Source of the DNA: an uncultured Clostridia bacterium
GTDB lineage: Bacteria > Bacillota > Clostridia > TANB77 > CAG-508
Length of the DNA: 64,000 nucleotides
Direction of reading: 5' to 3'
NCBI GenBank assembly: GCA_947630545.1
Contig: CANRHX010000003.1
Span: 2,177-66,176 of the forward strand
Shown: one piece after another, positions 1 through 64,000 of the stretch
Position numbering within the stretch: the first letter of the stretch is position 1
Layout of the letters: each line of letters begins with the position of its first letter
The notes under the pieces: generated by a model
Told to the model about the DNA's origin: nothing
Seen by the model: only the letters and a program-made list of their open reading frames with translations
Database searches by the model: none
Translations under genes and position numbers: made by a program

Positions 1-8598: not shown

Positions 8599-9678
8599 AT
8601 GCGAGAAAATAGTATGAGTAGTTTAAGTTTAAATGAAACACCAGTTAGAACTTCAAAAAGTTTTAATATAAACAATATAAAATTAACTAATTTAGAACTT
8701 CCTAAAGTAATACAAGAATTTAATAATACACAAATAGTAAATGCCTCATCAAAAATAATAATAGAAGAAAAAAGAACACCTATAAGCTTAAAATATGGTT
8801 TAGGAGAAGAACAAACTAAGCAAGTGCAAACTGAAGCAAACCAAAATTATAAAATAGCTATAGATAGTAAAGTTAATAAAGACACAGAAATCAATTTTAA
8901 TTTTGACAACAATAACAATACTTTAATCGATAATATAGATATTTTAGCAAATGAACAAACAAATGCTACAATAATTTTAAAATATGAATCTTCTAAAGAA
9001 TTAGAATGTTATCACAACGGTGTACTAAAGTTATATGCTAAAAAGAATAGTCGAATCAATATAATAATTGTAAACTTATTAAGTGATATATCAAACAATT
9101 TTATTGCAATAGAAAATACTATAGAGGAAAATGCAAATGTAAAATATACTATTATAGATTTTGGAGGTCAAAATACCGTTACAAATTATTATTCAAATAT
9201 AATAGGAGACTTTGCAGATAATACATTAAATACAATTTATATTGGTAAAGATAGACAAATTATAGATTTAAATTATATAGCTGAATTAAAAGGAGAAAAA
9301 TCTAATATTAATATAGAAGTTCAAGGAGCATTGAAAGATAAAGCTAAAAAGAATTTTAAAGGAACTATAGACTTTAAAAAAGGATGTAAAAAAGCAAAAG
9401 GGGAAGAAAACGAAAATTGTATGCTTTTATCAGAAACAGCAAAATCAATAGCTTTGCCAATGTTATTATGTTCAGAAGAAGATGTAGAAGGTTCTCATAG
9501 CAGTTCTGCTGGAAAAGTAGGAGATAAAGAGTTATTCTATATTATGAGTAGAGGATTTGAATTAAAGGAAGCTCAAAAACTTTTAGTTAGAGCTAATTTT
9601 AATAAAATATTAGAAAATATAAAAAACGAAGAGTTAAAGCAAAAAGTATTGGATGAAATCAATTGGAGATTGGACTAA
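8599..9678 (+). CDS. sufD: Fe-S cluster assembly protein SufD
   Basis: SufB/SufD-family C-terminus ('SHSSSAGKVGDKELFYIMSRGFELKEAQKLLVRANF') and its position after sufB. The start is uncertain (8599 or 8614). Confidence 0.85.
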   Translation: MRENSMSSLSLNETPVRTSKSFNINNIKLTNLELPKVIQEFNNTQIVNASSKIIIEEKRTPISLKYGLGEEQTKQVQTEANQNYKIAIDSKVNKDTEINFNFDNNNNTLIDNIDILANEQTNATIILKYESSKELECYHNGVLKLYAKKNSRINIIIVNLLSDISNNFIAIENTIEENANVKYTIIDFGGQNTVTNYYSNIIGDFADNTLNTIYIGKDRQIIDLNYIAELKGEKSNINIEVQGALKDKAKKNFKGTIDFKKGCKKAKGEENENCMLLSETAKSIALPMLLCSEEDVEGSHSSSAGKVGDKELFYIMSRGFELKEAQKLLVRANFNKILENIKNEELKQKVLDEINWRLD

Positions 9679-9716
9679 TAAAATACATAAATATATAAAT
9701 TAATGGAGTGATATAA

Positions 9717-10955
9717 ATGGAATTAACAAATATAAAAGCAGATTTCCCATTATTAGTAAATAGAAAAATAGCATATTTAGATAGTGGTGCTACAACTCAA
9801 AAGCCATTTCCAGTAATAAATGCAATAAATGAATTTTATAAAAATTATAATGCAAATCCTCATAGAGGTGCTTATTCTTTAAGTATGGAAGCCACTGAAA
9901 TTTATGAAAATACAAGAACTAAAATTGCAAAATTCATAAATGCTAAGCATAGGGAAGAAATTATATTTTCAAAAAATGCAACAGAAAGCTTAAACTTAAT
10001 TGCATATTCTTATGGATTAGAAAATCTAAAAAAGAATGATGAAATTGTAATTTCAATAATGGAACATCATTCAAATTTAGTTCCTTGGCAAAAAGTAGCT
10101 AAAACAACAGGTGCAAAGTTAAATTATATGTATATAAATGATGAATTTGAAATATCAGACGAGGAAATACAAAACAAAATTACAGATAAAACAAAAATAG
10201 TTGGAATCACACATGTATCTAATGTTCTAGGAACAATAAATAATATAGATAAGATAATAAAATATGCACATAAAAAAGGTGCAATTGTTATAGTAGACGC
10301 TTCACAAAGTATTCCACACATGAAAATTGATGTTCAAAAATTAGATGCTGATTTTTTAGTGTTTTCAGGTCATAAAATGTTGGCGCCACTTGGAATTGGA
10401 GTTTTATATGGAAAGAAAGAATTATTAAATAATATGACACCTTTTTTAATGGGTGGAGACATGATAGAATACGTTCATGAACAAACTACTACTTATGCAC
10501 CACTTCCAAATAAATTTGAAGCAGGAACTCAAAATGTAGAAGGGGTTATTGGATTAGGTTCTGCAATTGATTATATAGAAAACATCGGATATGATAAAAT
10601 ACATGAGATAGAAGCGGAAATAGTAGGCTATGCAATAGAAAAATTATCTAAAATAGATTATTTAACTTTATACTTGACACCTAATAGGGAGCATCATTCT
10701 TCAGTAATCTCATTTAATATAAAAGGAGTTCATCCTCATGATGTTGCAAGTATATTAGATAATTATGGGGTTTGTGTACGTTCTGGAAATCATTGTGCAC
10801 AACCACTTTTAAGGAGTATGGGAATAGATTCAACCTGTAGAGCAAGTTTTTATTTTTATAATACTAAAGAAGACGTAGATAAGCTTTTAGAGGCTTTAGA
10901 TAAAGCTTATAAAATTTTTGAAAAATATATAACAAATAGTGCGAAAAAAAGCTAG
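9717..10955 (+). CDS. sufS: Cysteine desulfurase SufS (class II aminotransferase V)
   Basis: 'YLDSGATTQKP', PLP-lysine region 'FSGHKMLAPLGIGVLYG', active-site 'RSGNHCAQP'. Confidence 0.95.
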   Translation: MELTNIKADFPLLVNRKIAYLDSGATTQKPFPVINAINEFYKNYNANPHRGAYSLSMEATEIYENTRTKIAKFINAKHREEIIFSKNATESLNLIAYSYGLENLKKNDEIVISIMEHHSNLVPWQKVAKTTGAKLNYMYINDEFEISDEEIQNKITDKTKIVGITHVSNVLGTINNIDKIIKYAHKKGAIVIVDASQSIPHMKIDVQKLDADFLVFSGHKMLAPLGIGVLYGKKELLNNMTPFLMGGDMIEYVHEQTTTYAPLPNKFEAGTQNVEGVIGLGSAIDYIENIGYDKIHEIEAEIVGYAIEKLSKIDYLTLYLTPNREHHSSVISFNIKGVHPHDVASILDNYGVCVRSGNHCAQPLLRSMGIDSTCRASFYFYNTKEDVDKLLEALDKAYKIFEKYITNSAKKS

Positions 10956-11001
10956 TAAAGATTATTGATTTTATATTAATCATATAAAAGAAAGGGAAAA
11001 A

Positions 11002-11433
11002 ATGGAAGACTTAACAGATGTATATAATGAATTAATTATGGAACATAGTATGAATTCATATAACAAAAAAAAGTTGGATTCTGCAGATTACTGCCAAATA
11101 GGACACAATCCAAACTGTGGAGATGAAATAACATTAGAATTAAAATTAAATGATAATATTATAGAGGATATGGCATTTTCAGGTCATGGTTGTGCAATAT
11201 CTCAAGCATCTACATCAATAATGATAGATACACTAAAAGGTAAAACACTAGATGAAGCAAAAGAAATAATAAAAACATTTATAGGAATGATAAAAAGAGA
11301 AATAACTGATGAAGAAGAATTAAAAAAACTAGAAGATGCAATAGCATTTAAAAATGTATCAAATATGCCTGCAAGAGTAAAGTGTGCGCTTTTAGCATGG
11401 CATACTATTGAAGATATACTTAATAAAAATTAA
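11002..11433 (+). CDS. sufU: SufU-type Fe-S/sulfur-transfer scaffold
   Basis: 'NPNCGDEITLELKL', 'GHGCAISQASTS', 'PARVKCALLAW' are IscU/SufU Cys ligand motifs. Confidence 0.9.
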   Translation: MEDLTDVYNELIMEHSMNSYNKKKLDSADYCQIGHNPNCGDEITLELKLNDNIIEDMAFSGHGCAISQASTSIMIDTLKGKTLDEAKEIIKTFIGMIKREITDEEELKKLEDAIAFKNVSNMPARVKCALLAWHTIEDILNKN

Positions 11434-11452
11434 TATAGTATAAGAGGTAATT

Positions 11453-12505
11453 ATGGAAAACAAAAAAGTATTGTTAGGAATGAGTGGAGGAGTAGATAGT
11501 TCAGTATCAGCGCTATTATTAAAAGAAAATGGATATGATGTAATAGGCACAACTTTAGAGTTATATGCAGGAAGTAGCTGTTGTAATGTAAATACATATT
11601 TAGATGCAAAAAAGGTATGTAAACAAATTGGAATACCACACTTTATATTTGATTGTAAAGAAGATTTCAAAAAATACATAATTCAAGATTTTATAGATTG
11701 CTATTCAAACTGTTTAACACCAAATCCATGTATAGAATGCAACAAATACATGAAATTTGGATTTATGTGGGAAAAAGCAAAAGAAATGGATTGTAATTTT
11801 ATTGCAACAGGTCATTATGCAAAAACGGAGTATAGCAAGGAATATAGAAGATGGATTTTGAAAAAATCAAATGCAGGATATAAAGATCAAAGTTACGTAT
11901 TATGGAATATACCAAAAGAGTTAATTGAGCATGTCATATTTCCATTATGTGATTTTGAAAGTAAAGAGCAAATACGAAAAATAGCTAGTGAAAATAAACT
12001 TGAAGTAGCTAATAAACCAGACAGTCAAGACTTATGTTTTGTACCAGATGGAAATTATAAAAAATATTTAGAAACAAATTCAAAATTAAAACCTAAAAAA
12101 GGAAATATAGTAAACTCAAAAGGAGAAAAATTAGGTGAACATACAGGCCTATATAATTATACTATAGGTCAACGTAAAGGACTTGGAATATCATATCGTG
12201 TACCATTATTTGTTTTAGGATTTAACACTTTGAAAAATGAAGTAATAGTGGGAGAAGAAGCAGAATTATACAAAAAAGAAATTACAGTAAAAGATATAAA
12301 TTTAATACTAGTTGATGAAATAAAGGATTATATGGAAGTAGATGTTAAAACAAGATATTCTACAAATTCTGCAAAAGCGAAAATAGTACAAGAAGGAGAA
12401 TATATAAAAGTAATATTTGACAAACCTCAAAGAGCAATAACTCCTGGCCAATCAGCAGTGTTTTATTTAGGAGATATTGTAGTTGGTGGAGGAAAAATAA
12501 GCTAG
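11453..12505 (+). CDS. mnmA: tRNA 2-thiouridine(34) synthase MnmA
   Basis: PP-loop 'GMSGGVDSSV', 'TPNPCIECNKYMKF', 'ATGHYA', 'DQSYVLW'. Confidence 0.95.
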   Translation: MENKKVLLGMSGGVDSSVSALLLKENGYDVIGTTLELYAGSSCCNVNTYLDAKKVCKQIGIPHFIFDCKEDFKKYIIQDFIDCYSNCLTPNPCIECNKYMKFGFMWEKAKEMDCNFIATGHYAKTEYSKEYRRWILKKSNAGYKDQSYVLWNIPKELIEHVIFPLCDFESKEQIRKIASENKLEVANKPDSQDLCFVPDGNYKKYLETNSKLKPKKGNIVNSKGEKLGEHTGLYNYTIGQRKGLGISYRVPLFVLGFNTLKNEVIVGEEAELYKKEITVKDINLILVDEIKDYMEVDVKTRYSTNSAKAKIVQEGEYIKVIFDKPQRAITPGQSAVFYLGDIVVGGGKIS

Positions 12506-12640
12506 ACCAACTAAATTGATGTTAAAATATACAAAATAAAAATAAAATTAAAAAAACCCTTGCTATATTTTATACATTTTGTATATAATAATAACTGTGA
12601 GGGGCAAACTCAAATTTTTGTAAAGGAAGGTAAAACGATT

Positions 12641-13528
12641 ATGAATGAAAAAATGTTAGAAATTATGAAAAATCAAAAAGGTTTTATTGCAGCATTAGAT
12701 CAAAGTGGAGGAAGTAGCAGTAAAACATTAGCTGCTTATGGAATAAACGAAAATGAATATTCTTCTCAAGAAGAAATGTTTGATTTAATACACGAAATGA
12801 GAAAAAGAGTATTTACAAGCGATTCTTTCACAAATGAGCATATAATTGGAGCAATATTATTTGAAAAAACAATGCTTTCAAAAATAGGAGATGAATATAC
12901 TGCAGACTACCTATGGAATAAAAAAGGAATTCTTTCTTTCTTAAAAGTAGATAAAGGTTTAGCAGAAGAAAATAATGGTGTAAAACTTATGAAAGAAATA
13001 CCAAACTTAGAAGAAGAATTACAAGAAGCAAATGAACACAATGTATTTGGTACAAAAATGCGTTCTGTAATATATAAAGCAAATAGAGAAGGAATAAAAG
13101 CAATTGTAAAACAACAATTTGAATTTGCAAAAATAATTTGCGACCATGGATTAGTTCCAATAATAGAACCAGAAGTAGATATTAATTCTACAGAAAAAGA
13201 ATTATGCGAAGATATATTAAAAGAAGAAATTATAAATGAATTAAATAATTGGGATAGTAATAGAAAAATAATGTTTAAATTTACAATTCCATCAAAAGAA
13301 AATTTATATTTAGATTTATACAATTTTGATTGTGTAGTAAGAATTGTAGCACTATCTGGTGGATATGATAGTGATACAGCAGTAGAAAAACTTGCAAAAA
13401 ATAACAAAATGATTGCAAGCTTTTCAAGAGCATTATTACAAGACTTAAATGTAAATCAATCACAAGAAGAATTTGATGAAGTATTAAAAAATGTTATTGT
13501 AAAAATATATGAAGCATCTATTACTTAA
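12641..13528 (+). CDS. Class I fructose-bisphosphate aldolase
   Basis: 'KGFIAALDQSGGSSSKTL' and 'LSFLKVDKGL' match Gram-positive class-I FBA. AAAGGAAGG RBS lies before ATG 12641, so the ORF from 12560 is over-extended. Confidence 0.85.
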   Translation: MNEKMLEIMKNQKGFIAALDQSGGSSSKTLAAYGINENEYSSQEEMFDLIHEMRKRVFTSDSFTNEHIIGAILFEKTMLSKIGDEYTADYLWNKKGILSFLKVDKGLAEENNGVKLMKEIPNLEEELQEANEHNVFGTKMRSVIYKANREGIKAIVKQQFEFAKIICDHGLVPIIEPEVDINSTEKELCEDILKEEIINELNNWDSNRKIMFKFTIPSKENLYLDLYNFDCVVRIVALSGGYDSDTAVEKLAKNNKMIASFSRALLQDLNVNQSQEEFDEVLKNVIVKIYEASIT

Positions 13529-13539
13529 TAAAGTTGAAT

Positions 13540-13570
13540 AAAAAGAGAAGATGCATTCTTCTCTTTTTTG
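13540..13570 (+). terminator. Rho-independent terminator
   Basis: GAGAAGA...TCTTCTC hairpin followed by TTTTTT. Confidence 0.8.
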
Positions 13571-13589
13571 TAAATAGGAGGAATGCAAA

Positions 13590-15152
13590 GTGGACGGTAA
13601 TGATTTTTTCGATATTATAAAATATACCTATACTAAATATGGAAAAACACATTTATATTCTGCATTATATAGTGCATTATATGCCCAAGATTATAGTTGT
13701 TTTTCTCAATATAATGTTTATGATACAGAATTTATAGAAAAAAATATGCAAACTTTAATAGAAAAAGAAGCAAAGGAAAAAAATATTAGTGATATAAATA
13801 TGGTATTTCTAATAAATCTATTAAACAATTATGCACGCATTGTAGAGAAAAAACAAGAACCATCTAATGAACTAGAAGACATATTACTATCATCAAAAGG
13901 AAGAGCAACAATTTCTTTATACAGGCTTATATCTCAAAGAGTAAATAACGAAAAGTATAATTCTATTAATCCAGAAATAGAAAGAAAATTAAGAGATTAT
14001 GAAAATAGATTAGATGGACAAGATATAATCGAAAATATTATAAAATTAATGACTGATGAATTTGAAAAGGAAATAAAATATTCTGAATTTTTTCAAGATA
14101 TAGAAGAAAATGAAAATAAAATAGAGGTAAATAGATTTTATCCTACTACAGCAAGAAATTGTGCTATTTTAAGTGGAATAAGAGATAAAAATGCTCCCGA
14201 AACTCAATCTACAATTGATAAAGGTGGACTTAATATTGTTTCTTCAATAGGAAATCAGCGAGAGGAAAATCAAGATTCAGGGATAATCATGACTCACCCC
14301 AAAAATAAAAAATTAAAAATGATTGCAGTATGTGATGGTGCAGGAGGAATGGAAGAAGGGGGAATTGCTAGTGATATACTTGTAGAATTAATAAAAAAAT
14401 GGTTTATAAAAAATGGTAAGGAATTATTTAGTTTAAATAAAAAAGAACTAAATGAAAAAGTAAAAGAAGATTTCGATCATATCAACGAAGAAGCCATAAA
14501 AAAATATATAAAACGAACTATACTAGACAAATTGAAAGATAATTCAAACAATAATATAATTAGAAAAGTGAAAAGTATATTGCCTCAAGAAAAAGTTAAG
14601 GTAAATCTAATAGACAGACCTGGTTCTACGTTAGCTATGGCAATAATATATGAGGGAAAAGTAATTGCTATTAATGTTGGGGACTCTAGGGTATATGCAA
14701 AAAAAGATGGAAAATTGTATCAAATTTCTAGGGATCAGTCAATTGTCCAAGAGTTATATGATAATGAATATAGATTTAAATATCCAGAAATGAAATTAGA
14801 TGATATGAGATTTCACAAATTAGGCAATTTATCATCTTTATTTTTCCAAAAAGAAGCTCCTGAACCTCATGTTATAAAAATTAGCGAGCCGGATTTGGTT
14901 ATGGTGTGTTCTGATGGTATGAGTGATTGTTTGTCTTTTGACGAAATAGCTTATATATCAGGAAACACACATGGTAATAAAATTGCAAATTATTTGGTTA
15001 GAGGTGCAAACATAAGAAAAGCAATAAGACCATCATATTTAGTAGATATACCTGGGATGAGTAAACGTGAAATTCAACCTGGTAAAGACAATTCAACTGT
15101 TGCGACTGCTAATTTAAAAGAAAATTCAGATAAAGGAGGTTATGATAGATAA
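13590..15152 (+). CDS. PP2C-family Ser/Thr phosphatase domain protein with about 210-aa N-terminal region of unknown function
   Basis: C-terminal half has the PP2C motifs 'REENQDS', 'CDGAGGMEEG', 'PGSTLAMAI', 'NVGDSRVY', 'VCSDGMSD' and 'GKDNSTV'. GTG start lies 8 nt after AGGAGG. Confidence 0.8.
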   Translation: MDGNDFFDIIKYTYTKYGKTHLYSALYSALYAQDYSCFSQYNVYDTEFIEKNMQTLIEKEAKEKNISDINMVFLINLLNNYARIVEKKQEPSNELEDILLSSKGRATISLYRLISQRVNNEKYNSINPEIERKLRDYENRLDGQDIIENIIKLMTDEFEKEIKYSEFFQDIEENENKIEVNRFYPTTARNCAILSGIRDKNAPETQSTIDKGGLNIVSSIGNQREENQDSGIIMTHPKNKKLKMIAVCDGAGGMEEGGIASDILVELIKKWFIKNGKELFSLNKKELNEKVKEDFDHINEEAIKKYIKRTILDKLKDNSNNNIIRKVKSILPQEKVKVNLIDRPGSTLAMAIIYEGKVIAINVGDSRVYAKKDGKLYQISRDQSIVQELYDNEYRFKYPEMKLDDMRFHKLGNLSSLFFQKEAPEPHVIKISEPDLVMVCSDGMSDCLSFDEIAYISGNTHGNKIANYLVRGANIRKAIRPSYLVDIPGMSKREIQPGKDNSTVATANLKENSDKGGYDR

Positions 15153-15427
15153 TGTATAATGAAGAAAAAGTATCTTCTCTTGTACTTGAAAATGAGCAAG
15201 GAGAAAAAAAAGTATATTATAAGTTATCTGAATTTTCAATAAAAGGGAAAAACAATAATTATATTTTATATACAGATTACTCAAAAACTGATGGAAAAAT
15301 AAACATTTATTATGGTATTTTAGAAAATCATAGAATGATACAAGTTACAGATGAAAACGATATAAAAATAATTTCAAATTACATAAAATCAATTGAAAAA
15401 GATATACAAAGTGGAATTAAATTTTAA
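15152..15427 (+). CDS. DUF1292-like small protein
   Basis: 91 aa with a pattern ('EQGEKKVYYKLSEF...YILYTDY...IYYGIL...VTDENDIKII') reminiscent of DUF1292. Its start overlaps the upstream stop (ATAATG). Confidence 0.5.
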   Translation: MYNEEKVSSLVLENEQGEKKVYYKLSEFSIKGKNNNYILYTDYSKTDGKINIYYGILENHRMIQVTDENDIKIISNYIKSIEKDIQSGIKF

Positions 15428-15507
15428 ATATAATACAAATATTACTTGATTTTATATTTATATTTTGATATAGTAACTTTAAATTTATAAAAAGGAGTGA
15501 ATGTGCA

Positions 15508-16230
15508 ATGAATATAGCAATAATAGTAGCTGGAGGGTCAGGCAAAAGAATGGGGCAAGATATCCCAAAACAATTTATAAATGTATATGACAAACCAATA
15601 TTAATTTATACATTAGAAAGTTTTGAAAAGCATCCTAATATAGATGCAATAGAATTAGTTTGTATAGACGGATGGCATGATATAGTTAGGGCTTATGCAA
15701 AACAATTTAATATAACAAAATTGAAATGGATAATTTCTGGAGGAGATACAGTACAAGAATCAATAAGAAATGGTGTATATAATTTAGAAGATAAATGTAA
15801 AAAAGATGATGTAATAATTATACATGATGGAGTTAGACCGCTAGTTGAAGAAGAAGTTTTAACAGATGTAATTGTTAAATGTCAAAAATACGGAAATGCA
15901 GTTTCTTCAATGCCATATAATGAGCAAATATTTGTTGTAAATCCAGATGATAAAGAAACAACAAAACAATACATACCAAGAGAAACATTAAGAAGAGTAT
16001 CAACACCACAAGCATATCAATTTGAAAAATTAGATAAAGCATATCATGAAGCATTTGAAAAAGAAATAGGTATATATGGCTCATCATATACAAATACTAT
16101 GATGGTAGAATTAGGAGAAAAATTATATTTTGCTGCTGGTTCAGACAAAAATATAAAACTTACAACTAAAGATAATTTAGAAATGTTTAAAGCATATTTA
16201 AATATGGATAAAGATGCTTGGTTAAAATAA
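15508..16230 (+). CDS. IspD/TarI-family cytidylyltransferase (ribitol-5-P/MEP cytidylyltransferase-like)
   Basis: 'IAIIVAGGSGKRMGQDIPKQF' nucleotide-binding motif and 'IIHDGVRPLV'. Confidence 0.8.
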   Translation: MNIAIIVAGGSGKRMGQDIPKQFINVYDKPILIYTLESFEKHPNIDAIELVCIDGWHDIVRAYAKQFNITKLKWIISGGDTVQESIRNGVYNLEDKCKKDDVIIIHDGVRPLVEEEVLTDVIVKCQKYGNAVSSMPYNEQIFVVNPDDKETTKQYIPRETLRRVSTPQAYQFEKLDKAYHEAFEKEIGIYGSSYTNTMMVELGEKLYFAAGSDKNIKLTTKDNLEMFKAYLNMDKDAWLK

Positions 16231-16239
16231 GGAGAGAGT

Positions 16240-17295
16240 ATGAAAGCTTTTAAAAACGAATTATATTTAGAAGATATTAAATATATAAGTGATTTAGATT
16301 TACCTTGGGAAAAATTAAAAAATAAATCTGTATTTATAAGTGGAGCAACAGGTTTAATTGGTAGTTGTTTAGTGGATAGCATTATGCAACACAATAAAGA
16401 TTATAATTTGGATTGTAAAGTTTATGCATTAGGGAGAAACAGAGATAAAGTAGAAGAAAGATTCGACAAACATTTCACAAGTAATTTATTTGAATTTATA
16501 CCTTTTGATATTAATGAACCATTAGAAAGAGACGATTTAGGAGATATAGAGTATATATTACATTTAGCAAGTAACACACATCCTTTAGCTTATTCTACAG
16601 ATCCAATAGGAACAGTAGCAACAAACATTATTGGTACAAATAACTTATTAAAATTTGCTGAAAAGCACAATGTAGAAAGATTTGTATTTGCATCATCTAA
16701 TGAAATATATGGAGAAAATAGAGGAGATACAGAAAAATTTACTGAAGACTATTGTGGATATATAAATTGTAATACATTAAGAGCAGGTTATACAGAAAGT
16801 AAAAGATGTGGAGAAGCTTTATGCCAAGCATATATAAAGCAAAAAAATATGGATATAGTAATTCCAAGATTAACTCGTTCTTATGGTCCAACAATGTTAA
16901 TGTCAGATACAAAGGCAATTTCACAATTTATCAAAAACGGTATAGCTAAAGAGAATATAGTTTTAAAAAGTGAGGGAACTCAATTTTACTCATATACTTA
17001 TATTGCTGATGCTGTTTCAGGTTTACTTACAGTTATGCTAAAAGGTGAATGTGGAGAAGCATATAATATAGCAGATGAAAAATCAGATATTACTTTAAGA
17101 GATTTAGCAAAAACTATTGCAGATGTAGCAGGAACTAAAGTTGTATTTGAACTTCCAGATGAACAAGAAAAAGCAGGATATAGTAAAGCAACTAAAGCAA
17201 GACTTGATAGTTCAAAATTACAAGCTTTAGGATGGAAAGCTCATTATGATATAAAAGAGGGCATAGAAAGGACAATTAAAATTTTAGAGGGTTAA
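16240..17295 (+). CDS. Extended-SDR NAD-dependent epimerase/dehydratase/reductase
   Basis: 'VFISGATGLIGSCLV' Rossmann motif and catalytic 'YTESKRCGE' (YxxxK). Confidence 0.8.
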   Translation: MKAFKNELYLEDIKYISDLDLPWEKLKNKSVFISGATGLIGSCLVDSIMQHNKDYNLDCKVYALGRNRDKVEERFDKHFTSNLFEFIPFDINEPLERDDLGDIEYILHLASNTHPLAYSTDPIGTVATNIIGTNNLLKFAEKHNVERFVFASSNEIYGENRGDTEKFTEDYCGYINCNTLRAGYTESKRCGEALCQAYIKQKNMDIVIPRLTRSYGPTMLMSDTKAISQFIKNGIAKENIVLKSEGTQFYSYTYIADAVSGLLTVMLKGECGEAYNIADEKSDITLRDLAKTIADVAGTKVVFELPDEQEKAGYSKATKARLDSSKLQALGWKAHYDIKEGIERTIKILEG

Positions 17296-17296
17296 A

Positions 17297-17770
17297 ATGA
17301 GTAAGAAAAAAATTGGTTTTACCATAGGCAAATATGCTCCATTGCATAAAGGACATCAATTAGTAATTGATACAGCTATAAAAGAAATGGATGAAGTATA
17401 TTGCGTTATTTATGACACAGATGTTATAGATTTAAATATAGAAAAAAGAGCAGATTGGTTAAAAAAATTGTACCCAAAGGTTCATATTATTTATGCTTAT
17501 AATAGTCCTAAACAATATGGTTTAGATTCGGAAAGTGTAAAAATTCAAATGGAATATTTATCAAGTTTAGTAAAAGATATTCCTGTAACTCATTTCTATA
17601 GTAGTGAACTATATGGAGAGAAAGTTGCAGAATATATGAATATTGAAAATAGACTTGTTGATTTAAAAAGAAAAAAAGTTCCAATCCATGCAACGGAGAT
17701 TAGGGCAGATTTTCAAAAAAATCAAAAGTTTTTAGATGAAATAGTATATAAAGATTTAAAAAAATTATAG
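17297..17770 (+). CDS. Cytidylyl/adenylyltransferase-family nucleotidyltransferase (NadR NMNAT-domain-like)
   Basis: 'GFTIGKYAPLHKGHQLVID' (HxGH motif) and 'SSELYGEKVAEYM...PIHATEIR'. Confidence 0.6.
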   Translation: MSKKKIGFTIGKYAPLHKGHQLVIDTAIKEMDEVYCVIYDTDVIDLNIEKRADWLKKLYPKVHIIYAYNSPKQYGLDSESVKIQMEYLSSLVKDIPVTHFYSSELYGEKVAEYMNIENRLVDLKRKKVPIHATEIRADFQKNQKFLDEIVYKDLKKL

Positions 17771-17827
17771 AAATAAAACAGTTATAATAAAATGAACTAG
17801 TGTCACTTAATTATAACTGTTTTATTT
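17771..17827. terminator. Long bidirectional hairpin terminator
   Basis: AAATAAAACAGTTATAA (17771-17787) pairs with TTATAACTGTTTTATTT (17811-17827). Confidence 0.7.
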
Positions 17828-19785
17828 TATATACTTTCCTTTAAATCTCCATCAATATAAGCTTTAAGTAGCATTTTTAAATCATCAATTTGTTCTTGCA
17901 AAGTAGAACCAATATCAGTATCTTTAACACATTTTCTACTCTCTACATATTGTTTTAAGATAGTTTGACTCTTAATATCCAATCCATCCAAAATAGCCTT
18001 ATTTTTAGACTCAAAAGGTTCATTAGCAGCTAAGACAAGACCATTAGAATTGTAAGTTAATGTGTAACCAGCAAGACCAGTAGACTTTTGATATGATTTT
18101 GCAAAGCCACCATCAATAACAATACATTTTCCGTTTGCTCTAATAGGACTTTCTCCATCTTTAGCCTTTACAGGCATATGCCCATTAATTATATGTCCAT
18201 CCTTTGTAGGAAGTCCAAAGTTTTTAAGAATTTTATCACAAATTTTTTCATCATCTAAATAATAGTAATAAGGATTTTTTACTTCAACATGAGTTTTTTT
18301 ATCATCAATAAAGTATCTTTCTAAAGTAGCAACTTTATCTTTACCAAATAATGGAGATTTTGGACCACCCCATAAATACCACATAAAATCAACATCATCT
18401 TGATTTTCAGAAGATTTACCAAAGAATGCTCTATGAGCAATAATTTCCATATAATCCATAAGTTCTTTGCCTTTTACTCTTTTACCCATTATTTCCAATT
18501 CGTCAAATTCGCCATTTTCATCTAAAGGTACGCAACCATGGAATAATAAATTACCATTATATTTTTGGTACATATGACCTTTTGAATATAAAAATGTAAC
18601 ATGGTCAATTAATTTTTCACTATTTACAAAAGATTCTTTTAATCTATCTATAATTTCTTGTTCTTGTTCTGATAATCTAAAAGGATCGTTTTTATCAATG
18701 GTAGGGAAGTAACTATCATTTAATTTGTAAGTATTATTTCCAATTGTTATTTGTGCATTGTCATAATCTATTTTATCTAATAAAAGTCTATCATTCATAT
18801 TATATTCAGGATGTCTTTTAATTAAAGCTCCTTCTAACTTAAATTGTATTACCGCAATTGCCTTTTGTATTTTAGACATTAGTATTTTATCTGAATTAGA
18901 GTATCTTGATAATTCACATATTTTAGGTAAAAATTCTTTACAAGGATCATCTTTGTATGTTTCTTGGGCAAATATAGAAAGGGGTCTTATATTAATACCA
19001 TAACCCTCTTCAAGAGTTGATAAATTGTCATATCTACTACAAATTCTAACTACATTTGCAATTGAACATTCATTTCCACAAGCAGCACCCATCCAAAGTA
19101 TATCATGATTTCCCCATTGTATATCTATTGAATGAAAATCCATTAGTCTATCCATAATAATTGGAGCACCAGGACCTCTGTCATAAATATCACCAATTAT
19201 ATGAAGATGATCTATTGCCATTCTTTTTATCAAAACAGAAATTGCTATAATAAATTTATCAGCTCTATTTAAATCAATAATACTATCTATTATTTGACAG
19301 TAGTAATTTTCTTTATCATATACATTATCATTTTGTGCATGTAATAATTCATCAATAATGTAATCAAAATTTTTTGGCATTGCTTTTCTAACTTTTGAAC
19401 GTGTATATTTTGAACTCACTGCTCTAGCTACGTCTATTAATCTATAAAGCATAATTCTGTAGTATTCATTCATATTTTTATTTTTACTTTTTTCTAAATC
19501 TAATTTTTCTTCAGGGTAATATATTAAAGTTGCTAAATCTTTTCTGTCTTCAGCTGTTATTGAGTTACCATATATGTCCTCAATCTTACTTTTTATTATT
19601 CCAGAACCGTTATTTAATATTTGAATAAATGCTTCATATTCACCGTGAACATCACTCATAAATAATTCAGTTCCTTTAGGTAAATTTAAAATAGCCTGAA
19701 GATTTATAATTTCAGTTGTCACTTCATCAATGTTCTTATAAGTTTTACTAAGTAAAGTTAAGTATTTCCTATTTAGCTCATCCAT
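17827..19785 (-). CDS. fbp: Fructose-1,6-bisphosphatase class 3
   Basis: 652 aa. 'MSDVHGEYEAF', 'HIIGDIYDRGP', 'WGNHDILWMGAA' (metallophosphoesterase core) and length are typical of Firmicute class-3 FBPase. Confidence 0.9.
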   Translation of the reverse strand: MDELNRKYLTLLSKTYKNIDEVTTEIINLQAILNLPKGTELFMSDVHGEYEAFIQILNNGSGIIKSKIEDIYGNSITAEDRKDLATLIYYPEEKLDLEKSKNKNMNEYYRIMLYRLIDVARAVSSKYTRSKVRKAMPKNFDYIIDELLHAQNDNVYDKENYYCQIIDSIIDLNRADKFIIAISVLIKRMAIDHLHIIGDIYDRGPGAPIIMDRLMDFHSIDIQWGNHDILWMGAACGNECSIANVVRICSRYDNLSTLEEGYGINIRPLSIFAQETYKDDPCKEFLPKICELSRYSNSDKILMSKIQKAIAVIQFKLEGALIKRHPEYNMNDRLLLDKIDYDNAQITIGNNTYKLNDSYFPTIDKNDPFRLSEQEQEIIDRLKESFVNSEKLIDHVTFLYSKGHMYQKYNGNLLFHGCVPLDENGEFDELEIMGKRVKGKELMDYMEIIAHRAFFGKSSENQDDVDFMWYLWGGPKSPLFGKDKVATLERYFIDDKKTHVEVKNPYYYYLDDEKICDKILKNFGLPTKDGHIINGHMPVKAKDGESPIRANGKCIVIDGGFAKSYQKSTGLAGYTLTYNSNGLVLAANEPFESKNKAILDGLDIKSQTILKQYVESRKCVKDTDIGSTLQEQIDDLKMLLKAYIDGDLKESI

Positions 19786-19944
19786 AAAATCCCTCTTTTC
19801 TTAATACTATATTTATTTTTATACTAATTTTATATTCCAACTGAAATTATATCACACAATAAATGAACTCTGCAAGTTTTAACAAAAAATTGACAATACA
19901 TAATAAAATTTGATAAAATATTGCCAAATAAAAGAGGTCAAAAA

Positions 19945-20740
19945 ATGAAATATATAAACAAAACGAAATTAGAAAAAATAAAATTAACAAAAACTAATTT
20001 TTATGTAGCAATAGATTTTGACAAAACAATAACATCAAAAACAAGTTGTGATTCTTGGGACGCAAGTGGTCTAAAATTAGGAGAAGAATTTAGAAAAAAA
20101 TCTAATGAATTATATAAAAAATATGCACCAATCGAACTTGACTATACAATTAGCTTTGAAGAAAAAAATAAAGCTATGGAAATTTGGTATAGAAGTTGCA
20201 TGGATTTATACTATGAATATAATTTAACTTTAGAAAAATTAAAAAAATCTATAAATGATAGTAATTTAATATTTAGGTTAGGTGCTAAAGATTTTTTAAA
20301 TGATATGTATAAAAATAATATTCCAGTTATAATTCTATCAGCTGGAATAGGAAATGTAATAGAGCAATTTCTAAAAAACAATCAATGTTATTATGATAAT
20401 ATTGATATAATAAGTAATTTTATTTCATTTAATGAAAATGGAAATATGAAAGAGCACAATTCCGAGATAATTCATACTTTAAATAAAACTATTGAAGGAC
20501 ACATAACCAAAAAAATCAGCAATAAAATAAGTAATAAAGAGTATAGATTACTTTTAGGAGATTTTGTTGAAGATAAAAAAATGGTTCCACAATCTGAATG
20601 GAATAAAACAATATCTGTGCGGTTTTTTAGATAAAAAAGTTGATGAAAATTGTGAGGTATTTAAACAAAATTTTGATATTGTTTTAACAAATGAAGACGC
20701 ATCTTTTAAAGTGGTTGATACTTTGATTTTAGGCATATAG
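19945..20740 (+). pseudogene. UMPH-1/pyrimidine-5'-nucleotidase-like HAD hydrolase, interrupted by a 1-nt frameshift
   Basis: 'FYVAIDFDKTIT' HAD motif I, 'IPVIILSAGIG', 'LLLGDFVEDKKM'. The reading frame stops at 20634 (..TISVRFFR*). The +1 frame from 20621 continues 'GFLDKKVDENCEVFKQNFDIVLTNEDASFKVVDTLILGI*' (stop 20738-20740). As I recall it, that matches the C-terminus of this family (..KIGFLNDKVEE..YDIVL..DE...VV..L). Confidence 0.7.
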
Positions 20741-20756
20741 TAAAAGGGGTAATTTA

Positions 20757-21857
20757 ATGGAAAGAGAAAAGAAAATTATAAAAACAAGTATATTAGGAAT
20801 ACTAGTAAACTTGATTTTAGTTGGATTTAAGGCAATTATTGGATTTATAGTAAACTCTATTGCAATAGTATTAGATGCTGTAAATAACTTAACAGACGCA
20901 ATTTCTTCAGTAGTAACAATTGTAGGTACAAAATTTGCAAATAAAGAGCCAGATAAGGAACATCCTTATGGACATGGTAGAATTGAATATTTTGCATCAG
21001 TAATAGTATCATTTATAGTGCTTTTTGCAGGTATAATAGCTTTAAAAGAATCAATTTTAAAAATAGTTAATCCATCTGAAACTGACTATTCAATTGTATC
21101 ACTTATAATTGTAGCAGTTGCAGTTGTAGTTAAATTTGTATTTGGTAGATATGTAAAAAAAGTTGGAAGAAAAGTAAATTCACAAAGTTTAGTAGCCTCA
21201 GGTGAGGATGCTTTTATGGATTCAATTTTATCTCTTTCAACATTGATAGCAGGAATAATAAATTATGTTTGGCATTTAACAATAGAAGGATATATAGGTG
21301 TAGCTATTTCAATTATAATTATTAGGTCAGCAATTAAAATATTGAAAGAAACTTTAAATATCATGATAGGACAAAGAGAAGACAAAGAATTTACAGATAA
21401 AATAAAAGAAAAAGTTGGTTCTTATCCAGAGGTTCAGGGTACGTATGATTTAGCGCTTCATAATTATGGACCATCTAAAACAATTGCAGATTTACACATA
21501 CAAGTACGAGATGATATGACTGCACAAGAAATACATACATTAACTAGAGAAATTACGGTAGATTTGTTTAATGAGTTTGGAATTTTTACTACTATAGGTA
21601 TTTATGCGGCTAATGATGATAGTGAATATTCAGAAATCAAACAAGAGTTAGCTAAAATTGTACAAGAATATAAATATGTTAAGCAAATTCATGGATTTTA
21701 TGCAGATAAAAAGAATAATAAAATATATTTTGATTTAATTATTGATTTTGAATGTGAAGATGCTGAAGAACTTAAAAATAGAATAATAAGAAGGCTCGAA
21801 AGTAAATATTCTAAATATAAATTTTATGTACTTTTAGATGCTGATATAAGTGATTAA
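20757..21857 (+). CDS. Cation diffusion facilitator (CDF) family transporter
   Basis: Six TM segments, 'DAVNNLTDAISSVV', 'HPYGHGRIEY', C-terminal cytoplasmic domain. Confidence 0.9.
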   Translation: MEREKKIIKTSILGILVNLILVGFKAIIGFIVNSIAIVLDAVNNLTDAISSVVTIVGTKFANKEPDKEHPYGHGRIEYFASVIVSFIVLFAGIIALKESILKIVNPSETDYSIVSLIIVAVAVVVKFVFGRYVKKVGRKVNSQSLVASGEDAFMDSILSLSTLIAGIINYVWHLTIEGYIGVAISIIIIRSAIKILKETLNIMIGQREDKEFTDKIKEKVGSYPEVQGTYDLALHNYGPSKTIADLHIQVRDDMTAQEIHTLTREITVDLFNEFGIFTTIGIYAANDDSEYSEIKQELAKIVQEYKYVKQIHGFYADKKNNKIYFDLIIDFECEDAEELKNRIIRRLESKYSKYKFYVLLDADISD

Positions 21858-21982
21858 CGTTTAATTTAAGAGGAGGAAAATTTTTATGGCTAACAATTGT
21901 AATAGTTCATAGATATTATATAAATTGTTGTAAAATTATTATTTATAGAAAAGAAACAAAAATTAAAAGGAGAGGAAAAATT

Positions 21983-22624
21983 ATGAGTAAACAAGAAAAT
22001 GTAGTGGAATTAAATCATCCATTAATTGAACACAAATTAGCAATTTTAAGAAGTAAAGAAACAGGAACAAAAGAGTTTAGAGAGCTTGCAAATGAAATTG
22101 GAGTATTCCTATGCTATAAAGCAATGGAAGATGTTAAACTAGAAGAAGTGGAAATAGAAACACCAATCTGCAAAATGAAAACAGGAAAATTAAATGAAGA
22201 TAAATTTGCATTTATTCCAATACTAAGAGCTGGAATGGGAATATTAGATGGCGTAATAAACGTAATCCCTAATGCTAAAGTGGGACATATTGGAATGTAT
22301 AGAGATGAAGCTAATAATCATAAACCAGTTAATTACTTTTTCAAAGTTCCAAAAAATATAGAAGAAAAAGAAGTTATAATTTTGGATCCAATGCTAGCTA
22401 CTGGAGGAAGTGCAATAGATGCAATTGATTTACTTAAAGAAAAGGGAGTAAAGAAGATAAAATTTTTATGTATTATTGCTGCACCAGAAGGGTTAAAGGC
22501 AGTTACTGAAAAACACCCAGATGTTAAGATTTACTGTGCTCATATAGATGAAAAATTAAATGAGGATGCTTACATTGTTCCAGGTCTTGGAGATGCAGGA
22601 GATAGAATCTACGGAACAAAATAG
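21983..22624 (+). CDS. upp: Uracil phosphoribosyltransferase
   Basis: 'HPLIEHKLAILRSKETGTKEFREL', 'ILDPMLATGGSA', 'YIVPGLGDAGDRIYGTK'. Confidence 0.95.
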   Translation: MSKQENVVELNHPLIEHKLAILRSKETGTKEFRELANEIGVFLCYKAMEDVKLEEVEIETPICKMKTGKLNEDKFAFIPILRAGMGILDGVINVIPNAKVGHIGMYRDEANNHKPVNYFFKVPKNIEEKEVIILDPMLATGGSAIDAIDLLKEKGVKKIKFLCIIAAPEGLKAVTEKHPDVKIYCAHIDEKLNEDAYIVPGLGDAGDRIYGTK

Positions 22625-22644
22625 AATATGTTTAGGAGAAAAAC

Positions 22645-23214
22645 ATGATTAAGTACGAAGAGTTATATGAAGAAGTAAAAGGAAAATTATCTGAAAAAAG
22701 ATTTACGCATTGCAAAGGAGTTGTAAAAAGAGCATTAGAATATGCTAAAATTTATAACATTGATAATGAAACAGTAAAATTAGTTGCAATTGCACATGAT
22801 ATTGCAAAAGAATTTTCAGATGAAGAAAACAAAAAATACATACAGGATTTTAATATTGAACTAGATGATATAGAGAAAGTAAATAGAAATTTGCTTCATG
22901 CAAAAATAGGTTCATATATATGCCAAAATAAGTATGGATTTACAGATGATATGGTAAACGCAGTAAAATATCACACAACAGGAAGAGAAAATATGAGCAT
23001 GTTAGAAAAAATAATCTATCTTGCAGATGCCACAGAAGAAAATAGAAAATACTGCTCAACTTACTATGTTGATACTATTAAAGAAAACATTGATAAAGGA
23101 ATGGTTGAAGTAAGCAAATGGATTATTAATAATTTGCTACAAACTAATAGTGTTATTCATTTAGAAACTATAAAATGCTATAATTATTATAAAAAAGCTT
23201 TAATGTGTAATTAA
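22645..23214 (+). CDS. yqeK: HD-domain protein YqeK (bis(5'-nucleosyl)-tetraphosphatase family)
   Basis: 'RFTHCKGVVKRALEYA...AIAHDIAKE...LLHAKIG...YHTTGRENMSMLEKIIYLAD'. Confidence 0.8.
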   Translation: MIKYEELYEEVKGKLSEKRFTHCKGVVKRALEYAKIYNIDNETVKLVAIAHDIAKEFSDEENKKYIQDFNIELDDIEKVNRNLLHAKIGSYICQNKYGFTDDMVNAVKYHTTGRENMSMLEKIIYLADATEENRKYCSTYYVDTIKENIDKGMVEVSKWIINNLLQTNSVIHLETIKCYNYYKKALMCN

Positions 23215-23282
23215 TAGTAATGAACTAAATTATATTCCTTTACATATTATAATTTAAACTTAATATGTAAAGGAGTTATTGT

Positions 23283-24542
23283 ATGAAAAATAAAATATTA
23301 AACATATTTACAGTATTAATGATATTTGCTATTATAATGTTTTTTAACAAAAACGGAAGTATAGCAATAACATCACAATCAAATAGATTATATGAAGGAA
23401 TAGACGTAAGTGATTGGCAAGGTTACATAGATTATGCTAAAGTAAAAGAAAGCGGAATAGAAATTGTATATATCAAAGCAAGTCAAGGTCTTAATTTTAT
23501 AGATCCTTATTTTGAGATAAATTATGAAAATGCCAAGGCTAATGGGCTCAAAGTAGGATTTTATCATTTTTTAACAGCAATAAATAGGCAAGAAGCTATT
23601 CAAGAAGCCAATTTTTTTGCTTCAGTAATATCTGGGAAAAAGCCTGATTGTAAATTGGTTATGGATTATGAACAGTTTGGAGGAGTTGGAACTACTGAAA
23701 TAAATAATATTGCAATTACATTTTTAGATAGAGTAAGAAGTTTAACAGGGAAAGATATAATAGTTTATAGCGATTTATCTAATGCACAAAATACATTTAG
23801 TAGAGAAGTGGCTGATAGATATAGTTTATGGCTTGCGTACTATGGCGATTATAATAGTTTAAGAAATGTTAATACAAGTTGGAATACTTGGATTGGTATA
23901 CAATTTGAAGATAGAGGAATTGTTAATGGCATTAATGGATATGTAGATAGAGACAGATTTACAAATGAAATATTTTTAGGAAATAATAATGAAGAAATTC
24001 CTACAATTAAAAATCCTAATAATAGTAGAAATACACAAACAATAAAGTATATTGTAAAAAAAGGTGATACACTTTGGGCAATAGCAAGAAAATATGGAAC
24101 TACTGTAAATGAATTAGCAGATATAAATAATATTAAAAATCCAGATTTAATATTCCCAGGTGAAGTAATTAGAATTTTAACAAATTCAACAGTAGTAGGT
24201 AGAGAAACCTCTGGTACAGGAAGTATAATCTATACTGTAAAAAGAGGAGATACATTATCAAAAATTGCAAGATTTTATGGTGTAAGTGTAAATCAAATTT
24301 TGCGTTTAAACAATATCTCTAATCCAAATCTTATATTCCCTGGAGAAAAACTAAGAATAACATCAATTTCAATGCCAAATTTTTCAAGATCTAATAATAA
24401 TTATACATTCTATAAAATAAAAAGAGGGGATACATTATATAGAATTGCAAGAAGATTTGGAGTTTCGGTAGAATATATTGTGCGCTTGAATAATATAGAA
24501 AATCGTAACTTAATATTCCCAGGACAAATTATAAGAATTTAA
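23283..24542 (+). CDS. GH25 muramidase with three C-terminal LysM domains
   Basis: '[33 protein letters not shown]' (GH25). Three repeats of 'Y.VK[KR]GDTL..IAR.YG..V..I...NNI.NP.LIFPG..[IL]RI' (LysM). N-terminal signal/anchor. Confidence 0.9.
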
Positions 24543-24602
24543 CAAAATTTGAGTTGAAAATTAATAAAAAAGTTAGGAGAATAAAAAGGAGATTACAATA
24601 TT

Positions 24603-25469
24603 GTGTTAAATGAAGAAGATATTTTGCATAGTTTAGAATTTTATCAAATTAAAGATAAAGAATATTATAATAGATGTAAAAAGGCAATTGATGAAATAAA
24701 GAAAACTAATTTAATTGATAATTATGAAAAAATATATAATATATTATATTTAGATGAAAATAATGAAATTAACAAATTATGGCAATATAAAAAAATTCAA
24801 GATATATTTGAAATAAATGTGCCTTTTATAACTAATGTAATGCTTCTATCAGGTTATAAAAAACATATTGAAACCATGAATAGATTAAATTTTAGTCTAA
24901 AGCAAATAGAGATTCAAAAAAAGAGAGTACAAGAATGTTTAACAAAAGATATATATTTAAAAAAATATAATAATATAAGAGTATCACAAATGCTATGGGG
25001 AGCTTATTTTATAAATGGTAAATTAATTGAAGTTGGGAGATTACAATATGAATTAGATAATAATAATATTTATATTCATATCCCTGAAGGAGAAAAACTA
25101 AGTCAAGAAAAAGTTATTGACTCATTATACAATTCAAAAAAATATATAAATAAATATTTTAACATATGTAATTATTCATATTATTGCGAGTCATGGCTAT
25201 TAAGCCCACAATTAAAAAATATGTTAGATAATAAATCAAATATTATTCAATTTCAATCACTTTTTAACATAAAAGAAGGAGAGTCATGTATTGAAGATAT
25301 ATTAAATTTTGTTTTTAATGTCCAAGAAATAAGTAATTATGCGATTTTAGAAGAAAATACAAATTTACAGAAAAATGCAAAACAATTTTTATTAAACGGA
25401 AATGATATAAAAATTGGATTTGGAAAACTAAAATATAAAGAAGTAAAAATTATGTATGAAAAATACTAA
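24603..25469 (+). CDS. Hypothetical protein, possibly DUF5596/GNAT-like acyltransferase-domain family
   Basis: 'GRLQYELD...IHIPEGEKLS...CESWLLSPQL...SNIIQFQSLF' resembles, from memory, the GNAT-like C-terminal acyltransferase domain. Weak call. Confidence 0.35.
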   Translation: MLNEEDILHSLEFYQIKDKEYYNRCKKAIDEIKKTNLIDNYEKIYNILYLDENNEINKLWQYKKIQDIFEINVPFITNVMLLSGYKKHIETMNRLNFSLKQIEIQKKRVQECLTKDIYLKKYNNIRVSQMLWGAYFINGKLIEVGRLQYELDNNNIYIHIPEGEKLSQEKVIDSLYNSKKYINKYFNICNYSYYCESWLLSPQLKNMLDNKSNIIQFQSLFNIKEGESCIEDILNFVFNVQEISNYAILEENTNLQKNAKQFLLNGNDIKIGFGKLKYKEVKIMYEKY

Positions 25470-25541
25470 TTATAAAAAATATGTGTTATAATCAATAAAA
25501 AATAATAGAAAAATAAAATTTATTAAGGAGGAATTGGGAGT

Positions 25542-26516
25542 ATGTGTACAGCAATAACTTATACTACAAATAATCATTATTTTGGAAGAAATTTAGATTT
25601 AGAATATTCATATAAAGAAACAATTACAATAACACCTAAAAATTATGAATTTAAATTTAGGAAAGTAGAAAATATAAAAAATCATTACGCAATTATCGGA
25701 ATGGCATATGTTGCAAATAATTATCCACTTTATTATGACGCTATAAATGAAAAAGGACTAGGAATGGCTGGATTAAATTTTCCAGAAAATGCTAACTATA
25801 AAGAAATTGAAGTTGGTAAACAAAACATAGCACCTTTTGAATTTATACCATATGTTTTATCACAATGTTCAAATATTGAAGAAACAAAAAAATTATTAGA
25901 AAATATAAATATTGTAAACATTAATTTTAGTGATGAATTACCAGTATCTCCATTACATTGGATAATCGCGGATAAAGAAAAATCTATAACTATTGAAAGC
26001 GTTAAAGATGGATTAAAGATATATGATAATCCAGTTGGTGTTCTTACTAATAATCCAACTTTCGATATTCAATTATTTAATCTAAATAATTATATAAGTT
26101 TATCAACTGAACTGCCAGTAAATAATTTTTCAGAAAAATTGAATTTAAAAACATATAGTCGTGGAATGGGTGCAATGGGACTACCAGGAGACTTGTCATC
26201 TGCTTCTAGATTTGTAAAAGCAACATTTACTAAAATGAATTCAAAATCTGGAGATTCAGAATCAGAAAGTATAAGCCAATTTTTCCATATACTAGAATCT
26301 GTATATCAACAAAGAGGATGCGTCCACATGGGAGAAGGAAAGTATGAACTAACTATTTATAGTTCTTGTTGTAACATGGATAAAGGAATATATTATTATA
26401 CAACTTATGAAAATAATCAAATTAGTGCAATAGATATGAATAAGGAGAATTTAGATAGTAGCGAATTAGTAAGCTATGATTTAATCAAGGGACAACAAAT
26501 ATTTATGCAAAATTAG
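25542..26516 (+). CDS. Choloylglycine hydrolase / bile-salt hydrolase family (Ntn hydrolase)
   Basis: 'MCTAITYTTNNHYFGRNLDLEYSY' with the Cys2 nucleophile; 324 aa. Confidence 0.85.
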   Translation: MCTAITYTTNNHYFGRNLDLEYSYKETITITPKNYEFKFRKVENIKNHYAIIGMAYVANNYPLYYDAINEKGLGMAGLNFPENANYKEIEVGKQNIAPFEFIPYVLSQCSNIEETKKLLENINIVNINFSDELPVSPLHWIIADKEKSITIESVKDGLKIYDNPVGVLTNNPTFDIQLFNLNNYISLSTELPVNNFSEKLNLKTYSRGMGAMGLPGDLSSASRFVKATFTKMNSKSGDSESESISQFFHILESVYQQRGCVHMGEGKYELTIYSSCCNMDKGIYYYTTYENNQISAIDMNKENLDSSELVSYDLIKGQQIFMQN

Positions 26517-26534
26517 AACACGAAAGGGTAACAA

Positions 26535-27203
26535 ATGAAAATAACCAAGAAAAAAATAATAGAATTTACGAAAAAAAATCTAAAATGGATTGTACTATTC
26601 ATTTGTGTGATAGGTTTTATAGCAATAGCACAAAATGTATTTGACAAAGAAATTATGAATGCAGATATAATAGGTTATAAATTAGTATCTACATATTTAA
26701 TATCAGATTTTACAATACCAATAGCAAAATTTATTACTAACCTTGGAGGAGCAACATTTGTAGTTGTAGTTGCACTAATTCTTTTAGTAGCAATACATAA
26801 TAAGAAAATAGGAATATCTATTTGTTCTAATTTAGTAATTGTAACAGGAATTAATTTATTATTAAAAAATATTTTACAAAGACCTAGACCAACAGAATAT
26901 AGGCTAATTGATGAAAGTGGCTATAGCTTTCCATCAGGACATTCTATGATTAGTATGGCTTTTTATGGATTTATAATATATTTAATATATAAATATGTAA
27001 AAAATAAATATTTAAAATGGCTTTTGATTACAATGTTAAGTATTCTAATTGTAGCAATTGGTGTTAGTAGAATTTATTTAGGCGTTCACTACACAAGTGA
27101 TGTATTAGCAGGATTTTTAATATCAATATCTTATCTAGTTATTTATGTTGGTATTATTAATAAATTTATATTAAAAGGAAATAATTATGAAATTGAAAAA
27201 TAA
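26535..27203 (+). CDS. PAP2-family membrane phosphatase (BcrC/undecaprenyl-diphosphatase-like)
   Basis: 'KNILQRPRP', 'SFPSGHS', 'SRIYLGVHYTSDV' PAP2 motifs; multiple TM segments. Confidence 0.85.
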   Translation: MKITKKKIIEFTKKNLKWIVLFICVIGFIAIAQNVFDKEIMNADIIGYKLVSTYLISDFTIPIAKFITNLGGATFVVVVALILLVAIHNKKIGISICSNLVIVTGINLLLKNILQRPRPTEYRLIDESGYSFPSGHSMISMAFYGFIIYLIYKYVKNKYLKWLLITMLSILIVAIGVSRIYLGVHYTSDVLAGFLISISYLVIYVGIINKFILKGNNYEIEK

Positions 27204-27576
27204 AAGAAAATTAAAAGTAAAAACAAAAAAGATAGCAAATAGTTTTAAATATGCCTTTGAGGGATTTTTTACCTCTTTAAAAACAGAAAGAAATATGAAA
27301 ATACATATATTAATTATGCTTATAGTAATTGCAATGGGATTTATTTTTAAAATTAGTATATTGGAATGGTTTATATGTATTATTTTGTTTTCAATTGTAA
27401 TTGCAGGAGAATTATTTAATACAGCAATTGAAACAGTTGTTGATATGATAACACCTTATAAAAATAAAAAAGCTAAAATAGCTAAAGATATTTCAGCAAG
27501 TGCAGTGCTTGTATTGGCTATTGGTTCTGCAATAATAGGAATGATTATATTTATTCCAAAAATATTTTTTAACTGA
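27187..27576 (+). CDS. dgkA: Diacylglycerol/undecaprenol kinase DgkA
   Basis: 'FKYAFEGFFTSLKTERNMKIH' and 'ELFNTAIETVVD' DgkA motifs; overlaps the PAP2 gene end. Confidence 0.85.
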   Translation: MKLKNKRKLKVKTKKIANSFKYAFEGFFTSLKTERNMKIHILIMLIVIAMGFIFKISILEWFICIILFSIVIAGELFNTAIETVVDMITPYKNKKAKIAKDISASAVLVLAIGSAIIGMIIFIPKIFFN

Positions 27577-27619
27577 TTGCCTAGAATAAAAAAAACATAG
27601 TTAAAATTTTATAAAAATT

Positions 27620-27769
27620 TTAATTTTCTATTTCTATATTTTTAAAATGAGGTACAATATATTGATTTATCATATAAATATATCTATAATAAGTGGATTC
27701 TTTTAGTGTGATTTTCTTAAACTTGAGCCATTCTTATATTATTTCATTTAATGTTTTTTCTTTTTCCAT
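27620..27769 (-). pseudogene. Remnant of a tyrosine integrase N-terminal (SAM-like) domain; in-frame TAA and truncated
   Basis: The minus-strand reading gives MEKEKTLNEII*EWLKFKKITLKESTYYRYIYMINQYIVPHFKNIEIEN*. 'W....KK..LKESTY..Y...I...I.P.F' resembles phage-integrase N-terminal core-binding domains. It is only 50 codons with an internal stop. Confidence 0.4.
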
Positions 27770-28020
27770 GTTTACATTCCTTCTTTCATTTTTTTATTTT
27801 TTAAGAAAAAAACTATTATGATTTATTACATAAAATTTTTTCTTTTTATTGACATTTTTTTAATAAACAATTAAAATTTAAGTAGTTGTTAAAAGTCATA
27901 AAGTGATTTATTTTACGATGAAGTAAAAATCAACCAAAAGTACAACAATATCAATTAAATTATACGATATTGTATAAACAATTTAAATAACAATCAAAAG
28001 AAAAGGGAGGAAAAAGCAAA

Positions 28021-29301
28021 GTGAAAAAAAGTATGAAATTTGTAAAACAAAAAATTTTCCAAAGGAACAACAAAGGACAAAAGGGAATAACATTAATAGC
28101 ATTGGTCATCACAATAATAGTCTTGCTAATCTTAGCAGGAGTAACAATGACAATGTTATCTGGAAATAACAGTGCGCCAGAAAAAGCAACGGAGGCAGCA
28201 CAAAAAGATGCGATAGCAGGAGCAAAAGATGAAATAGCAATGACAGTGCAAGAAAGGTTATTAAATTACTATAATAATACCTATGTAAAAGGAAATGTAA
28301 CAGAAGGAGCAAGTACACGAGGAGAAGTGGCAGAAGCAGCATATGATGCAGTAGAAAATGCAAAAAAAAGAAATAGCCAATTGTTACCTTCATCAACAGT
28401 AGATAAAGAGAATTACACAATAACATTAAACACAAAATCATACACAGTAACAGGAACAATAGACGAAAACGGTGGAATAACATGGAGCGATACAGTAGCC
28501 TCAACAGGAGGAGGTACTGGAGGAGGAACACTTACGAACGCAGAGAAGAAAGAAAAAATAAATGATGCAATAGGACAAAATGTCAATTATTCAGGATATT
28601 CATCAAGTTATAGTAGAGGTTGGAGAGTATTTTATGCAAGTGAAAAAGAAATGTTTTTAATTTCAACGGGAGTAATATCTTTTAATGATAATAATGGTAT
28701 TCCGATAACAGATTATACAAATTCAGATGATGTATTCGACCCTAAAAATCCAGAAAAAGGAAGTATTTATACATATAAAGATGTAACATATGGAGCAGAT
28801 TATAATTCAAAATGGCAAAAGAAGTTAGTTGAGGCAAACAAGACAGATAACGAAGATAGATCAAAGGCAACAGCATATTTATGCGATCCAAAAAACTGGG
28901 AAAAATATATATCAACAAATGCACCAACAGGAACTTATGCAGTAGGAGGACCAACAATGGAATTGCTAGCATTATCATGGGAAGCTACTGGAAATCAAGC
29001 TAAATGGTCTGATAATATTGATGATGATGTAGAAACAAATGGTTATGTATGGGATAAACCAGAAGGATTATATAAAGAAAGCCCACTAAAGCCCAGTATA
29101 TTAGAAGGTTTATATAATATTGGAGTAATCTACTGGCTGGCTTCTCCTAGTAATAAATACACTGGCGGCGTAGGCGTTGTGAACGGTAACGGGAGTGTGG
29201 GCGGCAACCACTATAGCTACATCCGTGGAGTGCGTCCGATAGTTTCCATTCCAATATCTAATGTCCAAATTGAAGAAGATGGAACAGTAAAGATAGAGTA
29301 A
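28021..29301 (+). CDS. Prepilin-like N-terminal (class III signal peptide-like) protein with large unknown C-terminal domain
   Basis: 'KGQKG|ITLIALVITIIVLLILAGV' resembles the type IV pilin/pseudopilin leader plus hydrophobic helix, but position +5 is Ala, not Glu. GTG start after GGGAGG. The 3' end (about 29150-29260) is markedly GC-rich ('GVGVVNGNGSVGGNHYSYIRGVRPIVSI'). Confidence 0.6.
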   Translation: MKKSMKFVKQKIFQRNNKGQKGITLIALVITIIVLLILAGVTMTMLSGNNSAPEKATEAAQKDAIAGAKDEIAMTVQERLLNYYNNTYVKGNVTEGASTRGEVAEAAYDAVENAKKRNSQLLPSSTVDKENYTITLNTKSYTVTGTIDENGGITWSDTVASTGGGTGGGTLTNAEKKEKINDAIGQNVNYSGYSSSYSRGWRVFYASEKEMFLISTGVISFNDNNGIPITDYTNSDDVFDPKNPEKGSIYTYKDVTYGADYNSKWQKKLVEANKTDNEDRSKATAYLCDPKNWEKYISTNAPTGTYAVGGPTMELLALSWEATGNQAKWSDNIDDDVETNGYVWDKPEGLYKESPLKPSILEGLYNIGVIYWLASPSNKYTGGVGVVNGNGSVGGNHYSYIRGVRPIVSIPISNVQIEEDGTVKIE

Positions 29302-29472
29302 AAAAGGCCGATACCCGGACATTTTTGAGCAAATGCAGTAAAATCAATAGTTATAGGGGCAAAATTCACGACCGAAAACACTGAAAATATGGAATAAATG
29401 TAGCGTTTTATGTAAAATGGGCATGCTTAAAAAACAGATGCAAATCTGCCCAAGTTATGTAAAGCTCATTTT

Positions 29473-29935
29473 CTAAACATCGTAGAGGACAAAATTGAAT
29501 TTCAAAACGAAACTTAAAGAAGAATCATAACATTTGTTGAAAATAGTAAGTCCAAGATTGAAGAAGGAATATAGCCTAGAAGTAGAGCCATTTTTGTGCC
29601 TTTTAGTATCGCGAATAATCAAATGATAATGATGTTTATTTTTTACATAGTCAACGCCAATAATGGTAAGCCAGACTAGAGCAACGCACATAACAGTAAA
29701 CAAAGAAATAAAGTGATCAATTTTTTGAGTGTTAGTTGATTCAAGTCTAAAGCCGATTAGTTTTTTGAGATTTAAAAATACACTCAACAGAACCAAAACG
29801 ATATGAATAATTTCTGACAGCATGAGCAGGATTATCATTTGTAACAAGATACCAAGCTTCACCAGTTACACAAGAAAGAATAGAAGTATGAGTAAACCAA
29901 CGGTCAGCAAGAAAAATAATATGATATTGTTTGTT
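29473..29935 (-). pseudogene. DDE transposase (IS4/IS701-like) C-terminal fragment, 5'-truncated and frameshifted
   Basis: Minus-strand frames give 'YHIIFLADRWFTHTSILSCVTGEAWYLVTNDNPAHAVRNYSYRFGSVECIFKSQKTN', then a frame switch into 'GFRLESTNTQKIDHFISLFTVMCVALVWLTIIG...'. The 'Y..R..[IV]E..FK..K' region is typical of IS4-like DDE transposases. No N-terminal half is present. Confidence 0.55.
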
Positions 29936-30205
29936 ATTAAATAAATTAAAGCAAAAGGAAATGCCTTATACGAGAAGGAATGTTTTTTTGCAATATATGG
30001 ATAAAAGGCGTGAGGCTGAAAAATAAGAGAAGAAGGTTTTTAGACAAGTAATATGTCTAAGACCTTCTTTTTAAAAAAGTGTCCGAATAGCAGATAAAAA
30101 TTCTTGCTTTTTATATAACAGTATAGTAAAATATTAATGATGATTAAGGAGAAGAGATTAAGCTTGCTAACTATATTTTAATCTTAGAGAGGAATGTGAT
30201 AAAAA

Positions 30206-31882
30206 GTGAAAAAATTACCTAATGGAATAAGTAATTATGAGGAATTAGTAGAAGAAGGTTATTATTATGTAGATAAAACAATGTATATAGAAAAGCTTGA
30301 AAGTTTATCAGATAAAAGAATAATGTTCTTACGTCCAAGAAAGTTTGGAAAAACACTATTTACAAGTGTATTAGAGAATTACTATGATATATTAAAAACA
30401 GATAAATTTGAAAAATTATTTGGAGAAACATACATTGGGAAGAACCCTACAAATTTAAGAAATAGTTATCATATTTTAAAATTTAATTTTTCAGGGATAG
30501 ACACAACAACAGAAGAAACAACTATTAAAGGCTTCAAAAAAGAGGTAGAATCTTCTATTAAGCTTTTCGTAGGAAAATATAATATGGATTTTTTTGTAAA
30601 TGACGAAGATGAAGCAGAAAATATTATAAATAATTTGTTTAAAGCGTTTATATTACAAAAAGCTGGAGAGAAAATATATGTAATAATAGATGAATACGAT
30701 CATTTTGCAAATGAATTACTAGGATTTCATACAGATGAATTTAAAACATTAGTGTCAAAAAATGGAAAGGTAAGAAAATGGTATGAGAAATTAAAAGAAG
30801 GAACAGAAACAGTAGTAAATAGAATTTTTATAACAGGAGTAGCACCAATTACGCTAGATAGCCTAACATCAGGCTTTAATATTTCAAGAGATATTACAAG
30901 AGATCCAAGATTTAATGAAATGGTAGGATTTACAAAAGAAGATTTAATAAAAATGATGAAAGAACAAGAAATAACAGAAAAAGAGCAAGAAGAATTATTA
31001 CCAATAATGAAAGAAAACTATGATGGATATAAATTTTCAATAAATGCAAAAGAGAATATGTATAATTCAAATATGAGTCTATATTTTTTAAGTCAATATA
31101 AGGCATTTAACGAGATTCCAGAAAGTTTGGTAGATGTAAATATTGCAAGTGATTACTCAAAGCTAGGTGGAATGCTAGATACATGCACAAATGAAAATAA
31201 ACAAGAAATAATAGAAAAAACAATATCAAGAGAAGGCATAGCAACAAAAATAACAGAAAAATTTAATCCAGCAATAGGATTTGGAGAAGAAGAGTTTAAG
31301 TCAATGCTATTTTATTTAGGGTATCTAACAATAAATGGAGATATAGCAGGATTTGCTAAGCTAAATATACCTAATAAAATAATGGAAGAGATTTATGCAG
31401 ATTATTTTGTACAAATGGGAAATAGTGAAGTTAAGATAGATATAAATCAACAATATATAAAAATCGCAACAGAGATAGCATTAGAAGGAAAGATAGATAA
31501 AATAATAGATTTACTACATACTTATTTAAATAATTTATCAAATAGAGATTTTGTAAGGTTTGACGAAAAGTATGTAAAAATATTGTTTTATTCAATAGCA
31601 ATGAATTTAAAAATATTTTCTATAAAGTCAGAGATGGAAGTACAAAGAAAGTATCCAGATATTTTACTAATTCCAAGGGATTTAACAAAAAATTATAATG
31701 CTGTAATGATAGAATTTAAATATTTGAAGAAAGATGAGGCATCAAAATTGCAAGAGAAACAAAAGGAAGCAAAAAAGCAAATATTGGAGTATAGCGAATT
31801 TGATGATATAAAGAATATTCCTAATTTAAGCAAATATACAGTAGTAGCTGTAAATGATGAAATATATGTTGAAAAAATATAA
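30206..31882 (+). CDS. Predicted AAA-ATPase (N-terminal) + PD-(D/E)XK nuclease-like (C-terminal) family protein
   Basis: 'KLPNGISNYEELVEEGYYYVDKTMYIEKL...FLRPRKFGKTLFTSVLENYY' matches the 'AAA-ATPase_like' family. The C-terminus 'RKYPDILLIPRD...AVMIEFKYLKK' resembles the PD-(D/E)XK (DUF1703) module. GTG start. Confidence 0.8.
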   Translation: MKKLPNGISNYEELVEEGYYYVDKTMYIEKLESLSDKRIMFLRPRKFGKTLFTSVLENYYDILKTDKFEKLFGETYIGKNPTNLRNSYHILKFNFSGIDTTTEETTIKGFKKEVESSIKLFVGKYNMDFFVNDEDEAENIINNLFKAFILQKAGEKIYVIIDEYDHFANELLGFHTDEFKTLVSKNGKVRKWYEKLKEGTETVVNRIFITGVAPITLDSLTSGFNISRDITRDPRFNEMVGFTKEDLIKMMKEQEITEKEQEELLPIMKENYDGYKFSINAKENMYNSNMSLYFLSQYKAFNEIPESLVDVNIASDYSKLGGMLDTCTNENKQEIIEKTISREGIATKITEKFNPAIGFGEEEFKSMLFYLGYLTINGDIAGFAKLNIPNKIMEEIYADYFVQMGNSEVKIDINQQYIKIATEIALEGKIDKIIDLLHTYLNNLSNRDFVRFDEKYVKILFYSIAMNLKIFSIKSEMEVQRKYPDILLIPRDLTKNYNAVMIEFKYLKKDEASKLQEKQKEAKKQILEYSEFDDIKNIPNLSKYTVVAVNDEIYVEKI

Positions 31883-31894
31883 AAGGGAGAAGAA

Positions 31895-33863
31895 ATGTTC
31901 AAATTAGTATCAAACTATAAGCCAACAGGAGACCAGCCACAAGCAATAGAATACTTATCAAAAGGAATACAAGAAGGCAAAAAATTCCAAACATTACTTG
32001 GAGTTACAGGTTCTGGAAAAACCTTCACAATGGCTAACATAATACAAAAAGTACAAAAACCAACACTCGTTTTAGCACACAATAAAACATTAGCTCGGGC
32101 AACTTTATTCTGAATTTAAAGAATTTTTCCCTGAAAACAATGTTGAGTATTTTGTTAGCTATTATGATTACTATCAGCCAGAAAGTTATATACCACAGTC
32201 AGATACATACATAGAAAAAGACTCATCAATAAATGATGAAATAGACAAGCTTCGTCATTCTGCAACGCTTTCTTTATTTGAAACTAGAGATGTAATAATA
32301 GTTGCATCAGTTTCATGCATATATGGTTTAGGAGATCCGGTAGATTATGAAGAAATGATGATGTCATTAAGACCAGGAATGGAAAAATCAAGAGACGACG
32401 TAATGAAAAAACTTATAAATATGCAATACACAAGAAATGAAATTGACTTCAAAAGGGGAACTTTTAGGGCAAAAGGAGATATTCTAGAAATATATCCATC
32501 ATCTCAAAGCGAATCTGCTGTAAGAATTGAATTTTGGGGAGATGAAATCGAAAAAATAAATGAAATAAACCCATTAACAGGTAAAGCAATTGGTTCAAGA
32601 AAACATATTTTAGTTCCACCCGCTTCTCAATATGTAACAAGTAAAGATAAAATGAACAAAGCAATAGAAACAATAGAAGAAGAATTAGAAGAACAAATAA
32701 AATATTTCAAGTCTCAAAATAAATTGATAGAAGCCCAAAGAATAGAAGAAAGAACAAATTTCGACATAGAAATGATGAAAGAAACAGGATTTTGTTCAGG
32801 CATAGAAAATTATTCAAGACATATAAGCCAAAGACCTGCGGGAAGTCCGCCATATACATTATTTGACTATTTTCCAGATGATTTTTTATTGTTAATAGAT
32901 GAATCACATGCTACAATTCCACAAGTTAGGGCTATGTACAATGGAGACAGATCAAGAAAAGAAAGCTTAGTAAAATATGGATTTAGATTACCATCAGCAT
33001 TTGACAATAGGCCATTAAAATTTGATGAATTTGAAAAAAGATTAAATCAAGTAGTATTTGTAAGTGCTACGCCAGCTGATTATGAAAAAGAACATTCCAA
33101 AGGTAATGTGGTAGAGCAAATAATAAGGCCAACAGGACTATTAGATCCAAAAATTGAAGTAAAACCCGTAACAAATCAAATAGATGACTTATTAGAGCAA
33201 ATTAGAATTAGAGCAGAAAAAGGCGAAAGAGTGCTAGTTACAACACTAACTAAAAAGATGGCAGAAGACCTAACTGCATATTTGAAAAGCCTAGATATAA
33301 AAGTAAATTATATGCATTCAGATACAAAAGCATTAGAAAGAATGGAAATTATTAGGAAGTTGCGTCTAGGTGAATTTGATGTATTAGTTGGTATTAACCT
33401 ACTTAGAGAAGGACTGGACATACCAGAAGTTTCTTTGGTTGCAATATTAGATGCCGATAAAGAGGGATTCTTGCGTTCAGAGCGTTCACTAATTCAAACA
33501 ATAGGGCGTGCTGCAAGAAATACAGATGGAACTGTTATTATGTATGCAGATGAACTAACTGATAGTATGGAAAAAGCAATTTCAGAAACTAATAGAAGGA
33601 GAAAAATTCAAGAACAATATAATAAAGAACACAATATAACTCCACAAACAATACAAAAATCAGTAAGAGATAGCATTTCTGCAACTAATACTAGCGATAT
33701 AGAAGTAGAATTTAAACTTGAAAAAGAAGAAGATATTAAAGAAACAATTACTAAACTTACAGATGAAATGCTTGAATTTGCTTCTAAAATGGAATTTGAA
33801 AAAGCTGCAGAACTTAGGGATAAAATTAAAGAATTGGAAAAATTAGTTAATAATATTGAATAA
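31895..33863 (+). pseudogene. uvrB: Excinuclease ABC subunit B (uvrB) interrupted by a +1 frameshift near 32096-32100
   Basis: N-terminal '[14 protein letters not shown]...[17 protein letters not shown]...[10 protein letters not shown]' stops at 32113. The frame starting at 32100 reads '[41 protein letters not shown]...' and continues into the 502-aa ORF ending at 33863. Together they give about 655 aa, the normal UvrB length. The shift lies at the CGGG run (32096-32099). Confidence 0.9.
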
Positions 33864-33897
33864 AAAATTCATGTAATATATTTAAGGGAGGATAATT

Positions 33898-34548
33898 ATG
33901 TCAAATTATAATTTTAATGAAATTATTAAGGATTTGAGTATGGCTCTAATAGATGATTTTAGAGGATTTTTAGTTGCAGGAGAGGAAAGGTTAGAAGTTC
34001 CTGATGATAAATTGCATTATCAGATTGCTTTTGAGGAAATGTCAAAAGTTCCTGGATGGAAATATATTAGTGGAACTGGCCAAAATCCAATAGTAGAGTT
34101 TATGAAAGAAAAAAAGGCAATTTATATAACTAAAATTCCTGATCCTACTGATCCTAATAAATTCTATAGAACTGTTGGGTACATAAGTGATATATTTTCA
34201 AACAATGCAAATTATAGAGGTGTAGAGAAACCTGAATATTTAATTCTTAGAGATATAGCATTAGGAATGGGATATGATGTAGATGAATATGAATTGTTAG
34301 AAAAAAAAGATGGACAAACAGGGACACCCGTTTCAATAAAAAATTACAAAGGAGAAATGAAAGTCAAAACAAGTCACAAACTTACTATGCTACATGGTAG
34401 AAATCTTTCAGAAGGTGATAAGCCTGTTTTTGATAGTCAAAATAATATTATAGGGTTTATTTCAAATGGAAAGTTTGTTAACATAAATAACTATGAAAGA
34501 TATGCCAACATTCCTCAAAAGCATGATGAAACAAATAATGGAAGATAA
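33898..34548 (+). CDS. Hypothetical protein (216 aa, no recognisable domain)
   Basis: Clean ORF with GGGAGG RBS; no signal peptide or TM; no motif I recognise. Confidence 0.5.
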   Translation: MSNYNFNEIIKDLSMALIDDFRGFLVAGEERLEVPDDKLHYQIAFEEMSKVPGWKYISGTGQNPIVEFMKEKKAIYITKIPDPTDPNKFYRTVGYISDIFSNNANYRGVEKPEYLILRDIALGMGYDVDEYELLEKKDGQTGTPVSIKNYKGEMKVKTSHKLTMLHGRNLSEGDKPVFDSQNNIIGFISNGKFVNINNYERYANIPQKHDETNNGR

Positions 34549-34648
34549 AGAGAATAGATAATTTTGAAAAAATTATCAAATAATGTTGAATAAAATATTC
34601 ATAAGTGATACAATAGCAAAGATAAAAATAAGAAAGGAAGATCAAATT

Positions 34649-35515
34649 ATGAATATTTTAAAATTAGCAGATTTAGAAGTAAAAGAAATTGAAGAAATAT
34701 TAGATAATGCAACCGCTTTTAAAAGTGGTCAAAAAAAGGTTAACTATAATGGAAAAAAAATTATAGCTAATCTTTTTTTTGAGCCATCAACAAGAACACA
34801 CTATAGCTTTGAAACGGCAGAGCTAAAATTAGGATGCAAAACAATGAACTTTGAAGCCGAAACATCTAGCATGAAAAAAGGAGAAACTTTATATGATACA
34901 GTAAAAACTTTTGAAAGTTTAGGAGTAGATGCAGTTGTTATTAGGCATAGAGAAGATGAATATTACAAACAATTAGAAAACATAAACATTCCAATACTTA
35001 ATGGAGGAGATGGAAAAAAAGATCACCCATCACAATCACTTTTAGATTTATATACTATAAAAGAAGAATTTGGACATTTTGAAGGACTTAAAGTTTTAAT
35101 AGTTGGAGATATAAAACATTCAAGAGTTGCTCATTCAAATATTAAAGTAATGGAAAGGCTTGGAATGAAAGTATATACATCAGGACCAAAAGAATTTAAA
35201 GATGATGATTTAGAATTTGTAGACTTTGAAGAATATTTACCTCAAGTTGATGTAGTAATGCTTCTTAGAATTCAATTAGAAAGACATGCAGAAGCAATGA
35301 ATATCAATAATGAAGAATATAATAAAAAATATGGTTTAAATAGTGAAAATGTTAAGAAAATGAAAGAAAATGCAATTATAATGCATCCAGCACCATTTAA
35401 TAGAAATGTCGAAATTTCAGATGATGTTGTAGAATGTAATAAATCTCGTATATTCAAACAAATAGAAAATGGTGTTTTTGTGAGAATGGCAATGATAGAA
35501 AAAGCACTATCTTAG
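34649..35515 (+). CDS. pyrB: Aspartate carbamoyltransferase catalytic subunit
   Basis: 'FFEPSTRTHYSFE', 'HPSQSLLD', 'MHPAPFNR'. AAAGGAAG RBS before ATG 34649, so the ORF from 34583 is over-extended. Confidence 0.95.
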   Translation: MNILKLADLEVKEIEEILDNATAFKSGQKKVNYNGKKIIANLFFEPSTRTHYSFETAELKLGCKTMNFEAETSSMKKGETLYDTVKTFESLGVDAVVIRHREDEYYKQLENINIPILNGGDGKKDHPSQSLLDLYTIKEEFGHFEGLKVLIVGDIKHSRVAHSNIKVMERLGMKVYTSGPKEFKDDDLEFVDFEEYLPQVDVVMLLRIQLERHAEAMNINNEEYNKKYGLNSENVKKMKENAIIMHPAPFNRNVEISDDVVECNKSRIFKQIENGVFVRMAMIEKALS

Positions 35516-35580
35516 ATTCATAATTAGATAAAAATTTATTTTATTAATAACATTTAGATTTAAGAAAGGGTTAATAAAGT

Positions 35581-37602
35581 ATGAAAAACAAAAAAATTAT
35601 ATTAATTGGTTTAATAATTTTAGTAGTAGTAATTGCTATTGCAACTATAATAATTATTAATTCTAACAAAGAAAAACCAGAAGATACTTTAACTACGTAT
35701 ATTTCATACATAAATGATAAAAAATATGATGAAATGTATGACATGCTATCTAGTAATTCAAAAAATAAAATAAGTAAAGAAGATTTCGTAACAAAAAATA
35801 AAAATATTTATGAAGGTATAGATAGTTTAGATTTAAAAGTTAATATTACAGAAACTAAAAAGGAAGATAAAAGCACAAAAGTTATATATAATCAAGAACT
35901 ATATACTTCAGCTGGTAAAGTTGAATTCTCAAACAGTGCTAATCTGGTAAAAGAAGATGATACTTATAAATTGGAATGGTCAACAACTTTAATTCATCCA
36001 GAATTAAAAGATGGATATAAGGTAAGAGTAAAAACTTTAAAGGGAAATAGGGGAAGTATTATAGACAGAAATGGAAACGAATTAGCTTATGATGGCATTA
36101 TATCATCTGTTGGAATTGTTCCTGGTAAATTAGGCGAAAATAAAGATGCCAATATTTCAAAAATATCAAAACTAACTGGTGTTTCAGTAGAAAATATTAA
36201 CAATTTCTTATCTGCATCTTATGTTAAAGATGATACATTTGTACCGATTAAAAAAATTTCAAAAAGTGATACAGAATTAAAAGAAAAGCTATTGGAAATA
36301 CCCGGAATTATGATTAATGACGCTGATGGAAGGGTATATAATTTAGGGGAAGAAGCTGCACACTTAATTGGATATGTTCAAAGTATAAGTGCAGAAGAAT
36401 TGGAAAAAAATCAAGATAAAGGATATACATCAACAAGCATTATTGGAAAATCTGGTTTAGAATTACAATATGAAGATAGGTTAAAAGCAACAGATGGTAA
36501 AGAAATATACATAGAAGATGAAAAAGGCAATAATATATATGAAATAGCAAAACAAGATCAAAAAAATGGTGAAGATATAAAACTTACTATTGATAGCAAC
36601 ATTCAAAAAAAATTATATGATGAATTAAAAGATGATAAAGGGTTGTTTGTTGTTATGCAACCTCAAACAGGTGAGTTATTGGCATTAGTTAGTACACCAT
36701 CTTATGATTCTAATGATTTTGTTTTAGGAATGACAAATGAAAAATGGGATAAATTAAATAATGATAAAAATAAACCATTATATAACAGATTTATACAAAG
36801 CTATTGCCCTGGATCAACCTTTAAACCAATTACAGGTGCAATAGGACTAGAAACTGGAAAAATAACTACAAGCGATACATTTAGCTATTCAGGAACAAGT
36901 TGGCAAAAAGATTCTAGTTGGGGAGACTACAAAGTTACTACTTTAACACCATATAGTGGAGCTAAAAATTTAAAAAATGCTATGATTCATTCAGACAATA
37001 TTTATTTTGCTCAACTAGCTTTAAAAATTGGATCAAGTGACTTTATAAGTAATTTAAAGAAATTGGGCTTTAATGAACAATTAGAATTTCCATTAACTTT
37101 AGCAAAGTCTAAATACTCAAATTCAGATACAATAGAAACAGAAGGAAAGCTTGCTGATTCCGGATTTGGTCAAGGAAACATATTAGTTAATCCAATCCAC
37201 ATGGCATCAATATATTCAAGCTTTGCCAATAATGGAGATATGATAAAACCATATATAGAATATAATGAAAACAGTAAAGGTGAAATTTGGAAAAAGAATG
37301 TTTTTTCTGAAAATGTAGCAAACACAATAAAGGATGATTTAATACAGGTAGTTGAAAATAAAGAAGGTACAGCTAATGATATGAAGGTTTCTGGAGTGAC
37401 TATTGCTGGAAAAACTGGAACAGCAGAATTAAAACAAGATAAAAATGATAATGAAAGTGGAACTTTAGGATGGTTTGATTGCTTTACTGTTGATTCTGAA
37501 GGAAAGGATAATTTGCTAGTTGTTAGCATGGTTGAAAATGTTCAAAATAATACTTCTGGTGGAAGTCATTATTTAATAAAGAAGATTAAAAAACTATTCT
37601 AA
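35581..37602 (+). CDS. Class B penicillin-binding protein with MecA-type NTF2-like N-terminal domain
   Basis: N-terminal anchor, 'YISYINDKKYDEMYDMLSSNSKNKISKEDF' (MecA_N-like), transpeptidase motifs 'STFKP', 'SDN' (HSDNIYF), 'KTGTA'. Confidence 0.9.
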   Translation: MKNKKIILIGLIILVVVIAIATIIIINSNKEKPEDTLTTYISYINDKKYDEMYDMLSSNSKNKISKEDFVTKNKNIYEGIDSLDLKVNITETKKEDKSTKVIYNQELYTSAGKVEFSNSANLVKEDDTYKLEWSTTLIHPELKDGYKVRVKTLKGNRGSIIDRNGNELAYDGIISSVGIVPGKLGENKDANISKISKLTGVSVENINNFLSASYVKDDTFVPIKKISKSDTELKEKLLEIPGIMINDADGRVYNLGEEAAHLIGYVQSISAEELEKNQDKGYTSTSIIGKSGLELQYEDRLKATDGKEIYIEDEKGNNIYEIAKQDQKNGEDIKLTIDSNIQKKLYDELKDDKGLFVVMQPQTGELLALVSTPSYDSNDFVLGMTNEKWDKLNNDKNKPLYNRFIQSYCPGSTFKPITGAIGLETGKITTSDTFSYSGTSWQKDSSWGDYKVTTLTPYSGAKNLKNAMIHSDNIYFAQLALKIGSSDFISNLKKLGFNEQLEFPLTLAKSKYSNSDTIETEGKLADSGFGQGNILVNPIHMASIYSSFANNGDMIKPYIEYNENSKGEIWKKNVFSENVANTIKDDLIQVVENKEGTANDMKVSGVTIAGKTGTAELKQDKNDNESGTLGWFDCFTVDSEGKDNLLVVSMVENVQNNTSGGSHYLIKKIKKLF

Positions 37603-37674
37603 CAATTTATTCTATATACTTGTCTATTTTTTAATTTATTTATATAATAGTAAAAGTTACAAAGGAGGTATTAC

Positions 37675-38667
37675 ATGAATTTTATAGAAAATGTAAAAGA
37701 AAGAGTAAAAAATAATGTTAAAACTATAGTTCTTCCAGAGGCAGAAGATTTAAGAGTATTAGAAGCAACATCAAAAATATTAAAAGAAAAATTTGCAAAA
37801 GTCATTTTAATAGGAAATAAAGATAATATATTAAAAAAAGCTAAAGACAATAATTTAGATATAGAAGAAGTAAAAATTATAGATCCTGCAAAATCTGAAA
37901 AATTTGATGAATACGTCAATCTTCTAGTAGAACTTAGAAAAAATAAAGGTATGACAGTAGAAGAAGCAAAGAAACTTGTTTTAGATCCAGTTTATTATGG
38001 TATGTTAATGGTAAAATCAGGGGAAGCCGATGGACTTGTATCAGGTGCTGCTCATTCAACAGCAGACACATTAAGACCAGCACTACAGATTTTAAAAACA
38101 GCAGAAGGAACAAAACTAGTGTCAGCATTTTTCTTAATGGTTGTACCAAATTGTAAATATGGAGAAGAAGGAACATTTGTATTTGCCGATTGTGGACTAA
38201 ATCCAAATCCAGGAGTTGATGAACTAGAAGCTATTGCTGTGTCATCTGCAAAAAGCTTTGAACAATTAGTCCAAAAAGATGCTAAAATTGCTATGCTTTC
38301 ATACTCAACGTATGGTAGTGCAAAATCAGAGCTTACAGAAAAAATGGTAAATGCAACTAAACAAATAAAAACAAACCATCCAGACTTGCAAGTTGATGGA
38401 GAGTTACAATTAGATGCCGCAATAGTTCCAGAAATTGCCGCTTCTAAAGCACCGGAAAGTAAAGTAGCCGGACATGCAAATGTACTAGTATTTCCAGATT
38501 TAAATGCTGGAAATATTGGTTATAAATTAACTCAAAGATTAGGAAATGCTGAAGCTTATGGCCCACTATGCCAAGGAATAGCAAAGCCTGTAAATGATTT
38601 ATCAAGAGGATGTAGTAGTAACGATATAGTTGGCGTTGTTGCAATAACTGCGCTTCAAGCACAATAA
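37675..38667 (+). CDS. pta: Phosphate acetyltransferase
   Basis: 330 aa; 'IVLPEAEDLRVLEA', 'GLVSGAAHSTADTLRPALQI', 'NVLVFPDLNAGNIGYKL', 'DLSRGCS'. Confidence 0.95.
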   Translation: MNFIENVKERVKNNVKTIVLPEAEDLRVLEATSKILKEKFAKVILIGNKDNILKKAKDNNLDIEEVKIIDPAKSEKFDEYVNLLVELRKNKGMTVEEAKKLVLDPVYYGMLMVKSGEADGLVSGAAHSTADTLRPALQILKTAEGTKLVSAFFLMVVPNCKYGEEGTFVFADCGLNPNPGVDELEAIAVSSAKSFEQLVQKDAKIAMLSYSTYGSAKSELTEKMVNATKQIKTNHPDLQVDGELQLDAAIVPEIAASKAPESKVAGHANVLVFPDLNAGNIGYKLTQRLGNAEAYGPLCQGIAKPVNDLSRGCSSNDIVGVVAITALQAQ

Positions 38668-38732
38668 TGTGTCACTGGTTCCGGGTTTGAATGACACATT
38701 TTGTGTCATTCAAACCCGGAACCAGTGACACA
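38668..38732. repeat. 65-nt perfect palindrome (31-bp stem, 3-nt loop), second member of the GC-rich palindrome family
   Basis: 38668-38698 (TGTGTCACTGGTTCCGGGTTTGAATGACACA) is the exact reverse complement of 38702-38732. It begins 1 nt after the pta stop and ends 19 nt before the ackA ATG. Confidence 0.95.
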
Positions 38733-38751
38733 AAATTTGAGAGGAGCAATT

Positions 38752-39939
38752 ATGAAAATATTAGTTTTAAATTCTGGAAGTTCGTCTTTAAAGTATCAAG
38801 TAATAGATATGGAAACAGAAAAGTTATTAGCTAAAGGATATTTCGAAAGAATAGGACAGCCGAATTCATTTTTAACGCATAAAGTAAATGGAAATAAGCA
38901 TACATTTCAGCGTGAGGCAAAAGATCATGAAGAAGCAATTTCTTTTGTATTAAACAGGCTTACTAATGACCATTATGGAGTAATTAAAGATTTAAGCGAA
39001 TTACAAGGAATAGGACATAGAATAGTTCATGGTGGAGAAAAATTTTCTGATAGTGTACTAATTACTGATGAAGTAATAGAAGAAATAAAAAAGTGTAGTG
39101 ATTTAGCACCACTACACAATCCAGCAGCAATACTTGGAATTGAAGCATGCAAAAAAGTAGTACCTAATATGAAAATGGTTGCAGTATTTGATACAGCATT
39201 TCACCAAACGATTCCAAAATCAAGATATATTTATCCAATTCCATACAAATATTATGAAAATTATGCAGTTCGTAAATATGGCTTTCATGGTACATCTCAT
39301 CAATATGTAGCAAATAGAGTTTCTGAAATGCTTGGCAAAGATATAAAAAATTTAAAAATTGTAAATTGCCATTTAGGACAAGGAGCGAGTGTTTGTGCTA
39401 TTTTAAATGGTAAGTCTGTAGAAACAAGTATGGGGCTAACTCCACTTGGAGGTATTGCAATGGGAACAAGAAGTGGTGATTTAGATCCATCTGTTTTAAC
39501 ATTTTTAATGAAAAAAGAAAACTTATCTGCTGATCAAATGGAAGAAATTTTAAATAAAAAATCAGGTGTATATGGTGTATCTCGTGTTTCAATGGACTTT
39601 AGAGATATTGAATTTGAAACTCTAGCAGGAGGAACACATGCGAAATTATCTTTAGATATTTTCTGTTATTTAATAGCAGGTTATATAATGAAATGTGCTG
39701 TTGCAATGGGAGGTATAGATGTACTTACTTTTACAGCAGGAGTAGGAGAGAAGAGCCCATATTGTAGAGAGCATATTTGTAAAAATTTAGAGTTTTTGGG
39801 AGTAAAATTAGATTTAACTAAAAATGAAGTAAAAGGTGAAGAAGCTATTATTTCTAATAATAACTCTAGCATTAAAATTTGTGTAGTTCCAACAAACGAA
39901 GAACTTATGATTGCAAAAGAAACAATGAAATTGATTTAA
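38752..39939 (+). CDS. ackA: Acetate kinase (copy 1)
   Basis: 'KILVLNSGSSSLKYQ', 'GHRIVHGG', 'FDTAFHQT', 'YGFHGTSH', 'TRSGDLDP', 'VPTNEELMIA'. The ORF from 38701 is an artefactual extension through the palindrome. Confidence 0.95.
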   Translation: MKILVLNSGSSSLKYQVIDMETEKLLAKGYFERIGQPNSFLTHKVNGNKHTFQREAKDHEEAISFVLNRLTNDHYGVIKDLSELQGIGHRIVHGGEKFSDSVLITDEVIEEIKKCSDLAPLHNPAAILGIEACKKVVPNMKMVAVFDTAFHQTIPKSRYIYPIPYKYYENYAVRKYGFHGTSHQYVANRVSEMLGKDIKNLKIVNCHLGQGASVCAILNGKSVETSMGLTPLGGIAMGTRSGDLDPSVLTFLMKKENLSADQMEEILNKKSGVYGVSRVSMDFRDIEFETLAGGTHAKLSLDIFCYLIAGYIMKCAVAMGGIDVLTFTAGVGEKSPYCREHICKNLEFLGVKLDLTKNEVKGEEAIISNNNSSIKICVVPTNEELMIAKETMKLI

Positions 39940-39968
39940 AATTATGTATAATTAGGGAGGAAATAAAA

Positions 39969-41168
39969 ATGAAAATTTTAGTATTAAACTGCGGTAGTTC
40001 ATCACTTAAGTATCAATTAATCAATATGGAGACAGAAGATGTAATGGCTTCTGGTAAATATGAAAGAATAGGAGAAGACGAAGCTTATATTACACATAAA
40101 GTAAATGGACAAAAGATTGAAATAAAACATCCAGCTTACAATCATGAAGAAGCTATAGATTTTACTTTAAAACAATTAATTAATCCAGAATACAAAGTTG
40201 TTGATTCTTTAGATGAAGTAAATGCTATTGGGCATAGGGTTGTTCATGGAGGTGAATATTTCTCTAGACCTGTAATTATTACAGATGAAGTAATAAGAAA
40301 GGTTGATGAATGTGCAGAACTTGCTCCATTACACAATAAAGCAGCAGTTTTAGGAATGAAAGCTTGCCAAAATGTAATGCCAGGAAAACCAATGGTAGCA
40401 GTTTTTGATACAGCATTCCATCAATCAATTCCTAAAAATAGATATATTTATCCAATTCCATATGAATATTATAAAAAATATGGAATAAGAAAATATGGAT
40501 TCCATGGAACATCACATATGTATGTTTCTCAAAAACTAGCAGAAATAGAAAATAAACCCATTGAAGATTTAAAAATAGTTACATGCCATTTGGGTCAAGG
40601 TTCTAGTATTTGTGCTGTTCAAGGTGGTAAATCTGTTGATACAAGTATGGGACTTACTCCACTCGCTGGAATACCAATGGTTACAAGAAGTGGTGATTTA
40701 GATCCATCAGTTATAACATATATAATGAAAAAAGAAAACATGACAGCAGAAGAAGTTGAAAATATGCTAAATAAAGAATCTGGTGTTATGGGTATTTCAG
40801 GATTAGCTCCTGATTTTAGAGTAATAGAATCAGCATCTTATGAAGATAATGAAAGAGCAAAATTAGCTATGGAATCATTTAAATATTCAATTGCTGGATT
40901 TATTGCTAAATATGCTGTAGCAATGAATGGTATAGATGCAGTTGTATTTACTGGTGGAGTTGGAGAAAATCAAATTAATATTAGAAAAGGTATTTGTAAA
41001 CAATTAGAATTTATGGGACTTATAATTGATGAAGATGCAAATAATGTTAGGGGAGAAGAAAGACTAATTACTAAACCAGAATCTAAAGTTAAAGCTTATA
41101 TTATTCCAACAAATGAAGAACTTATGATTGCTAAAGAAACTGAAAAATTGGTTAATTATATAAAATAA
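39969..41168 (+). CDS. Acetate/propionate kinase family (tandem copy 2)
   Basis: Same motif set ('KILVLNCGSSSLKYQ', 'GHRVVHGG', 'YGFHGTSH', 'TRSGDLDP', 'IPTNEELMIA'); GGGAGG RBS before ATG 39969. Confidence 0.9.
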   Translation: MKILVLNCGSSSLKYQLINMETEDVMASGKYERIGEDEAYITHKVNGQKIEIKHPAYNHEEAIDFTLKQLINPEYKVVDSLDEVNAIGHRVVHGGEYFSRPVIITDEVIRKVDECAELAPLHNKAAVLGMKACQNVMPGKPMVAVFDTAFHQSIPKNRYIYPIPYEYYKKYGIRKYGFHGTSHMYVSQKLAEIENKPIEDLKIVTCHLGQGSSICAVQGGKSVDTSMGLTPLAGIPMVTRSGDLDPSVITYIMKKENMTAEEVENMLNKESGVMGISGLAPDFRVIESASYEDNERAKLAMESFKYSIAGFIAKYAVAMNGIDAVVFTGGVGENQINIRKGICKQLEFMGLIIDEDANNVRGEERLITKPESKVKAYIIPTNEELMIAKETEKLVNYIK

Positions 41169-41174
41169 AAAATC

Positions 41175-41210
41175 AAGCTCATCTCTGTTATAGTGATGGG
41201 CTTAATTTTT
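41175..41210. terminator. Hairpin terminator between convergent ackA copy 2 and cysS
   Basis: AAGCTCATC (41175-41183) pairs with GATGGGCTT (41195-41203), one G-U pair, followed by a T-rich run. Confidence 0.6.
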
Positions 41211-41249
41211 ATATAAATGTTTATCTTAACTCGAATCTGTTGTATAAAT

Positions 41250-42656
41250 TTATATAACTTTATATTCTGTTCCTTCTTTAGTATCAATAAGTTCAATACC
41301 TTGTTCTAATAATTCATTTCTAATATTGTCTGCTAGTTGATAATCTTTATTTTGTTTTGCAACTTTTCTTTCTTCAATCTTAGACAAAACATATGCCTTC
41401 TTATCATCATCAAGATCATTTTTTATGACTTTTTTTGGTTTGGTTAAAGAAAGACCAAGTACTTTATCAAAACTTTCTATTAAATAGATTTTAGAGGCAT
41501 CATTTAAATTACTTTTCAATACATCAAATAGTACAGTAACACAAGTTGCAGTATTTAAGTCGTTTTCTAATGCTTGCTTAAATTTATTTTCAAATTCTTT
41601 TATAGCTTCATTATCAACTGCTCCATCGTTTTTATTTAAAGAAGCAATTTTACTAATTAATTTATTGTATGCATTTTTTGCTGAATCTAAGCCTTCGTAG
41701 CTAAAAATTAGTATTTTTCTATAATGAGATTGTAAACAAAATAATTTATATACAAGTGGATCATAACCTTTGTCTATTAGCGTTTGTACGGTTGTAAAGT
41801 TATTAGCACTTTTACTCATTTTACCTTCTTTAACATTTAAATGCTCAACATGGAACCAATAATTACACCAATGATGCCCTAAAAAGCTTTCAGATTGAGC
41901 AATTTCGTTTGTGTGATGTGGAAATTTATTATCAACACCACCACAATGTATGTCTAAATATTCTCCTAAATATTTATAACTAATTCCTGAACATTCTATA
42001 TGCCAGCCCGGATAACCGATACCCCAAGGACTATCCCATTTTAAAGCTTGATTTTCAAATTTTGATTTAGTAAACCATAGGGCAAAGTCTTGAACATTTC
42101 TTTTTGATTTATCTTCTTCAACATCATCTCTTGCAGCAACTAGCATTTCATCTTGAGATTGATTTGTAAATCTATAATATTTTTCTAGTTTTGATGTATC
42201 AAAATAAACATTTCCATTTGATACATAAGCATACTCATCATCTATTAGTTTTTTTATCATTTCAATATATACATCAATACAAGAAGTAGCAGGGATTACT
42301 GTTTCTGGCCATTTTAAATTTAGTTTGGAAAAATCACTTTTGAAAGCTTCTGTGTAAAATTTGGCGATTTCTAAAACACTCTTATTTTGTTTTATAGCCA
42401 TATTTAACATTTTGTCATTTCCATAATCTGAATCATCAGATAAATGTCCAACATCAGTAATATTCATAGTTCTTTGTACGTTATAACCTAAATAGTTTAA
42501 GGCTTTTTCTAAAATATCTTCAAATATGTATGTTCTTAAGTTTCCAATATGTGCGTAGTTGTAAACTGTAGGACCACAAGTGTACATTTTAACTTGATTT
42601 CCTTTTCTTGGTTTAAATTCTTCTTTTTCCCTTGATTCTGAATTGTATAATATCAT
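41250..42656 (-). CDS. cysS: Cysteine--tRNA ligase
   Basis: 'CGPTVYNYAHIGNLRTY' (HIGH), 'KMSKS', 468 aa. Confidence 0.95.
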   Translation of the reverse strand: MILYNSESREKEEFKPRKGNQVKMYTCGPTVYNYAHIGNLRTYIFEDILEKALNYLGYNVQRTMNITDVGHLSDDSDYGNDKMLNMAIKQNKSVLEIAKFYTEAFKSDFSKLNLKWPETVIPATSCIDVYIEMIKKLIDDEYAYVSNGNVYFDTSKLEKYYRFTNQSQDEMLVAARDDVEEDKSKRNVQDFALWFTKSKFENQALKWDSPWGIGYPGWHIECSGISYKYLGEYLDIHCGGVDNKFPHHTNEIAQSESFLGHHWCNYWFHVEHLNVKEGKMSKSANNFTTVQTLIDKGYDPLVYKLFCLQSHYRKILIFSYEGLDSAKNAYNKLISKIASLNKNDGAVDNEAIKEFENKFKQALENDLNTATCVTVLFDVLKSNLNDASKIYLIESFDKVLGLSLTKPKKVIKNDLDDDKKAYVLSKIEERKVAKQNKDYQLADNIRNELLEQGIELIDTKEGTEYKVI

Positions 42657-42812
42657 TTTGAACCCCTCCTTAAATATATTGAAATTGTAGTGCTATTATA
42701 ACACTTTTTTTTATTAAAATAAATAGTTTATCAAATAATTTTTATACTCTCACAACTTTATTTACATAATTTCATATTATATATAAGATAAGATGAAGGG
42801 AGGGAAGAAAAG

Positions 42813-43391
42813 TTGGAAATAAAAGGGAAAAAAATAGGGTTTATACTGACAGGCTCTTTTTGTACATTTAGTAAGACGATTCCTAAAATAAAAGAATTGG
42901 TAAATAAAGGTGCTGATGTAATTCCCATAATGTCTTTTAATAGCTATAATTTAGATACAAAATTTGGTAAAGCTGAAGACTTTAGAAATGAAATAGAAGA
43001 GATTACTGGAAAAGAAATTATCCATACTATTATGGATGCTGAACCAATTGGTCCAAAGCGAATGACGGATATTATGGTCGTTGCTCCAGCGTCTGGTAAT
43101 ACAATGGCAAAGCTTGCACATGATATAATAGATACTCCTGCTACAATGGCTGTTAAATCGCATTTAAGAAATAACTTGCCAGTTGTAATAGCTCCATCTA
43201 CAAACAATGCATTAAGTGGAAATGCCGAAAATATAGGAAAGTTACTTAATAGAAAAAATTATTATTTTGTACCTTTTAGGCAAGATAATCCTATTACAAA
43301 GCCTAGATCTATAGTTTTTGATTTTGAATATTTAATTAAAACAATAGAGTATGCATTAGATAATGAACAGATTCAGCCAATATTGTTATGA
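42813..43391 (+). CDS. dpaB: Dipicolinate synthase subunit B (flavoprotein family)
   Basis: 'KIGFILTGSFCTF', 'MVVAPASGNTMAKLAHDIIDTPATMAVKSHLRN..PVVIAPSTNNAL' typical of SpoVFB/DpaB. TTG start after GGGAGGG. Confidence 0.8.
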   Translation: MEIKGKKIGFILTGSFCTFSKTIPKIKELVNKGADVIPIMSFNSYNLDTKFGKAEDFRNEIEEITGKEIIHTIMDAEPIGPKRMTDIMVVAPASGNTMAKLAHDIIDTPATMAVKSHLRNNLPVVIAPSTNNALSGNAENIGKLLNRKNYYFVPFRQDNPITKPRSIVFDFEYLIKTIEYALDNEQIQPILL

Positions 43392-43468
43392 ATATAAATC
43401 TAAAATGACTTTGAATAAGGAGAATATTTTAGTAGTTTTATAATTTTCTCCGAACTCAAAGTCATATT

Positions 43469-44464
43469 TTACATATCAGATAGGGGGTTACTTTCTACAG
43501 CATCACGCACTTGAGTATTTTCAACATGAGTATAAATTTCAGTTGTAGAAATACTTTCATGTCCTAAAAGCTCTTGAAGAGCTCTAATATCAACCTTTCC
43601 ATACTGATACATAAGAGTTGCAGCAGTATGCCTTAATTTATGAACAGAACACTTTTTAGAATCTAATCCAGCAGCATTAAGCTCCTTTTCGACAATATAT
43701 TGAACAGTTCTTCTTCCAATTCTAGTATGTCTTTCACTAAGAAAAAGAGCTTTATTAGAGTTTGAAGTATCTTTTTTTCCTTCTGGTCTAATTTCTAAAT
43801 ATTCTTTAAGTGCCTTCATACAAGCTTTATTAAGATATATAGTTCTTTCTTTGTTGCCTTTACCAATTACTTTCATTTTACATTCAGAAAACTCAATATC
43901 AGAAATATTTATTTCTACTAATTCTGATAAACGCATACCACAATTCAAAAATAGAGTAATAATAGCAAAATCTCTTTTAGCATTTCTATTTTCATCTTCA
44001 TTTGCTGTAACTTCTAATAATTTTTTGCTGTCATCTAATGTTAAATATTTAGGTTGCCTTCGATCAAGTTTAGGATTTTCAAGGTTTTGTGCAGGATTTA
44101 TTTCTAATAATCCTGCTTTTTGAGTTAAATATTTAAAAAATATCCTTATACTTGAAGCTTTTCTGGCTCTTGTTGCAGCCTTACTATGAAATGTGTTGGT
44201 CATATAAGCTAAATAAGCATGAATATCGTTTAAAGTTATTTTTTTAATTGTATCTATCGTAATATCATTTATAGTAATATTGTCTAATTCAGTTACTTTG
44301 GTTAAATTAAAATGCATCTTAATAAACTTTAAAAAACTCATAATATCATAATTATATTCTTTTATTGAATTTGGTGATTTATTTAATATTGTTGCTGAAT
44401 AATCTAAAAAAGAATTTAGGTATTCAGGATTATTATTTCTATCTATCATTTTATTCATCTCCAT
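43469..44464 (-). CDS. Tyrosine recombinase (XerC/XerD family)
   Basis: N-terminal SAM-like domain ('FLDYSATILNKSPNSIKEYNYDI'). Catalytic 'GMRLSEL', 'HKLRHTAAT', 'LLGHESISTTEIYTHV' (R-H-R-Y). Confidence 0.85.
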   Translation of the reverse strand: MEMNKMIDRNNNPEYLNSFLDYSATILNKSPNSIKEYNYDIMSFLKFIKMHFNLTKVTELDNITINDITIDTIKKITLNDIHAYLAYMTNTFHSKAATRARKASSIRIFFKYLTQKAGLLEINPAQNLENPKLDRRQPKYLTLDDSKKLLEVTANEDENRNAKRDFAIITLFLNCGMRLSELVEINISDIEFSECKMKVIGKGNKERTIYLNKACMKALKEYLEIRPEGKKDTSNSNKALFLSERHTRIGRRTVQYIVEKELNAAGLDSKKCSVHKLRHTAATLMYQYGKVDIRALQELLGHESISTTEIYTHVENTQVRDAVESNPLSDM

Positions 44465-45783
44465 ATAAAAGTTACTATTGCATTGCTATCTAAATTATCA
44501 TGAAATGTCTGGTTATTAAAACACAAGTTATATTCTATATTATAAGTGTTTTGATTTAATAAAACAACAACAATCGAATTATCGGGATTTTTAAAAGCAG
44601 TCATATCAATTTTTTCAGTAAATTTACTAAATGCAATTCTAGTAGCTCCGGGCTTAATATATTTACTAAAATGTGCAATATAGTAAAACGAAGGAGTTTT
44701 AATATAGTTGTCATTATTTTTATTAATCATAATAGGACTATTGCAATTATTATGTTTATGATTTGGTCCACCATTATAGTCTAATACCATATTCCAATCA
44801 ATAAAACCATTTACTCCATTGTTAAAATCTCCAATTATTTCTGATGCGTACATTTGAGCATTAAAAAGTTCATCTTGAGGTTTAAATTTAGAATATCCTG
44901 TACAGCCTTCAGTATGAATTAGAAGCTTATTAGCAAATAAATCATGCAATATTTTTAAGTTTTCAAAGTGAGTCCCTGTGTACCAATGAAAAGCAATTCC
45001 TTCGGCATAATCTAAAGCACCATATTTTACTAATGTATCAATTGATCTATTTACAATATTGTCTTTATTATGATCCCAAATAAGAAATTTTGTATTTAGC
45101 TTATTTTTCTTAAAAGTAGGGTATAAGTATTGTTTCAAAAAATTGGCTTCTTCTTCAGCAGAATATCGACAAGACTCCCAAATTTGAGTTGCATTTGGCT
45201 CATTTTGAATTGTCATGTAATCTATATTTATATTTTGTTTTTGGTATTCTTGAACATATTTTACTAAGTATTCAGCCCATAATGATTTGTATTTATTCTT
45301 TAGTTTACCACCTAAGTAAAGTATTTTATTATCTTTCATAAATGCTGGAGGAGACCATGGAGATGCTAAGAATTTAATTTCTGGATTTATTATTAAAGCT
45401 GATTTTATTGTAGGAATAATATAGTTCATGTCTTCAGAGATACTAAAATCAGATAAGTCGTCTTTATTAGAATAAGAATAGCTCTTTGGTGAAAAATCAG
45501 AACTTGCTATTGTTAATCTACATAATGAATAATTTAAGCCATTTTTGTTAAAGTACTCATCTATAATTTTATTTTTAATTTCATTATTAATATTGTTTAA
45601 AACATAGCATGTAGAGCCTGTAAATGCACCACCAAAGCCAATTAACTTTTGATATTCAATACTAGGATATATATTTAAAATGTTGTTTTCAATTTTGTCA
45701 TTGTATGTTTTTGTATGATTAATTTCTGTTTGATGCAAATATAAATTTCTTTTAATGTTTGTTTCAATTTTGGTAATTTTCAT
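44455..45783 (-). CDS. Glycoside hydrolase family 30 (glucosylceramidase-like)
   Basis: 'GFGGAFTGS', 'ASPWSPPAFMK', 'YMTIQNEPN', 'HTEGC' typical GH30. GGAGG lies 5 nt before ATG 45783. The 3' end overlaps the recombinase start. Confidence 0.8.
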   Translation of the reverse strand: MKITKIETNIKRNLYLHQTEINHTKTYNDKIENNILNIYPSIEYQKLIGFGGAFTGSTCYVLNNINNEIKNKIIDEYFNKNGLNYSLCRLTIASSDFSPKSYSYSNKDDLSDFSISEDMNYIIPTIKSALIINPEIKFLASPWSPPAFMKDNKILYLGGKLKNKYKSLWAEYLVKYVQEYQKQNINIDYMTIQNEPNATQIWESCRYSAEEEANFLKQYLYPTFKKNKLNTKFLIWDHNKDNIVNRSIDTLVKYGALDYAEGIAFHWYTGTHFENLKILHDLFANKLLIHTEGCTGYSKFKPQDELFNAQMYASEIIGDFNNGVNGFIDWNMVLDYNGGPNHKHNNCNSPIMINKNNDNYIKTPSFYYIAHFSKYIKPGATRIAFSKFTEKIDMTAFKNPDNSIVVVLLNQNTYNIEYNLCFNNQTFHDNLDSNAIVTFIWR

Positions 45784-45803
45784 TTTTGCCTCCATTCTTT
45801 GTT

Positions 45804-46358
45804 TTAATTAAAAATCTTTTCAAACCATTTTTTAAAGTTTATATTCAATTCATCTAAAGTATAATCACTCTGATTTTTAAAATATTTTATAAGTTCTGCC
45901 ATAACACCGTCCATAAAAAAATATACATCCAATTCTAAATAATCTTTTTCAGAAATGCTATTTTCTAAAGCATAGAGTATTTTTCTACTAGCCATTTTAT
46001 TTAATTTTTCTAAAAAGGTTATTGATTCAGTAGATGACAATAACATTTTATATATTTGTTCATTTTTTTTAAGACAGACTATTATATCATTAAAATAGTT
46101 TATTATATCATCTTTATTATATAAAACATTTTCTTCACTAATTAACAATTCTATAGTTTCTAATTGATAATCATTAGCCACATCATAAATATCATCATAA
46201 TGAGTATAAAAAGTACCTCTAGTGATATCTGCTCTTTTTACTAATTCAGTAACTGTTATTTTATTTAAAGATTTTTTTTCATTCATAAGTTCTGCAAAAG
46301 TTCTTTTAATAAGTTCTTGAGTTTTTCTTGAAGAGGAATTTAATCCTTGTACTTTCAT
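45804..46358 (-). CDS. TetR/AcrR-family transcriptional regulator
   Basis: 'ELIKRTFAELMNEKKSLNKITVTELVKRADITRGTFYTHYDDIYDV' TetR HTH. Divergent from the MMPL gene. The longer ORF to 46469 lacks an RBS. Confidence 0.85.
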   Translation of the reverse strand: MKVQGLNSSSRKTQELIKRTFAELMNEKKSLNKITVTELVKRADITRGTFYTHYDDIYDVANDYQLETIELLISEENVLYNKDDIINYFNDIIVCLKKNEQIYKMLLSSTESITFLEKLNKMASRKILYALENSISEKDYLELDVYFFMDGVMAELIKYFKNQSDYTLDELNINFKKWFEKIFN

Positions 46359-46475
46359 ATAATCAATCCTTTCGTAAACATTAGCAATTATATCACATTT
46401 TAAACCTAAATTAAAGTATAAAGTAAAAGATTTTATACAATTTAAGCCAATGTGTCTAAATTTATACAAAATTAG

Positions 46476-46494
46476 TAAATCTATTCTAGATTTA
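46476..46494. promoter_or_regulatory. Candidate TetR operator (8-bp inverted repeat)
   Basis: TAAATCTA-ttc-TAGATTTA in the TetR/MMPL divergent intergenic region. Confidence 0.3.
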
Positions 46495-46552
46495 TCAATA
46501 ATAATATAGTATGATTTTATTTAGTATTTTTCTATAGGGGGAGTGAATTATA

Positions 46553-49500
46553 ATGAAAAAGCTTACTGATTTTATTGTTGAACACAGAAATTTAATGTTA
46601 ATTATATTTATAATATTTTCAGTAATTGCTGTTATAGCATCAAATAAAGTCAACATAAATTATGATATTGCTAAATATTTGCCAGATTCATCAGAAACTA
46701 GAATAGGCCTAGATATTATGGAAGATGAATTTGAAGAGACGCAAAGCAGTATGAATTTAATGTTTAATGGACTTGCAGAGGATGAAAAAGATCAAATTTT
46801 TAATGAACTAAAAGATATTCATGGAATTAGTTCTGTAGATTATGATAAAACTCAAGATTACAATAAGGATGATTATACTTTATATATTATTCATGTAGAT
46901 GATGTTGAGGATTCTGAAATAGCAAAAGAAGTATATGAAACTATTGATGAAAAATATAAAGATTATGAAACTTTTACAAGTGGTGAAATATCTCAAAGGA
47001 ATAATCCTGTACTTCCAATGTGGATTATTGTTTTAGCAGTAGGTTGTGCATTCATAATTTTAGTTATTATGAGTGAATCTTATATTGAACCATTTTTGTT
47101 TTTATTTGCAATTTTAATGGCAGTTTTATTAAATAAAGGTACAAATATATTTTTCGATAATGTATCTAATATTACAAGTTCAATTACAGCAATATTGCAA
47201 ATGGCATTATCTATGGATTATTCAATAATGCTTATTAATAGATATAGACAAGAAAAAGAACATGAAAAAGATAAAGTAAAAGCTATGAAAGGAGCTTTAT
47301 ACAATGCATTTAAATCCATATCAAGTAGTTCAATTACAACAATAGTTGGTCTTATGGCATTAGTGTTTATGAGCTTTAAAATAGGTCAAAATTTAGGCTT
47401 AGTTTTAGCAAAAGGAGTATTATTTAGTTTAATATGTATTTTCTTTGTATTACCTGCATTAATTTTAATGTTTGACAAATTAATTGCAAAAACAAAAAAG
47501 AAATGTCCACATATGAAATTAGATGGTTTAGGAAAATTTAGTTACAAAATTAGATATATTTCAATTCCAATTTTTATTTTAGTATTTTTATTTAGTTTTA
47601 TAGAAAAGGGGAATTTGAATATATTATATACTGAAAATCAGTCTGATACTGTATCAAAAGTCTTCACAGAAAACAATCAAATTGCTGTAGTTTATAAAAA
47701 TGAAGATGAAGAAGAAATATCTAAAAAATTAACTGATTTAGAGAATATAGATAAAGTTAAAGAAGTATTAGGTTATGGAAATACTATAAATCAAGAATTA
47801 AAATATAATGAATTAAATGCAAAATTAAAAGACTTAGGAGCAGATGTATCTATTGAAGATTATCTATTACAAATTTTGTATTACAACTATTATAACCAAG
47901 ATGAAAATAATAATATTACTTTTGATGAGTTCATATCTTTTATAAAAAATGATGTTTATAACAATGAAAAGATGATGGAAAAAGTAGATAATGAAATTAA
48001 GGACAATGTAGATAAACTAGAAAATTTTACTAATGAAAAATTATATAATAAAAAAATTACATCAGCACAAATTTCAGATATTTTAGGTATAGATAAACAA
48101 AAAGTCGATGATATTTTAATTTATTATAATTCTAAAAATAATAATTTAAAAATTAGTTTATCTGATTTTATAAATTTTATGAACAATGATGTTTTAACAA
48201 ATGAAAAATATTCTAAAAAAATAGATAATACATCTAAAGCTAATTTAAAAAGATTATCAAAATTTACTAATAAATCTACTATTCAAAAGAAAATGACAAG
48301 TAAAGAGATGGCAAATTTATTTGGCATAGATAAAAATACTGTAGACCAATTATATAATTATTATATGAGTTTAAATAAAATCGAAACTAAACTTACTCTT
48401 CATCAATTTTCAGAATTTGTATTAAATGATGTATTAAAAAATAGCGAATATGCAGATTTATTTGATAATCAAACTATAAATAATATAAATATGCTAAATA
48501 CATATAGTGATAAAAGTATTATAACTAAAAATATGAATTCAAAAGAATTATCAAAATTATTTAATATAGAAGAAAATTCAGTTAAACAATTATTATTTTT
48601 AAAGTATAGTAATTTAGATTATGGCAAAAAAATAACTATTTCGGAATTTATAAATAGTATAGTAAATATTAAGGAAAATACTAATTATTTAGCAGATATA
48701 GACATAAGCAGTATAGAAAAATTAAAAGAATTTTTAGATGATGATAGCATTACTGCAAATAAAACTGAATATTCAGAACAACAAATGGCAAATTTATTAA
48801 ATATGGAATTTAGTCAGGTAAGTCAATTATATGCTCTAATTGATATGACTCAAAACAATACTAGTAGTTGGAATTCAACACCTTATGATTTTGTTGAATT
48901 GATAATAAAAAATAAAGATAGGGAAGATATTAAAAATTCTATTGATACTAATTCTTTAAATAATTTACAATTAGCTTTTAGCATAATGAATAATACTTTA
49001 AATAACAAATCTTATTCTTATAAGGAATTATCAAATTTTATAGGAATTGATTCAAATGACAGTAAGAATATTTATACTTTATATAAGATTAAAAATACTA
49101 CTTTAAAATTAACTCCACAAAATTTTGTTAATTTCATATTAAACCATAAAATTGATTCTACTTTATCAGGTGCTTTAGATAAAAGTACAATAAAAGATTT
49201 GAATTTAGTTCAATCTGTTATGAATGGAGTATTAAATAATAAAAAATATACTAGCGCTGAAATGAGTAATTTACTGGGAATAAATGGAGAAGATTTGAAT
49301 TTATTATATGGATTATATAATACTAAACATGTAAATACTAACCCTAAAATTTCATTAAAAGATTTTGTAAATTTCCTAGAAACTGATGTAATGAAAAACG
49401 CCGAATATTCAAGTAACTTTACTGATAAATCAAAAACAAAAATAGATACTATAAATGGCATTATTAAAGCAAGTATCAATAAAACTAAATATTCAAAAGA

Positions 49501-50407
49501 GGAAATATTTACTATTTTAAGTAAATTGGATGATAATTTGGATAAAGATAAGATTGATTTAGTATATATTTATTATGGTAGCAATAATGAATTTAATGAT
49601 GAGTGGACTTTGACAGTAGAAAAGTTTATTGATTATTTAAATGATAAAATTTTGAAAGATAATAGATTTGATGATTTTATAGAAGCGGATATGAGAAACC
49701 AAATTACAGATGCAAAAGAAAAAATATCAGATTCAAAAGAATTATTGATAGGCGACAAGTATTCAAGAGTTGTTTTAAATACAGATTTTGATCCTGAATC
49801 AGAAGAGACTTTTTCGTTTATAAAAAATTTAAAAAATATATTTGGAAATAAGGCTTATATTGCTGGAAATTCTGTAATGGCTTATGAAATGAGTAACACA
49901 TTTAATGATGAATTAAATTTTATTACAATCCTTACTATGGTATCAATTTTCGTTGTTGTAGCAGTAACATTTAAGTCAATAATTATACCAATAATTTTGG
50001 TTCTTACTATACAATGCGCAGTTTATGTGACAATGGGAATATTATCTTTTTCAGGCGAAGGTGTTTACTTTATTGCTCTTCTAATTGTTCAAAGTATATT
50101 AATGGGAGCAACAATAGATTATGCAATTTTATATACATCATATTATATTGAACATAGGCGAACAATGAATATGAAAGAAGCTATAATTAATTCATATAAT
50201 AAATCTATTCATACAATATCAACTTCTGCATCTATTTTGATTATTGTTACATTAATTGTAGGACATTTTTCTTCAGCAATAACTTCACAAATATGTAAGA
50301 CTATTTCAGCTGGAACAATCTGTTCAACAATGTTAATATTGTTGTTATTGCCTTCTGTAATTGCAATTTGTGATAAATTAATTGTAAAACATAAGAAAAA
50401 AAGTTAG
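46553..50407 (+). CDS. MMPL/RND-superfamily transporter with greatly expanded repeat-containing extracytoplasmic region
   Basis: 1284 aa. Two MMPL-type TM bundles (about aa 150-350 and about aa 1110-1280; e.g. 'ILQMALSMDYSIMLINRYRQE', 'IVQSILMGATIDYAILYTSYY') flank a roughly 650-aa repeat region. Confidence 0.85.
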   Translation: MKKLTDFIVEHRNLMLIIFIIFSVIAVIASNKVNINYDIAKYLPDSSETRIGLDIMEDEFEETQSSMNLMFNGLAEDEKDQIFNELKDIHGISSVDYDKTQDYNKDDYTLYIIHVDDVEDSEIAKEVYETIDEKYKDYETFTSGEISQRNNPVLPMWIIVLAVGCAFIILVIMSESYIEPFLFLFAILMAVLLNKGTNIFFDNVSNITSSITAILQMALSMDYSIMLINRYRQEKEHEKDKVKAMKGALYNAFKSISSSSITTIVGLMALVFMSFKIGQNLGLVLAKGVLFSLICIFFVLPALILMFDKLIAKTKKKCPHMKLDGLGKFSYKIRYISIPIFILVFLFSFIEKGNLNILYTENQSDTVSKVFTENNQIAVVYKNEDEEEISKKLTDLENIDKVKEVLGYGNTINQELKYNELNAKLKDLGADVSIEDYLLQILYYNYYNQDENNNITFDEFISFIKNDVYNNEKMMEKVDNEIKDNVDKLENFTNEKLYNKKITSAQISDILGIDKQKVDDILIYYNSKNNNLKISLSDFINFMNNDVLTNEKYSKKIDNTSKANLKRLSKFTNKSTIQKKMTSKEMANLFGIDKNTVDQLYNYYMSLNKIETKLTLHQFSEFVLNDVLKNSEYADLFDNQTINNINMLNTYSDKSIITKNMNSKELSKLFNIEENSVKQLLFLKYSNLDYGKKITISEFINSIVNIKENTNYLADIDISSIEKLKEFLDDDSITANKTEYSEQQMANLLNMEFSQVSQLYALIDMTQNNTSSWNSTPYDFVELIIKNKDREDIKNSIDTNSLNNLQLAFSIMNNTLNNKSYSYKELSNFIGIDSNDSKNIYTLYKIKNTTLKLTPQNFVNFILNHKIDSTLSGALDKSTIKDLNLVQSVMNGVLNNKKYTSAEMSNLLGINGEDLNLLYGLYNTKHVNTNPKISLKDFVNFLETDVMKNAEYSSNFTDKSKTKIDTINGIIKASINKTKYSKEEIFTILSKLDDNLDKDKIDLVYIYYGSNNEFNDEWTLTVEKFIDYLNDKILKDNRFDDFIEADMRNQITDAKEKISDSKELLIGDKYSRVVLNTDFDPESEETFSFIKNLKNIFGNKAYIAGNSVMAYEMSNTFNDELNFITILTMVSIFVVVAVTFKSIIIPIILVLTIQCAVYVTMGILSFSGEGVYFIALLIVQSILMGATIDYAILYTSYYIEHRRTMNMKEAIINSYNKSIHTISTSASILIIVTLIVGHFSSAITSQICKTISAGTICSTMLILLLLPSVIAICDKLIVKHKKKS
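47795..49750 (+). repeat. About 8 tandem degenerate protein repeats of about 80 aa inside the MMPL gene
   Basis: Recurring pattern '[YM][TS]..[EQ][MI][SA].L[LF][GN]I[DE]...[VL]..LY..Y......K[IL][ST]L..F[IV]NF[IL]..DV..N..Y.......K..[IL]..L'. Example pair: 'MTSKEMANLFGIDKNTVDQLYNYY' and 'YTSAEMSNLLGINGEDLNLLYGLY'. Confidence 0.75.
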
Positions 50408-50499
50408 AATTTTTGGTTTACTAATTTTAAAAGTAATGTTATACTAAAAATATTTATATGATATATATAAATATAATATTAAAATTAGGAGATAAATAC

Positions 50500-51018
50500 A
50501 TGGAAATAAGAGATTTATATGATTCTGAAAGAAATCTTACAGGTGAAACAATATTAAAAGGAGAGGAAATTCCTGAAGGAAGATATATATTAGTAGTTTC
50601 AGTATTTATACAGAATTCTGAGGGAAAGTTTTTAATTCAAAAAAGAAGTGAGATAAAAAATGGAAAGTTTGCAACAACAGGAGGTCATGCAAAAACTGGA
50701 GAAAATAGCATTCAAGCAATATTAGCTGAGGTTGAAGAAGAGATTGGTTTAAAATTAAATCCAAATGATTTACAATTATATTCTTCTAATAAGTTTGAAG
50801 AATATAGAGTTTTTGGCGATGATTACTATGTTAAAATGGATATAGAAGATATAAGCAATTTAAAATTGCAAAAAGAAGAAGTAGATTCTGTTCAATGGCT
50901 TTCTAAAGATGAAATTTTAGACTTAATGAAGCAAGATAAATTCTTTAAAAATCATTATGAAGAATTTGAAATATTAATTAATTGGTTAAATAAAAATAAA
51001 TTTTCAAATAAATGTTGA
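50500..51018 (+). CDS. NUDIX hydrolase
   Basis: Nudix box 'GGHAKTGENSIQAILAEVEEEIGL'; GGAG RBS before ATG 50500. Confidence 0.8.
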   Translation: MEIRDLYDSERNLTGETILKGEEIPEGRYILVVSVFIQNSEGKFLIQKRSEIKNGKFATTGGHAKTGENSIQAILAEVEEEIGLKLNPNDLQLYSSNKFEEYRVFGDDYYVKMDIEDISNLKLQKEEVDSVQWLSKDEILDLMKQDKFFKNHYEEFEILINWLNKNKFSNKC

Positions 51019-51080
51019 ATGTAATTTTTTGTTATAGTATAATTCATATATAAAAATTTGGAATTATAGGAGGAGTAAAA

Positions 51081-51875
51081 ATGGAAATAAAAAGATTACA
51101 AAATGAACACAGAAAAATTGTAACTACTGTAGGAAGTTTTAGTATATTAGAATGTTTAAGAGATGAAAGTATATCTCCAAGTAATGCTACACAAAATTAT
51201 TTTATGGAAAAAATGGGGGTTAGACGTCGTCAAGTAATAGCTACTCTAAAAGGAGATAAAACTATTATTACACAAGCAGGAGCTATGCAATGGACTTTAG
51301 GAAATGTTTCTGCTACAACAGGAATAAAGGGAGCAGGAGACTTCCTTGGAAAAATGATTAAAGGTGCCGTTACTAAAGAATCAGCAGTAAAACCAGAATA
51401 TACTGGTAAAGGTTATTTAGTACTAGAGCCTACTTATAAATATTTAATATTGCAAGATTTAGCTGAATGGGGAAATGGTGGAATGACAATAGAAGATGGA
51501 ATGTTTTTAGCTTGTGAAGGAACTGTTAAAACAAATGTTGTAGCGAGATCAAATATTTCATCTACTGTAGCTGGAGGAGAAGGTTTATTTAACCTTAGTT
51601 TATCAGGAACTGGTATAGCATGTCTAGAAAGTAATGTACCATTAGAAGAACTAGTAGAAATAGAATTAAATAATGAAGAATTAAAAATAGATGGACATTT
51701 AGCAGTTTGCTGGTCTTCTGGATTAGAATTTACAGTAGAACGTTCATCAAAAAGTTTACTTGGTTCTGCAGTTAGTGGAGAAGGTTTAGTAAACGTATAT
51801 AGAGGAGTTGGAAAAGTTTTAATGAGTCCATATTCTCCTACAGGATCTTTATATTCAGCTACTCATAATATGTAA
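51081..51875 (+). CDS. AIM24/DUF124-family protein
   Basis: 'QAGAMQWTLGNV...', 'GKGYLVLEP', 'GGEGLFNLSLSGTGIACLES', 'GEGLVNVYRGVGKVLMSP' match the AIM24 (TRAP-like beta-sandwich) family as I recall it. Confidence 0.7.
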   Translation: MEIKRLQNEHRKIVTTVGSFSILECLRDESISPSNATQNYFMEKMGVRRRQVIATLKGDKTIITQAGAMQWTLGNVSATTGIKGAGDFLGKMIKGAVTKESAVKPEYTGKGYLVLEPTYKYLILQDLAEWGNGGMTIEDGMFLACEGTVKTNVVARSNISSTVAGGEGLFNLSLSGTGIACLESNVPLEELVEIELNNEELKIDGHLAVCWSSGLEFTVERSSKSLLGSAVSGEGLVNVYRGVGKVLMSPYSPTGSLYSATHNM

Positions 51876-51974
51876 GGTGAAAAGCTTGTAACTACTAAAA
51901 TAATGTATTAGTAGGTACAGGCTAAGTAAGCTGTACCTACGATAGTTTAAAAATATATACTTAAAGACATATAC

Positions 51975-52020
51975 AAGACTATTTGTAGGATAATAAAAAT
52001 TCTATAAGTAGTCTTTTTTA
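51975..52020 (+). terminator. Rho-independent terminator (second of two hairpins after the AIM24 gene)
   Basis: AAGACTATTTGTAG (51975-51988) pairs with CTATAAGTAGTCTT (52002-52015), two G-U pairs, then TTTT. A separate 10-bp hairpin lies at 51911-51940. Confidence 0.6.
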
Positions 52021-52258
52021 TATGTCTTTTTTGTTTTTAAATATACTTCATAATCTATTTTTATTCAAAGGGACAAATAAAATTCGAATTTTAAGTAAAA
52101 AAGTAAAGAAAGGTAAATGTAATACCTCGAGAATTTAAGGTGGTATTTGCAACTGAGAAAAATAATTTAGAAATGAAAAATTATCTATTTCTTCTATGCA
52201 AAGAACATGGAAATTGATAAAAGAAATAGTAAGATTAGATTTTCGAGATGATTGAGAA

Positions 52259-52287
52259 TTGACATAGCGAAAAGTGAATGATATAAT
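52259..52287 (+). promoter_or_regulatory. Consensus extended -10 sigma-A promoter for the radical-SAM gene
   Basis: TTGACA 52259-52264, 17-bp spacer, TGaTATAAT with TATAAT at 52282-52287; AGGAGG RBS at 52311-52316. Confidence 0.65.
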
Positions 52288-52322
52288 TTGAATACAAAAT
52301 AACTTGTATAGGAGGGGTCGCA

Positions 52323-53291
52323 ATGGCATTTATCGACTTAAGCAAAATCAAATATGTTACTTTGTATACGGGAGACAATGGCTCTGCTAGTTGTACTTGC
52401 AATTGTCCTTGTTGCTCGCAGAAAGGAAGAAATCGGAAATATCAAGGAACTATGAATCAGGCTTTAGATATGTTTGAAAAATTACCTAATATGGAACAGC
52501 TTTACATATTTGGCAATCCAGATGTGACTGTAGATACTGATTTTTGCCATAACGTTATAGCAGAAGCAGTAAACAGGAACATTAATGTAAGTTTTTCCAC
52601 TTCTGGAGTGGGGGGAGAACATACTCTTAAGCGGTTGCTAAACAACATTTCTACTAATAACGTTGATTACATTTCTTTTAGCTTTGATGGAACAACTGAA
52701 GAGGAGATGTCTTTTTCAAAAGGAATTGCATATCCTATGGAATATGCTTTAAAAGGCATAGAATGGGCTATTGATAACGGTTATACTGTAAAAATACAGC
52801 CTACCATTTGGACATACAATTATACAAAGGTAGAAACGATTATTGACTATTTCGTTAGCAAAGGCGTAACATGGTTTACTTTTCACATTGGTAGTTTGGA
52901 ATCAGAGCTAGATTTGCCTTCTCACAAGCATCTTTCACCAGAGCAAATTAATCTAGTTCATAGTCAGATTGAACACGCAGTTCAAAAACACAAAAACATT
53001 AAGGTTAGATGTCCTATTATTTATTTGCAGTGTGGCCAAAACGAATCTCACAAATGGTATTGTATGCATCCGGAAAGAATCCAAGAATTACTAATAACAT
53101 TTACAGAAAAAGGAATAAGAGCTACGCACGTACCTATGGCAAGCATTTATAGAAATGAATTGAGCTTTGACTTAGGTACATCTATTGATATTCCTGCTAT
53201 TTCAGAATGCAAAACTTGTCCATTTAGTAATGAATTAGCTGGTCGAAATGATACTTGTTGCAGATATGTTTCAAAATACTGGAATTATTAA
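52323..53291 (+). CDS. Radical SAM-like enzyme, unknown subfamily
   Basis: 'CTCNCPCC' contains a CX3CX2C arrangement near the N-terminus. 'LYIFGNPDVT' sits where the GGE-type SAM motif is expected. C-terminal Cys-rich region ('CPIIYLQCG', 'CKTCPF...CC'). G+C about 40% versus about 20-27% in the flanks (hand counts on sample lines). Confidence 0.6.
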   Translation: MAFIDLSKIKYVTLYTGDNGSASCTCNCPCCSQKGRNRKYQGTMNQALDMFEKLPNMEQLYIFGNPDVTVDTDFCHNVIAEAVNRNINVSFSTSGVGGEHTLKRLLNNISTNNVDYISFSFDGTTEEEMSFSKGIAYPMEYALKGIEWAIDNGYTVKIQPTIWTYNYTKVETIIDYFVSKGVTWFTFHIGSLESELDLPSHKHLSPEQINLVHSQIEHAVQKHKNIKVRCPIIYLQCGQNESHKWYCMHPERIQELLITFTEKGIRATHVPMASIYRNELSFDLGTSIDIPAISECKTCPFSNELAGRNDTCCRYVSKYWNY

Positions 53292-53331
53292 ACTCTTCAA
53301 ACGCATTCCACAATTAAGGATGACTATTATG

Positions 53332-53360
53332 TATAAGGGGGCTCTCAAAGTTCCCTTATA
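53332..53360 (+). terminator. Hairpin terminator after the radical-SAM gene
   Basis: TATAAGGG (53332-53339) pairs with CCCTTATA (53353-53360), followed by a T-rich run. Confidence 0.55.
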
Positions 53361-53387
53361 TTTATATAAAAATTAGGAGAATTTAGA

Positions 53388-54191
53388 ATGTTAAATCAAA
53401 TTAAAATAATATTTATGGATTTAGATGGTACATTATTAAATAACAAACACGAAATATCAAATAGTTCCATAGAAATGATAAAAAAACTTGTAAGGAAGGG
53501 AATATATGTAATATTTTGTTCTGGAAGATCAACAAGTGACATAATTGAAAAAAGCAAAATAGCCTATGCAAGTTCTATAGTTGTTGCAAATAATGGTTCT
53601 ATTGTATTTGACTATGAAAAAAATTTTAAAATATATGAAAGTGCAATAGATTTAAATATCATAAAAGATATTTGGACATTTTCATTAAACAATCATATAT
53701 ACATAACATTGAATTCTGCATTTAAAAGATATAAAACCAAAGGATCAAGTAAACAGGCATTTATAATAGATACACCAGAAGCATTGGAGGACACAGTTGC
53801 TCAAATAGTTGTAGAAAGCCCATATGCTAAAAATATTATGCAATTAAAAGATTTTATTGAAAAAAAATATCAAAATATAGAAATTAAAAATATCTGGGAA
53901 ATTCCTAGTGTAGATTCCCAAGTTCCAATTTTTGAAGCAGATATATCCAATAAATTTAATAATAAAGGAAATTCTGTAAAAAAACTTTTAGAATACTTAC
54001 ACATTGAAAAAAAACAGGCAATGAGTTTTGGAGACCAAATTAATGATTTAGAAATGTTTGAAGCCTGTGGTACAAATATTGCTATGTGTAATGGCAATAA
54101 TATGTTAAAGCAAAAGGCAAATTTTGTAACAAAATATTCAAATAATCAAGATGGAATTGCAAAGTTTATTGAAAAATTAACGAATCATTGA
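53388..54191 (+). CDS. Cof-type HAD-IIB phosphatase
   Basis: 'IIFMDLDGTLLNNKHEIS' (motif I), 'FCSGRS', 'SFGDQINDLEMF' (motif IV). Confidence 0.85.
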   Translation: MLNQIKIIFMDLDGTLLNNKHEISNSSIEMIKKLVRKGIYVIFCSGRSTSDIIEKSKIAYASSIVVANNGSIVFDYEKNFKIYESAIDLNIIKDIWTFSLNNHIYITLNSAFKRYKTKGSSKQAFIIDTPEALEDTVAQIVVESPYAKNIMQLKDFIEKKYQNIEIKNIWEIPSVDSQVPIFEADISNKFNNKGNSVKKLLEYLHIEKKQAMSFGDQINDLEMFEACGTNIAMCNGNNMLKQKANFVTKYSNNQDGIAKFIEKLTNH

Positions 54192-54320
54192 TATTTGTTA
54201 GAAATAAAAATTATAAGGGTACACTAAAAAATTAAAAAAATTAGTAAATGTATAGACAAATATAAAATAATATTGTAGAATAATTATTATAGAAAATGAC
54301 TAATGAAGGAGAGATGTATA

Positions 54321-55094
54321 ATGGATAATAATAAAAAAAGAATATCTTTAACTGTATATATAATTACATTAATTTTTATGCTGGTTATTATAGCTATATT
54401 AGGCTATATTATTGTGAAAAAAAATAATAGTAGCAATAATAATGTAAACAATATAACTACTGGAGTAAATACAGAAATAGAAAGTAATATAACTACTGCA
54501 GTTAATACGGAAAATGTAAATACTATAAATACTTCAGCTAATACAGAAAATGTAAATAATGAAAGCTCTAATGTAGGTGAAGTAGATAATATAGAAGAAT
54601 TACAAAAAATTTTAGAAAAGTATCTCTATATATATAGTTTAAAGGATACTGGAGCAACAATTTTAACAAGAGATGAAGGTAGATTTCCTTATGTATTAGA
54701 TTTCTATAAAACATATGATGAATTAGAAAAAGACTTAAAAAAAAGTAAAGAAAAAATAATAGATGAAGATGGATATGAATTTGAATTATATAAAACTAGT
54801 ATCCAATATTCAGAATATAAAGAAAAATTACTAAATTATATGTCAGAAAATTTATTTGAAGAAAATTTTACAAGGTGTCAAAAAGATATCAATGGTATAT
54901 TGTATGTCACTAAATCCGGAGGAGATGGAAGAGGCTATAAAATTATAAAGATGACTAAAAATAGTGATAATTCTTATGATGTAGCGTGTAAGTATCAAGA
55001 AGGAGAAAATCCATATACTGATGTTAGCTTAAATGTTACTTTTGGTAAAAATAATAAAGGAATTGTTATTGTAGAAAGTTGTGTTTTTGAGTAA
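54321..55094 (+). CDS. Membrane-anchored hypothetical protein
   Basis: N-terminal TM (ISLTVYIITLIFMLVIIAILGYIIV), Asn/Thr-rich linker with 'NTENVN' repeats, C-terminal globular domain; GGAG RBS before ATG 54321. Confidence 0.5.
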   Translation: MDNNKKRISLTVYIITLIFMLVIIAILGYIIVKKNNSSNNNVNNITTGVNTEIESNITTAVNTENVNTINTSANTENVNNESSNVGEVDNIEELQKILEKYLYIYSLKDTGATILTRDEGRFPYVLDFYKTYDELEKDLKKSKEKIIDEDGYEFELYKTSIQYSEYKEKLLNYMSENLFEENFTRCQKDINGILYVTKSGGDGRGYKIIKMTKNSDNSYDVACKYQEGENPYTDVSLNVTFGKNNKGIVIVESCVFE

Positions 55095-55176
55095 AACTTT
55101 ATATTTAAATTATAAATTATATCAAGGAAGTAGATTTGTTTGAATATAAGGAATATAAAAAATGAGGAGGATTATT

Positions 55177-55851
55177 ATGGAAAAAAAATTAATAATATTT
55201 GATGTAGATGGAACAGTATGGGATAGTGAAAGAGATGTATTTGCCTCATTTAATCACACACTAAAAACAATGGCAGGATTTGAAATAACAAAGGAACAAT
55301 TTCAAACATTAGCAGGAATGCCTTTAGAAACTATGTTTGAAAAGATGTTACCAGATGATAAAAAACATTTATCAATAGAATGTGCAAAAGCATACAGAAA
55401 ATATTATATAGATGAAGGACATTTTATTGACGGAACAGTACTTTTTAAAGGCGTAAAAGAAACGATTGATAAATTTAAAAATGATGGATTTCATATGGCA
55501 GTTGCATCAAGTAAACCAAAAAGGATCCTAGACAAAATGGTATCAGTATTTAATTTAGAAGGATTTGACTATGTTTTAGGAACAGGGGAAAGCAATTTTA
55601 AACATAAACCAGATCCTGAAATAGTAAATTATATAATGAGTCAATTAAATATATCAAAAGAAGACGCTGTAATTGTTGGTGATAGTAAAAGTGATATACT
55701 TACAGGTAAAAATGCAGGTATAGATACAATAGCTGTTACATATGGATACGATAAACCAGAAAATCTAATAAATGCAAATCCAACTTTTGTAATAGATAAC
55801 TTTTCTAAGTTAGAAGATATTATAGAAATAAAAAATATGGATAAAGTTTAG
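55177..55851 (+). CDS. HAD-IA hydrolase (phosphoglycolate phosphatase/PpaX-like)
   Basis: 'LIIFDVDGTVWDS', 'VASSKP', 'VGDSKSDILTGKNAG'; GAGGAGG RBS before ATG 55177. Confidence 0.85.
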   Translation: MEKKLIIFDVDGTVWDSERDVFASFNHTLKTMAGFEITKEQFQTLAGMPLETMFEKMLPDDKKHLSIECAKAYRKYYIDEGHFIDGTVLFKGVKETIDKFKNDGFHMAVASSKPKRILDKMVSVFNLEGFDYVLGTGESNFKHKPDPEIVNYIMSQLNISKEDAVIVGDSKSDILTGKNAGIDTIAVTYGYDKPENLINANPTFVIDNFSKLEDIIEIKNMDKV

Positions 55852-55890
55852 GATTTTAAATATGAAAAATAAAATATCTATTATAATTAT

Positions 55891-55917
55891 GCAGATAATT
55901 AGTTGCTAATTATCTGC
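55891..55917. terminator. Perfect 12-bp hairpin, bidirectional terminator overlapping the tdk stop
   Basis: GCAGATAATTAG-ttg-CTAATTATCTGC followed by TTTT on the + strand. Confidence 0.7.
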
Positions 55918-56448
55918 TTTTAAGCTTAATTTGTTATAACAATTTCTACAAACTGGTATATATTCCGAATCTCCTATATAAACATCACTATTTTTTTGAC
56001 CTTTAAAAAATGAAAAAATTGCACATTCATTTTTGCAAATTTCACAAATAGAAGTCATCATTTGAACATTATCAGATATACACATTAAATCGCCCATTTT
56101 GCCAAAAGGCTTTTTTTCAGCAGTTAAATTAAGACCAGAAATATAGAATTTTTTACCGTTTGTAGCCATTTTTTCAATTGTATCAACTTCGCCATTTAAA
56201 AATTGAAATTCATCAATAAAATAAATATCAGCATTGTAATTTTGTAATTCTTCAATAGAATTTATATTAATTGCTTCAACCTTATTTCCAGAACGAGTTT
56301 GAACAATATTATTTCCATATCTATTATCAATACTAGGTTTAAAAACTTTAATATCTTTTCCTGTTATTATTTGTCTATCTAGTTCATTAAGCATTTTCTG
56401 TGTTTTTCCACATTTCATTGGACCAGTAAAAACATTAATATCTCCCAT
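55906..56448 (-). CDS. tdk: Thymidine kinase (TK1 type)
   Basis: 'VFTGPMKCGKTQ' P-loop, 'YFIDEFQF', C-terminal zinc ribbon 'CEICKNE...PVCRNCY'. Confidence 0.9.
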   Translation of the reverse strand: MGDINVFTGPMKCGKTQKMLNELDRQIITGKDIKVFKPSIDNRYGNNIVQTRSGNKVEAININSIEELQNYNADIYFIDEFQFLNGEVDTIEKMATNGKKFYISGLNLTAEKKPFGKMGDLMCISDNVQMMTSICEICKNECAIFSFFKGQKNSDVYIGDSEYIPVCRNCYNKLSLKADN

Positions 56449-56621
56449 AACTATTACCTCATATTTTGTAAAAATTTCTTAATTATTATATCATACTCCA
56501 AAAAGATTTCAATTAATATTTGATAATTTAACATTTTTATTATAATACCCGAGTTTGCTACTAAATTAAAATTTATTTTTCTAATACCACTATAGACTTA
56601 TTATTTTTTTTATAAAAAGTA

Positions 56622-56650
56622 TTGACAAAAAATATAATAGTATGTATAAT
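56622..56650 (+). promoter_or_regulatory. Consensus sigma-A promoter of the his-like/PurC-like operon
   Basis: TTGACA 56622-56627, 17-bp spacer, TATAAT 56645-56650; AGGAGG RBS about 5 nt before ATG 56703. Confidence 0.6.
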
Positions 56651-56702
56651 ACATATAAAGTTACTTATTGTAAAAAATATAATAAGTCAGAAGGAGGAAA
56701 AT

Positions 56703-57602
56703 ATGAAATTAAAAACAGGAAAATTAAATAATAGAGAAAGAAAATTTATATCAATACGAAAGAGTAAATTTGATGAATATGTAAAAAAATTAGATTTTGT
56801 AGAAAAATACAAAATTACACAGTATTATTTTCAAAATTACAAATATAGAAAATTTGAATCAGATGAAATTAAATTTACAAAAAGCAAAAAAGAAGGAGAA
56901 TTTACAACTGTTGAAGAAATATCTGAAAAAGAATTTTTAGAAAATTATAGTTATAATGTAGCAATAGTAAAGGAAAGAAACAAATTTAAAGATGGATTAT
57001 ATATTGTTGAAATAGATAAGTTTATACTACCTATACAAATTACTATGATAGAAGTTTCAAGTGATACTGAAGATTTAAAAAAGTATAAGTGCCCAGAAAC
57101 ATTTATTGAGGTCACTGATAATCCAATATATAAAAATATCAATATAATAAAAGGCAGTATAAAAAAATCTAACATAATAGTAGAAGGAACAGATGGAGTT
57201 GGAAAAACTACAACTATAATAAAGTTATTAGAAGATGGAATTGTATGTCAAGATAGATGTGAAGAAGTAATATCTAAGAATATGGTATTTAATGTAAATG
57301 ATAAAAAAAGAGCAAAAGAGATATATGAAAAATATTTCTCTATGAATACGGATATCTTAATTATTTTTCTAATAAATCTTGATAAAAAAGAATTAGAAAG
57401 TAGAATTTATCAAAGAGAAAGAATTTCAGAGTTTGATTTAAAAGCATATGAATATGGGCTACTTTATAAACAAACTTATGAGTATATGATAAAAAAATAT
57501 AATACTAAAGGTAGATTAATTTTGATAGATTGCAGTGGATTAAATATAGAAGAACAATATGAAAAAGTTAAAAATGTCATAATTGGAAAGGAGATGGATT
57601 AA
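56703..57602 (+). CDS. CYTH (triphosphate tunnel metalloenzyme) domain fused to a P-loop thymidylate/deoxynucleoside-kinase-like domain
   Basis: N-terminal half: 'NRERKFISI...ITQYYF...IVEIDKFILPIQITMIEVSS...FIEVTDNPIYKNINI' follows the CYTH pattern (EXEXK...QGYL...vD.f....l.l.EvE...EVT.d..Y.N). C-terminal half: 'IIVEGTDGVGKTT' P-loop from about nt 57183. Confidence 0.7.
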   Translation: MKLKTGKLNNRERKFISIRKSKFDEYVKKLDFVEKYKITQYYFQNYKYRKFESDEIKFTKSKKEGEFTTVEEISEKEFLENYSYNVAIVKERNKFKDGLYIVEIDKFILPIQITMIEVSSDTEDLKKYKCPETFIEVTDNPIYKNINIIKGSIKKSNIIVEGTDGVGKTTTIIKLLEDGIVCQDRCEEVISKNMVFNVNDKKRAKEIYEKYFSMNTDILIIFLINLDKKELESRIYQRERISEFDLKAYEYGLLYKQTYEYMIKKYNTKGRLILIDCSGLNIEEQYEKVKNVIIGKEMD

Positions 57603-58289
57603 ATGAAAATAGCTTTAATAACAGGTTGTAATAGAGGACTTGGAGAAGGAATAAGAAACATCTTATTAGAACAAGGATATAAAGTAATAGGTTTGAATCG
57701 AACTATTTCAAACCAAATAATAGAAAATTATACAGAAATAGAGTGTGATGTTTCAAAATATGAAAATATTCAAAAGATAAAAAACAAAGTAGATAAAAAA
57801 ATTGATTTATTGGTAATTAATGCAGGAATCAGAAGATTTGAAAAAATAGAAAATATGAAAGTGGATGACTGGAAAGATTCAGTAAATACAAATTTGAATG
57901 GTGCATTTTATGTATTAAATACATTTATAGAAAATGTAAAAAATGCTAAAGGTGATGTAGTAATAGTTGGTTCACATTCAGAAAAATACACCTTTGAAGA
58001 AGGAGGAGCATATTGTTCTACAAAACTAGCATTAAGAGGATTGGCAGAATGTTTAAGAGAAGAATTAAGATATGAAGATGTAAGGGTTTCTTATTTATCA
58101 CTTGGAAGTATAAAAAATAGGAATCACGGAATTTATGAAGACTGGAAATTAATGCCAGAGGAAGTTGGAAGGGCAATTGTAAATATTATAGATTTACCTA
58201 AAAAAATTTATATTCCATATTTAGACATAAGACCACTGAAACCACTAAAAGATCAAAAGAAAGGAATTGAGAGATTACAATATGTTTAA
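57603..58289 (+). CDS. Classical short-chain dehydrogenase/reductase (candidate CofA/PenB-type ketoreductase)
   Basis: 'ALITGCNRGLGEG' (TGxxxGxG), 'INAG', 'GSHS...YCSTK' catalytic S-Y-K. The start abuts the upstream stop (TAAATG). Confidence 0.85.
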   Translation: MKIALITGCNRGLGEGIRNILLEQGYKVIGLNRTISNQIIENYTEIECDVSKYENIQKIKNKVDKKIDLLVINAGIRRFEKIENMKVDDWKDSVNTNLNGAFYVLNTFIENVKNAKGDVVIVGSHSEKYTFEEGGAYCSTKLALRGLAECLREELRYEDVRVSYLSLGSIKNRNHGIYEDWKLMPEEVGRAIVNIIDLPKKIYIPYLDIRPLKPLKDQKKGIERLQYV

Positions 58290-59286
58290 TATAAAATGTA
58301 ATTATCAAATAACTATAGATAAAGAAAATGAGTTTATTGCAAAAATTTCACCACGAGAAAAAGTTTGCGTAAAAACTATAAATGCGTATGGAGATAGGTT
58401 TAAAAATATAAGCGAATTGATAGAACTAATAAATAACAAAAATGGTAAAACCCACCATCACCCATTAACAGGACCTATTTATATAGAAAATGCAAAACCA
58501 GGAGATGTACTAAAAGTTCATATATACAAAATAGATGTAGAAGAGATGGCACAAAGTATGTCTAAAACAGCAGGAATAGACCCAATAGAAAGCTCAGAAA
58601 TATCAGAAAGAGTACCTGCTATAGCAAAAAGATTAAAAAATGAATTAAAATATTTAAATAACATAAAGCTAAACTATAAACCTATGATAGGTATAATAGC
58701 AACAGCACCTAATGGTGAAAAAATAAAGACAGGTCATGCTGGACTTAGGAATGGTGGAAACCTAGACTTACCATTTATTACAGAAAATACAGATATATAT
58801 CTTCCTGTTGATATAGAAGGAGCTGGCTTATATTTAGGAGATATACATAGCTTGCAATCTTATGGAGAATTAAGTGGAATAGCAATGGAAGCATCTAGCA
58901 AAATTATACTTGATGTAGAAGTGATAAAAACTAATGAGCATTTAGATAATATTTTGGTAATTGGAAAAGAACCATTTTCGGAAAAAGAAGGAATTGGAAT
59001 TGTCGGAATAGGAGAAAAGATGAAAATGGAAGCTTCAGTATATGATGCATTTCAAGGAACTTATAATTTATTAAAACAAATTCTACCTAATTTGCCTAAA
59101 AATATTATTAAATCACTAATATCACTAATAGGAAATTCATTTAATGGTCAGGCATTTTCAAAAACATCAGAGTCAACGAGTATAATAGTTATTACAAAAG
59201 AAAATATTGAAAGAATAACACAAAATAAATATGAAGATTTATCAAAAGAAATTGAAAAAGTTTTATTTAAGAAAATTGAAGTATAA
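58267..59286 (+). CDS. Acetamidase/formamidase (FmdA/AmdA)-family protein
   Basis: 'HHHPLTGPIYIENAKPGDVLKVHIYKIDV' and 'GGNLDLPFITENTDIYLPV...GAGLYLGDIHSLQSYGE' match this family. The start (TTG 58267 or ATG 58282) overlaps the SDR stop. Confidence 0.75.
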   Translation: MRDYNMFNIKCNYQITIDKENEFIAKISPREKVCVKTINAYGDRFKNISELIELINNKNGKTHHHPLTGPIYIENAKPGDVLKVHIYKIDVEEMAQSMSKTAGIDPIESSEISERVPAIAKRLKNELKYLNNIKLNYKPMIGIIATAPNGEKIKTGHAGLRNGGNLDLPFITENTDIYLPVDIEGAGLYLGDIHSLQSYGELSGIAMEASSKIILDVEVIKTNEHLDNILVIGKEPFSEKEGIGIVGIGEKMKMEASVYDAFQGTYNLLKQILPNLPKNIIKSLISLIGNSFNGQAFSKTSESTSIIVITKENIERITQNKYEDLSKEIEKVLFKKIEV

Positions 59287-59300
59287 AAAGGAGGAAAAAT

Positions 59301-60488
59301 ATGAGTGAAAAACCTATAATTAAGTTAAGTGCTGGAAAAGGAAAATTATTACCTGTATTACAAGAATATTTGAAAAGTATAGGTCTTCCAGAAATAGAAG
59401 AGTCAAGAAAATTAGTTCATAAAATTGAAACACCTAATTACATTTTAGAAATTACTCTTTTAAGATGGGAAGATATAAAAAGATATAGTGATAAGTTCGA
59501 TATGATTATTTATGGAAGTGACCAATGGTTAGAAAGTGAAGACAAATCTATGATTTCTTTGAAATATTTCGAACAAAAAAATTGTAGAATAAGTTTACTA
59601 GTAAAAAAAGAACTAGCATATAAGCCATTTAGTTATTTTCAAAAAAGAAAAGTAGCAACACTCTATGAAAATTTAGCAGAAGATTATTTAGGAATAACAG
59701 AGGAAAATATAGTAAAGATTTCAGGTAACGTAGAAGCAGCTATTTCATTAGGGTGGGCCGATAGTATATTTGATGTTGTAGAAACAGGAACAAGTGCAAA
59801 AGAGAATGGACTTATAGAATATAAAACATTTGTAAAATTTGGAGCAATTTTAGCAACGAAAAAGGTAGAAAAAATTGATTTGTTTGAAAAATTAAGTTTA
59901 ATACCAAAACAAGAAAAAGGTAAAATCATAGCATTTGATGGATTAGATGGTTCAGGAAAATCTACACTAGCTAAATATTTGGTGCAAAATCCAATAATGG
60001 ATACAAACTCTAAGGTATTAATAACTCCATATTCAGGCAGAGTAGGAATTGAAGCAAAAAAATTATGGGATGAAGGCAAGTATGTAGAATGGGCTACAGA
60101 GATTGGTAAAAAACATTGGAGAGCGCCTAAATATGTAAATAGTATATACGATAGATCAATACTAACATTTATGACAGATTTAATAAAACAAAAATTTACA
60201 GATGAACAAATTTTAGAAGTAATAAATATATGGAAGCCTCTGCCAGATGTACTATTTTATTGCGACATATCACCAGAAATTGCTTTAGAAAGAACAAACA
60301 AAAGAAATAAAGGACAAGATGATTTTGATGAACTACAATCATTAAAAGAATACTACGTATTGTATAAAAAAGCAGTAGAATTTGTAAAAAAATATAATTT
60401 AACAAAAGTAGTAAAATTAAATACAAATAGACAAATTTCAGAAGTTATAAATATTGTTAAAGAAGATTTAGAAGGGAAAGTGAGGTAA
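59301..60488 (+). CDS. ATP phosphoribosyltransferase (short-form HisG)-like domain fused to a thymidylate-kinase-like domain
   Basis: N-terminal about 200 aa: 'IKLSAGKGKL', 'IIYGSDQWLE', 'KVATLYENLAEDYL', 'ISGNVEAAISLGWADSIFDVVETGTSAKENGL' (HisG signature region). C-terminal: 'IIAFDGLDGSGKST' P-loop and 'PDVLFYCDISPEIALERTNKR' (TMPK-like). Confidence 0.8.
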   Translation: MSEKPIIKLSAGKGKLLPVLQEYLKSIGLPEIEESRKLVHKIETPNYILEITLLRWEDIKRYSDKFDMIIYGSDQWLESEDKSMISLKYFEQKNCRISLLVKKELAYKPFSYFQKRKVATLYENLAEDYLGITEENIVKISGNVEAAISLGWADSIFDVVETGTSAKENGLIEYKTFVKFGAILATKKVEKIDLFEKLSLIPKQEKGKIIAFDGLDGSGKSTLAKYLVQNPIMDTNSKVLITPYSGRVGIEAKKLWDEGKYVEWATEIGKKHWRAPKYVNSIYDRSILTFMTDLIKQKFTDEQILEVINIWKPLPDVLFYCDISPEIALERTNKRNKGQDDFDELQSLKEYYVLYKKAVEFVKKYNLTKVVKLNTNRQISEVINIVKEDLEGKVR

Positions 60489-60490
60489 CT

Positions 60491-61246
60491 ATGTATACAA
60501 TAAAAAATAAAATTCCAGAAATAGAAGGTAAGTCTAAAAAAATATATAAATTAGATGAAAATAATTATTTTATGTGTTTTAAACCACATTTAAGGTCTAT
60601 AACATCTAAAAGAGAAAAAAATATAGAAGGAACAGAACATGAAAGATTACTAGCTAATATGTATTTTATGAACTTACTAGAAAGCAAAGGAATAAAAACA
60701 CAAATAAAAAATAAAAATATTCAAAATATTGATGGACAAGAAGGAATAATGGTAAAAAAAATAAAAACAATTCCTCTAGAATTTATTTGTAGATACTATG
60801 CAGCAGGAAGTATAGTAAGATTATATCCAAGTTTAGTAAAAGAAGGACAAAAATTTAAAAAGCCATTATATAAATTTGACTTAAAACAAGATATTAAAGT
60901 TGCAGGAGTAGATGATCCAACATTAAATGAAAATTATATTGTAGGATTAGAAATTTTAACGCAAGAGGAATTTGAAAAAACAAAAAACATATTAGCAAAA
61001 ATAGGAGAAATAGTAAGAGAAAATTTAGAAAAAGCTAAAATGAATTTAATAGATATGAAAATGGAAATGGGATTTGATGAAAAAGGACAAATAGTAGTAA
61101 TAGATGAAATTTCTCAAGATTGTATAAGAGCTAATGATATTGAAACAGGAAAAAGCTTAACAAAGGATTTATTTAGGCAATTGAAAAATGATGAAGAAGT
61201 TTTAAATGCATATATAGAATTTAATAAAAGGCTAGAAATAAAATAG
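60491..61246 (+). CDS. SAICAR-synthetase (PurC)-family protein, divergent (candidate CofB/PenC-type cyclase)
   Basis: 'EGKSKKIYKLDENNY', 'IPLEFICRYYAAGS', 'LIDMKMEMGFDEKGQIVVIDEISQDCIRANDIETGKSLTKDLFRQ' align along the whole length with PurC as I remember it. The segment where PurC has a D-x-x-T-A-F-[ND]-type motif reads 'FKPHLRSITSKRE'. Confidence 0.75.
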   Translation: MYTIKNKIPEIEGKSKKIYKLDENNYFMCFKPHLRSITSKREKNIEGTEHERLLANMYFMNLLESKGIKTQIKNKNIQNIDGQEGIMVKKIKTIPLEFICRYYAAGSIVRLYPSLVKEGQKFKKPLYKFDLKQDIKVAGVDDPTLNENYIVGLEILTQEEFEKTKNILAKIGEIVRENLEKAKMNLIDMKMEMGFDEKGQIVVIDEISQDCIRANDIETGKSLTKDLFRQLKNDEEVLNAYIEFNKRLEIK

Positions 61247-61263
61247 TATATGGAGGTAAGAAT

Positions 61264-61710
61264 GTGAAGGATTCAGAAAAAAGATATAGAGTATATGAAT
61301 ATATGAGAGATAATAAAGAAATAACAGAAGAAATGTCAAACACTAAAAAAATCATTTTAAAACTTATGAATAACGATAAACAAACTGAAGAATATTGTAA
61401 TAAAAAAATATTAGAAGAAAAGCAAGAAATAGAAGAAGCAATGATAGGAGAGCACTATCATGAGAATATGACTAAAAGAGAAATTCTAATAAATGAAATA
61501 TCGCAATATATTTATTGGCAAACTTTACTGGCAGTAAGTAAAAAAATTAAATATGAAGATTTTGATGGAGAGAATAAAATAGAAGAAATTTTAAAAAAAG
61601 TTGATATTAAAAAAATAGAAGAAACGAAATTAATAACCGTAAATGAAGTAATTCTACATGACTTAGAGCAAATGAAAAATAAAGAATATCTAAAAAAAGT
61701 AATTGTATAG
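61264..61710 (+). CDS. All-alpha NTP pyrophosphohydrolase, HisE (phosphoribosyl-ATP pyrophosphatase)/MazG-like
   Basis: 'KKILEEKQEIEEAM...REILINEISQYIYWQTLLAVSKKIKYEDF' parallels the HisE 'K[VI]GEEA.E......E.[IL].E.ADL.YH..VLL...G[IV]...[VI]' helices. GTG start after GGAGG. Weaker call. Confidence 0.5.
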   Translation: MKDSEKRYRVYEYMRDNKEITEEMSNTKKIILKLMNNDKQTEEYCNKKILEEKQEIEEAMIGEHYHENMTKREILINEISQYIYWQTLLAVSKKIKYEDFDGENKIEEILKKVDIKKIEETKLITVNEVILHDLEQMKNKEYLKKVIV

Positions 61711-61775
61711 TATAAAGTAATCTATAAAAACTAAAGATTAATACTTAATAAAATAACATTAAGGAGGAGAAAAGA

Positions 61776-62735
61776 ATGATAATACCTTCAATTGATATAA
61801 TGAATGGAAAAGTAGTTCAACTAAAACAGGGAAAAGAGAAAGTATATGAAAACGATAATATAGAAGAGGTAGTAGAACAATTTAGAATATTTCCACAAAT
61901 AAATGTTATAGACTTAGATTTAGCAATAAATAATGGAAGTAATAAAGAACTAATTAAAAAACTATGTAGAAAATTAACTTGTAATGTAGGTGGGGGAATT
62001 AGAAGTACTAAGTTAGCAAAAGAATTTTTAAATGCAGGTGCAAATAGTGTAATAATAGGAACTAAAGCCAATAAGGAATTTTTAACAGAATTACCTAGAA
62101 ATAAGATAATAGTAGCATTAGATACTAAAAATGGTAAAATAGCTACACATGGCTGGAGTGAACTAAAAGAAGAAAATATTTATGAAAAAATACACGAATT
62201 AGAGGACTATTGTTATAAATTTTTAATTACGAATATAAATGTAGAAGGACTAAATAAAGGCACAGATCTAAAGTTTTTTGAAACATTAGTAGGAAAAACT
62301 AAAAATGATATTATGGTTGCAGGAGGAATTACAACTATTGAGGAAATAAAATATATTCATAAACTAGGTTTTGATCAAATATTAGGAATGGCTATAACTT
62401 CTGGTAGATTAAATATTATGGAATGTTATATAGAAATAATGGATTTTAAAAAACAAAATGGATTAATACCAACAATAGTACAAGATATATATACAAAAGA
62501 AGTTTTGATGCTTGCTTATTCTTGCAAAGAAAGTTTGAAAAAAACATATGAGATAAGAAAGGCGACTTATTATAGTAGAAGTAGAAAAAAATTATGGACA
62601 AAAGGAGAAAAAAGTGGTAACATACAATATATAGAAAAAATTTATTTAGACTGTGATTCAGATACAATTTTGTTTTTAGTAAGACAGAAAGGAATGGCAT
62701 GTCATAGAAATAAAAGTACATGCTTTACGATATAG
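61776..62735 (+). CDS. HisA-like (ProFAR isomerase TIM barrel) fused to HisI (phosphoribosyl-AMP cyclohydrolase)
   Basis: N-terminal: 'MIIPSIDIMNGKVVQLKQGK', 'NVGGGIRS', 'VIIGT', 'MVAGGITT' (HisA/HisF fold). C-terminal from about nt 62448: 'GLIPTIVQDIYTKEVLMLAYSCKESL...YYSRSRKKLWTKGEKSGNIQYI...DCDSDTILFLVRQKGMACH' (PRA-CH). Confidence 0.85.
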   Translation: MIIPSIDIMNGKVVQLKQGKEKVYENDNIEEVVEQFRIFPQINVIDLDLAINNGSNKELIKKLCRKLTCNVGGGIRSTKLAKEFLNAGANSVIIGTKANKEFLTELPRNKIIVALDTKNGKIATHGWSELKEENIYEKIHELEDYCYKFLITNINVEGLNKGTDLKFFETLVGKTKNDIMVAGGITTIEEIKYIHKLGFDQILGMAITSGRLNIMECYIEIMDFKKQNGLIPTIVQDIYTKEVLMLAYSCKESLKKTYEIRKATYYSRSRKKLWTKGEKSGNIQYIEKIYLDCDSDTILFLVRQKGMACHRNKSTCFTI

Positions 62736-62761
62736 AATTATAAAAAAGGTGAGAAAAAACA

Positions 62762-63271
62762 ATGCCAGGATATGCAATACATTTAGCAATAGGTAAGGTT
62801 TACCAGCAAAATAATGATATTAATGATATAAAGAGTTTTGAAAGAGGAATTATAACACCAGATTTAGCAAAAGATAAAGCCAAATCTCATTATGGAACAT
62901 ATTCAAGTAATCCAGACTTAAATAGATATTTAAAAGAAAAAAATATTTTAAATGAATTTGATGAAGGATATTTTTTACATCTAGTAACTGATTATTTGTT
63001 TTATAATAAATATTTAAAAAAATGGGATAAGAATATTTATAATGATTATGATAAGCTAAATGATAGAATAATAAAAAGATATAACATTGTACTTCCAAGA
63101 TATTTATTAGAAATAGTAAATATTAAAGATGGAAAATTAGAAATATTAAATGAAGAAGATATATATAGATTTATAGATGTTGTTGGAAAAATAAATATTA
63201 GAGAATTATTAAGAGAAAAGGTAGTAAACTTTCAAAATAAGGTATCAGAAATACAATTTGAAGGAAGATAA
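62762..63271 (+). CDS. Hypothetical protein (possibly metal-dependent hydrolase-like)
   Basis: 169-aa ORF 26 nt after the HisA-HisI gene, with a GGTGAG RBS. 'GYAIHLAIG...SHYG...YFLHLVTDY' is His-rich but I cannot assign a family. Confidence 0.4.
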   Translation: MPGYAIHLAIGKVYQQNNDINDIKSFERGIITPDLAKDKAKSHYGTYSSNPDLNRYLKEKNILNEFDEGYFLHLVTDYLFYNKYLKKWDKNIYNDYDKLNDRIIKRYNIVLPRYLLEIVNIKDGKLEILNEEDIYRFIDVVGKINIRELLREKVVNFQNKVSEIQFEGR

Positions 63272-63336
63272 TAGTTAGAAGATTTTAATTTGAAAGTGAT
63301 TTAACTATAATTTCTATGTGTGCCATTGAGCCAATC

Positions 63337-64000: not shown

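Follow-up and report, generated by a model that had tools for sequence, protein, structure and literature searches.

Pentostatin and coformycin are made by a HisG-like protein (PenA), a protein resembling SAICAR synthetase (PenC/CofB) and a short-chain dehydrogenase/reductase, SDR (PenB/CofA) (PMC12648386, 10.1101/728154). AdeK of the ade clusters is a dedicated copy of HisA (PMC12648386, PMC13055916, 10.1101/728154). In the cns cluster of Cordyceps militaris, pentostatin protects cordycepin, and Cns3 is a fusion of a nucleoside kinase with HisG (PMC8719641). The window, the whole 64-kb stretch of DNA analysed here, comes from an uncultured Clostridium of the gut and contains an operon whose gene logic matches that of the pen and cof clusters, as the original prediction had claimed, with a HisG homologue, a SAICAR-synthetase homologue, an SDR and access to HisE, HisI and HisA (PMC12648386, 10.1101/728154). 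Every feature described in that prediction was confirmed at its position. We lean, with somewhat better than even confidence, towards a self-contained pathway that leads from ATP and PRPP via PRFAR to a coformycin-type 1,3-diazepine ribotide with a likely role in conflict.

Layout of the operon and its accessory module

At least nine co-oriented genes lie behind one consensus promoter, the sole 12/12 match among 74 promoter-like sites between 55.8 and 64 kb; a scan of the same interval revealed no terminator-like site 3' of it. The features are:

56622..56650, + strand: sigma-70-type promoter, TTGACA-17 nt-TATAAT (12/12 consensus)
56663..56687, no strand assigned: 25-bp palindrome ACTTATTGTAAAAAATATAATAAGT, an inverted repeat and candidate operator of the NrtR-like regulator
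56703..57602, + strand: gene 1, 299 aa, accessory; N-terminal CYTH/triphosphate-tunnel fold and C-terminal P-loop kinase (AF2 and Foldseek)
57603..58289, + strand: gene 2, 228 aa; classical SDR (Pfam adh_short, 119 bits)
58267..59286, + strand: gene 3, 339 aa, core; FmdA/AmdA-family amidohydrolase (Pfam FmdA_AmdA, 89 bits)
59301..60488, + strand: gene 4, 395 aa, core; short-form HisG (about aa 1-200) and dTMP-kinase-like NMP kinase (about aa 205-395) (Pfam)
60491..61246, + strand: gene 5, 251 aa, core; divergent enzyme of the SAICAR-synthetase (PurC) fold (Pfam SAICAR_synt, 132.5 bits)
61264..61710, + strand: gene 6, 148 aa; probable HisE-like (MazG-type) phosphoribosyl-ATP pyrophosphatase with a C-terminal extension (NCBIfam PRA-PH)
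61776..62735, + strand: gene 7, 319 aa; HisA (ProFAR isomerase, aa 1-215) and HisI (PR-AMP cyclohydrolase, aa 219-319) (Pfam)
62762..63271, + strand: gene 8, 169 aa, accessory; small all-alpha protein (AF2 model, pLDDT 91)
63337..64000, + strand: NrtR-like (Nudix-related) transcriptional regulator, cut by the window end with its reading frame open

The predicted gene junctions (+0, overlapping, +14, +2, +17 and +65 nt) agree with the coordinates, the predicted TTGACA-17-TATAAT promoter is in place, and the operon runs on beyond 62735 through gene 8 into the regulator (63337 to >64000). Both hexamers are invariant in five related loci, where the gene-1 proteins are only ~60% identical. A TTG start at 56622 was rejected because these letters are the -35 box; the ATG of gene 1 is at 56703, with GGAGGA upstream. 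The palindrome, with 10-nt arms that are 90% complementary, lies 3' of the -10 box and 5' of the ribosome-binding site. The window, L001, L002, L004-L008, L081-83, L092 and L098 each have a single copy, located at the operon's 5' end in every case and regardless of the first gene. The operon is probably controlled through this conserved palindrome, to which the NrtR-like regulator would bind. Behind the same palindrome, the operon of L001 begins with purA and purB.

The AF2 model of gene 1 (pLDDT 93) matches TTM/CYTH structures in Foldseek (7ns8, E = 2.9e-6, probability 1.0) as well as the kinase+TTM module of Arabidopsis TTM1 (7z67), and its ExExK motif reads N10-x-E12-x-K14. The predicted CYTH domain thus stands by predicted structure, not by Pfam, where nothing scored above cutoff. 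Two thymidylate-kinase-like domains had also been proposed; the one fused to HisG holds, but for the C-terminal half of gene 1 the call is a generic P-loop kinase, not demonstrably a thymidylate-kinase-like one. Gene 1 is present in some loci only and absent from most, and the CYTH+kinase gene is also found in a different operon of Bacilli MAGs. Gene 8 belongs to a family of 1358 members (E <= 1e-3) with H7, D34, H43 and H73 invariant and D77 near-invariant. Its fold has no significant match in the PDB, the top weak ones being clostridial Zn phospholipase C, and a homologue in L085 matches Pfam Zn_dep_PLPC weakly; the product is possibly a metal-dependent phosphoesterase. The regulator matches Pfam NrtR_WHD with 30.2 bits at its truncated C-terminus, is full-length, with 258 aa, in L099, an identical contig in which a Ser_hydrolase+HAD gene follows, and lies downstream in 5/7 related loci. 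These three genes form a separate module that is also found without the pathway, and the pathway operon is nested inside it. The CYTH+kinase gene, originally counted as part of the pathway, therefore falls outside its conserved core.

The enzymes and the conserved four-gene core

The predicted HisG, HisI, HisA, SAICAR_synt, SDR and FmdA domains were all recovered by Pfam/NCBIfam profile searches. Gene 7 matches His_biosynth (140.5 bits) and PRA-CH (107.8 bits) over their full length; the HisI half exceeds its cutoff (NF000768, 136 against 126), whereas the HisA half remains below the equivalog cutoff. E. coli HisA and HisI align to gene 7 in tblastn with E = 3e-17 and E = 3e-28, respectively. 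The same search with E. coli HisD, HisC, HisB, HisH and HisF found nothing in the 64 kb, in line with the predicted absence of these genes. The window lineage has its own HisE, HisI and HisA because, presumably, it lacks a his operon. The HisE-like assignment of gene 6 is weak by profile (PRA-PH, E = 4.6e-4, 20 bits) and against the PDB, where its profile matches M. tuberculosis HisE best (E = 0.12, with EISQxxYW in common), but it gains support from position and fusions. A true PRA-PH domain is fused to HisA-HisI in L012, in the role held by gene 6, and in L086, the 69%-GC locus, a homologue of gene 6 (E = 1e-15) lies 3' of the PurC-like gene. Gene 6 is probably HisE-like.

In gene 4, the HisG part scores 82.5 bits in Pfam and 87.4 bits with TIGR00070 (cutoff 75.75), the Thymidylate_kin part scores 39.5 bits, and the PDB matches are short HisG and TMPK. 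In Clostridia, a Nanoarchaeota MAG and a 69%-GC MAG alike, the protein keeps its HisG signature loop and, in the kinase, the P-loop FDGxDGxGKS, the YDR motif and the lid Arg. The earlier statement that the kinase has no counterpart was wrong, since fungal Cns3 also joins a nucleoside kinase to HisG (PMC8719641). Gene 3 begins at TTG 58267 or, following the gene call of the identical locus L098, encodes 334 aa; its best PDB match is the acetamidase/formamidase 3tkk (E = 4e-28). An FmdA-family gene is found in every locus spanning that position, and in L011 the protein is fused to the HisG-kinase (737 aa). Far from being extras, as originally thought, the amidase and the kinase joined to HisG accompany the PurC-like gene more constantly across loci than any other partner. 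The SDR gene, whose translation shows the TGxxxGxG and YxxxK motifs, is next to that of the amidase in almost every locus. By analogy with CofA/PenB, we propose that it encodes an 8-keto reductase; its substrate would follow from the pathway below, as would that of the amidohydrolase.

The PurC-like protein scores 116 with TIGR00081, under the purC equivalog cutoff of 190. It belongs to a clade of its own, beyond which the bit score falls from 283 to 129, with the ordinary PurC of Petrotoga and Aquificaceae as next relatives. It retains 22 universally conserved PurC positions together with the ATP/Mg and ribotide-binding residues, and its segment aa 31-52 is rewritten, with the conserved 'DxTA..KG' replaced by the invariant KPHLRSITSKRE. 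Low score, separate clade and rewritten segment bear out the prediction that it is not a housekeeping PurC, and we propose it as the ring-forming enzyme. Its 150 nearest cluster representatives, out of 1.84 billion, include no actinomycete-like sequence except one member of its own family. Recruitment of the PurC-like protein and the SDR may therefore have been independent of the actinomycete pathway, and the chemistry may differ.

The order SDR, FmdA-family amidohydrolase, HisG-kinase and PurC-like protein recurs at 42-87% identity in gut Clostridia MAGs, in two MAGs of DPANN archaea and in one 69%-GC MAG. This order is kept in >20 loci of very different organisms, and the cluster is far beyond chance. 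Fusions link amidohydrolase, HisG and kinase (L011), HisG, kinase and PurC-like protein (P0362), PurC-like and HisE-like proteins (L004, L006 and P0081), CYTH-kinase and SDR (P0282), and HisA, HisI and HisE (L012). Several lineages have the four genes alone, without HisE, HisI and HisA. The SDR, amidase, HisG-kinase and PurC-like genes form a mobile four-gene core that is widespread and unstudied. A Ham1-type ITPase gene is often next downstream, and L002 and L005 contain a PurA-family gene. In other lineages the core adjoins CRISPR-Cas, dGTPase, HEC-01/TIR, PDC-S01, HerA or restriction-modification genes. These immune-gene neighbours suggest a role in conflict and lend contextual support to the anti-phage idea of the original prediction. 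No GGDD cyclase motif is present in the Cas10 proteins adjoining the cassette, which is therefore no cOA-driven effector. A comparison of the operon with known defence proteins gave only generic kinase matches; a conserved exporter or dedicated nucleotidase is not present.

Proposed pathway and alternatives

From the directly observed domain identities, gene order, conservation, gene fusions and retained ATP- and ribotide-binding residues, we infer the chemistry of the later steps (five to eight), the product and the biological role. HisG would form N1-phosphoribosyl-ATP, the HisE-like protein would remove pyrophosphate, HisI would open the purine ring to give ProFAR, and HisA would convert ProFAR to PRFAR. 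In a fifth step, the FmdA-family amidohydrolase would convert the primary 4-carboxamide by hydrolysis into a CAIR-like carboxylate, which the PurC-like enzyme would activate with ATP to close the seven-membered ring. The SDR would then reduce the 8-keto group, and the HisG-fused NMP-kinase domain would phosphorylate the nucleotide product or an adenine-nucleotide substrate. ATP and PRPP would thereby be withheld from the housekeeping synthesis of histidine and purines and turned into a modified purine nucleotide. Its likely targets are phages, competitors or the animal host, on which it would act by inhibiting adenosine, AMP or ATP deaminases or as a toxic analogue. PRFAR has only two known fates, HisHF and CofB, which makes a dedicated HisA together with an SDR informative. 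Against the coformycin reading we count the obligatory amidase and kinase, to which the published bacterial pathway assigns no role, the core-only lineages without HisE, HisI and HisA, the weak HisE and the absence of an exporter or nucleotidase.

The same enzymes might instead make a non-diazepine nucleotide, namely a rearranged or N1-ribosylated purine signal or, after de-amidation, a SAICAR-like conjugate; we regard this as unlikely. N1-phosphoribosyl-ATP is formally an open N1-cyclic ADP-ribose, which a CYTH-type cyclase could close, and a conjugate would come from true ligase chemistry, for which the PurC-like protein keeps the full ATP/Mg ligase site. The amidase and kinase left unexplained by cof/pen chemistry, the CYTH domain and ADPR-type NrtR regulator attached in the window lineage, the TIR, CRISPR and other immune genes elsewhere and the many loci without HisI and HisA all fit such a product. 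However, the self-contained versions (window and L012) have HisI and HisA, which points to PRFAR and not PR-ATP as the point of branching; most loci have no CYTH gene, the nearly ubiquitous SDR fits a keto reduction, and the adjoining Cas10 argues against a cOA-driven effector.

A histidine-purine cycle is classical, and the operon could be a salvage or interconversion shunt from ATP to AICAR, FAICAR or IMP via the early histidine steps, with the amidase replacing HisHF. Its purpose would be to balance adenine and guanine nucleotides in the reduced genomes of low-GC gut MAGs and DPANN archaea, and purA and purB at the head of the L001 operon, the PurA-family genes in L002 and L005 and the frequent Ham1-type ITPase agree with it. 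We nevertheless consider it quite improbable: PurH/IMP-cyclohydrolase is absent, the SDR and the ATP-using PurC-like enzyme would have no role, a single deaminase would do the same job, and the core is mobile, sits in variable, often defence-rich neighbourhoods and occurs in a 69%-GC genome.

An abortive-infection effector that destroys ATP and PRPP once switched on, with the downstream enzymes making the drain irreversible, would suit the defence-island neighbours in several lineages and the stoichiometric use of both substrates by HisG. Such a drain has only a slim chance, as the window operon has a perfect consensus promoter, a candidate operator and a regulator and no phage sensor, its five to eight conserved enzymes exceed what depletion needs, and known defence proteins are unmatched apart from generic kinases. 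Finally, an ordinary split histidine operon with a housekeeping purC and unrelated neighbours, for which only the HisG and HisI scores above the NCBIfam equivalog cutoffs speak, is very unlikely, being scarcely compatible with 64 kb without the later his genes, with a PurC-like protein and HisA under their cutoffs, with a separate PurC-like clade always linked and sometimes fused to the HisG-kinase and amidase, or with the same gene set in a Nanoarchaeota MAG.

Comparison with known systems

Early histidine biosynthesis uses the same four activities from ATP and PRPP to PRFAR, and the HisG and HisI of the window are above their equivalog cutoffs. In contrast, this short-form HisG is joined to a kinase and not paired with HisZ; HisH, HisF, HisB, HisC and HisD are missing, HisE is barely recognisable and HisA is sub-cutoff. 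With SAICAR synthetase, step 7 of purine synthesis, the PurC-like protein shares the fold and the ATP/Mg and ribotide-phosphate residues. At ~30% identity it is below the TIGR00081 cutoff, the conserved segment Ec29-50 and five further conserved positions are replaced, and it never occurs in a pur operon context but is fused to the HisG-kinase or the HisE-like protein. Cns3 resembles gene 4 in its pairing of kinase and HisG within a pentostatin-linked pathway, a likeness of domain pairing (PMC8719641). However, its kinase is N-terminal and that of gene 4 C-terminal, and Cns3 is eukaryotic, from a cluster in which no PurC-like or FmdA partner has been described.

The Actinomycetota clusters for pentostatin, coformycin and adechlorin (pen, cof, ade, prf) share the triad of HisG, SAICAR synthetase and SDR, and both types need HisE, HisI and HisA. 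While those clusters come from cultured actinomycetes, the window type belongs to uncultured low-GC Clostridia, to DPANN MAGs and to a single 69%-GC MAG. Its PurC-like protein stands in a separate clade, and the likeness to CofB/PenC described here is one of gene logic. No companion ('protege') genes for an adenosine analogue were recognised in the window type. An FmdA-family amidohydrolase and a HisG-fused NMP kinase are obligatory in it, the window operon has its own HisE-like gene and HisA-HisI fusion, and, unlike in the actinomycete clusters, the core often lies beside immune genes.

Operon architecture and component enzymes

The operon lies on a low-GC bacterial chromosome segment (about 26%) that also carries housekeeping genes (SUF, class-III FBPase, uvrB, a PBP and cysS). 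Its promoter, a perfect TTGACA-17-TATAAT at 56622-56650, is the sole perfect match in the region, and the genes 3' of it are co-oriented and closely packed; no terminator-like site was found downstream of this promoter. The TTG that had been read as the start of the first ORF is part of the -35 box, and the true start of gene 1 is ATG 56703, after a GGAGGA ribosome-binding site. The genes reported for the operon are present, but the reported end was placed too early, as genes for a 169-aa protein and an NrtR-like regulator follow. The regulator gene is interrupted by the window edge, and a Ser-hydrolase/HAD gene comes next after it in a contig identical to the window. In order, genes 1 to 8 encode a CYTH-kinase protein, an SDR, an FmdA-family amidohydrolase (Fmd), a HisG~kinase fusion, a PurC-like protein, a HisE-like protein, a HisA-HisI fusion and the 169-aa protein.

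Promoter and leader, together about 100 bp, are nearly invariant across loci in which the gene-1 proteins share no more than about 60% identity. A 25-bp palindrome, ACTTAWT..ATAATAAGT, occurs once per locus and always at the 5' end of the operon, whichever gene leads there: gene 1, the SDR gene, purA and purB (in the related locus L001) or a PurA-family gene (in L002 and L005). This palindrome is a good candidate operator, to which the NrtR-like protein would bind. A riboswitch in the leader was rejected because 46 nt is too short and an Rfam search of the whole window gave no match. A tRNA scan found none, and CRISPR-like repeats were not found within the window. Divergent from the operon lies a thymidine kinase gene (55906-56512, minus strand) whose near-consensus promoter (TTGAAA-16-TATAAT with an upstream TG) is located within the shared 250-bp intergenic region; the identical contig L098 has the same arrangement.

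Elsewhere in the window, the uvrB ORF (32355-33863) has the UvrB interaction domain as its first part, and the N-terminal helicase part lies outside the ORF. An AAA-ATPase_like/PDDEXK_9 gene (30206-31882) precedes it, the GC content is locally raised at 28-30 kb (0.34), and uvrB may have been split by an insertion (28021-33863). A tyrosine recombinase gene of the phage-integrase family and the end of a gene for a GH30 glycosidase overlap (43469-45795, minus strand); the recombinase gene, some 12 kb upstream of the operon, may be where an integrated element ends. The stretch 46553-50407 encodes a 1284-aa MMPL/RND-type membrane protein of unusual architecture with weak HTH-like matches mid-protein. 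At 54303-55094 a membrane-anchored 263-aa protein without a significant family match is encoded, in which a 36-nt in-frame tandem repeat (54441-54560) gives N/T-rich units.

Domain searches bore out the predicted classical SDR, FmdA/AmdA-family amidohydrolase, short-form HisG with a dTMP-kinase-like domain, SAICAR-synthetase fold and HisA-HisI. The HisG homologue scores 82.5 bits against Pfam HisG and 87.4 against TIGR00070 (cutoff 75.75), and its signature loop is conserved. In the kinase domain fused to it, the P-loop, the DR motif and the lid are kept in every lineage, and the SDR is a conserved member of the cassette. The HisA-HisI fusion and the HisE-like gene would provide for PRFAR supply. 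Compared with a histidine operon, the late genes hisH, hisF, hisB, hisC and hisD are missing within the 64-kb window, where tblastn with the E. coli proteins gave no match at E < 1, in agreement with the original prediction; nor do they occur in those related loci that were examined.

For gene 6, the predicted protein is present (148 aa), but its HisE signal is faint. It matches NCBIfam PRA-PH at E = 4.6e-4, and its top PDB match is M. tuberculosis HisE, via a common EISQxxYW helix. A genuine PRA-PH domain takes its role in the HisA-HisI-HisE fusion of a Nanoarchaeota MAG (L012), and a homologue directly follows the PurC-like gene in a 69%-GC MAG. A BLASTP comparison of gene 6 with the true HisE domain of L012 was not significant. 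The weak HMM matches and the context together make a HisE-like identity probable for gene 6.

Gene 1 has no Pfam match above cutoff. Ahead of a P-loop kinase, the N-terminal half of its AF2 model (pLDDT 93) matches triphosphate-tunnel/CYTH structures (Foldseek E = 2.9e-6, probability 1.0). Since the first Glu of the CYTH motif ExExK is replaced by an invariant Asn (NxExK), the catalytic competence of this half is uncertain. Gene 8 is modelled with a confident all-alpha fold and has invariant His/Asp residues; PDB sequence and profile searches, and Foldseek with the confident model, returned no significant relative. Against PADLOC-DB 2.0, the eight operon proteins gave only generic kinase-domain matches (VakA, 2e-8; PDC-M51B, 1e-6), and no trace of "VakA" was found in the literature.

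The PurC-like enzyme and the proposed chemistry

The PurC-like protein scores 132.5 bits against Pfam SAICAR_synt and 116.4 against TIGR00081, below the equivalog cutoff of 189.9. Of the clusters formed at 90% identity from 5.8 billion proteins, 251 are related to it, and the family shrinks to three full-length representatives in a 50%-identity library (1.84 billion proteins). Past the family, the score drops from 283 bits to 129, the level at which the ordinary PurC proteins of Petrotoga and Aquificaceae start, and the protein forms a clade separate from ordinary PurC. No relative was found in the IMG/VR viral contigs and the family is therefore not phage-borne; a plasmid collection yielded only ordinary purC.

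The family was aligned with 89 ordinary PurCs, E. coli PurC among them, whose numbering is used here. Near-universal PurC residues are kept: G10, K11, K13, E90, R94, G99, S100, K123, D125, D129, P130, D175, K177, E179, D191, E192, S194, D196, R199, K211, D212 and R215. The conserved DxTA...KG segment (positions 29-50) is replaced by an invariant KPHLRSITSKRE..GT[DE], and the family also differs at the positions of Q69 (usually His in PurCs), N95, D119 (usually Glu), P195 and D210. A housekeeping SAICAR synthetase was rejected on account of the TIGR00081 score and the replaced segment. From this residue pattern, the enzyme looks as if it uses ATP and still binds an imidazole ribotide, with a different pocket for the second substrate. 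Among its nearest 150 representatives, none outside its own family resembles a high-GC actinomycete protein, which argues against close kinship with CofB/PenC. No solved structure of CofB or PenC was found.

The domain identities, the linkage of the genes, their fusions and the residue conservation are observed; the pathway chemistry described next is inferred. HisG, the HisE-like protein, HisI and HisA would convert ATP and PRPP to PRFAR. To our knowledge, the only fates of PRFAR are conversion by HisHF and the CofB reaction, which reportedly consumes it. The PurC-like enzyme and then the SDR would act in parallel to CofB/PenC and CofA/PenB. The pathway offers a single primary amide, the 4-carboxamide, on which the FmdA-type amidase would act to give an imidazole-4-carboxylate ribotide. 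This is exactly the kind of carboxylate that PurC activates with ATP, and we therefore propose an amidase-plus-ligase route that would close the diazepinone, with reduction to follow. The kinase domain could either phosphorylate the product nucleotide or help to supply the substrate. A kinase~HisG fusion is already present in pentostatin biology, in fungal Cns3 (PMC8719641).

Distribution and neighbourhoods of the cassette

Loci with the four-gene cassette (SDR, Fmd, HisG~kinase and PurC-like) come from MAGs of gut Clostridia (mouse, rabbit, pig and others), two archaeal MAGs of DPANN type and one MAG of 69% GC. Gene order is conserved: Fmd-HisG~kinase-PurC-like is kept in all recovered loci and the SDR nearly always. 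The assembly collection has each of two variants of the PurC-like protein, P0047 and P0050, in over 200 of its blocks. The components are fused as Fmd~HisG~kinase, HisG~kinase~PurC, PurC~gene 6, gene 1~SDR and HisA~HisI~HisE. HisE, HisI and HisA are carried in some lineages only, namely the window clade and L012, which fits a putative dependency of the cassette on the his operon of those hosts that have one.

Additional genes accompany the core in individual loci. In the pig-gut locus L093 (1-1997), genes for PRTase_2/TRSP, C-C_Bond_Lyase and a 539-aa PRK-family kinase lie upstream; these are components of a predicted Ter-associated pathway for a nucleoside-like metabolite. The L001 operon, in a close relative, lacks gene 1 and is led, behind the same palindrome, by a canonical purA (GDEGKGK motif) and purB (2378-5053). 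In L002 (3683-5029) and L005 (2774-4105), also without gene 1, a PurA-family protein comes first that is only 27-28% identical to L001 PurA. By analogy with formycin biosynthesis, such leading purine genes could tailor a 6-oxo analogue, or they could supply AMP as substrate. A 309-aa ORF upstream in L010 is related to neither gene 1 nor HisA-HisI.

Homologues of gene 1 (43-50% identity) are found in Bacilli MAGs within a different operon, seen in two loci:

L084:3017-7705, PnuC-like transporter, Nuc_deoxyrib_tr gene, 278-aa unknown, CYTH+kinase (gene-1 homologue), gene-8 homologue, NrtR-like regulator and Ham1 ITPase
L085:5306-9994, the same set of genes

None of the pathway genes is present in these two operons, and their gene-8 homologue has a weak Zn_dep_PLPC match. 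Since gene 1, gene 8 and the regulator occur together there, they form a separate nucleoside/nucleotide module, inside which the pathway genes are nested in the window. The Bacilli operon is itself a nucleoside-handling module, so far uncharacterised.

Several lineages have defence genes beside the cassette. In one sublineage, whose PurC-like proteins are 76-81% identical among themselves, it lies directly 3' of type III-A csm genes and a CRISPR array. Compact type III-A loci immediately upstream (L090:19-5909, L094:3-4224 and L095:2-5377) contain a Cas10 with HD, Csm2 and two RAMPs; neither Csm5 nor Csm6 was seen in them, and L090 has a 29-nt repeat array with IS605 TnpB genes at the flanks. 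Two additional ORFs of this sublineage (99 and 239 aa) match neither gene 6 nor any Pfam family. The cassette as a cOA-activated accessory of type III CRISPR was considered and is unlikely, because the adjoining Cas10 proteins have no GGDD cyclase motif. In the lineage with a triple fusion, the cassette is flanked by a dGTPase (PADLOC, 201 bits) and Cas9; further along there is a SIR2-domain gene, identified by Pfam only and lacking a PADLOC match. The 69%-GC locus has the cassette flanked by HEC-01A/B (522 and 225 bits) on one side and a TIR protein on the other, and neighbours elsewhere are PDC-S01 (L010, 335 bits) and HerA (L012, 149 bits). Further loci stop at a gene for an R2K ATP-grasp protein or for a DNA methyltransferase. 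Among the neighbouring genes of the window clade, most are housekeeping and a few are defence-like. As pointers to a conflict role, these neighbourhoods are suggestive but anecdotal.

Interpretation and comparison with known systems

Taken as a whole, the operon very probably encodes a dedicated modified-purine-nucleotide pathway rather than housekeeping metabolism. For its product we lean slightly towards a coformycin-type nucleotide. We also put forward a speculation that we consider rather improbable as a whole: the four-gene cassette would be an unrecognised, horizontally mobile "chemical immunity" module that turns ATP into a ring-expanded purine nucleotide, possibly a di- or triphosphate. 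This nucleotide would block adenine-nucleotide deaminases or polymerases during attack by phages or competitors or, released from gut commensals, raise host adenosine signalling, and its ring would be closed by an ATP-consuming amidase-plus-ligase mechanism unlike that of actinomycete CofB.

Both coformycin and pentostatin are in clinical use as transition-state inhibitors of adenosine deaminase. In the searchable literature their sources are only actinomycetes and a few fungi, and our search found no description of a Firmicute, gut or anti-phage version of the cluster. If the assignment is correct, the known range of this chemistry would grow to include new phyla and the gut, a setting in which an inhibitor of adenosine deaminase could change the adenosine signalling of the host. 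The diazepine ring would then have a new route, by an amidase and an ATP-using PurC-like enzyme, and a related but enzymatically distinct pathway would be common in animal-gut Clostridia and also found in DPANN archaeal MAGs. A nucleotide-analogue pathway could also join the microbial conflict systems, because the cassette is repeatedly found beside CRISPR-Cas, dGTPase, HEC-01/TIR, PDC-S01, HerA and restriction-modification genes.

We do not file the operon as a member of the pen/cof clusters, because orthology of the key enzyme to CofB/PenC is at most putative and the nearest-relative survey speaks against close kinship. The operon appears to work like these clusters, with a HisG homologue, a non-housekeeping SAICAR-synthetase fold, an SDR that may correspond to CofA/PenB, and a supply by HisE, HisI and HisA. 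It differs from them in two obligatory components that are new, in the taxa that carry it and in the contexts in which it is found.

Follow-up and report, generated by a model that had tools for sequence, protein, structure and literature searches.

One gene of an uncultured gut Clostridia bacterium encodes a single polypeptide, predicted from its sequence to be bifunctional, in which a short-form ATP phosphoribosyltransferase (HisG) is followed by a kinase domain with the thymidylate kinase (TMPK) fold. The fused HisG appears to function without HisZ and outside histidine biosynthesis. We tentatively favor, at somewhat less than even chances, the view that the HisG half is a PenA-like phosphoribosyltransferase, provided with an adenine (deoxy)nucleotide as substrate by the kinase to which it is fused. 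All coordinates refer to the window, the whole 64,000-nucleotide stretch of DNA that was analyzed.

HisG and a kinase are joined in a single open reading frame

The 395-amino-acid open reading frame runs uninterrupted on the plus strand (59301..60488) from an ATG start to a TAA stop (60486–60488), with a GGAGG ribosome-binding site, read from the sequence, 6 nt upstream of the ATG (59290..59294, +); the downstream gene begins at 60491. The three peptides quoted in the first-pass annotation are all present in the translation: EAAISLGWADSIFDVVETGTSAKENGL at amino acids 145–171, FDGLDGSGKST at 212–222 and PDVLFYCDISPEIALERTNKR at 315–335. The annotation had described a short-form HisG fused to a TMPK-like P-loop domain, in agreement with our Pfam, NCBIfam and AlphaFold/Foldseek analyses, and the AlphaFold prediction that it proposed gave two confident folds (pLDDT 86.7 and pTM 0.82 for the whole protein), with confidence maintained across the inter-domain linker. 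By DSSP analysis of this model, the linker (aa 198–208; 59892..59924, +) lies between the last HisG helix (189–197) and the first kinase strand (209–214); it is continuous and conserved in homologues.

A domain-architecture search, also proposed in the annotation, found HisG and Thymidylate_kin on one protein in more than 120 protein clusters, from assemblies in ENA, Logan, NCBI and JGI. Among the best 120 of 187 homologues, which come from independent assemblies, both Pfam domains occur in one protein of ~390–400 amino acids in all 120. Orthologues from six species genomes are collinear across the HisG-kinase junction, and homologues with as little as 42% identity retain the catalytic motifs of the HisG and kinase halves without change. 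Compared with close orthologues, dN/dS is 0.11–0.33 for the HisG half and the kinase half, values that point to purifying selection on each. It had been suggested that the junction might be two genes separated by an unrecognized stop or an assembly error. We reject this reading, as the recurrence of the same uninterrupted architecture (which extends to a distant viral contig), the collinear orthologues, the purifying selection and the confidently modeled linker leave a negligible chance that adjacent genes were merged by sequencing or assembly error or that the gene is a decaying pseudogene.

The HisG half resembles a short-form phosphoribosyltransferase

The HisG domain (aa 1–200; 59301..59900, +) was recognized by Pfam (HisG, PF01634; 82.5 bits against a cut-off of 25.5) and by NCBIfam (TIGR00070 hisG; 87.4 bits against a cut-off of 75.75). 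It has the two-domain periplasmic-binding-protein-like fold, of ~200 amino acids, and matches the short-form HisG structures 1z7m and 6fca in Foldseek (target TM 0.69–0.79). When columns were compared with 109 canonical HisG sequences, the canonical residues K13-G14, R55, D58, D67, E78, C95-R96, A119-T120, G142-S-x-E145, D154, D158, G163 and N169 were found to be kept. The PRPP-binding loop DVVETGTSAKEN (aa 158–169; 59772..59807, +) has D158, G163, A166 and N169 invariant across alignments of the HisG-kinase family; S165 and A166 stand in place of the canonical T and L and, with K15 in place of R, make up the family-specific substitutions of the fusion.

We predict this half to be a short-form ATP phosphoribosyltransferase whose catalytic apparatus is intact. 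In fold, length and catalytic residues it is like the HisGS of HisGS-HisZ complexes (L. lactis 1z7m, P. arcticus 5m8h/6fca), but, unlike those complexes, it occurs in a genome with neither a HisZ partner nor a histidine pathway. It also differs from long-form HisG, whose C-terminal regulatory domain is absent from the fusion; the kinase domain, which begins at aa 209, occupies that position.

His-like genes of the host are confined to the operon

The host genome, which is 99.6% complete, contains no HisD, no HisZ and no second copy of hisG, hisA or hisI, and his-like genes are confined to the operon described below. Its single gene of the tRNA-synt_His family encodes a 440-aa HisS, so that the lack of a nearby HisZ, which the first-pass annotation had noted together with the missing long-form regulatory domain, extends genome-wide. 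A role in histidine biosynthesis was rejected because HisD, HisZ and any other hisG/A/I are missing, and from this gene content the host bacterium is predicted to be unable to make histidine.

An extra kinase with an apparently rebuilt acceptor site

The kinase domain (aa 209–395; 59925..60485, +) was identified by Pfam (Thymidylate_kin, PF02223; 39.5 bits against a cut-off of 27) and by structure. When modeled alone (pLDDT 86.4), the C-terminal half matches the thymidylate kinase 2pbr over its full length (TM 0.76/0.75), which answers the concern that this half might not have a kinase fold. It shares with thymidylate kinases (A. aeolicus 2pbr, S. tokodaii 2plr, P. falciparum 2wwf/2wwg) the full-length fold (TM ~0.75), the P-loop, the DR motif and the lid, but differs from them in falling below the cut-off of the dTMP-kinase equivalog TIGR00041 (41.3 bits against 83.25) and in its acceptor-binding region, the central 80 residues, which cannot be aligned to TMPKs of the PDB or to the Tmk encoded elsewhere in the genome; in hhalign comparisons of the kinase family with that Tmk, only the lid half aligned.

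Within the P-loop DGLDGSGKST (aa 213–222; 59937..59966, +), G214, D216, S218 and K220 are invariant in both family alignments (A1 and A2), and S221 never varies in A1 and hardly varies in A2. An invariant Y-D-R motif (aa 283–285; 60147..60155, +) occupies the position of the TMPK DR(Y/H) acceptor-phosphate motif, and the lid region (aa 325–345; 60273..60335, +), with R331, R335, D340 and D343, is nearly invariant and aligns to TMPK lids. K220, D284-R285 and R331 are all invariant or nearly so, and the acceptor site holds the invariant aromatic residues W264, H272, W273, Y283 and W311. These patterns point to ATP-side motifs that are intact and to an acceptor (NMP) site that has been rebuilt. 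As the family alignment shows no conservation, ahead of P243, of the acidic general base known from dNK-type nucleoside kinases, a phosphate acceptor would be favored over a hydroxyl.

We considered whether the domain could be the housekeeping tmk and rejected this reading, as contig C1 of the same genome encodes a canonical Tmk of its own that has the FYAADR...DRY motifs. The C-terminal half is predicted to be an additional nucleoside-monophosphate kinase with the TMPK fold and no housekeeping role, and a free-standing orthologue of it (P0128) exists. A PADLOC match to VakA (2e-8), which we take to be the viperin-associated kinase, was rejected as a link to viperin: the match is generic, since an unrelated kinase in locus L021 scores the same and a nearby radical-SAM gene has no PADLOC match. 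A literature search on the name VakA returned nothing relevant.

If the genome has no HisZ, how does the short-form HisG operate? Short-form HisG is weakly active without HisZ, as established for P. arcticus HisGS, and TMPKs are dimers. One possibility is that the kinase-like half is mainly non-catalytic, serving as a nucleotide-sensing or dimerizing module for the activation or regulation of HisG in place of HisZ. The pTM of the fusion model suggests defined inter-domain packing, and natural HisZ-HisG fusions (P0153 and others) indicate that regulators do get fused. However, the near-invariance of the P-loop Lys and Ser, the DR motif and the lid Arg points to catalysis, the kinase has a free-standing orthologue, and a relative in the same type of cassette (L012) has HisG only. 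We consider a mainly non-catalytic role highly unlikely and, given the invariant catalytic motifs, a purely regulatory, HisZ-like function the least likely of the three options in the first-pass annotation, the others being supply or selection of the nucleotide substrate and phosphorylation of a pathway intermediate.

The surrounding operon encodes candidate coformycin-type enzymes

A predicted promoter with 12 of 12 matches (TTGACA-17-TATAAT; 56622..56650, +) is the sole perfect match in 56300–63500, and no terminator-like site was seen inside the operon. Because the promoter overlaps the listed TTG start of gene 1, the ATG at 56703 is the more likely start. Gene 1 (56703..57602, +) encodes an N-terminal domain and a short P-loop kinase-like domain without the ~50-aa central insert; it is a paralogue of the fused kinase (E 5e-29, 32% identity for the gene 1 type, P0131, against the fused domain) and, among the compared loci, is present only in L004–L006. 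Gene 2 (57603..58289, +; Pfam adh_short, 2.2e-34) encodes an SDR that is a candidate CofA/PenB-type ketoreductase and is syntenic in all cassettes examined, and gene 3 (58267..59286, +; Pfam, 3.1e-25) encodes an acetamidase/formamidase-family (FmdA_AmdA) hydrolase. After the HisG-kinase gene, gene 5 (60491..61246, +; Pfam, 2.7e-38) encodes a SAICAR-synthetase-like protein that falls below the purC equivalog cut-off (116 bits against 189.9) and is a candidate CofB/PenC-type cyclase. Gene 6 (61264..61710, +), syntenic in L001–L003, L005 and L006, is weakly HisE-like (PR-ATP diphosphatase-like), matching only NCBIfam PRK00400 (E 4.6e-4), and gene 7 (61776..62735, +) encodes a HisA-HisI (PRA-CH) fusion (Pfam His_biosynth 7.3e-41, PRA-CH 2.4e-31). 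Gene 8 (62762..63271, +), which by synteny (L001, L002, L005, L006) is probably the last of the operon, encodes a conserved 169-aa protein with no Pfam, NCBIfam or PADLOC match.

The conserved order is SDR, FmdA-like amidase, HisG-kinase, SAICAR-synthetase-like, HisE-like and HisA-HisI. By Pfam, the operon contains no HD-domain protein, phosphatase or exporter; two HAD phosphatases are encoded immediately upstream. As the flanking tdk and NrtR-like genes are rare in the genus, no clean insertion site could be defined.

The core genes form a rare, mobile cassette

The core of SDR, FmdA, HisG-kinase and PurC-like genes is syntenic in every relative examined and is a rare, mobile cassette. Its members are fused in several ways: FmdA is joined N-terminally to HisG-kinase in P0123, P0124 and genome G072, HisG-kinase is joined to the PurC-like domain in P0122, and a 168-kb viral contig (L017) encodes HisG-kinase-PurC-like as a single protein. 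The viral kinase domain is without the acceptor-binding insert and has the DRSILT stretch in common with the fused kinase of the window. Relative L012 encodes FmdA-HisG-PurC-like, with no kinase at that position. Cassettes often adjoin CRISPR-Cas, dGTPase and PDC-S01 defense genes; PADLOC analysis of the flanks of L018, L021 and L022 gave one further match only, to a PDC-S10-like Metallophos, and PHROGs gave no match for the unannotated ORFs of L014.

Minimal cassettes are without hisE. In G072, which carries the cassette, HisD, HisI and HisA were not found, so that the steps after HisG may depart from the textbook chemistry, with the kinase or the amidase perhaps filling one of them. Since fusions usually join consecutive steps, it is also conceivable that the kinase performs a missing step on the sugar-phosphate side, either trimming PR-ADP or PR-ATP to PR-AMP by phosphotransfer in reverse, as a substitute for HisE, or, like PhnN, phosphorylating ribose-1,5-bisphosphate to give PRPP to the transferase it is fused to. 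The lack of hisE in minimal cassettes and of the his pathway altogether in G072 would fit, as would the binding of ADP to HisGS in structure 6fua; Alphey and co-workers are said to have found in 2018 that HisGS can use ADP as a substrate, and PhnN is itself an NMP-kinase-like P-loop enzyme. However, the fused kinase of the window is under selection although its operon also has a HisE-like gene, a normal PRPP synthetase is presumably encoded elsewhere in the genome, and the fused domain has no sequence similarity to PhnN/guanylate kinases beyond the P-loop. We regard such a role as very unlikely.

The main alternative to substrate supply is that the kinase acts at the far end of the pathway, taking 8-keto-coformycin-5′-phosphate or coformycin/deoxycoformycin-5′-phosphate to the diphosphate, with the gene 1 paralogue or general enzymes producing the triphosphate; the pathway would then end in a nucleotide analogue that stays in the cell, not in a nucleoside that is secreted. 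The remodeled acceptor site, whose invariant aromatic residues fit a non-standard, bulky base, the presence of two paralogous kinase domains in an operon without its own phosphatase or exporter, and the P0122 and L017 proteins, which join the kinase to a PurC-like cyclase, all argue for this possibility, as do the defense-gene neighbors, among which nucleotide-level antivirals are the norm (viperin being the precedent). Against it, the kinase is fused to the enzyme that opens the pathway, not to the one that closes it, and two HAD phosphatases lie just upstream. Moreover, the known coformycin and pentostatin products are reportedly dephosphorylated nucleosides, as Ren and co-workers, who are also said to have described the CofB/CofA chemistry of the coformycin-type pathway, stated in 2020. 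A literature search on 8-ketocoformycin gave no match. On balance we consider this downstream action unlikely, though a serious contender.

Relationship to Cns3, PenA-type clusters and viperin-CMPK2

Our literature searches found no paper on a bacterial HisG-kinase fusion and none on coformycin-type genes in defense islands. The statement in the first-pass annotation that no HisG-kinase fusion had been described was nonetheless incomplete, as Cns3, from the cordycepin/pentostatin cns1-4 cluster of the fungus Cordyceps militaris, has an N-terminal nucleoside/nucleotide kinase and a C-terminal HisG (PMC8719641). Likened by domain architecture, both proteins carry kinase and HisG domains on one polypeptide, but the kinase is C-terminal in the bacterial fusion and N-terminal in eukaryotic Cns3. 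The partners also differ: Cns3 is accompanied by an oxidoreductase, an HD phosphohydrolase and an ABC transporter, whereas the bacterial fusion is accompanied by FmdA, PurC-like and HisA-HisI proteins, with an SDR present and the Cns2-type HD phosphohydrolase absent. Proteins of 510–570 amino acids with a C-terminal HisG were considered as further Cns3-type fusions and rejected, being HisZ-HisG fusions and one peptidase_M15-HisG.

In the fungus, the HisG half of Cns3 is tied to pentostatin formation and the kinase has been assigned to adenosine 3′-phosphorylation for cordycepin, in a proposed order of kinase, then phosphohydrolase, then reductase (PMC8719641). By analogy, the bacterial cassette could serve two branches, with HisG leading to a deaminase-inhibitor "protector" and the kinase, FmdA-like and SDR proteins to an adenosine-analogue "protégé." Both domain types are present in Cns3, whose cluster includes an oxidoreductase and a metal-dependent hydrolase (PMC8719641), the known pentostatin/coformycin clusters all co-produce an adenosine analogue (PMC12648386), and exactly two domains of the cassette, kinase and FmdA, lie beyond the PenA/B/C set. 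However, FmdA-family amidases are not phosphohydrolases, the operon has no HD-domain protein, and the conserved general base for hydroxyl phosphorylation was not seen. In addition, the domain order is reversed, the likeness to Cns3 comes from descriptions of architecture, and the role of the Cns3 kinase has itself been questioned, since cns1-cns2 suffice in yeast (PMC8719641). Such a dual branch seems to us decidedly unlikely.

The PenA-like context raised in the first-pass annotation is supported by the operon, in which genes for a SAICAR-synthetase homologue and an SDR accompany that of the HisG homologue. This is the published PenA/PenC/PenB logic, and PenA itself reportedly couples PRPP to dATP (PMC12648386). 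Judged by domain families and gene context, the fusion is like PenA, AdeC and PyrS (of the pentostatin, adechlorin and pyrazomycin clusters) in being a HisG homologue encoded outside histidine synthesis, beside PenC/CofB- and PenB/CofA-type genes. Unlike the fusion, PenA, AdeC and PyrS are described without a fused kinase; the actinomycete clusters have no FmdA-like amidase and depend on host HisE/I/A, and the hosts are Actinomycetota rather than gut Clostridia of 27% GC. Viperin and CMPK2 offer a second comparison, as their linkage and fusions have a kinase feeding a nucleotide-modifying enzyme (bioRxiv 10.1101/2023.09.13.557418). Like that pair, the cassette links or fuses a TMPK-superfamily kinase to an enzyme predicted to turn a standard NTP into an analogue, and it occurs in defense-type neighborhoods; unlike that pair, it has no radical-SAM viperin.

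Discussion

If the fused kinase supplies the substrate of a PenA-like phosphoribosyltransferase, how might the pathway proceed? The HisG half would catalyze entry into a coformycin/pentostatin-type pathway, whose remaining enzymes, all from the same operon, would be the HisE-like protein, HisA-HisI, the CofB-like PurC homologue, the CofA-like SDR and the FmdA-like amidase. In the least certain step, the kinase would phosphorylate dAMP or AMP to dADP or ADP beside the phosphoribosyltransferase site. General enzymes would then raise these to the triphosphate, giving a nucleotide pool that may be dedicated to the pathway, much as CMPK2 feeds viperin. The product of the cassette would most probably be a coformycin/pentostatin-type (adenosine-deaminase-blocking) nucleotide.

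TMPK-family enzymes normally act on 2′-deoxy-NMPs, a preference that fits a dATP-preferring PenA-type enzyme. Against supply, ATP is abundant, and the reading is sensible only if the substrate is scarce, a deoxy- or modified nucleotide for example. The kinases of L017 and gene 1, which are without the acceptor insert, do not fit easily with a classical NMP kinase. Three further observations count against supply: the L012 cassette has no kinase at that position, G072 carries the cassette without HisD, HisI or HisA, and the Cns3 kinase is assigned to the other branch, adenosine 3′-phosphorylation (PMC8719641).

On a wider reading, which we think quite unlikely, the cassette would differ from an antibiotic cluster of the classical kind in being a portable module for immunity or warfare that makes an intracellular phosphorylated ring-expanded (coformycin/pentostatin-type) nucleotide from adenine (deoxy)nucleotides, with the kinase acting as CMPK2 does for viperin and the core having been exchanged among gut Clostridia, large viruses and fungi (Cns3). 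If so, the amidase and kinase would have to perform undescribed ring-opening or trimming chemistry in G072, where HisI and HisA are missing.

The fused kinase has no step assigned in the published pathway, and yet it recurs with HisG in fungi (Cns3), a large virus and these bacteria. Knowing what it phosphorylates would probably shed light on the disputed function of the Cns3 kinase as well, and would show how a short-form HisG works without HisZ. The cassette core, at three to four genes, is small enough for direct tests in a heterologous host. Pentostatin, an adenosine-deaminase inhibitor in clinical use, has actinomycetes and Cordyceps as its known makers. If uncultured gut Clostridia carry a conserved, mobile version of the pathway, commensals may tune the adenosine and nucleotide metabolism of their neighbors, phages and host.

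The HisG-Kinase Gene Encodes a Conserved Two-Domain Protein

The HisG-kinase gene (59301–60488, forward strand) is a single 395-amino-acid frame ending in TAA, with a GGAGG ribosome-binding site 6 nt 5′ of its start and the downstream gene beginning 2 nt past its stop. The first-pass annotation had proposed, from peptides that we locate at aa 145–171, 212–222, and 315–335, that a short-form HisG and a thymidylate kinase (TMPK)-like domain share one chain, and both profile and structural comparisons support this. Pfam HisG matches aa 63–190 with 82.5 bits (cut-off 25.5) and Thymidylate_kin scores 39.5 bits (cut-off 27); by NCBIfam equivalog cut-offs, the HisG half lies above that for hisG (87.4 versus 75.75) and the kinase half below that for dTMP kinase (41.3 versus 83.25). 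An AlphaFold2 model of the whole protein, built with 45 homologues, has a mean pLDDT of 86.7 and a pTM of 0.82, and its closest PDB matches are the short-form HisG subunits of HisG-HisZ complexes (1z7m, 6fca, 5m8h). Since the frame is single and the model has no low-confidence stretch at the HisG/kinase junction, the fusion is not two genes misread as one. The C-terminal 194 residues, modeled on their own (pLDDT 86.4), match thymidylate kinases over their full length, including 2pbr (TM 0.76/0.75) and the S. tokodaii, S. aureus, and P. falciparum enzymes, so this half does have a kinase fold. Motifs are intact in both halves.

The gene is conserved rather than accidental. Searching 5.8 billion proteins, we recovered 187 homologues. 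The best 120 of these originate in ENA, Logan, NCBI, and JGI assemblies, have identities of at least 70%, and without exception combine both Pfam domains on a single chain of ~390–400 amino acids. Collinear orthologues occur in six species-level genomes of uncultured gut Clostridia. In alignments reaching down to 42% identity, K13-G14, D67, E78, C95, A119-T120, G142, E145, D158, G163, and A166 of the HisG half and G214, D216, S218, K220, and Y283-D284-R285 of the kinase half do not vary; S221 is invariant in one family alignment and nearly so in the other, and lid residues R331, R335, D340, and D343 are nearly invariant. Against close orthologues, dN/dS is 0.11–0.22 for the HisG half and 0.17–0.33 for the kinase half, with distant pairs unreliable because dS is saturated. 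Set column by column against 109 canonical HisG sequences, the HisG half retains nearly all conserved residues and has family-specific substitutions (R to K15, G to I69, L to F90, F to Q92, T to S165, and L to A166).

The Fusion Lies in an Operon That Does Not Make Histidine

A perfect TTGACA-17-TATAAT promoter (56622–56650) stands ahead of eight genes in the same orientation, between which no terminator-like site occurs. ORF calling assigned gene 1 a TTG start that is the −35 hexamer of this promoter; its true start is probably the ATG at 56703. Gene 1 joins an N-terminal domain of no assigned family to a short kinase-like domain (57117–57599), a paralogue of the fused kinase that lacks the roughly 50-residue acceptor-binding insert. 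This paralogue may be an ATPase, or another domain may hold the substrate on which it acts. The following genes encode a short-chain dehydrogenase (SDR), an FmdA/AmdA-family amidase, the HisG-kinase, a SAICAR-synthetase-like (PurC-like) protein under the purC equivalog cut-off, a weak HisE-like protein, a HisA-HisI fusion, and a conserved 169-amino-acid protein of no assigned family. Genes 2–8 are syntenic wherever the contig is long enough (L001, L002, L005, and L006, four of the six relatives' loci; the contigs of L003 and L004 end early), and gene 1 is found in L004–L006 only. In two species' assemblies, the SDR gene appears to carry a frameshift at one shared codon (about aa 167; L002:6312–6996 and L005:6112–6796), as two tblastn segments with a 2-nt overlap; the gene may be a pseudogene or be recoded at this site, or both assemblies may share a homopolymer sequencing error.

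Upstream (43469–56448) lie a tyrosine recombinase, GH30, a TetR-like gene, a 1284-amino-acid MMPL transporter, AIM24, two HAD phosphatases, a divergent tdk, and a NUDIX gene that resembles PADLOC PDC-S07 (9.5e-9); a radical-SAM gene there had no PADLOC match. In a sample of 30 other genomes of the genus, tdk occurs in only 3 and the NrtR-like gene downstream in only 1, so the whole region around the operon is variable.

Could the HisG half make histidine? The 1.43-Mb host genome (27% GC, 99.6% complete) lacks histidinol dehydrogenase (HisD), and its search revealed no hisG, hisA, or hisI copy outside the operon. The absence of HisZ, noted earlier for the neighborhood, extends to the genome, whose single HisRS-family gene is a 440-amino-acid HisS. 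The HisG half is therefore neither histidine-making nor HisZ-partnered, and we reject a role in histidine biosynthesis. That the kinase half is mainly regulatory, in the manner of HisZ, is the least probable of the roles we considered. Among canonical HisG matches, natural one-chain HisZ-HisG fusions of 510–570 amino acids are common (P0153, P0162, P0165, P0167, P0226, P0235, P0241, P0248, P0250), and one protein (P0200) is a peptidase_M15/VanY-HisG fusion.

The genome has dedicated HisE-, HisI-, and HisA-like genes despite lacking the histidine pathway, and this argues that the operon's route runs through PR-ATP, PR-AMP, ProFAR, and PRFAR. This route has reportedly been described for coformycin. 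The HisG-kinase gene is also closely linked to PurC-like, SDR, and FmdA genes, and the combination of HisG homologue, SAICAR-synthetase homologue, and SDR follows the logic of PenA/PenC/PenB for pentostatin and CofB/CofA for coformycin (PMC12648386; PMC13055916). For PenA, coupling of PRPP with dATP has been reported (PMC12648386). We consider it likely that the HisG half is a PenA-like entry enzyme and that the pathway is of the coformycin/pentostatin class. It is improbable, and ranked fourth, that the kinase fills a missing sugar-phosphate step, either substituting for HisE by reverse transfer or supplying PRPP as PhnN does.

The Kinase Half May Supply the Substrate of the Transferase

A housekeeping tmk is rejected, since a canonical Tmk with FYAADR and DRY motifs is encoded elsewhere, on host contig C1. 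By sequence, only the P-loop and lid of the fused kinase align with TMPKs; its central acceptor-binding region aligns neither with PDB TMPKs nor with the host's own Tmk. Because this region is unalignable and a separate Tmk is present, the fused domain appears to be an extra kinase with a rebuilt acceptor site and, judging from its sequence, would not function as a thymidylate kinase. At the residue preceding P243, where dNK-type nucleoside kinases have their catalytic Glu, this family varies between T, A, C, S, and E, which mildly favors a phosphate over a hydroxyl acceptor.

One possibility, which we tentatively rank first, is that the kinase half would convert dAMP or AMP to the diphosphate beside the transferase, supplying its adenine (deoxy)nucleotide substrate. 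The TMPK family is biased to deoxy-NMPs, and substrate supply fits this bias, the dATP use reported for PenA, and the fusion of the kinase to the pathway's first enzyme. A functional precedent is viperin, which is linked or fused with CMPK2-type kinases of the TMPK superfamily that supply its NTP substrate (bioRxiv 10.1101/2023.09.13.557418). Ranked second, and rather less probable, is phosphorylation of the pathway's monophosphate product to give a nucleotide-level end product.

The first-pass annotation knew of no described HisG-kinase fusion, but Cns3 of Cordyceps militaris is reported to carry an N-terminal nucleoside/nucleotide kinase and a C-terminal HisG on one chain, the opposite domain order (PMC8719641). 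The HisG half of Cns3 has been connected with pentostatin, and the kinase half was assigned to adenosine 3′-phosphorylation for cordycepin; since cns1-cns2 alone give cordycepin in yeast, the latter role is unconfirmed (PMC8719641). We rank third, as unlikely, a role for the Clostridia kinase in a second, Cns3-like branch that leads to an adenosine analogue.

A further fusion is viral (L017:9578–11344; IMG/VR UViG_3300027898_000006, a 168-kb contig). This 588-amino-acid, three-part protein has HisG and TMPK-like parts, each above its Pfam cut-off, and a C-terminal region collinear with the window's PurC-like protein. In a profile comparison, the viral and Clostridia families match across the HisG/kinase junction with 97% probability, and both families contain a DRSILT motif; the viral kinase, like the gene 1 paralogue, lacks the roughly 44-residue acceptor insert. 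Its neighbors encode SNF2/ResIII helicases, a 1077-amino-acid repeat protein, and a DUF5832 protein.

The Cassette Is Sporadic and Variable

HMMER, run exhaustively against 1.84 billion representative proteins, recovered only ~7 clusters (50% identity) with the full fusion; the fusion is genuine and more general than a reading of sequence alone could show. Variants include HisG-kinase-PurC-like (P0122, 668 amino acids) and FmdA-HisG-kinase (P0123 and P0124, about 730 amino acids) architectures, a kinase-less HisG between FmdA and PurC-like genes (L012), and a free-standing orthologue of the fused kinase (P0128). A minimal cassette of SDR, FmdA, HisG-kinase, and PurC-like genes without hisE, hisA, or hisI occurs at L007, L014, and L018–L022. 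At L018, which has the FmdA-HisG-kinase variant, a PurA-like (adenylosuccinate-synthetase) gene (11014–12354) lies directly 3′ of the PurC-like gene, and the cassette sits behind two serine recombinases. Distribution is sporadic: the cassette is present in none of 48 other species of the genus, 1 of 32 genomes from other families of the order, and none of 398 sampled genomes of the class.

The neighbors are variable and often defense- or mobility-related, a suggestive association that is anecdotal. The cassette directly follows a type III-A CRISPR effector locus (Csm2, RAMP) and precedes an Eco57I-type gene (L014, 1–11040), lies between a defense-type dGTPase (PADLOC, 3.7e-59) and Cas9 (L021, 1394–13293), or is near a DNA methylase (L022). 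No PADLOC model recognizes the cassette proteins themselves. At L014, three extra ORFs without assigned family (354, 190, and 239 amino acids) are interleaved with the cassette genes.

A single genome, G072 (99% complete, same order), has a cassette but no his genes; this cassette encodes only SDR, FmdA-HisG-kinase (739 amino acids), and PurC-like proteins. The genes (L023, 7698–11418, within G072:C25:11000–30000) lie between metK and the dnaK-dnaJ operon plus an ATPase, a PADLOC PDC-S01 candidate (2.6e-152) directly 5′ of the cassette. HisD, PRA-CH (HisI), and HisA are absent from the G072 assembly; the sole weak His_biosynth match is a dihydrouridine synthase. It is possible that this copy is inactive or that his genes are present and were missed in assembly. 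It is also possible that the five cassette domains suffice and the post-HisG chemistry differs from the textbook route.

The HisG-kinase is a conserved component of a rare and mobile pathway, one probably related to those that make pentostatin and coformycin. Given Cns3, the fusion is not without precedent; its interest lies in a kinase with no assigned step in the published pathway, in a host from a gut commensal lineage, and in a cassette small enough for direct testing. Both the defense-island neighbors and G072, with its lack of his genes, point tentatively to biology not yet described.

Follow-up and report, generated by a model that had tools for sequence, protein, structure and literature searches.

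Pentostatin is a leukaemia drug. To our knowledge, pentostatin and coformycin have no known producers outside the Actinomycetota and a few fungi. The CofB reaction is said to have been described by Ren and colleagues in 2020 as the ring formation that gives 8-keto-(deoxy)coformycin 5'-phosphate. The pentostatin route proceeds from PenA (HisG) through HisI/E/A to PenC, a homolog of SAICAR synthetase, and then to PenB, a short-chain dehydrogenase (SDR) (PMC11611020; PMC12648386), and the trio formed by HisG, a PurC-like protein and an SDR suffices for pentostatin (PMC11611020). Here we describe a PurC-like gene that lies with such companions in an operon of an uncultured Clostridia bacterium of the gut. 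The window is the whole stretch of DNA that was analyzed, 64,000 nucleotides in length.

Organization of the operon

The features of the operon are collected in Table 1. No terminator-like sites were found between positions 55800 and 64000. The first gene, which probably starts at the ATG at 56703, behind the promoter, was found among relatives only at loci L013 and L014. The amidase is related to the "predicted acetamidase" structures 3TKK/2II1/2F4L in the PDB (E 5e-28), and a profile of 8 orthologs of the HisE-like protein matches the Mycobacterium tuberculosis HisE structures 3C90 and 1Y6X with an E value of 0.0027. One or more HAD phosphatase genes lie just upstream of the operon. The NrtR-like gene at the end of the window is kept beside the cassette at loci L007-L010 and L012-L014.

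Table 1. Coordinates of the promoter, genes and rewritten loop in the window
Feature	Position	Strand	Evidence or remark
Consensus sigma-70-type promoter, TTGACA-17-TATAAT	56622..56650	+	12/12 match
First operon gene, P-loop kinase-like, accessory	56622..57602	+	Weak AAA/TMK P-loop matches
Short-chain dehydrogenase (SDR), candidate CofA/PenB-type ketoreductase	57603..58289	+	PF00106, 119 bits
FmdA/AmdA-family amidase	58267..59286	+	PF03069, 89 bits
HisG (N-terminal half) fused to thymidylate-kinase-like (TMK-like) P-loop domain	59301..60488	+	PF01634, 82.5 bits; PF02223, 39.5 bits
PurC-like protein (P0001), class A cassette PurC paralog	60491..61246	+	251 aa; Pfam PF01259, TIGR00081, AF2 model, tree
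Rewritten loop of the PurC-like protein, residues 29-47, CFKPHLRSITSKREKNIEG	60575..60631	+	R35-S36-I37-T38 in place of canonical T-A-G/F-N/D
Divergent HisE-like (phosphoribosyl-ATP pyrophosphatase-like) protein	61264..61710	+	NF001610, E 4.6e-4
HisA-HisI fusion (ProFAR isomerase + PR-AMP cyclohydrolase)	61776..62735	+	PF00977, 140.5 bits; PF01502, 107.8 bits
169-aa protein without Pfam family, often kept after HisA-HisI	62762..63271	+	Present in L007-L009, L013, L014
NrtR-like regulator	63316..64000, runs past the window end	+	265 aa in full; PF21906 NrtR_WHD, 57 bits (full protein)

The PurC-like reading frame is open throughout, its ATG lies 2 nucleotides after the stop of the HisG-TMK gene and it is preceded by a GAGG ribosome-binding site at a distance of 7 nucleotides. 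A preliminary description of this DNA had aligned the product end to end with SAICAR synthetase, and this held in profile and structure searches: Pfam SAICAR_synt (PF01259) matches residues 12-236 with 132.5 bits, covering profile positions 4-224 of 233, and the sequence matches PurC crystal structures in the PDB (E 1.6e-30). The AF2 model (pLDDT 95.5, pTM 0.91) superimposes on 2YZL with TM scores of 0.88/0.92 and an rmsd of 2.1 A, and all 38 significant matches in a fold search of the PDB with this model were SAICAR synthetases. The protein thus has an intact SAICAR synthetase fold. Its score against TIGR00081, the NCBIfam purC equivalog, is 116.4 bits with a cut-off of 189.9, and it falls far under the cut-off of every remaining NCBIfam purC model. 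The PurC-like family to which it belongs (class A) formed a clade with support of 99 and a long stem in the tree. This family also stood apart when 1.84 billion representatives were scanned: beyond three full-length clusters the score fell from 229 bits to the 116 bits of ordinary PurCs.

The rewritten loop and the active site

We aligned the protein with MAFFT against human PAICS, E. coli PurC and 12 other canonical PurCs, took the residue roles from the human PAICS active site (PMC9376930) and assessed conservation in 22 members of the PurC-like family, down to 45% identity. The segment CFKPHLRSITSKREKNIEG stands where canonical PurCs have F[KR]DD.TA[FG][DN]G.K. Human T40, A41, G42 and N43 correspond to R35, S36, I37 and T38, respectively; T40 binds aspartate and N43 contacts the ATP phosphates (PMC9376930). 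The 14 canonical PurCs show T/S-A-G/F-D/N at these positions. Because R35, S36 and T38 are invariant in all 22 members of a family that reaches down to 45% identity (position 37 is I or V), the substitution is not noise. The equivalent of human S213 is a cysteine, also without exception in the 22 sequences.

Fourteen of the 24 active-site residues named for human PAICS are kept in the PurC-like protein, and the same fourteen are kept in every family member: G16, K17, K19, E97, K131, D133, D137, K191, E193, D207, D212, R215, K228 and R232 in human numbering, which are G13, K14, K16, E97, K132, D134, D142, K190, E192, D205, D210, R213, K225 and R229 in the PurC-like protein. They include all of the ATP and Mg residues of PurC. 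The preliminary description had spoken of a rewritten substrate-binding segment. That is correct for the loop at residues 29-47 and for residues 211-212, but it does not extend to the rest of the site, where K190, K225, R229 and the ATP and Mg residues are intact. It had also named intact CAIR- and aspartate-binding residues, together with formation of SAICAR, as the finding that would speak against a new function, and for the residues the result is divided: of the four aspartate-carboxylate binders, three are retained (K190, K225 and R229, that is, human K191, K228 and R232) and the T40 equivalent is replaced. Since three of these four binders are in place, the residues would allow amide ligation with an acid or amine as substrate.

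Purine and histidine context

The window genome has a canonical purC beside purE and purH on contig C20, where purM and purB are found as well and where all the pur genes that could be located lie. Pfam scans reaching about 8 kb to each side of the PurC-like gene found no pur genes, in agreement with the earlier remark that none is nearby. Five other carriers of the cassette have no purM and three of these five have no other PF01259 gene, so CAIR would not be made in these carriers. The PurC-like enzyme is neither needed for de novo purine synthesis nor does it co-occur with it. The idea that the cassette might salvage purines by feeding AICAR to PurH was considered and rejected, as there would be no net purine gain, the cassette is accessory and some carriers are without purM.

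The setting of the gene had been called his-like, and it is: HisG-TMK, the HisE-like protein and HisA-HisI are encoded in one operon. This operon is the only place in the window genome with HisG, HisE-like, HisI and HisA; HisG-TMK is the sole HisG and HisA-HisI the sole His_biosynth match. No hisD, hisB (IGPD) or hisF was found in this genome, which is 99.6% complete, and hisD was not found in five other carriers either. HisA is the last step of the histidine pathway that the window genome encodes, and by its gene content the host is predicted to be unable to make histidine.

Conservation and distribution of the cassette

The PurC-like gene is always accompanied by an amidase and HisG, the latter usually fused to a TMK-like domain. 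In every PurC-like cassette with enough flank, the FmdA/AmdA amidase adjoins or is fused nearby. An SDR is present in most cassettes and missing from L019/L020 and from Paenibacillus L024. The gene arrangement is kept in 9 loci and additionally in L026-L028. Fusions join HisG-TMK to the PurC-like protein (P0123), the PurC-like to the HisE-like protein (L010 and L012) and the amidase to HisG-TMK (L027). The cassette was found in 8 gut Clostridia MAGs, in reshuffled form in a MAG labelled Nanoarchaeota, and on high-GC, archaeal-labelled and other contigs. Its distribution is patchy, with carriers in 3 of 33 further species sampled within the genus and among the order's 201 sampled genomes in 8, and we conclude that it is a small, horizontally spread, accessory cassette. 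Phages were found to carry only ordinary purC-like auxiliary genes, on cyanophages and gut phage contigs and with identities of up to 34%, and no cassette. The assignment of P0124, from the high-GC branch, to the actinomycete CofB/PenC clade was rejected, as its PSCyt2/PSD1/DUF1501 neighbours and the archaeal labels argue otherwise.

A sister cassette (class B) is present on Bacillus cereus-group plasmids and in Paenibacillus; its PurC-like protein in B. toyonensis is WP_070174146. It consists of HAD, PurC-like, FmdA/AmdA, HisG and SDR genes, with identities to the window cassette of 38% for the PurC-like protein, 43% for the SDR, 32% for the amidase and 26% for HisG. The identity between the window SDR and that of the Bacillus plasmid cassette extends over the full length and includes the ERLQY tail. 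The PurC-like proteins of both classes have in common the derived residues S15, S36, T38, R52, K128 and Y149. They differ in the loop, which reads [ST]-S-Y-T after FLD in class B and KPH.RS.T in class A. The canonical motifs SPD..R.WD and LDKD.FR are retained in class B. Furthermore, HisG of class B is short and without the kinase domain, and the cassette has no his E/I/A genes, as the hosts have their own. A group of class A and class B received moderate support in the tree (84-93 SH-aLRT, from a quick method and with long branches), so that the sisterhood rests mainly on the shared derived residues and the gene neighbours. HAD phosphatases are recurring neighbours in class B cassettes, the Paenibacillus cassette has three additional ATP-grasp ligases, and MFS or ABC exporters accompany the Paenibacillus and L025 versions.

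Proposed function and alternatives

By analogy with the described systems, we consider it rather probable that the PurC-like protein is a neofunctionalised PurC paralog in a coformycin/pentostatin-like cassette and carries out ring remodelling of the CofB/PenC type. The gene set, HisG with a PurC-like protein and an SDR, fed by HisE/HisI/HisA, matches the published logic of pentostatin (PMC11611020). The preliminary description had already proposed that a PurC paralog was neofunctionalised among his-like genes, and the proposal gained support from the canonical purC elsewhere in the genome, the score below the cut-off and the invariant substituted loop, as well as from the five carriers without purM, the fusions to HisG-TMK or the HisE-like protein and the lack of hisD/hisB/hisF. 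HisG-TMK would condense ATP or dATP with PRPP, and the HisE-like protein, HisI and HisA would carry the HisG product to PRFAR. The PurC-like enzyme would then act at the AICAR-type carboxamide/carboxylate end of this bis-phosphorylated intermediate and form a new ring in the manner of CofB/PenC. The SDR would reduce the ketone and a HAD or other phosphatase would free the nucleoside, which would be an adenosine deaminase inhibitor. The adenosine deaminase family PF00962 has no match in the window genome, but this is weak evidence, since only 6 of the 14 control genomes have PF00962. More speculatively, the amidase might first turn the carboxamide into a carboxylate, which the PurC-like enzyme might phosphorylate with ATP, as PurC does with CAIR; R35, together with the kept K225 and R229, might bind the substrate's second phosphate where aspartate would otherwise sit.

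Since the amidase is invariable here and the known pathway includes none, the reaction or its end product may not be the one that has been described. We tentatively suggest that the PurC-like protein and the FmdA/AmdA amidase may form a hitherto undescribed two-enzyme module, in which the amidase would unmask the carboxylate of a histidine-pathway intermediate and the PurC-like enzyme would spend ATP to activate this carboxylate and form a new ring. It is conceivable, if rather doubtful, that such a module would use ATP to drive the formation of ring-remodelled purine nucleotides (diazepine or new), unlike the single-enzyme CofB route. With the same reserve, the module might have spread across gut Clostridia, Bacillus/Paenibacillus, high-GC environmental bacteria and DPANN-type archaea.

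A different product, which we regard as unlikely, would arise if the amidase made a carboxylate from the 4-carboxamide of ProFAR/PRFAR and the PurC-like protein were a true ATP-consuming ligase to nitrogen, either intramolecular or of a new amine. A re-closed or N-substituted purine-like nucleotide would result instead of a 1,3-diazepine, and the SDR would reduce the ribulosyl ketone. Such chemistry agrees with the conservation of all the ATP, Mg and acyl-phosphate-forming residues of PurC together with K190, K225 and R229, and with an amidase that is invariable here and missing in the descriptions of known diazepine clusters; the three extra ATP-grasp ligases in the Paenibacillus version also suggest more amide-bond chemistry. 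However, the part of PurC that was rewritten is the loop that positions the amine (T40), and we know of no natural product of this type that is linked to such genes. Also opposed to it is the fact that HisG, the PurC-like protein and the SDR are exactly the trio that is sufficient for pentostatin (PMC11611020).

It is still less probable that the product is an intracellular modified nucleotide, such as a signal or part of an anti-phage or conflict system, kept phosphorylated by the kinase domains and with no secreted inhibitor. The TMK-like kinase fused to HisG, the further kinase-like gene and the nucleotide-sensing, NrtR-like regulator kept alongside would suit such a role, as would a mobile and patchy cassette and a window operon that encodes no exporter. 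At one high-GC locus the neighbours of the cassette are TIR_2 and AAA_21/DUF4276 genes, but defence-type neighbours were seen at this locus only. A Ham1/ITPase-like gene follows the cassette in L028. On the other hand, the HAD phosphatases that recur in class B cassettes and lie just upstream of the window operon fit the release of a free nucleoside, and exporters of the MFS or ABC type occur in the Paenibacillus and L025 versions. Finally, an ordinary second SAICAR synthetase isozyme for purine biosynthesis is very improbable in spite of the full PurC fold and Pfam match, the intact K191, K228 and R232 equivalents and the database name of its relatives (phosphoribosylaminoimidazole-succinocarboxamide synthase), given the score under the purC equivalog cut-off, the invariant replacement of the T40 and N43 equivalents, the canonical purC in a pur context, the five carriers without purM (three of them also without canonical purC), the fusions to HisG-TMK or HisE-like and the patchy, accessory distribution.

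If CofB/PenC-like ring remodelling is indeed the function, gut Clostridia may make potent adenosine deaminase inhibitors, with consequences for microbe-host purine signalling, and the same may apply to Bacillus cereus-group plasmids, Paenibacillus and archaeal-labelled MAGs with related cassettes. The family also provides a clean case of enzyme repurposing, in which one four-residue loop of PurC was swapped and the ATP/Mg machinery kept, and its obligatory pairing with an amidase hints at reactions that have not been reported for CofB/PenC. Full-text literature searches for the cassette, the amidase link, diazepine producers among Firmicutes and the CofB mechanism returned no relevant paper. 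Cultured carriers exist (B. toyonensis and P. polymyxa), which makes the question directly testable.

Comparison with known systems

The PurC-like protein resembles housekeeping PurC (EC 6.3.2.6; M. jannaschii 2YZL, E. coli 2GQS and the N-terminal domain of human PAICS) in its fold, with 28-33% identity, and in the P-loop-like GK.K motif, the Mg ligands E97 and D142, and K132, K190, E192, D205, D210, R213, K225 and R229. It differs in having R-S-I/V-T instead of the T-A-G/F-N/D loop, in a 4-residue insert ahead of the DDP motif and in the motifs SQDC., LTKD and CRY where housekeeping PurC has SPD.., LDKD and VRN. Unlike housekeeping PurC, it scores under the equivalog cut-off, lies outside any pur gene context and occurs even where purM is missing from the genome.

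Concerning the fungal system, cns3 of Cordyceps militaris has been assigned to pentostatin (review PMC12648386). The cns cluster is not described as containing a PurC-like gene, and the likeness concerns the neighbouring HisG-TMK rather than the PurC-like protein. Cns3 has a nucleoside/nucleotide kinase domain and a HisG domain, so that HisG is likewise joined to a nucleotide-kinase-type domain. It comes from a fungus, and its domains stand in the opposite order to those of the window HisG-TMK.

In gene content and published descriptions there is a likeness to CofB (coformycin, Streptomyces kaniharaensis), PenC (pentostatin, S. antibioticus) and AdeA (adechlorin), none of which has a structure in the PDB. 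As in these systems, a PurC homolog has a HisG homolog of the PenA/AdeC type and an SDR of the CofA/PenB type as its neighbours, is fed by HisE/HisI/HisA steps (here judged from gene content only) (PMC11611020; PMC12648386; PMC13055916) and is encoded in addition to the housekeeping purC. Unlike them, it always has an FmdA/AmdA amidase as a partner; the descriptions of the pen, cof and ade clusters that we consulted mention no formamidase-family gene (PMC12648386, PMC11611020). A TMK-like kinase is joined to HisG here, and in hosts auxotrophic for histidine the cassette supplies HisE-like and HisA-HisI genes of its own. The known hosts of CofB, PenC and AdeA are Actinomycetota, whereas the cassettes described here are carried by gut Clostridia, other Bacillota, high-GC environmental bacteria and archaeal-labelled MAGs.

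A PurC-like protein with an altered active site

The gene of the PurC-like protein starts 2 nt past the stop codon of its upstream neighbour and has a GAGG ribosome-binding site. Pfam SAICAR_synt matched the protein at 132.5 bits, residues 12-236 covering profile positions 4-224 of 233, nearly the full length, and ten PurC/PAICS crystal structures were matched as well, M. jannaschii 2YZL being the top one (E 1.6e-30). An AlphaFold2 model built from a 40-sequence alignment was very confident (pLDDT 95.5, pTM 0.91), and in a PDB fold search with this predicted structure all 38 of the 38 significant matches were SAICAR synthetases (2YZL, TM 0.88/0.92, rmsd 2.1 A). The end-to-end alignment with PurC claimed in the preliminary description is thus borne out, and since the divergent loop that it quoted, CFKPHLRSITSKREKNIEG, corresponds to residues 29-47, that description was correct.

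Active-site residues were compared in an alignment of 22 class A proteins (the family of the window protein), six class B proteins (the sister group from Bacillus and Paenibacillus), E. coli PurC, 12 other canonical PurCs and human PAICS. The human sequence used agrees with all 24 residue identities of PMC9376930. The SAICAR-synthetase site of PAICS comprises the ATP residues G16, K17, T18 and K19 together with T40, A41, G42, N43, E97, V99, F129, K131, D133, D137, M190, K191, E193, D207, D212, S213, W214, R215, K228 and R232; the aspartate substrate is bound by T40, K191, K228 and R232, Mg by E97 and D137, and further ATP contacts are made by K19, N43 and K131 (PMC9376930). Fourteen of these positions (G16, K17, K19, E97, K131, D133, D137, K191, E193, D207, D212, R215, K228 and R232) were kept in 22/22 class A proteins, so that the machinery for ATP, Mg and acyl-phosphate chemistry is unchanged, as are three of the four residues that bind the aspartate carboxylate. 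T40, A41, N43 (D or N in canonical PurCs) and S213 are replaced by the invariant R35, S36, T38 and C211, and G42 by I or V37. P32, H33, E42, R52, Y102, Q209, A214 and T224 are likewise fixed throughout class A and seldom or never seen in canonical PurCs. The rewriting is real, limited to a few active-site elements and under strong purifying selection.

Class B shares the derived residues S15, S36, T38, R52, K128 and Y149, and its loop reads FLDS.[ST]S.T. A quick ML tree placed the window family in a clade of its own, supported at 99 and set on a long stem, which class B joined at moderate support only (84-93). The window family makes up only three full-length 50% clusters among the 1.84 billion representatives searched; beyond them the scores drop from 229 to 116 bits and the matches are ordinary PurCs. 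In a separate unusual PurC-like clade (50%-cluster representatives P0225, P0232, P0246, P0253 and P0269), the loop region contains the insert GVFDPG.N.VG, and the LDKD.FR aspartate-binding motif is missing.

Housekeeping purine genes

The PurC-like protein is not the housekeeping PurC. It scored 116.4 bits with the NCBIfam purC equivalog model, against a cut-off of 189.9, and in addition to its gene a canonical purC (283 bits, DRISAFD motif) is present in the window genome (1.43 Mb, 44 contigs, 99.6% complete), adjoining purE and purH on another contig, C20, which also carries purB and purM. No purM was found in any of the five other carriers checked, and three of them, from the same genus, had no second SAICAR_synt gene; CAIR would therefore not be made there, yet the PurC-like gene is kept. 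Two genomes of the same order, G078 and G031, have a canonical purC, no purM and a partial purine pathway.

Operon and histidine context

The operon is headed by a perfect TTGACA-17-TATAAT promoter, and no terminator-like site was found between 55800 and 64000. Genes 1 to 9 encode a kinase-like protein, an SDR, an FmdA/AmdA-family amidase, HisG fused to a thymidylate-kinase-like domain (TMK), the PurC-like protein, a divergent HisE-like protein, a HisA-HisI fusion, a 169-aa protein of no assigned function and an NrtR-like regulator. Since the TTG listed as the first gene's start (window region 56622-56703) falls on the -35 box, that gene probably begins at the ATG at 56703. A profile of eight orthologs of the HisE-like protein matched the HisE structures 3C90 and 1Y6X (E 0.0027). 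HisG and a His_biosynth barrel occur in the window genome only in this operon; hisD, IGPD (hisB) and a second barrel (hisF) were not found in that genome, nor hisD in five other carriers. The encoded pathway would thus lead from ATP and PRPP to the HisA product and end there. The thymidine kinase, HAD and NUDIX genes just upstream are candidates for final dephosphorylation or nucleotide housekeeping.

Positions of the PurC-like gene, its upstream neighbours and related loci
Feature	Sequence	Positions	Strand	Content
PurC-like gene	window	60491-61246	+	open frame, 251 aa
Thymidine kinase	window	55906-56448	-	
HAD phosphatase	window	53388-54191	+	
HAD phosphatase	window	55162-55851	+	
NUDIX hydrolase	window	50458-51018	+	
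L023	Bacillus toyonensis plasmid p355 (355 kb), NZ_CP036055.1	250838-254759		HAD, PurC-like, amidase, HisG, SDR
L024	Paenibacillus polymyxa	6191-14705		HAD, PurC-like, amidase, HisG, three ATP-grasp ligases, MFS transporter, amidohydrolase
L010		5435-6658		PurC-like-HisE-like fusion, about 385 aa
L012		9983-11137		PurC-like-HisE-like fusion, about 385 aa
L027		4791-7004		amidase-HisG-TMK fusion, 737 aa
L028		8175-9395		HisA-HisI-HisE fusion, 406 aa; Ham1/ITPase-like gene next
L019		2119-3941, 9650-10753		high-GC cassette copy amid AAA_21/DUF4276 and TIR_2-domain genes

Distribution of the cassette and a sister cassette in cultured bacteria

The SDR-amidase-HisG/TMK-PurC-like-HisE-like-HisA/I block was kept in eight gut Clostridia MAGs (75-86% identity) and, with its genes rearranged, on a contig labelled Nanoarchaeota (L015; 42-52%). 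A high-GC branch (47% identity) has amidase-HisG/TMK-PurC-like-HisE-like, with or without the SDR and lacking HisA/I, among Planctomycete-type neighbours; one of its copies, L019, is flanked by AAA_21/DUF4276 genes on one side and a TIR_2-domain gene on the other, in defence-island-like surroundings. A MAG labelled as an archaeon (L026) carries SDR-amidase-HisG/TMK-PurC-like. L015 and L026 are on contigs binned as DPANN-type archaea; either the cassette has crossed between domains or the contigs were mis-binned. As an accessory element, the cassette turned up in 3 of the 33 other species of the genus and 8 of the 201 genomes of the order that were sampled. Its parts are linked to one another by gene fusions, those in the table and a metagenome protein, P0123, with HisG, TMK and PurC-like parts in a single 668-aa chain.

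A translated plasmid search revealed a PurC-like gene with 38.8% identity on megaplasmids of Bacillus toyonensis, B. cereus and B. thuringiensis, in the order Cof-type HAD, PurC-like, acetamidase/formamidase, HisG, SDR. Each of the four core proteins has its homolog in the window, the SDRs sharing 43% identity over their full length, ERLQY tail included, the amidases 32% and the HisG proteins 26%. In the cultured B. cereus-group bacterium that carries p355, a gene of the colicin E3/pyocin S6 family is situated a few kb from the cassette. Relatives also occur in Paenibacillus polymyxa, P. aquistagni and P. agilis, and a further contig combines SDR, HAD, PurC-like and amidase genes with an ABC exporter. 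The P. polymyxa cluster may make a peptidyl derivative of the same nucleoside core.

Proposed function

CofB reportedly turns the HisA product into 8-ketocoformycin 5'-phosphate, releasing ammonia and erythronate 4-phosphate, with ATP as an activator that is not consumed; the ketone is said to be reduced afterwards by CofA. In the pentostatin route as described in the literature, PenA, a HisG homolog, condenses dATP or ATP with PRPP, HisI, HisE and HisA process its product, the SAICAR-synthetase homolog PenC builds the ring and PenB, an SDR, acts last (PMC11611020; PMC12648386). In Actinomycetota, copies of hisG and hisA/priA were recruited into such clusters (PMC13055916). The window operon has exactly this logic and brings its own His steps, which the auxotrophic host otherwise lacks. 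We therefore read the PurC-like protein, with somewhat better than even confidence, as a ring-forming enzyme equivalent to CofB/PenC, likened to them by gene content and pathway logic.

Conversion of the same intermediates into a different ring or a ligation product is a lesser but serious prospect. An intracellular nucleotide signal or a conflict-system role for the cassette product seems improbable: hints of it come from the kinase domains, the NrtR-like regulator, a single TIR-adjacent locus and the Ham1-like neighbour, whereas the HAD phosphatases beside or just upstream of cassettes speak against it, as do the exporters carried by two of the sister cassettes. An ordinary PurC isozyme is scarcely credible, contradicted as it is by the residue changes, the equivalog score, the canonical purC, the purM-less carriers and the gene neighbours.

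Full-text searches turned up no paper on the cassette, on a link to the amidase or on genes for diazepine nucleosides in Bacillota; the present analysis adds a test at residue level, carriers that naturally lack purM, the gene fusions, the pairing with the amidase and the sister cassette in cultured bacteria. The amidase, invariable in the cassette, does not fit the known PenA-PenC/CofB scheme, and this misfit suggests a variant pathway. One could envisage that in it the amidase hydrolyses the 4-carboxamide to a carboxylate, which the PurC-like enzyme, its ATP/Mg site being complete, would phosphorylate as PurC does CAIR, and that R35, K225 and R229 bind, instead of aspartate, the second of the substrate's two phosphates.
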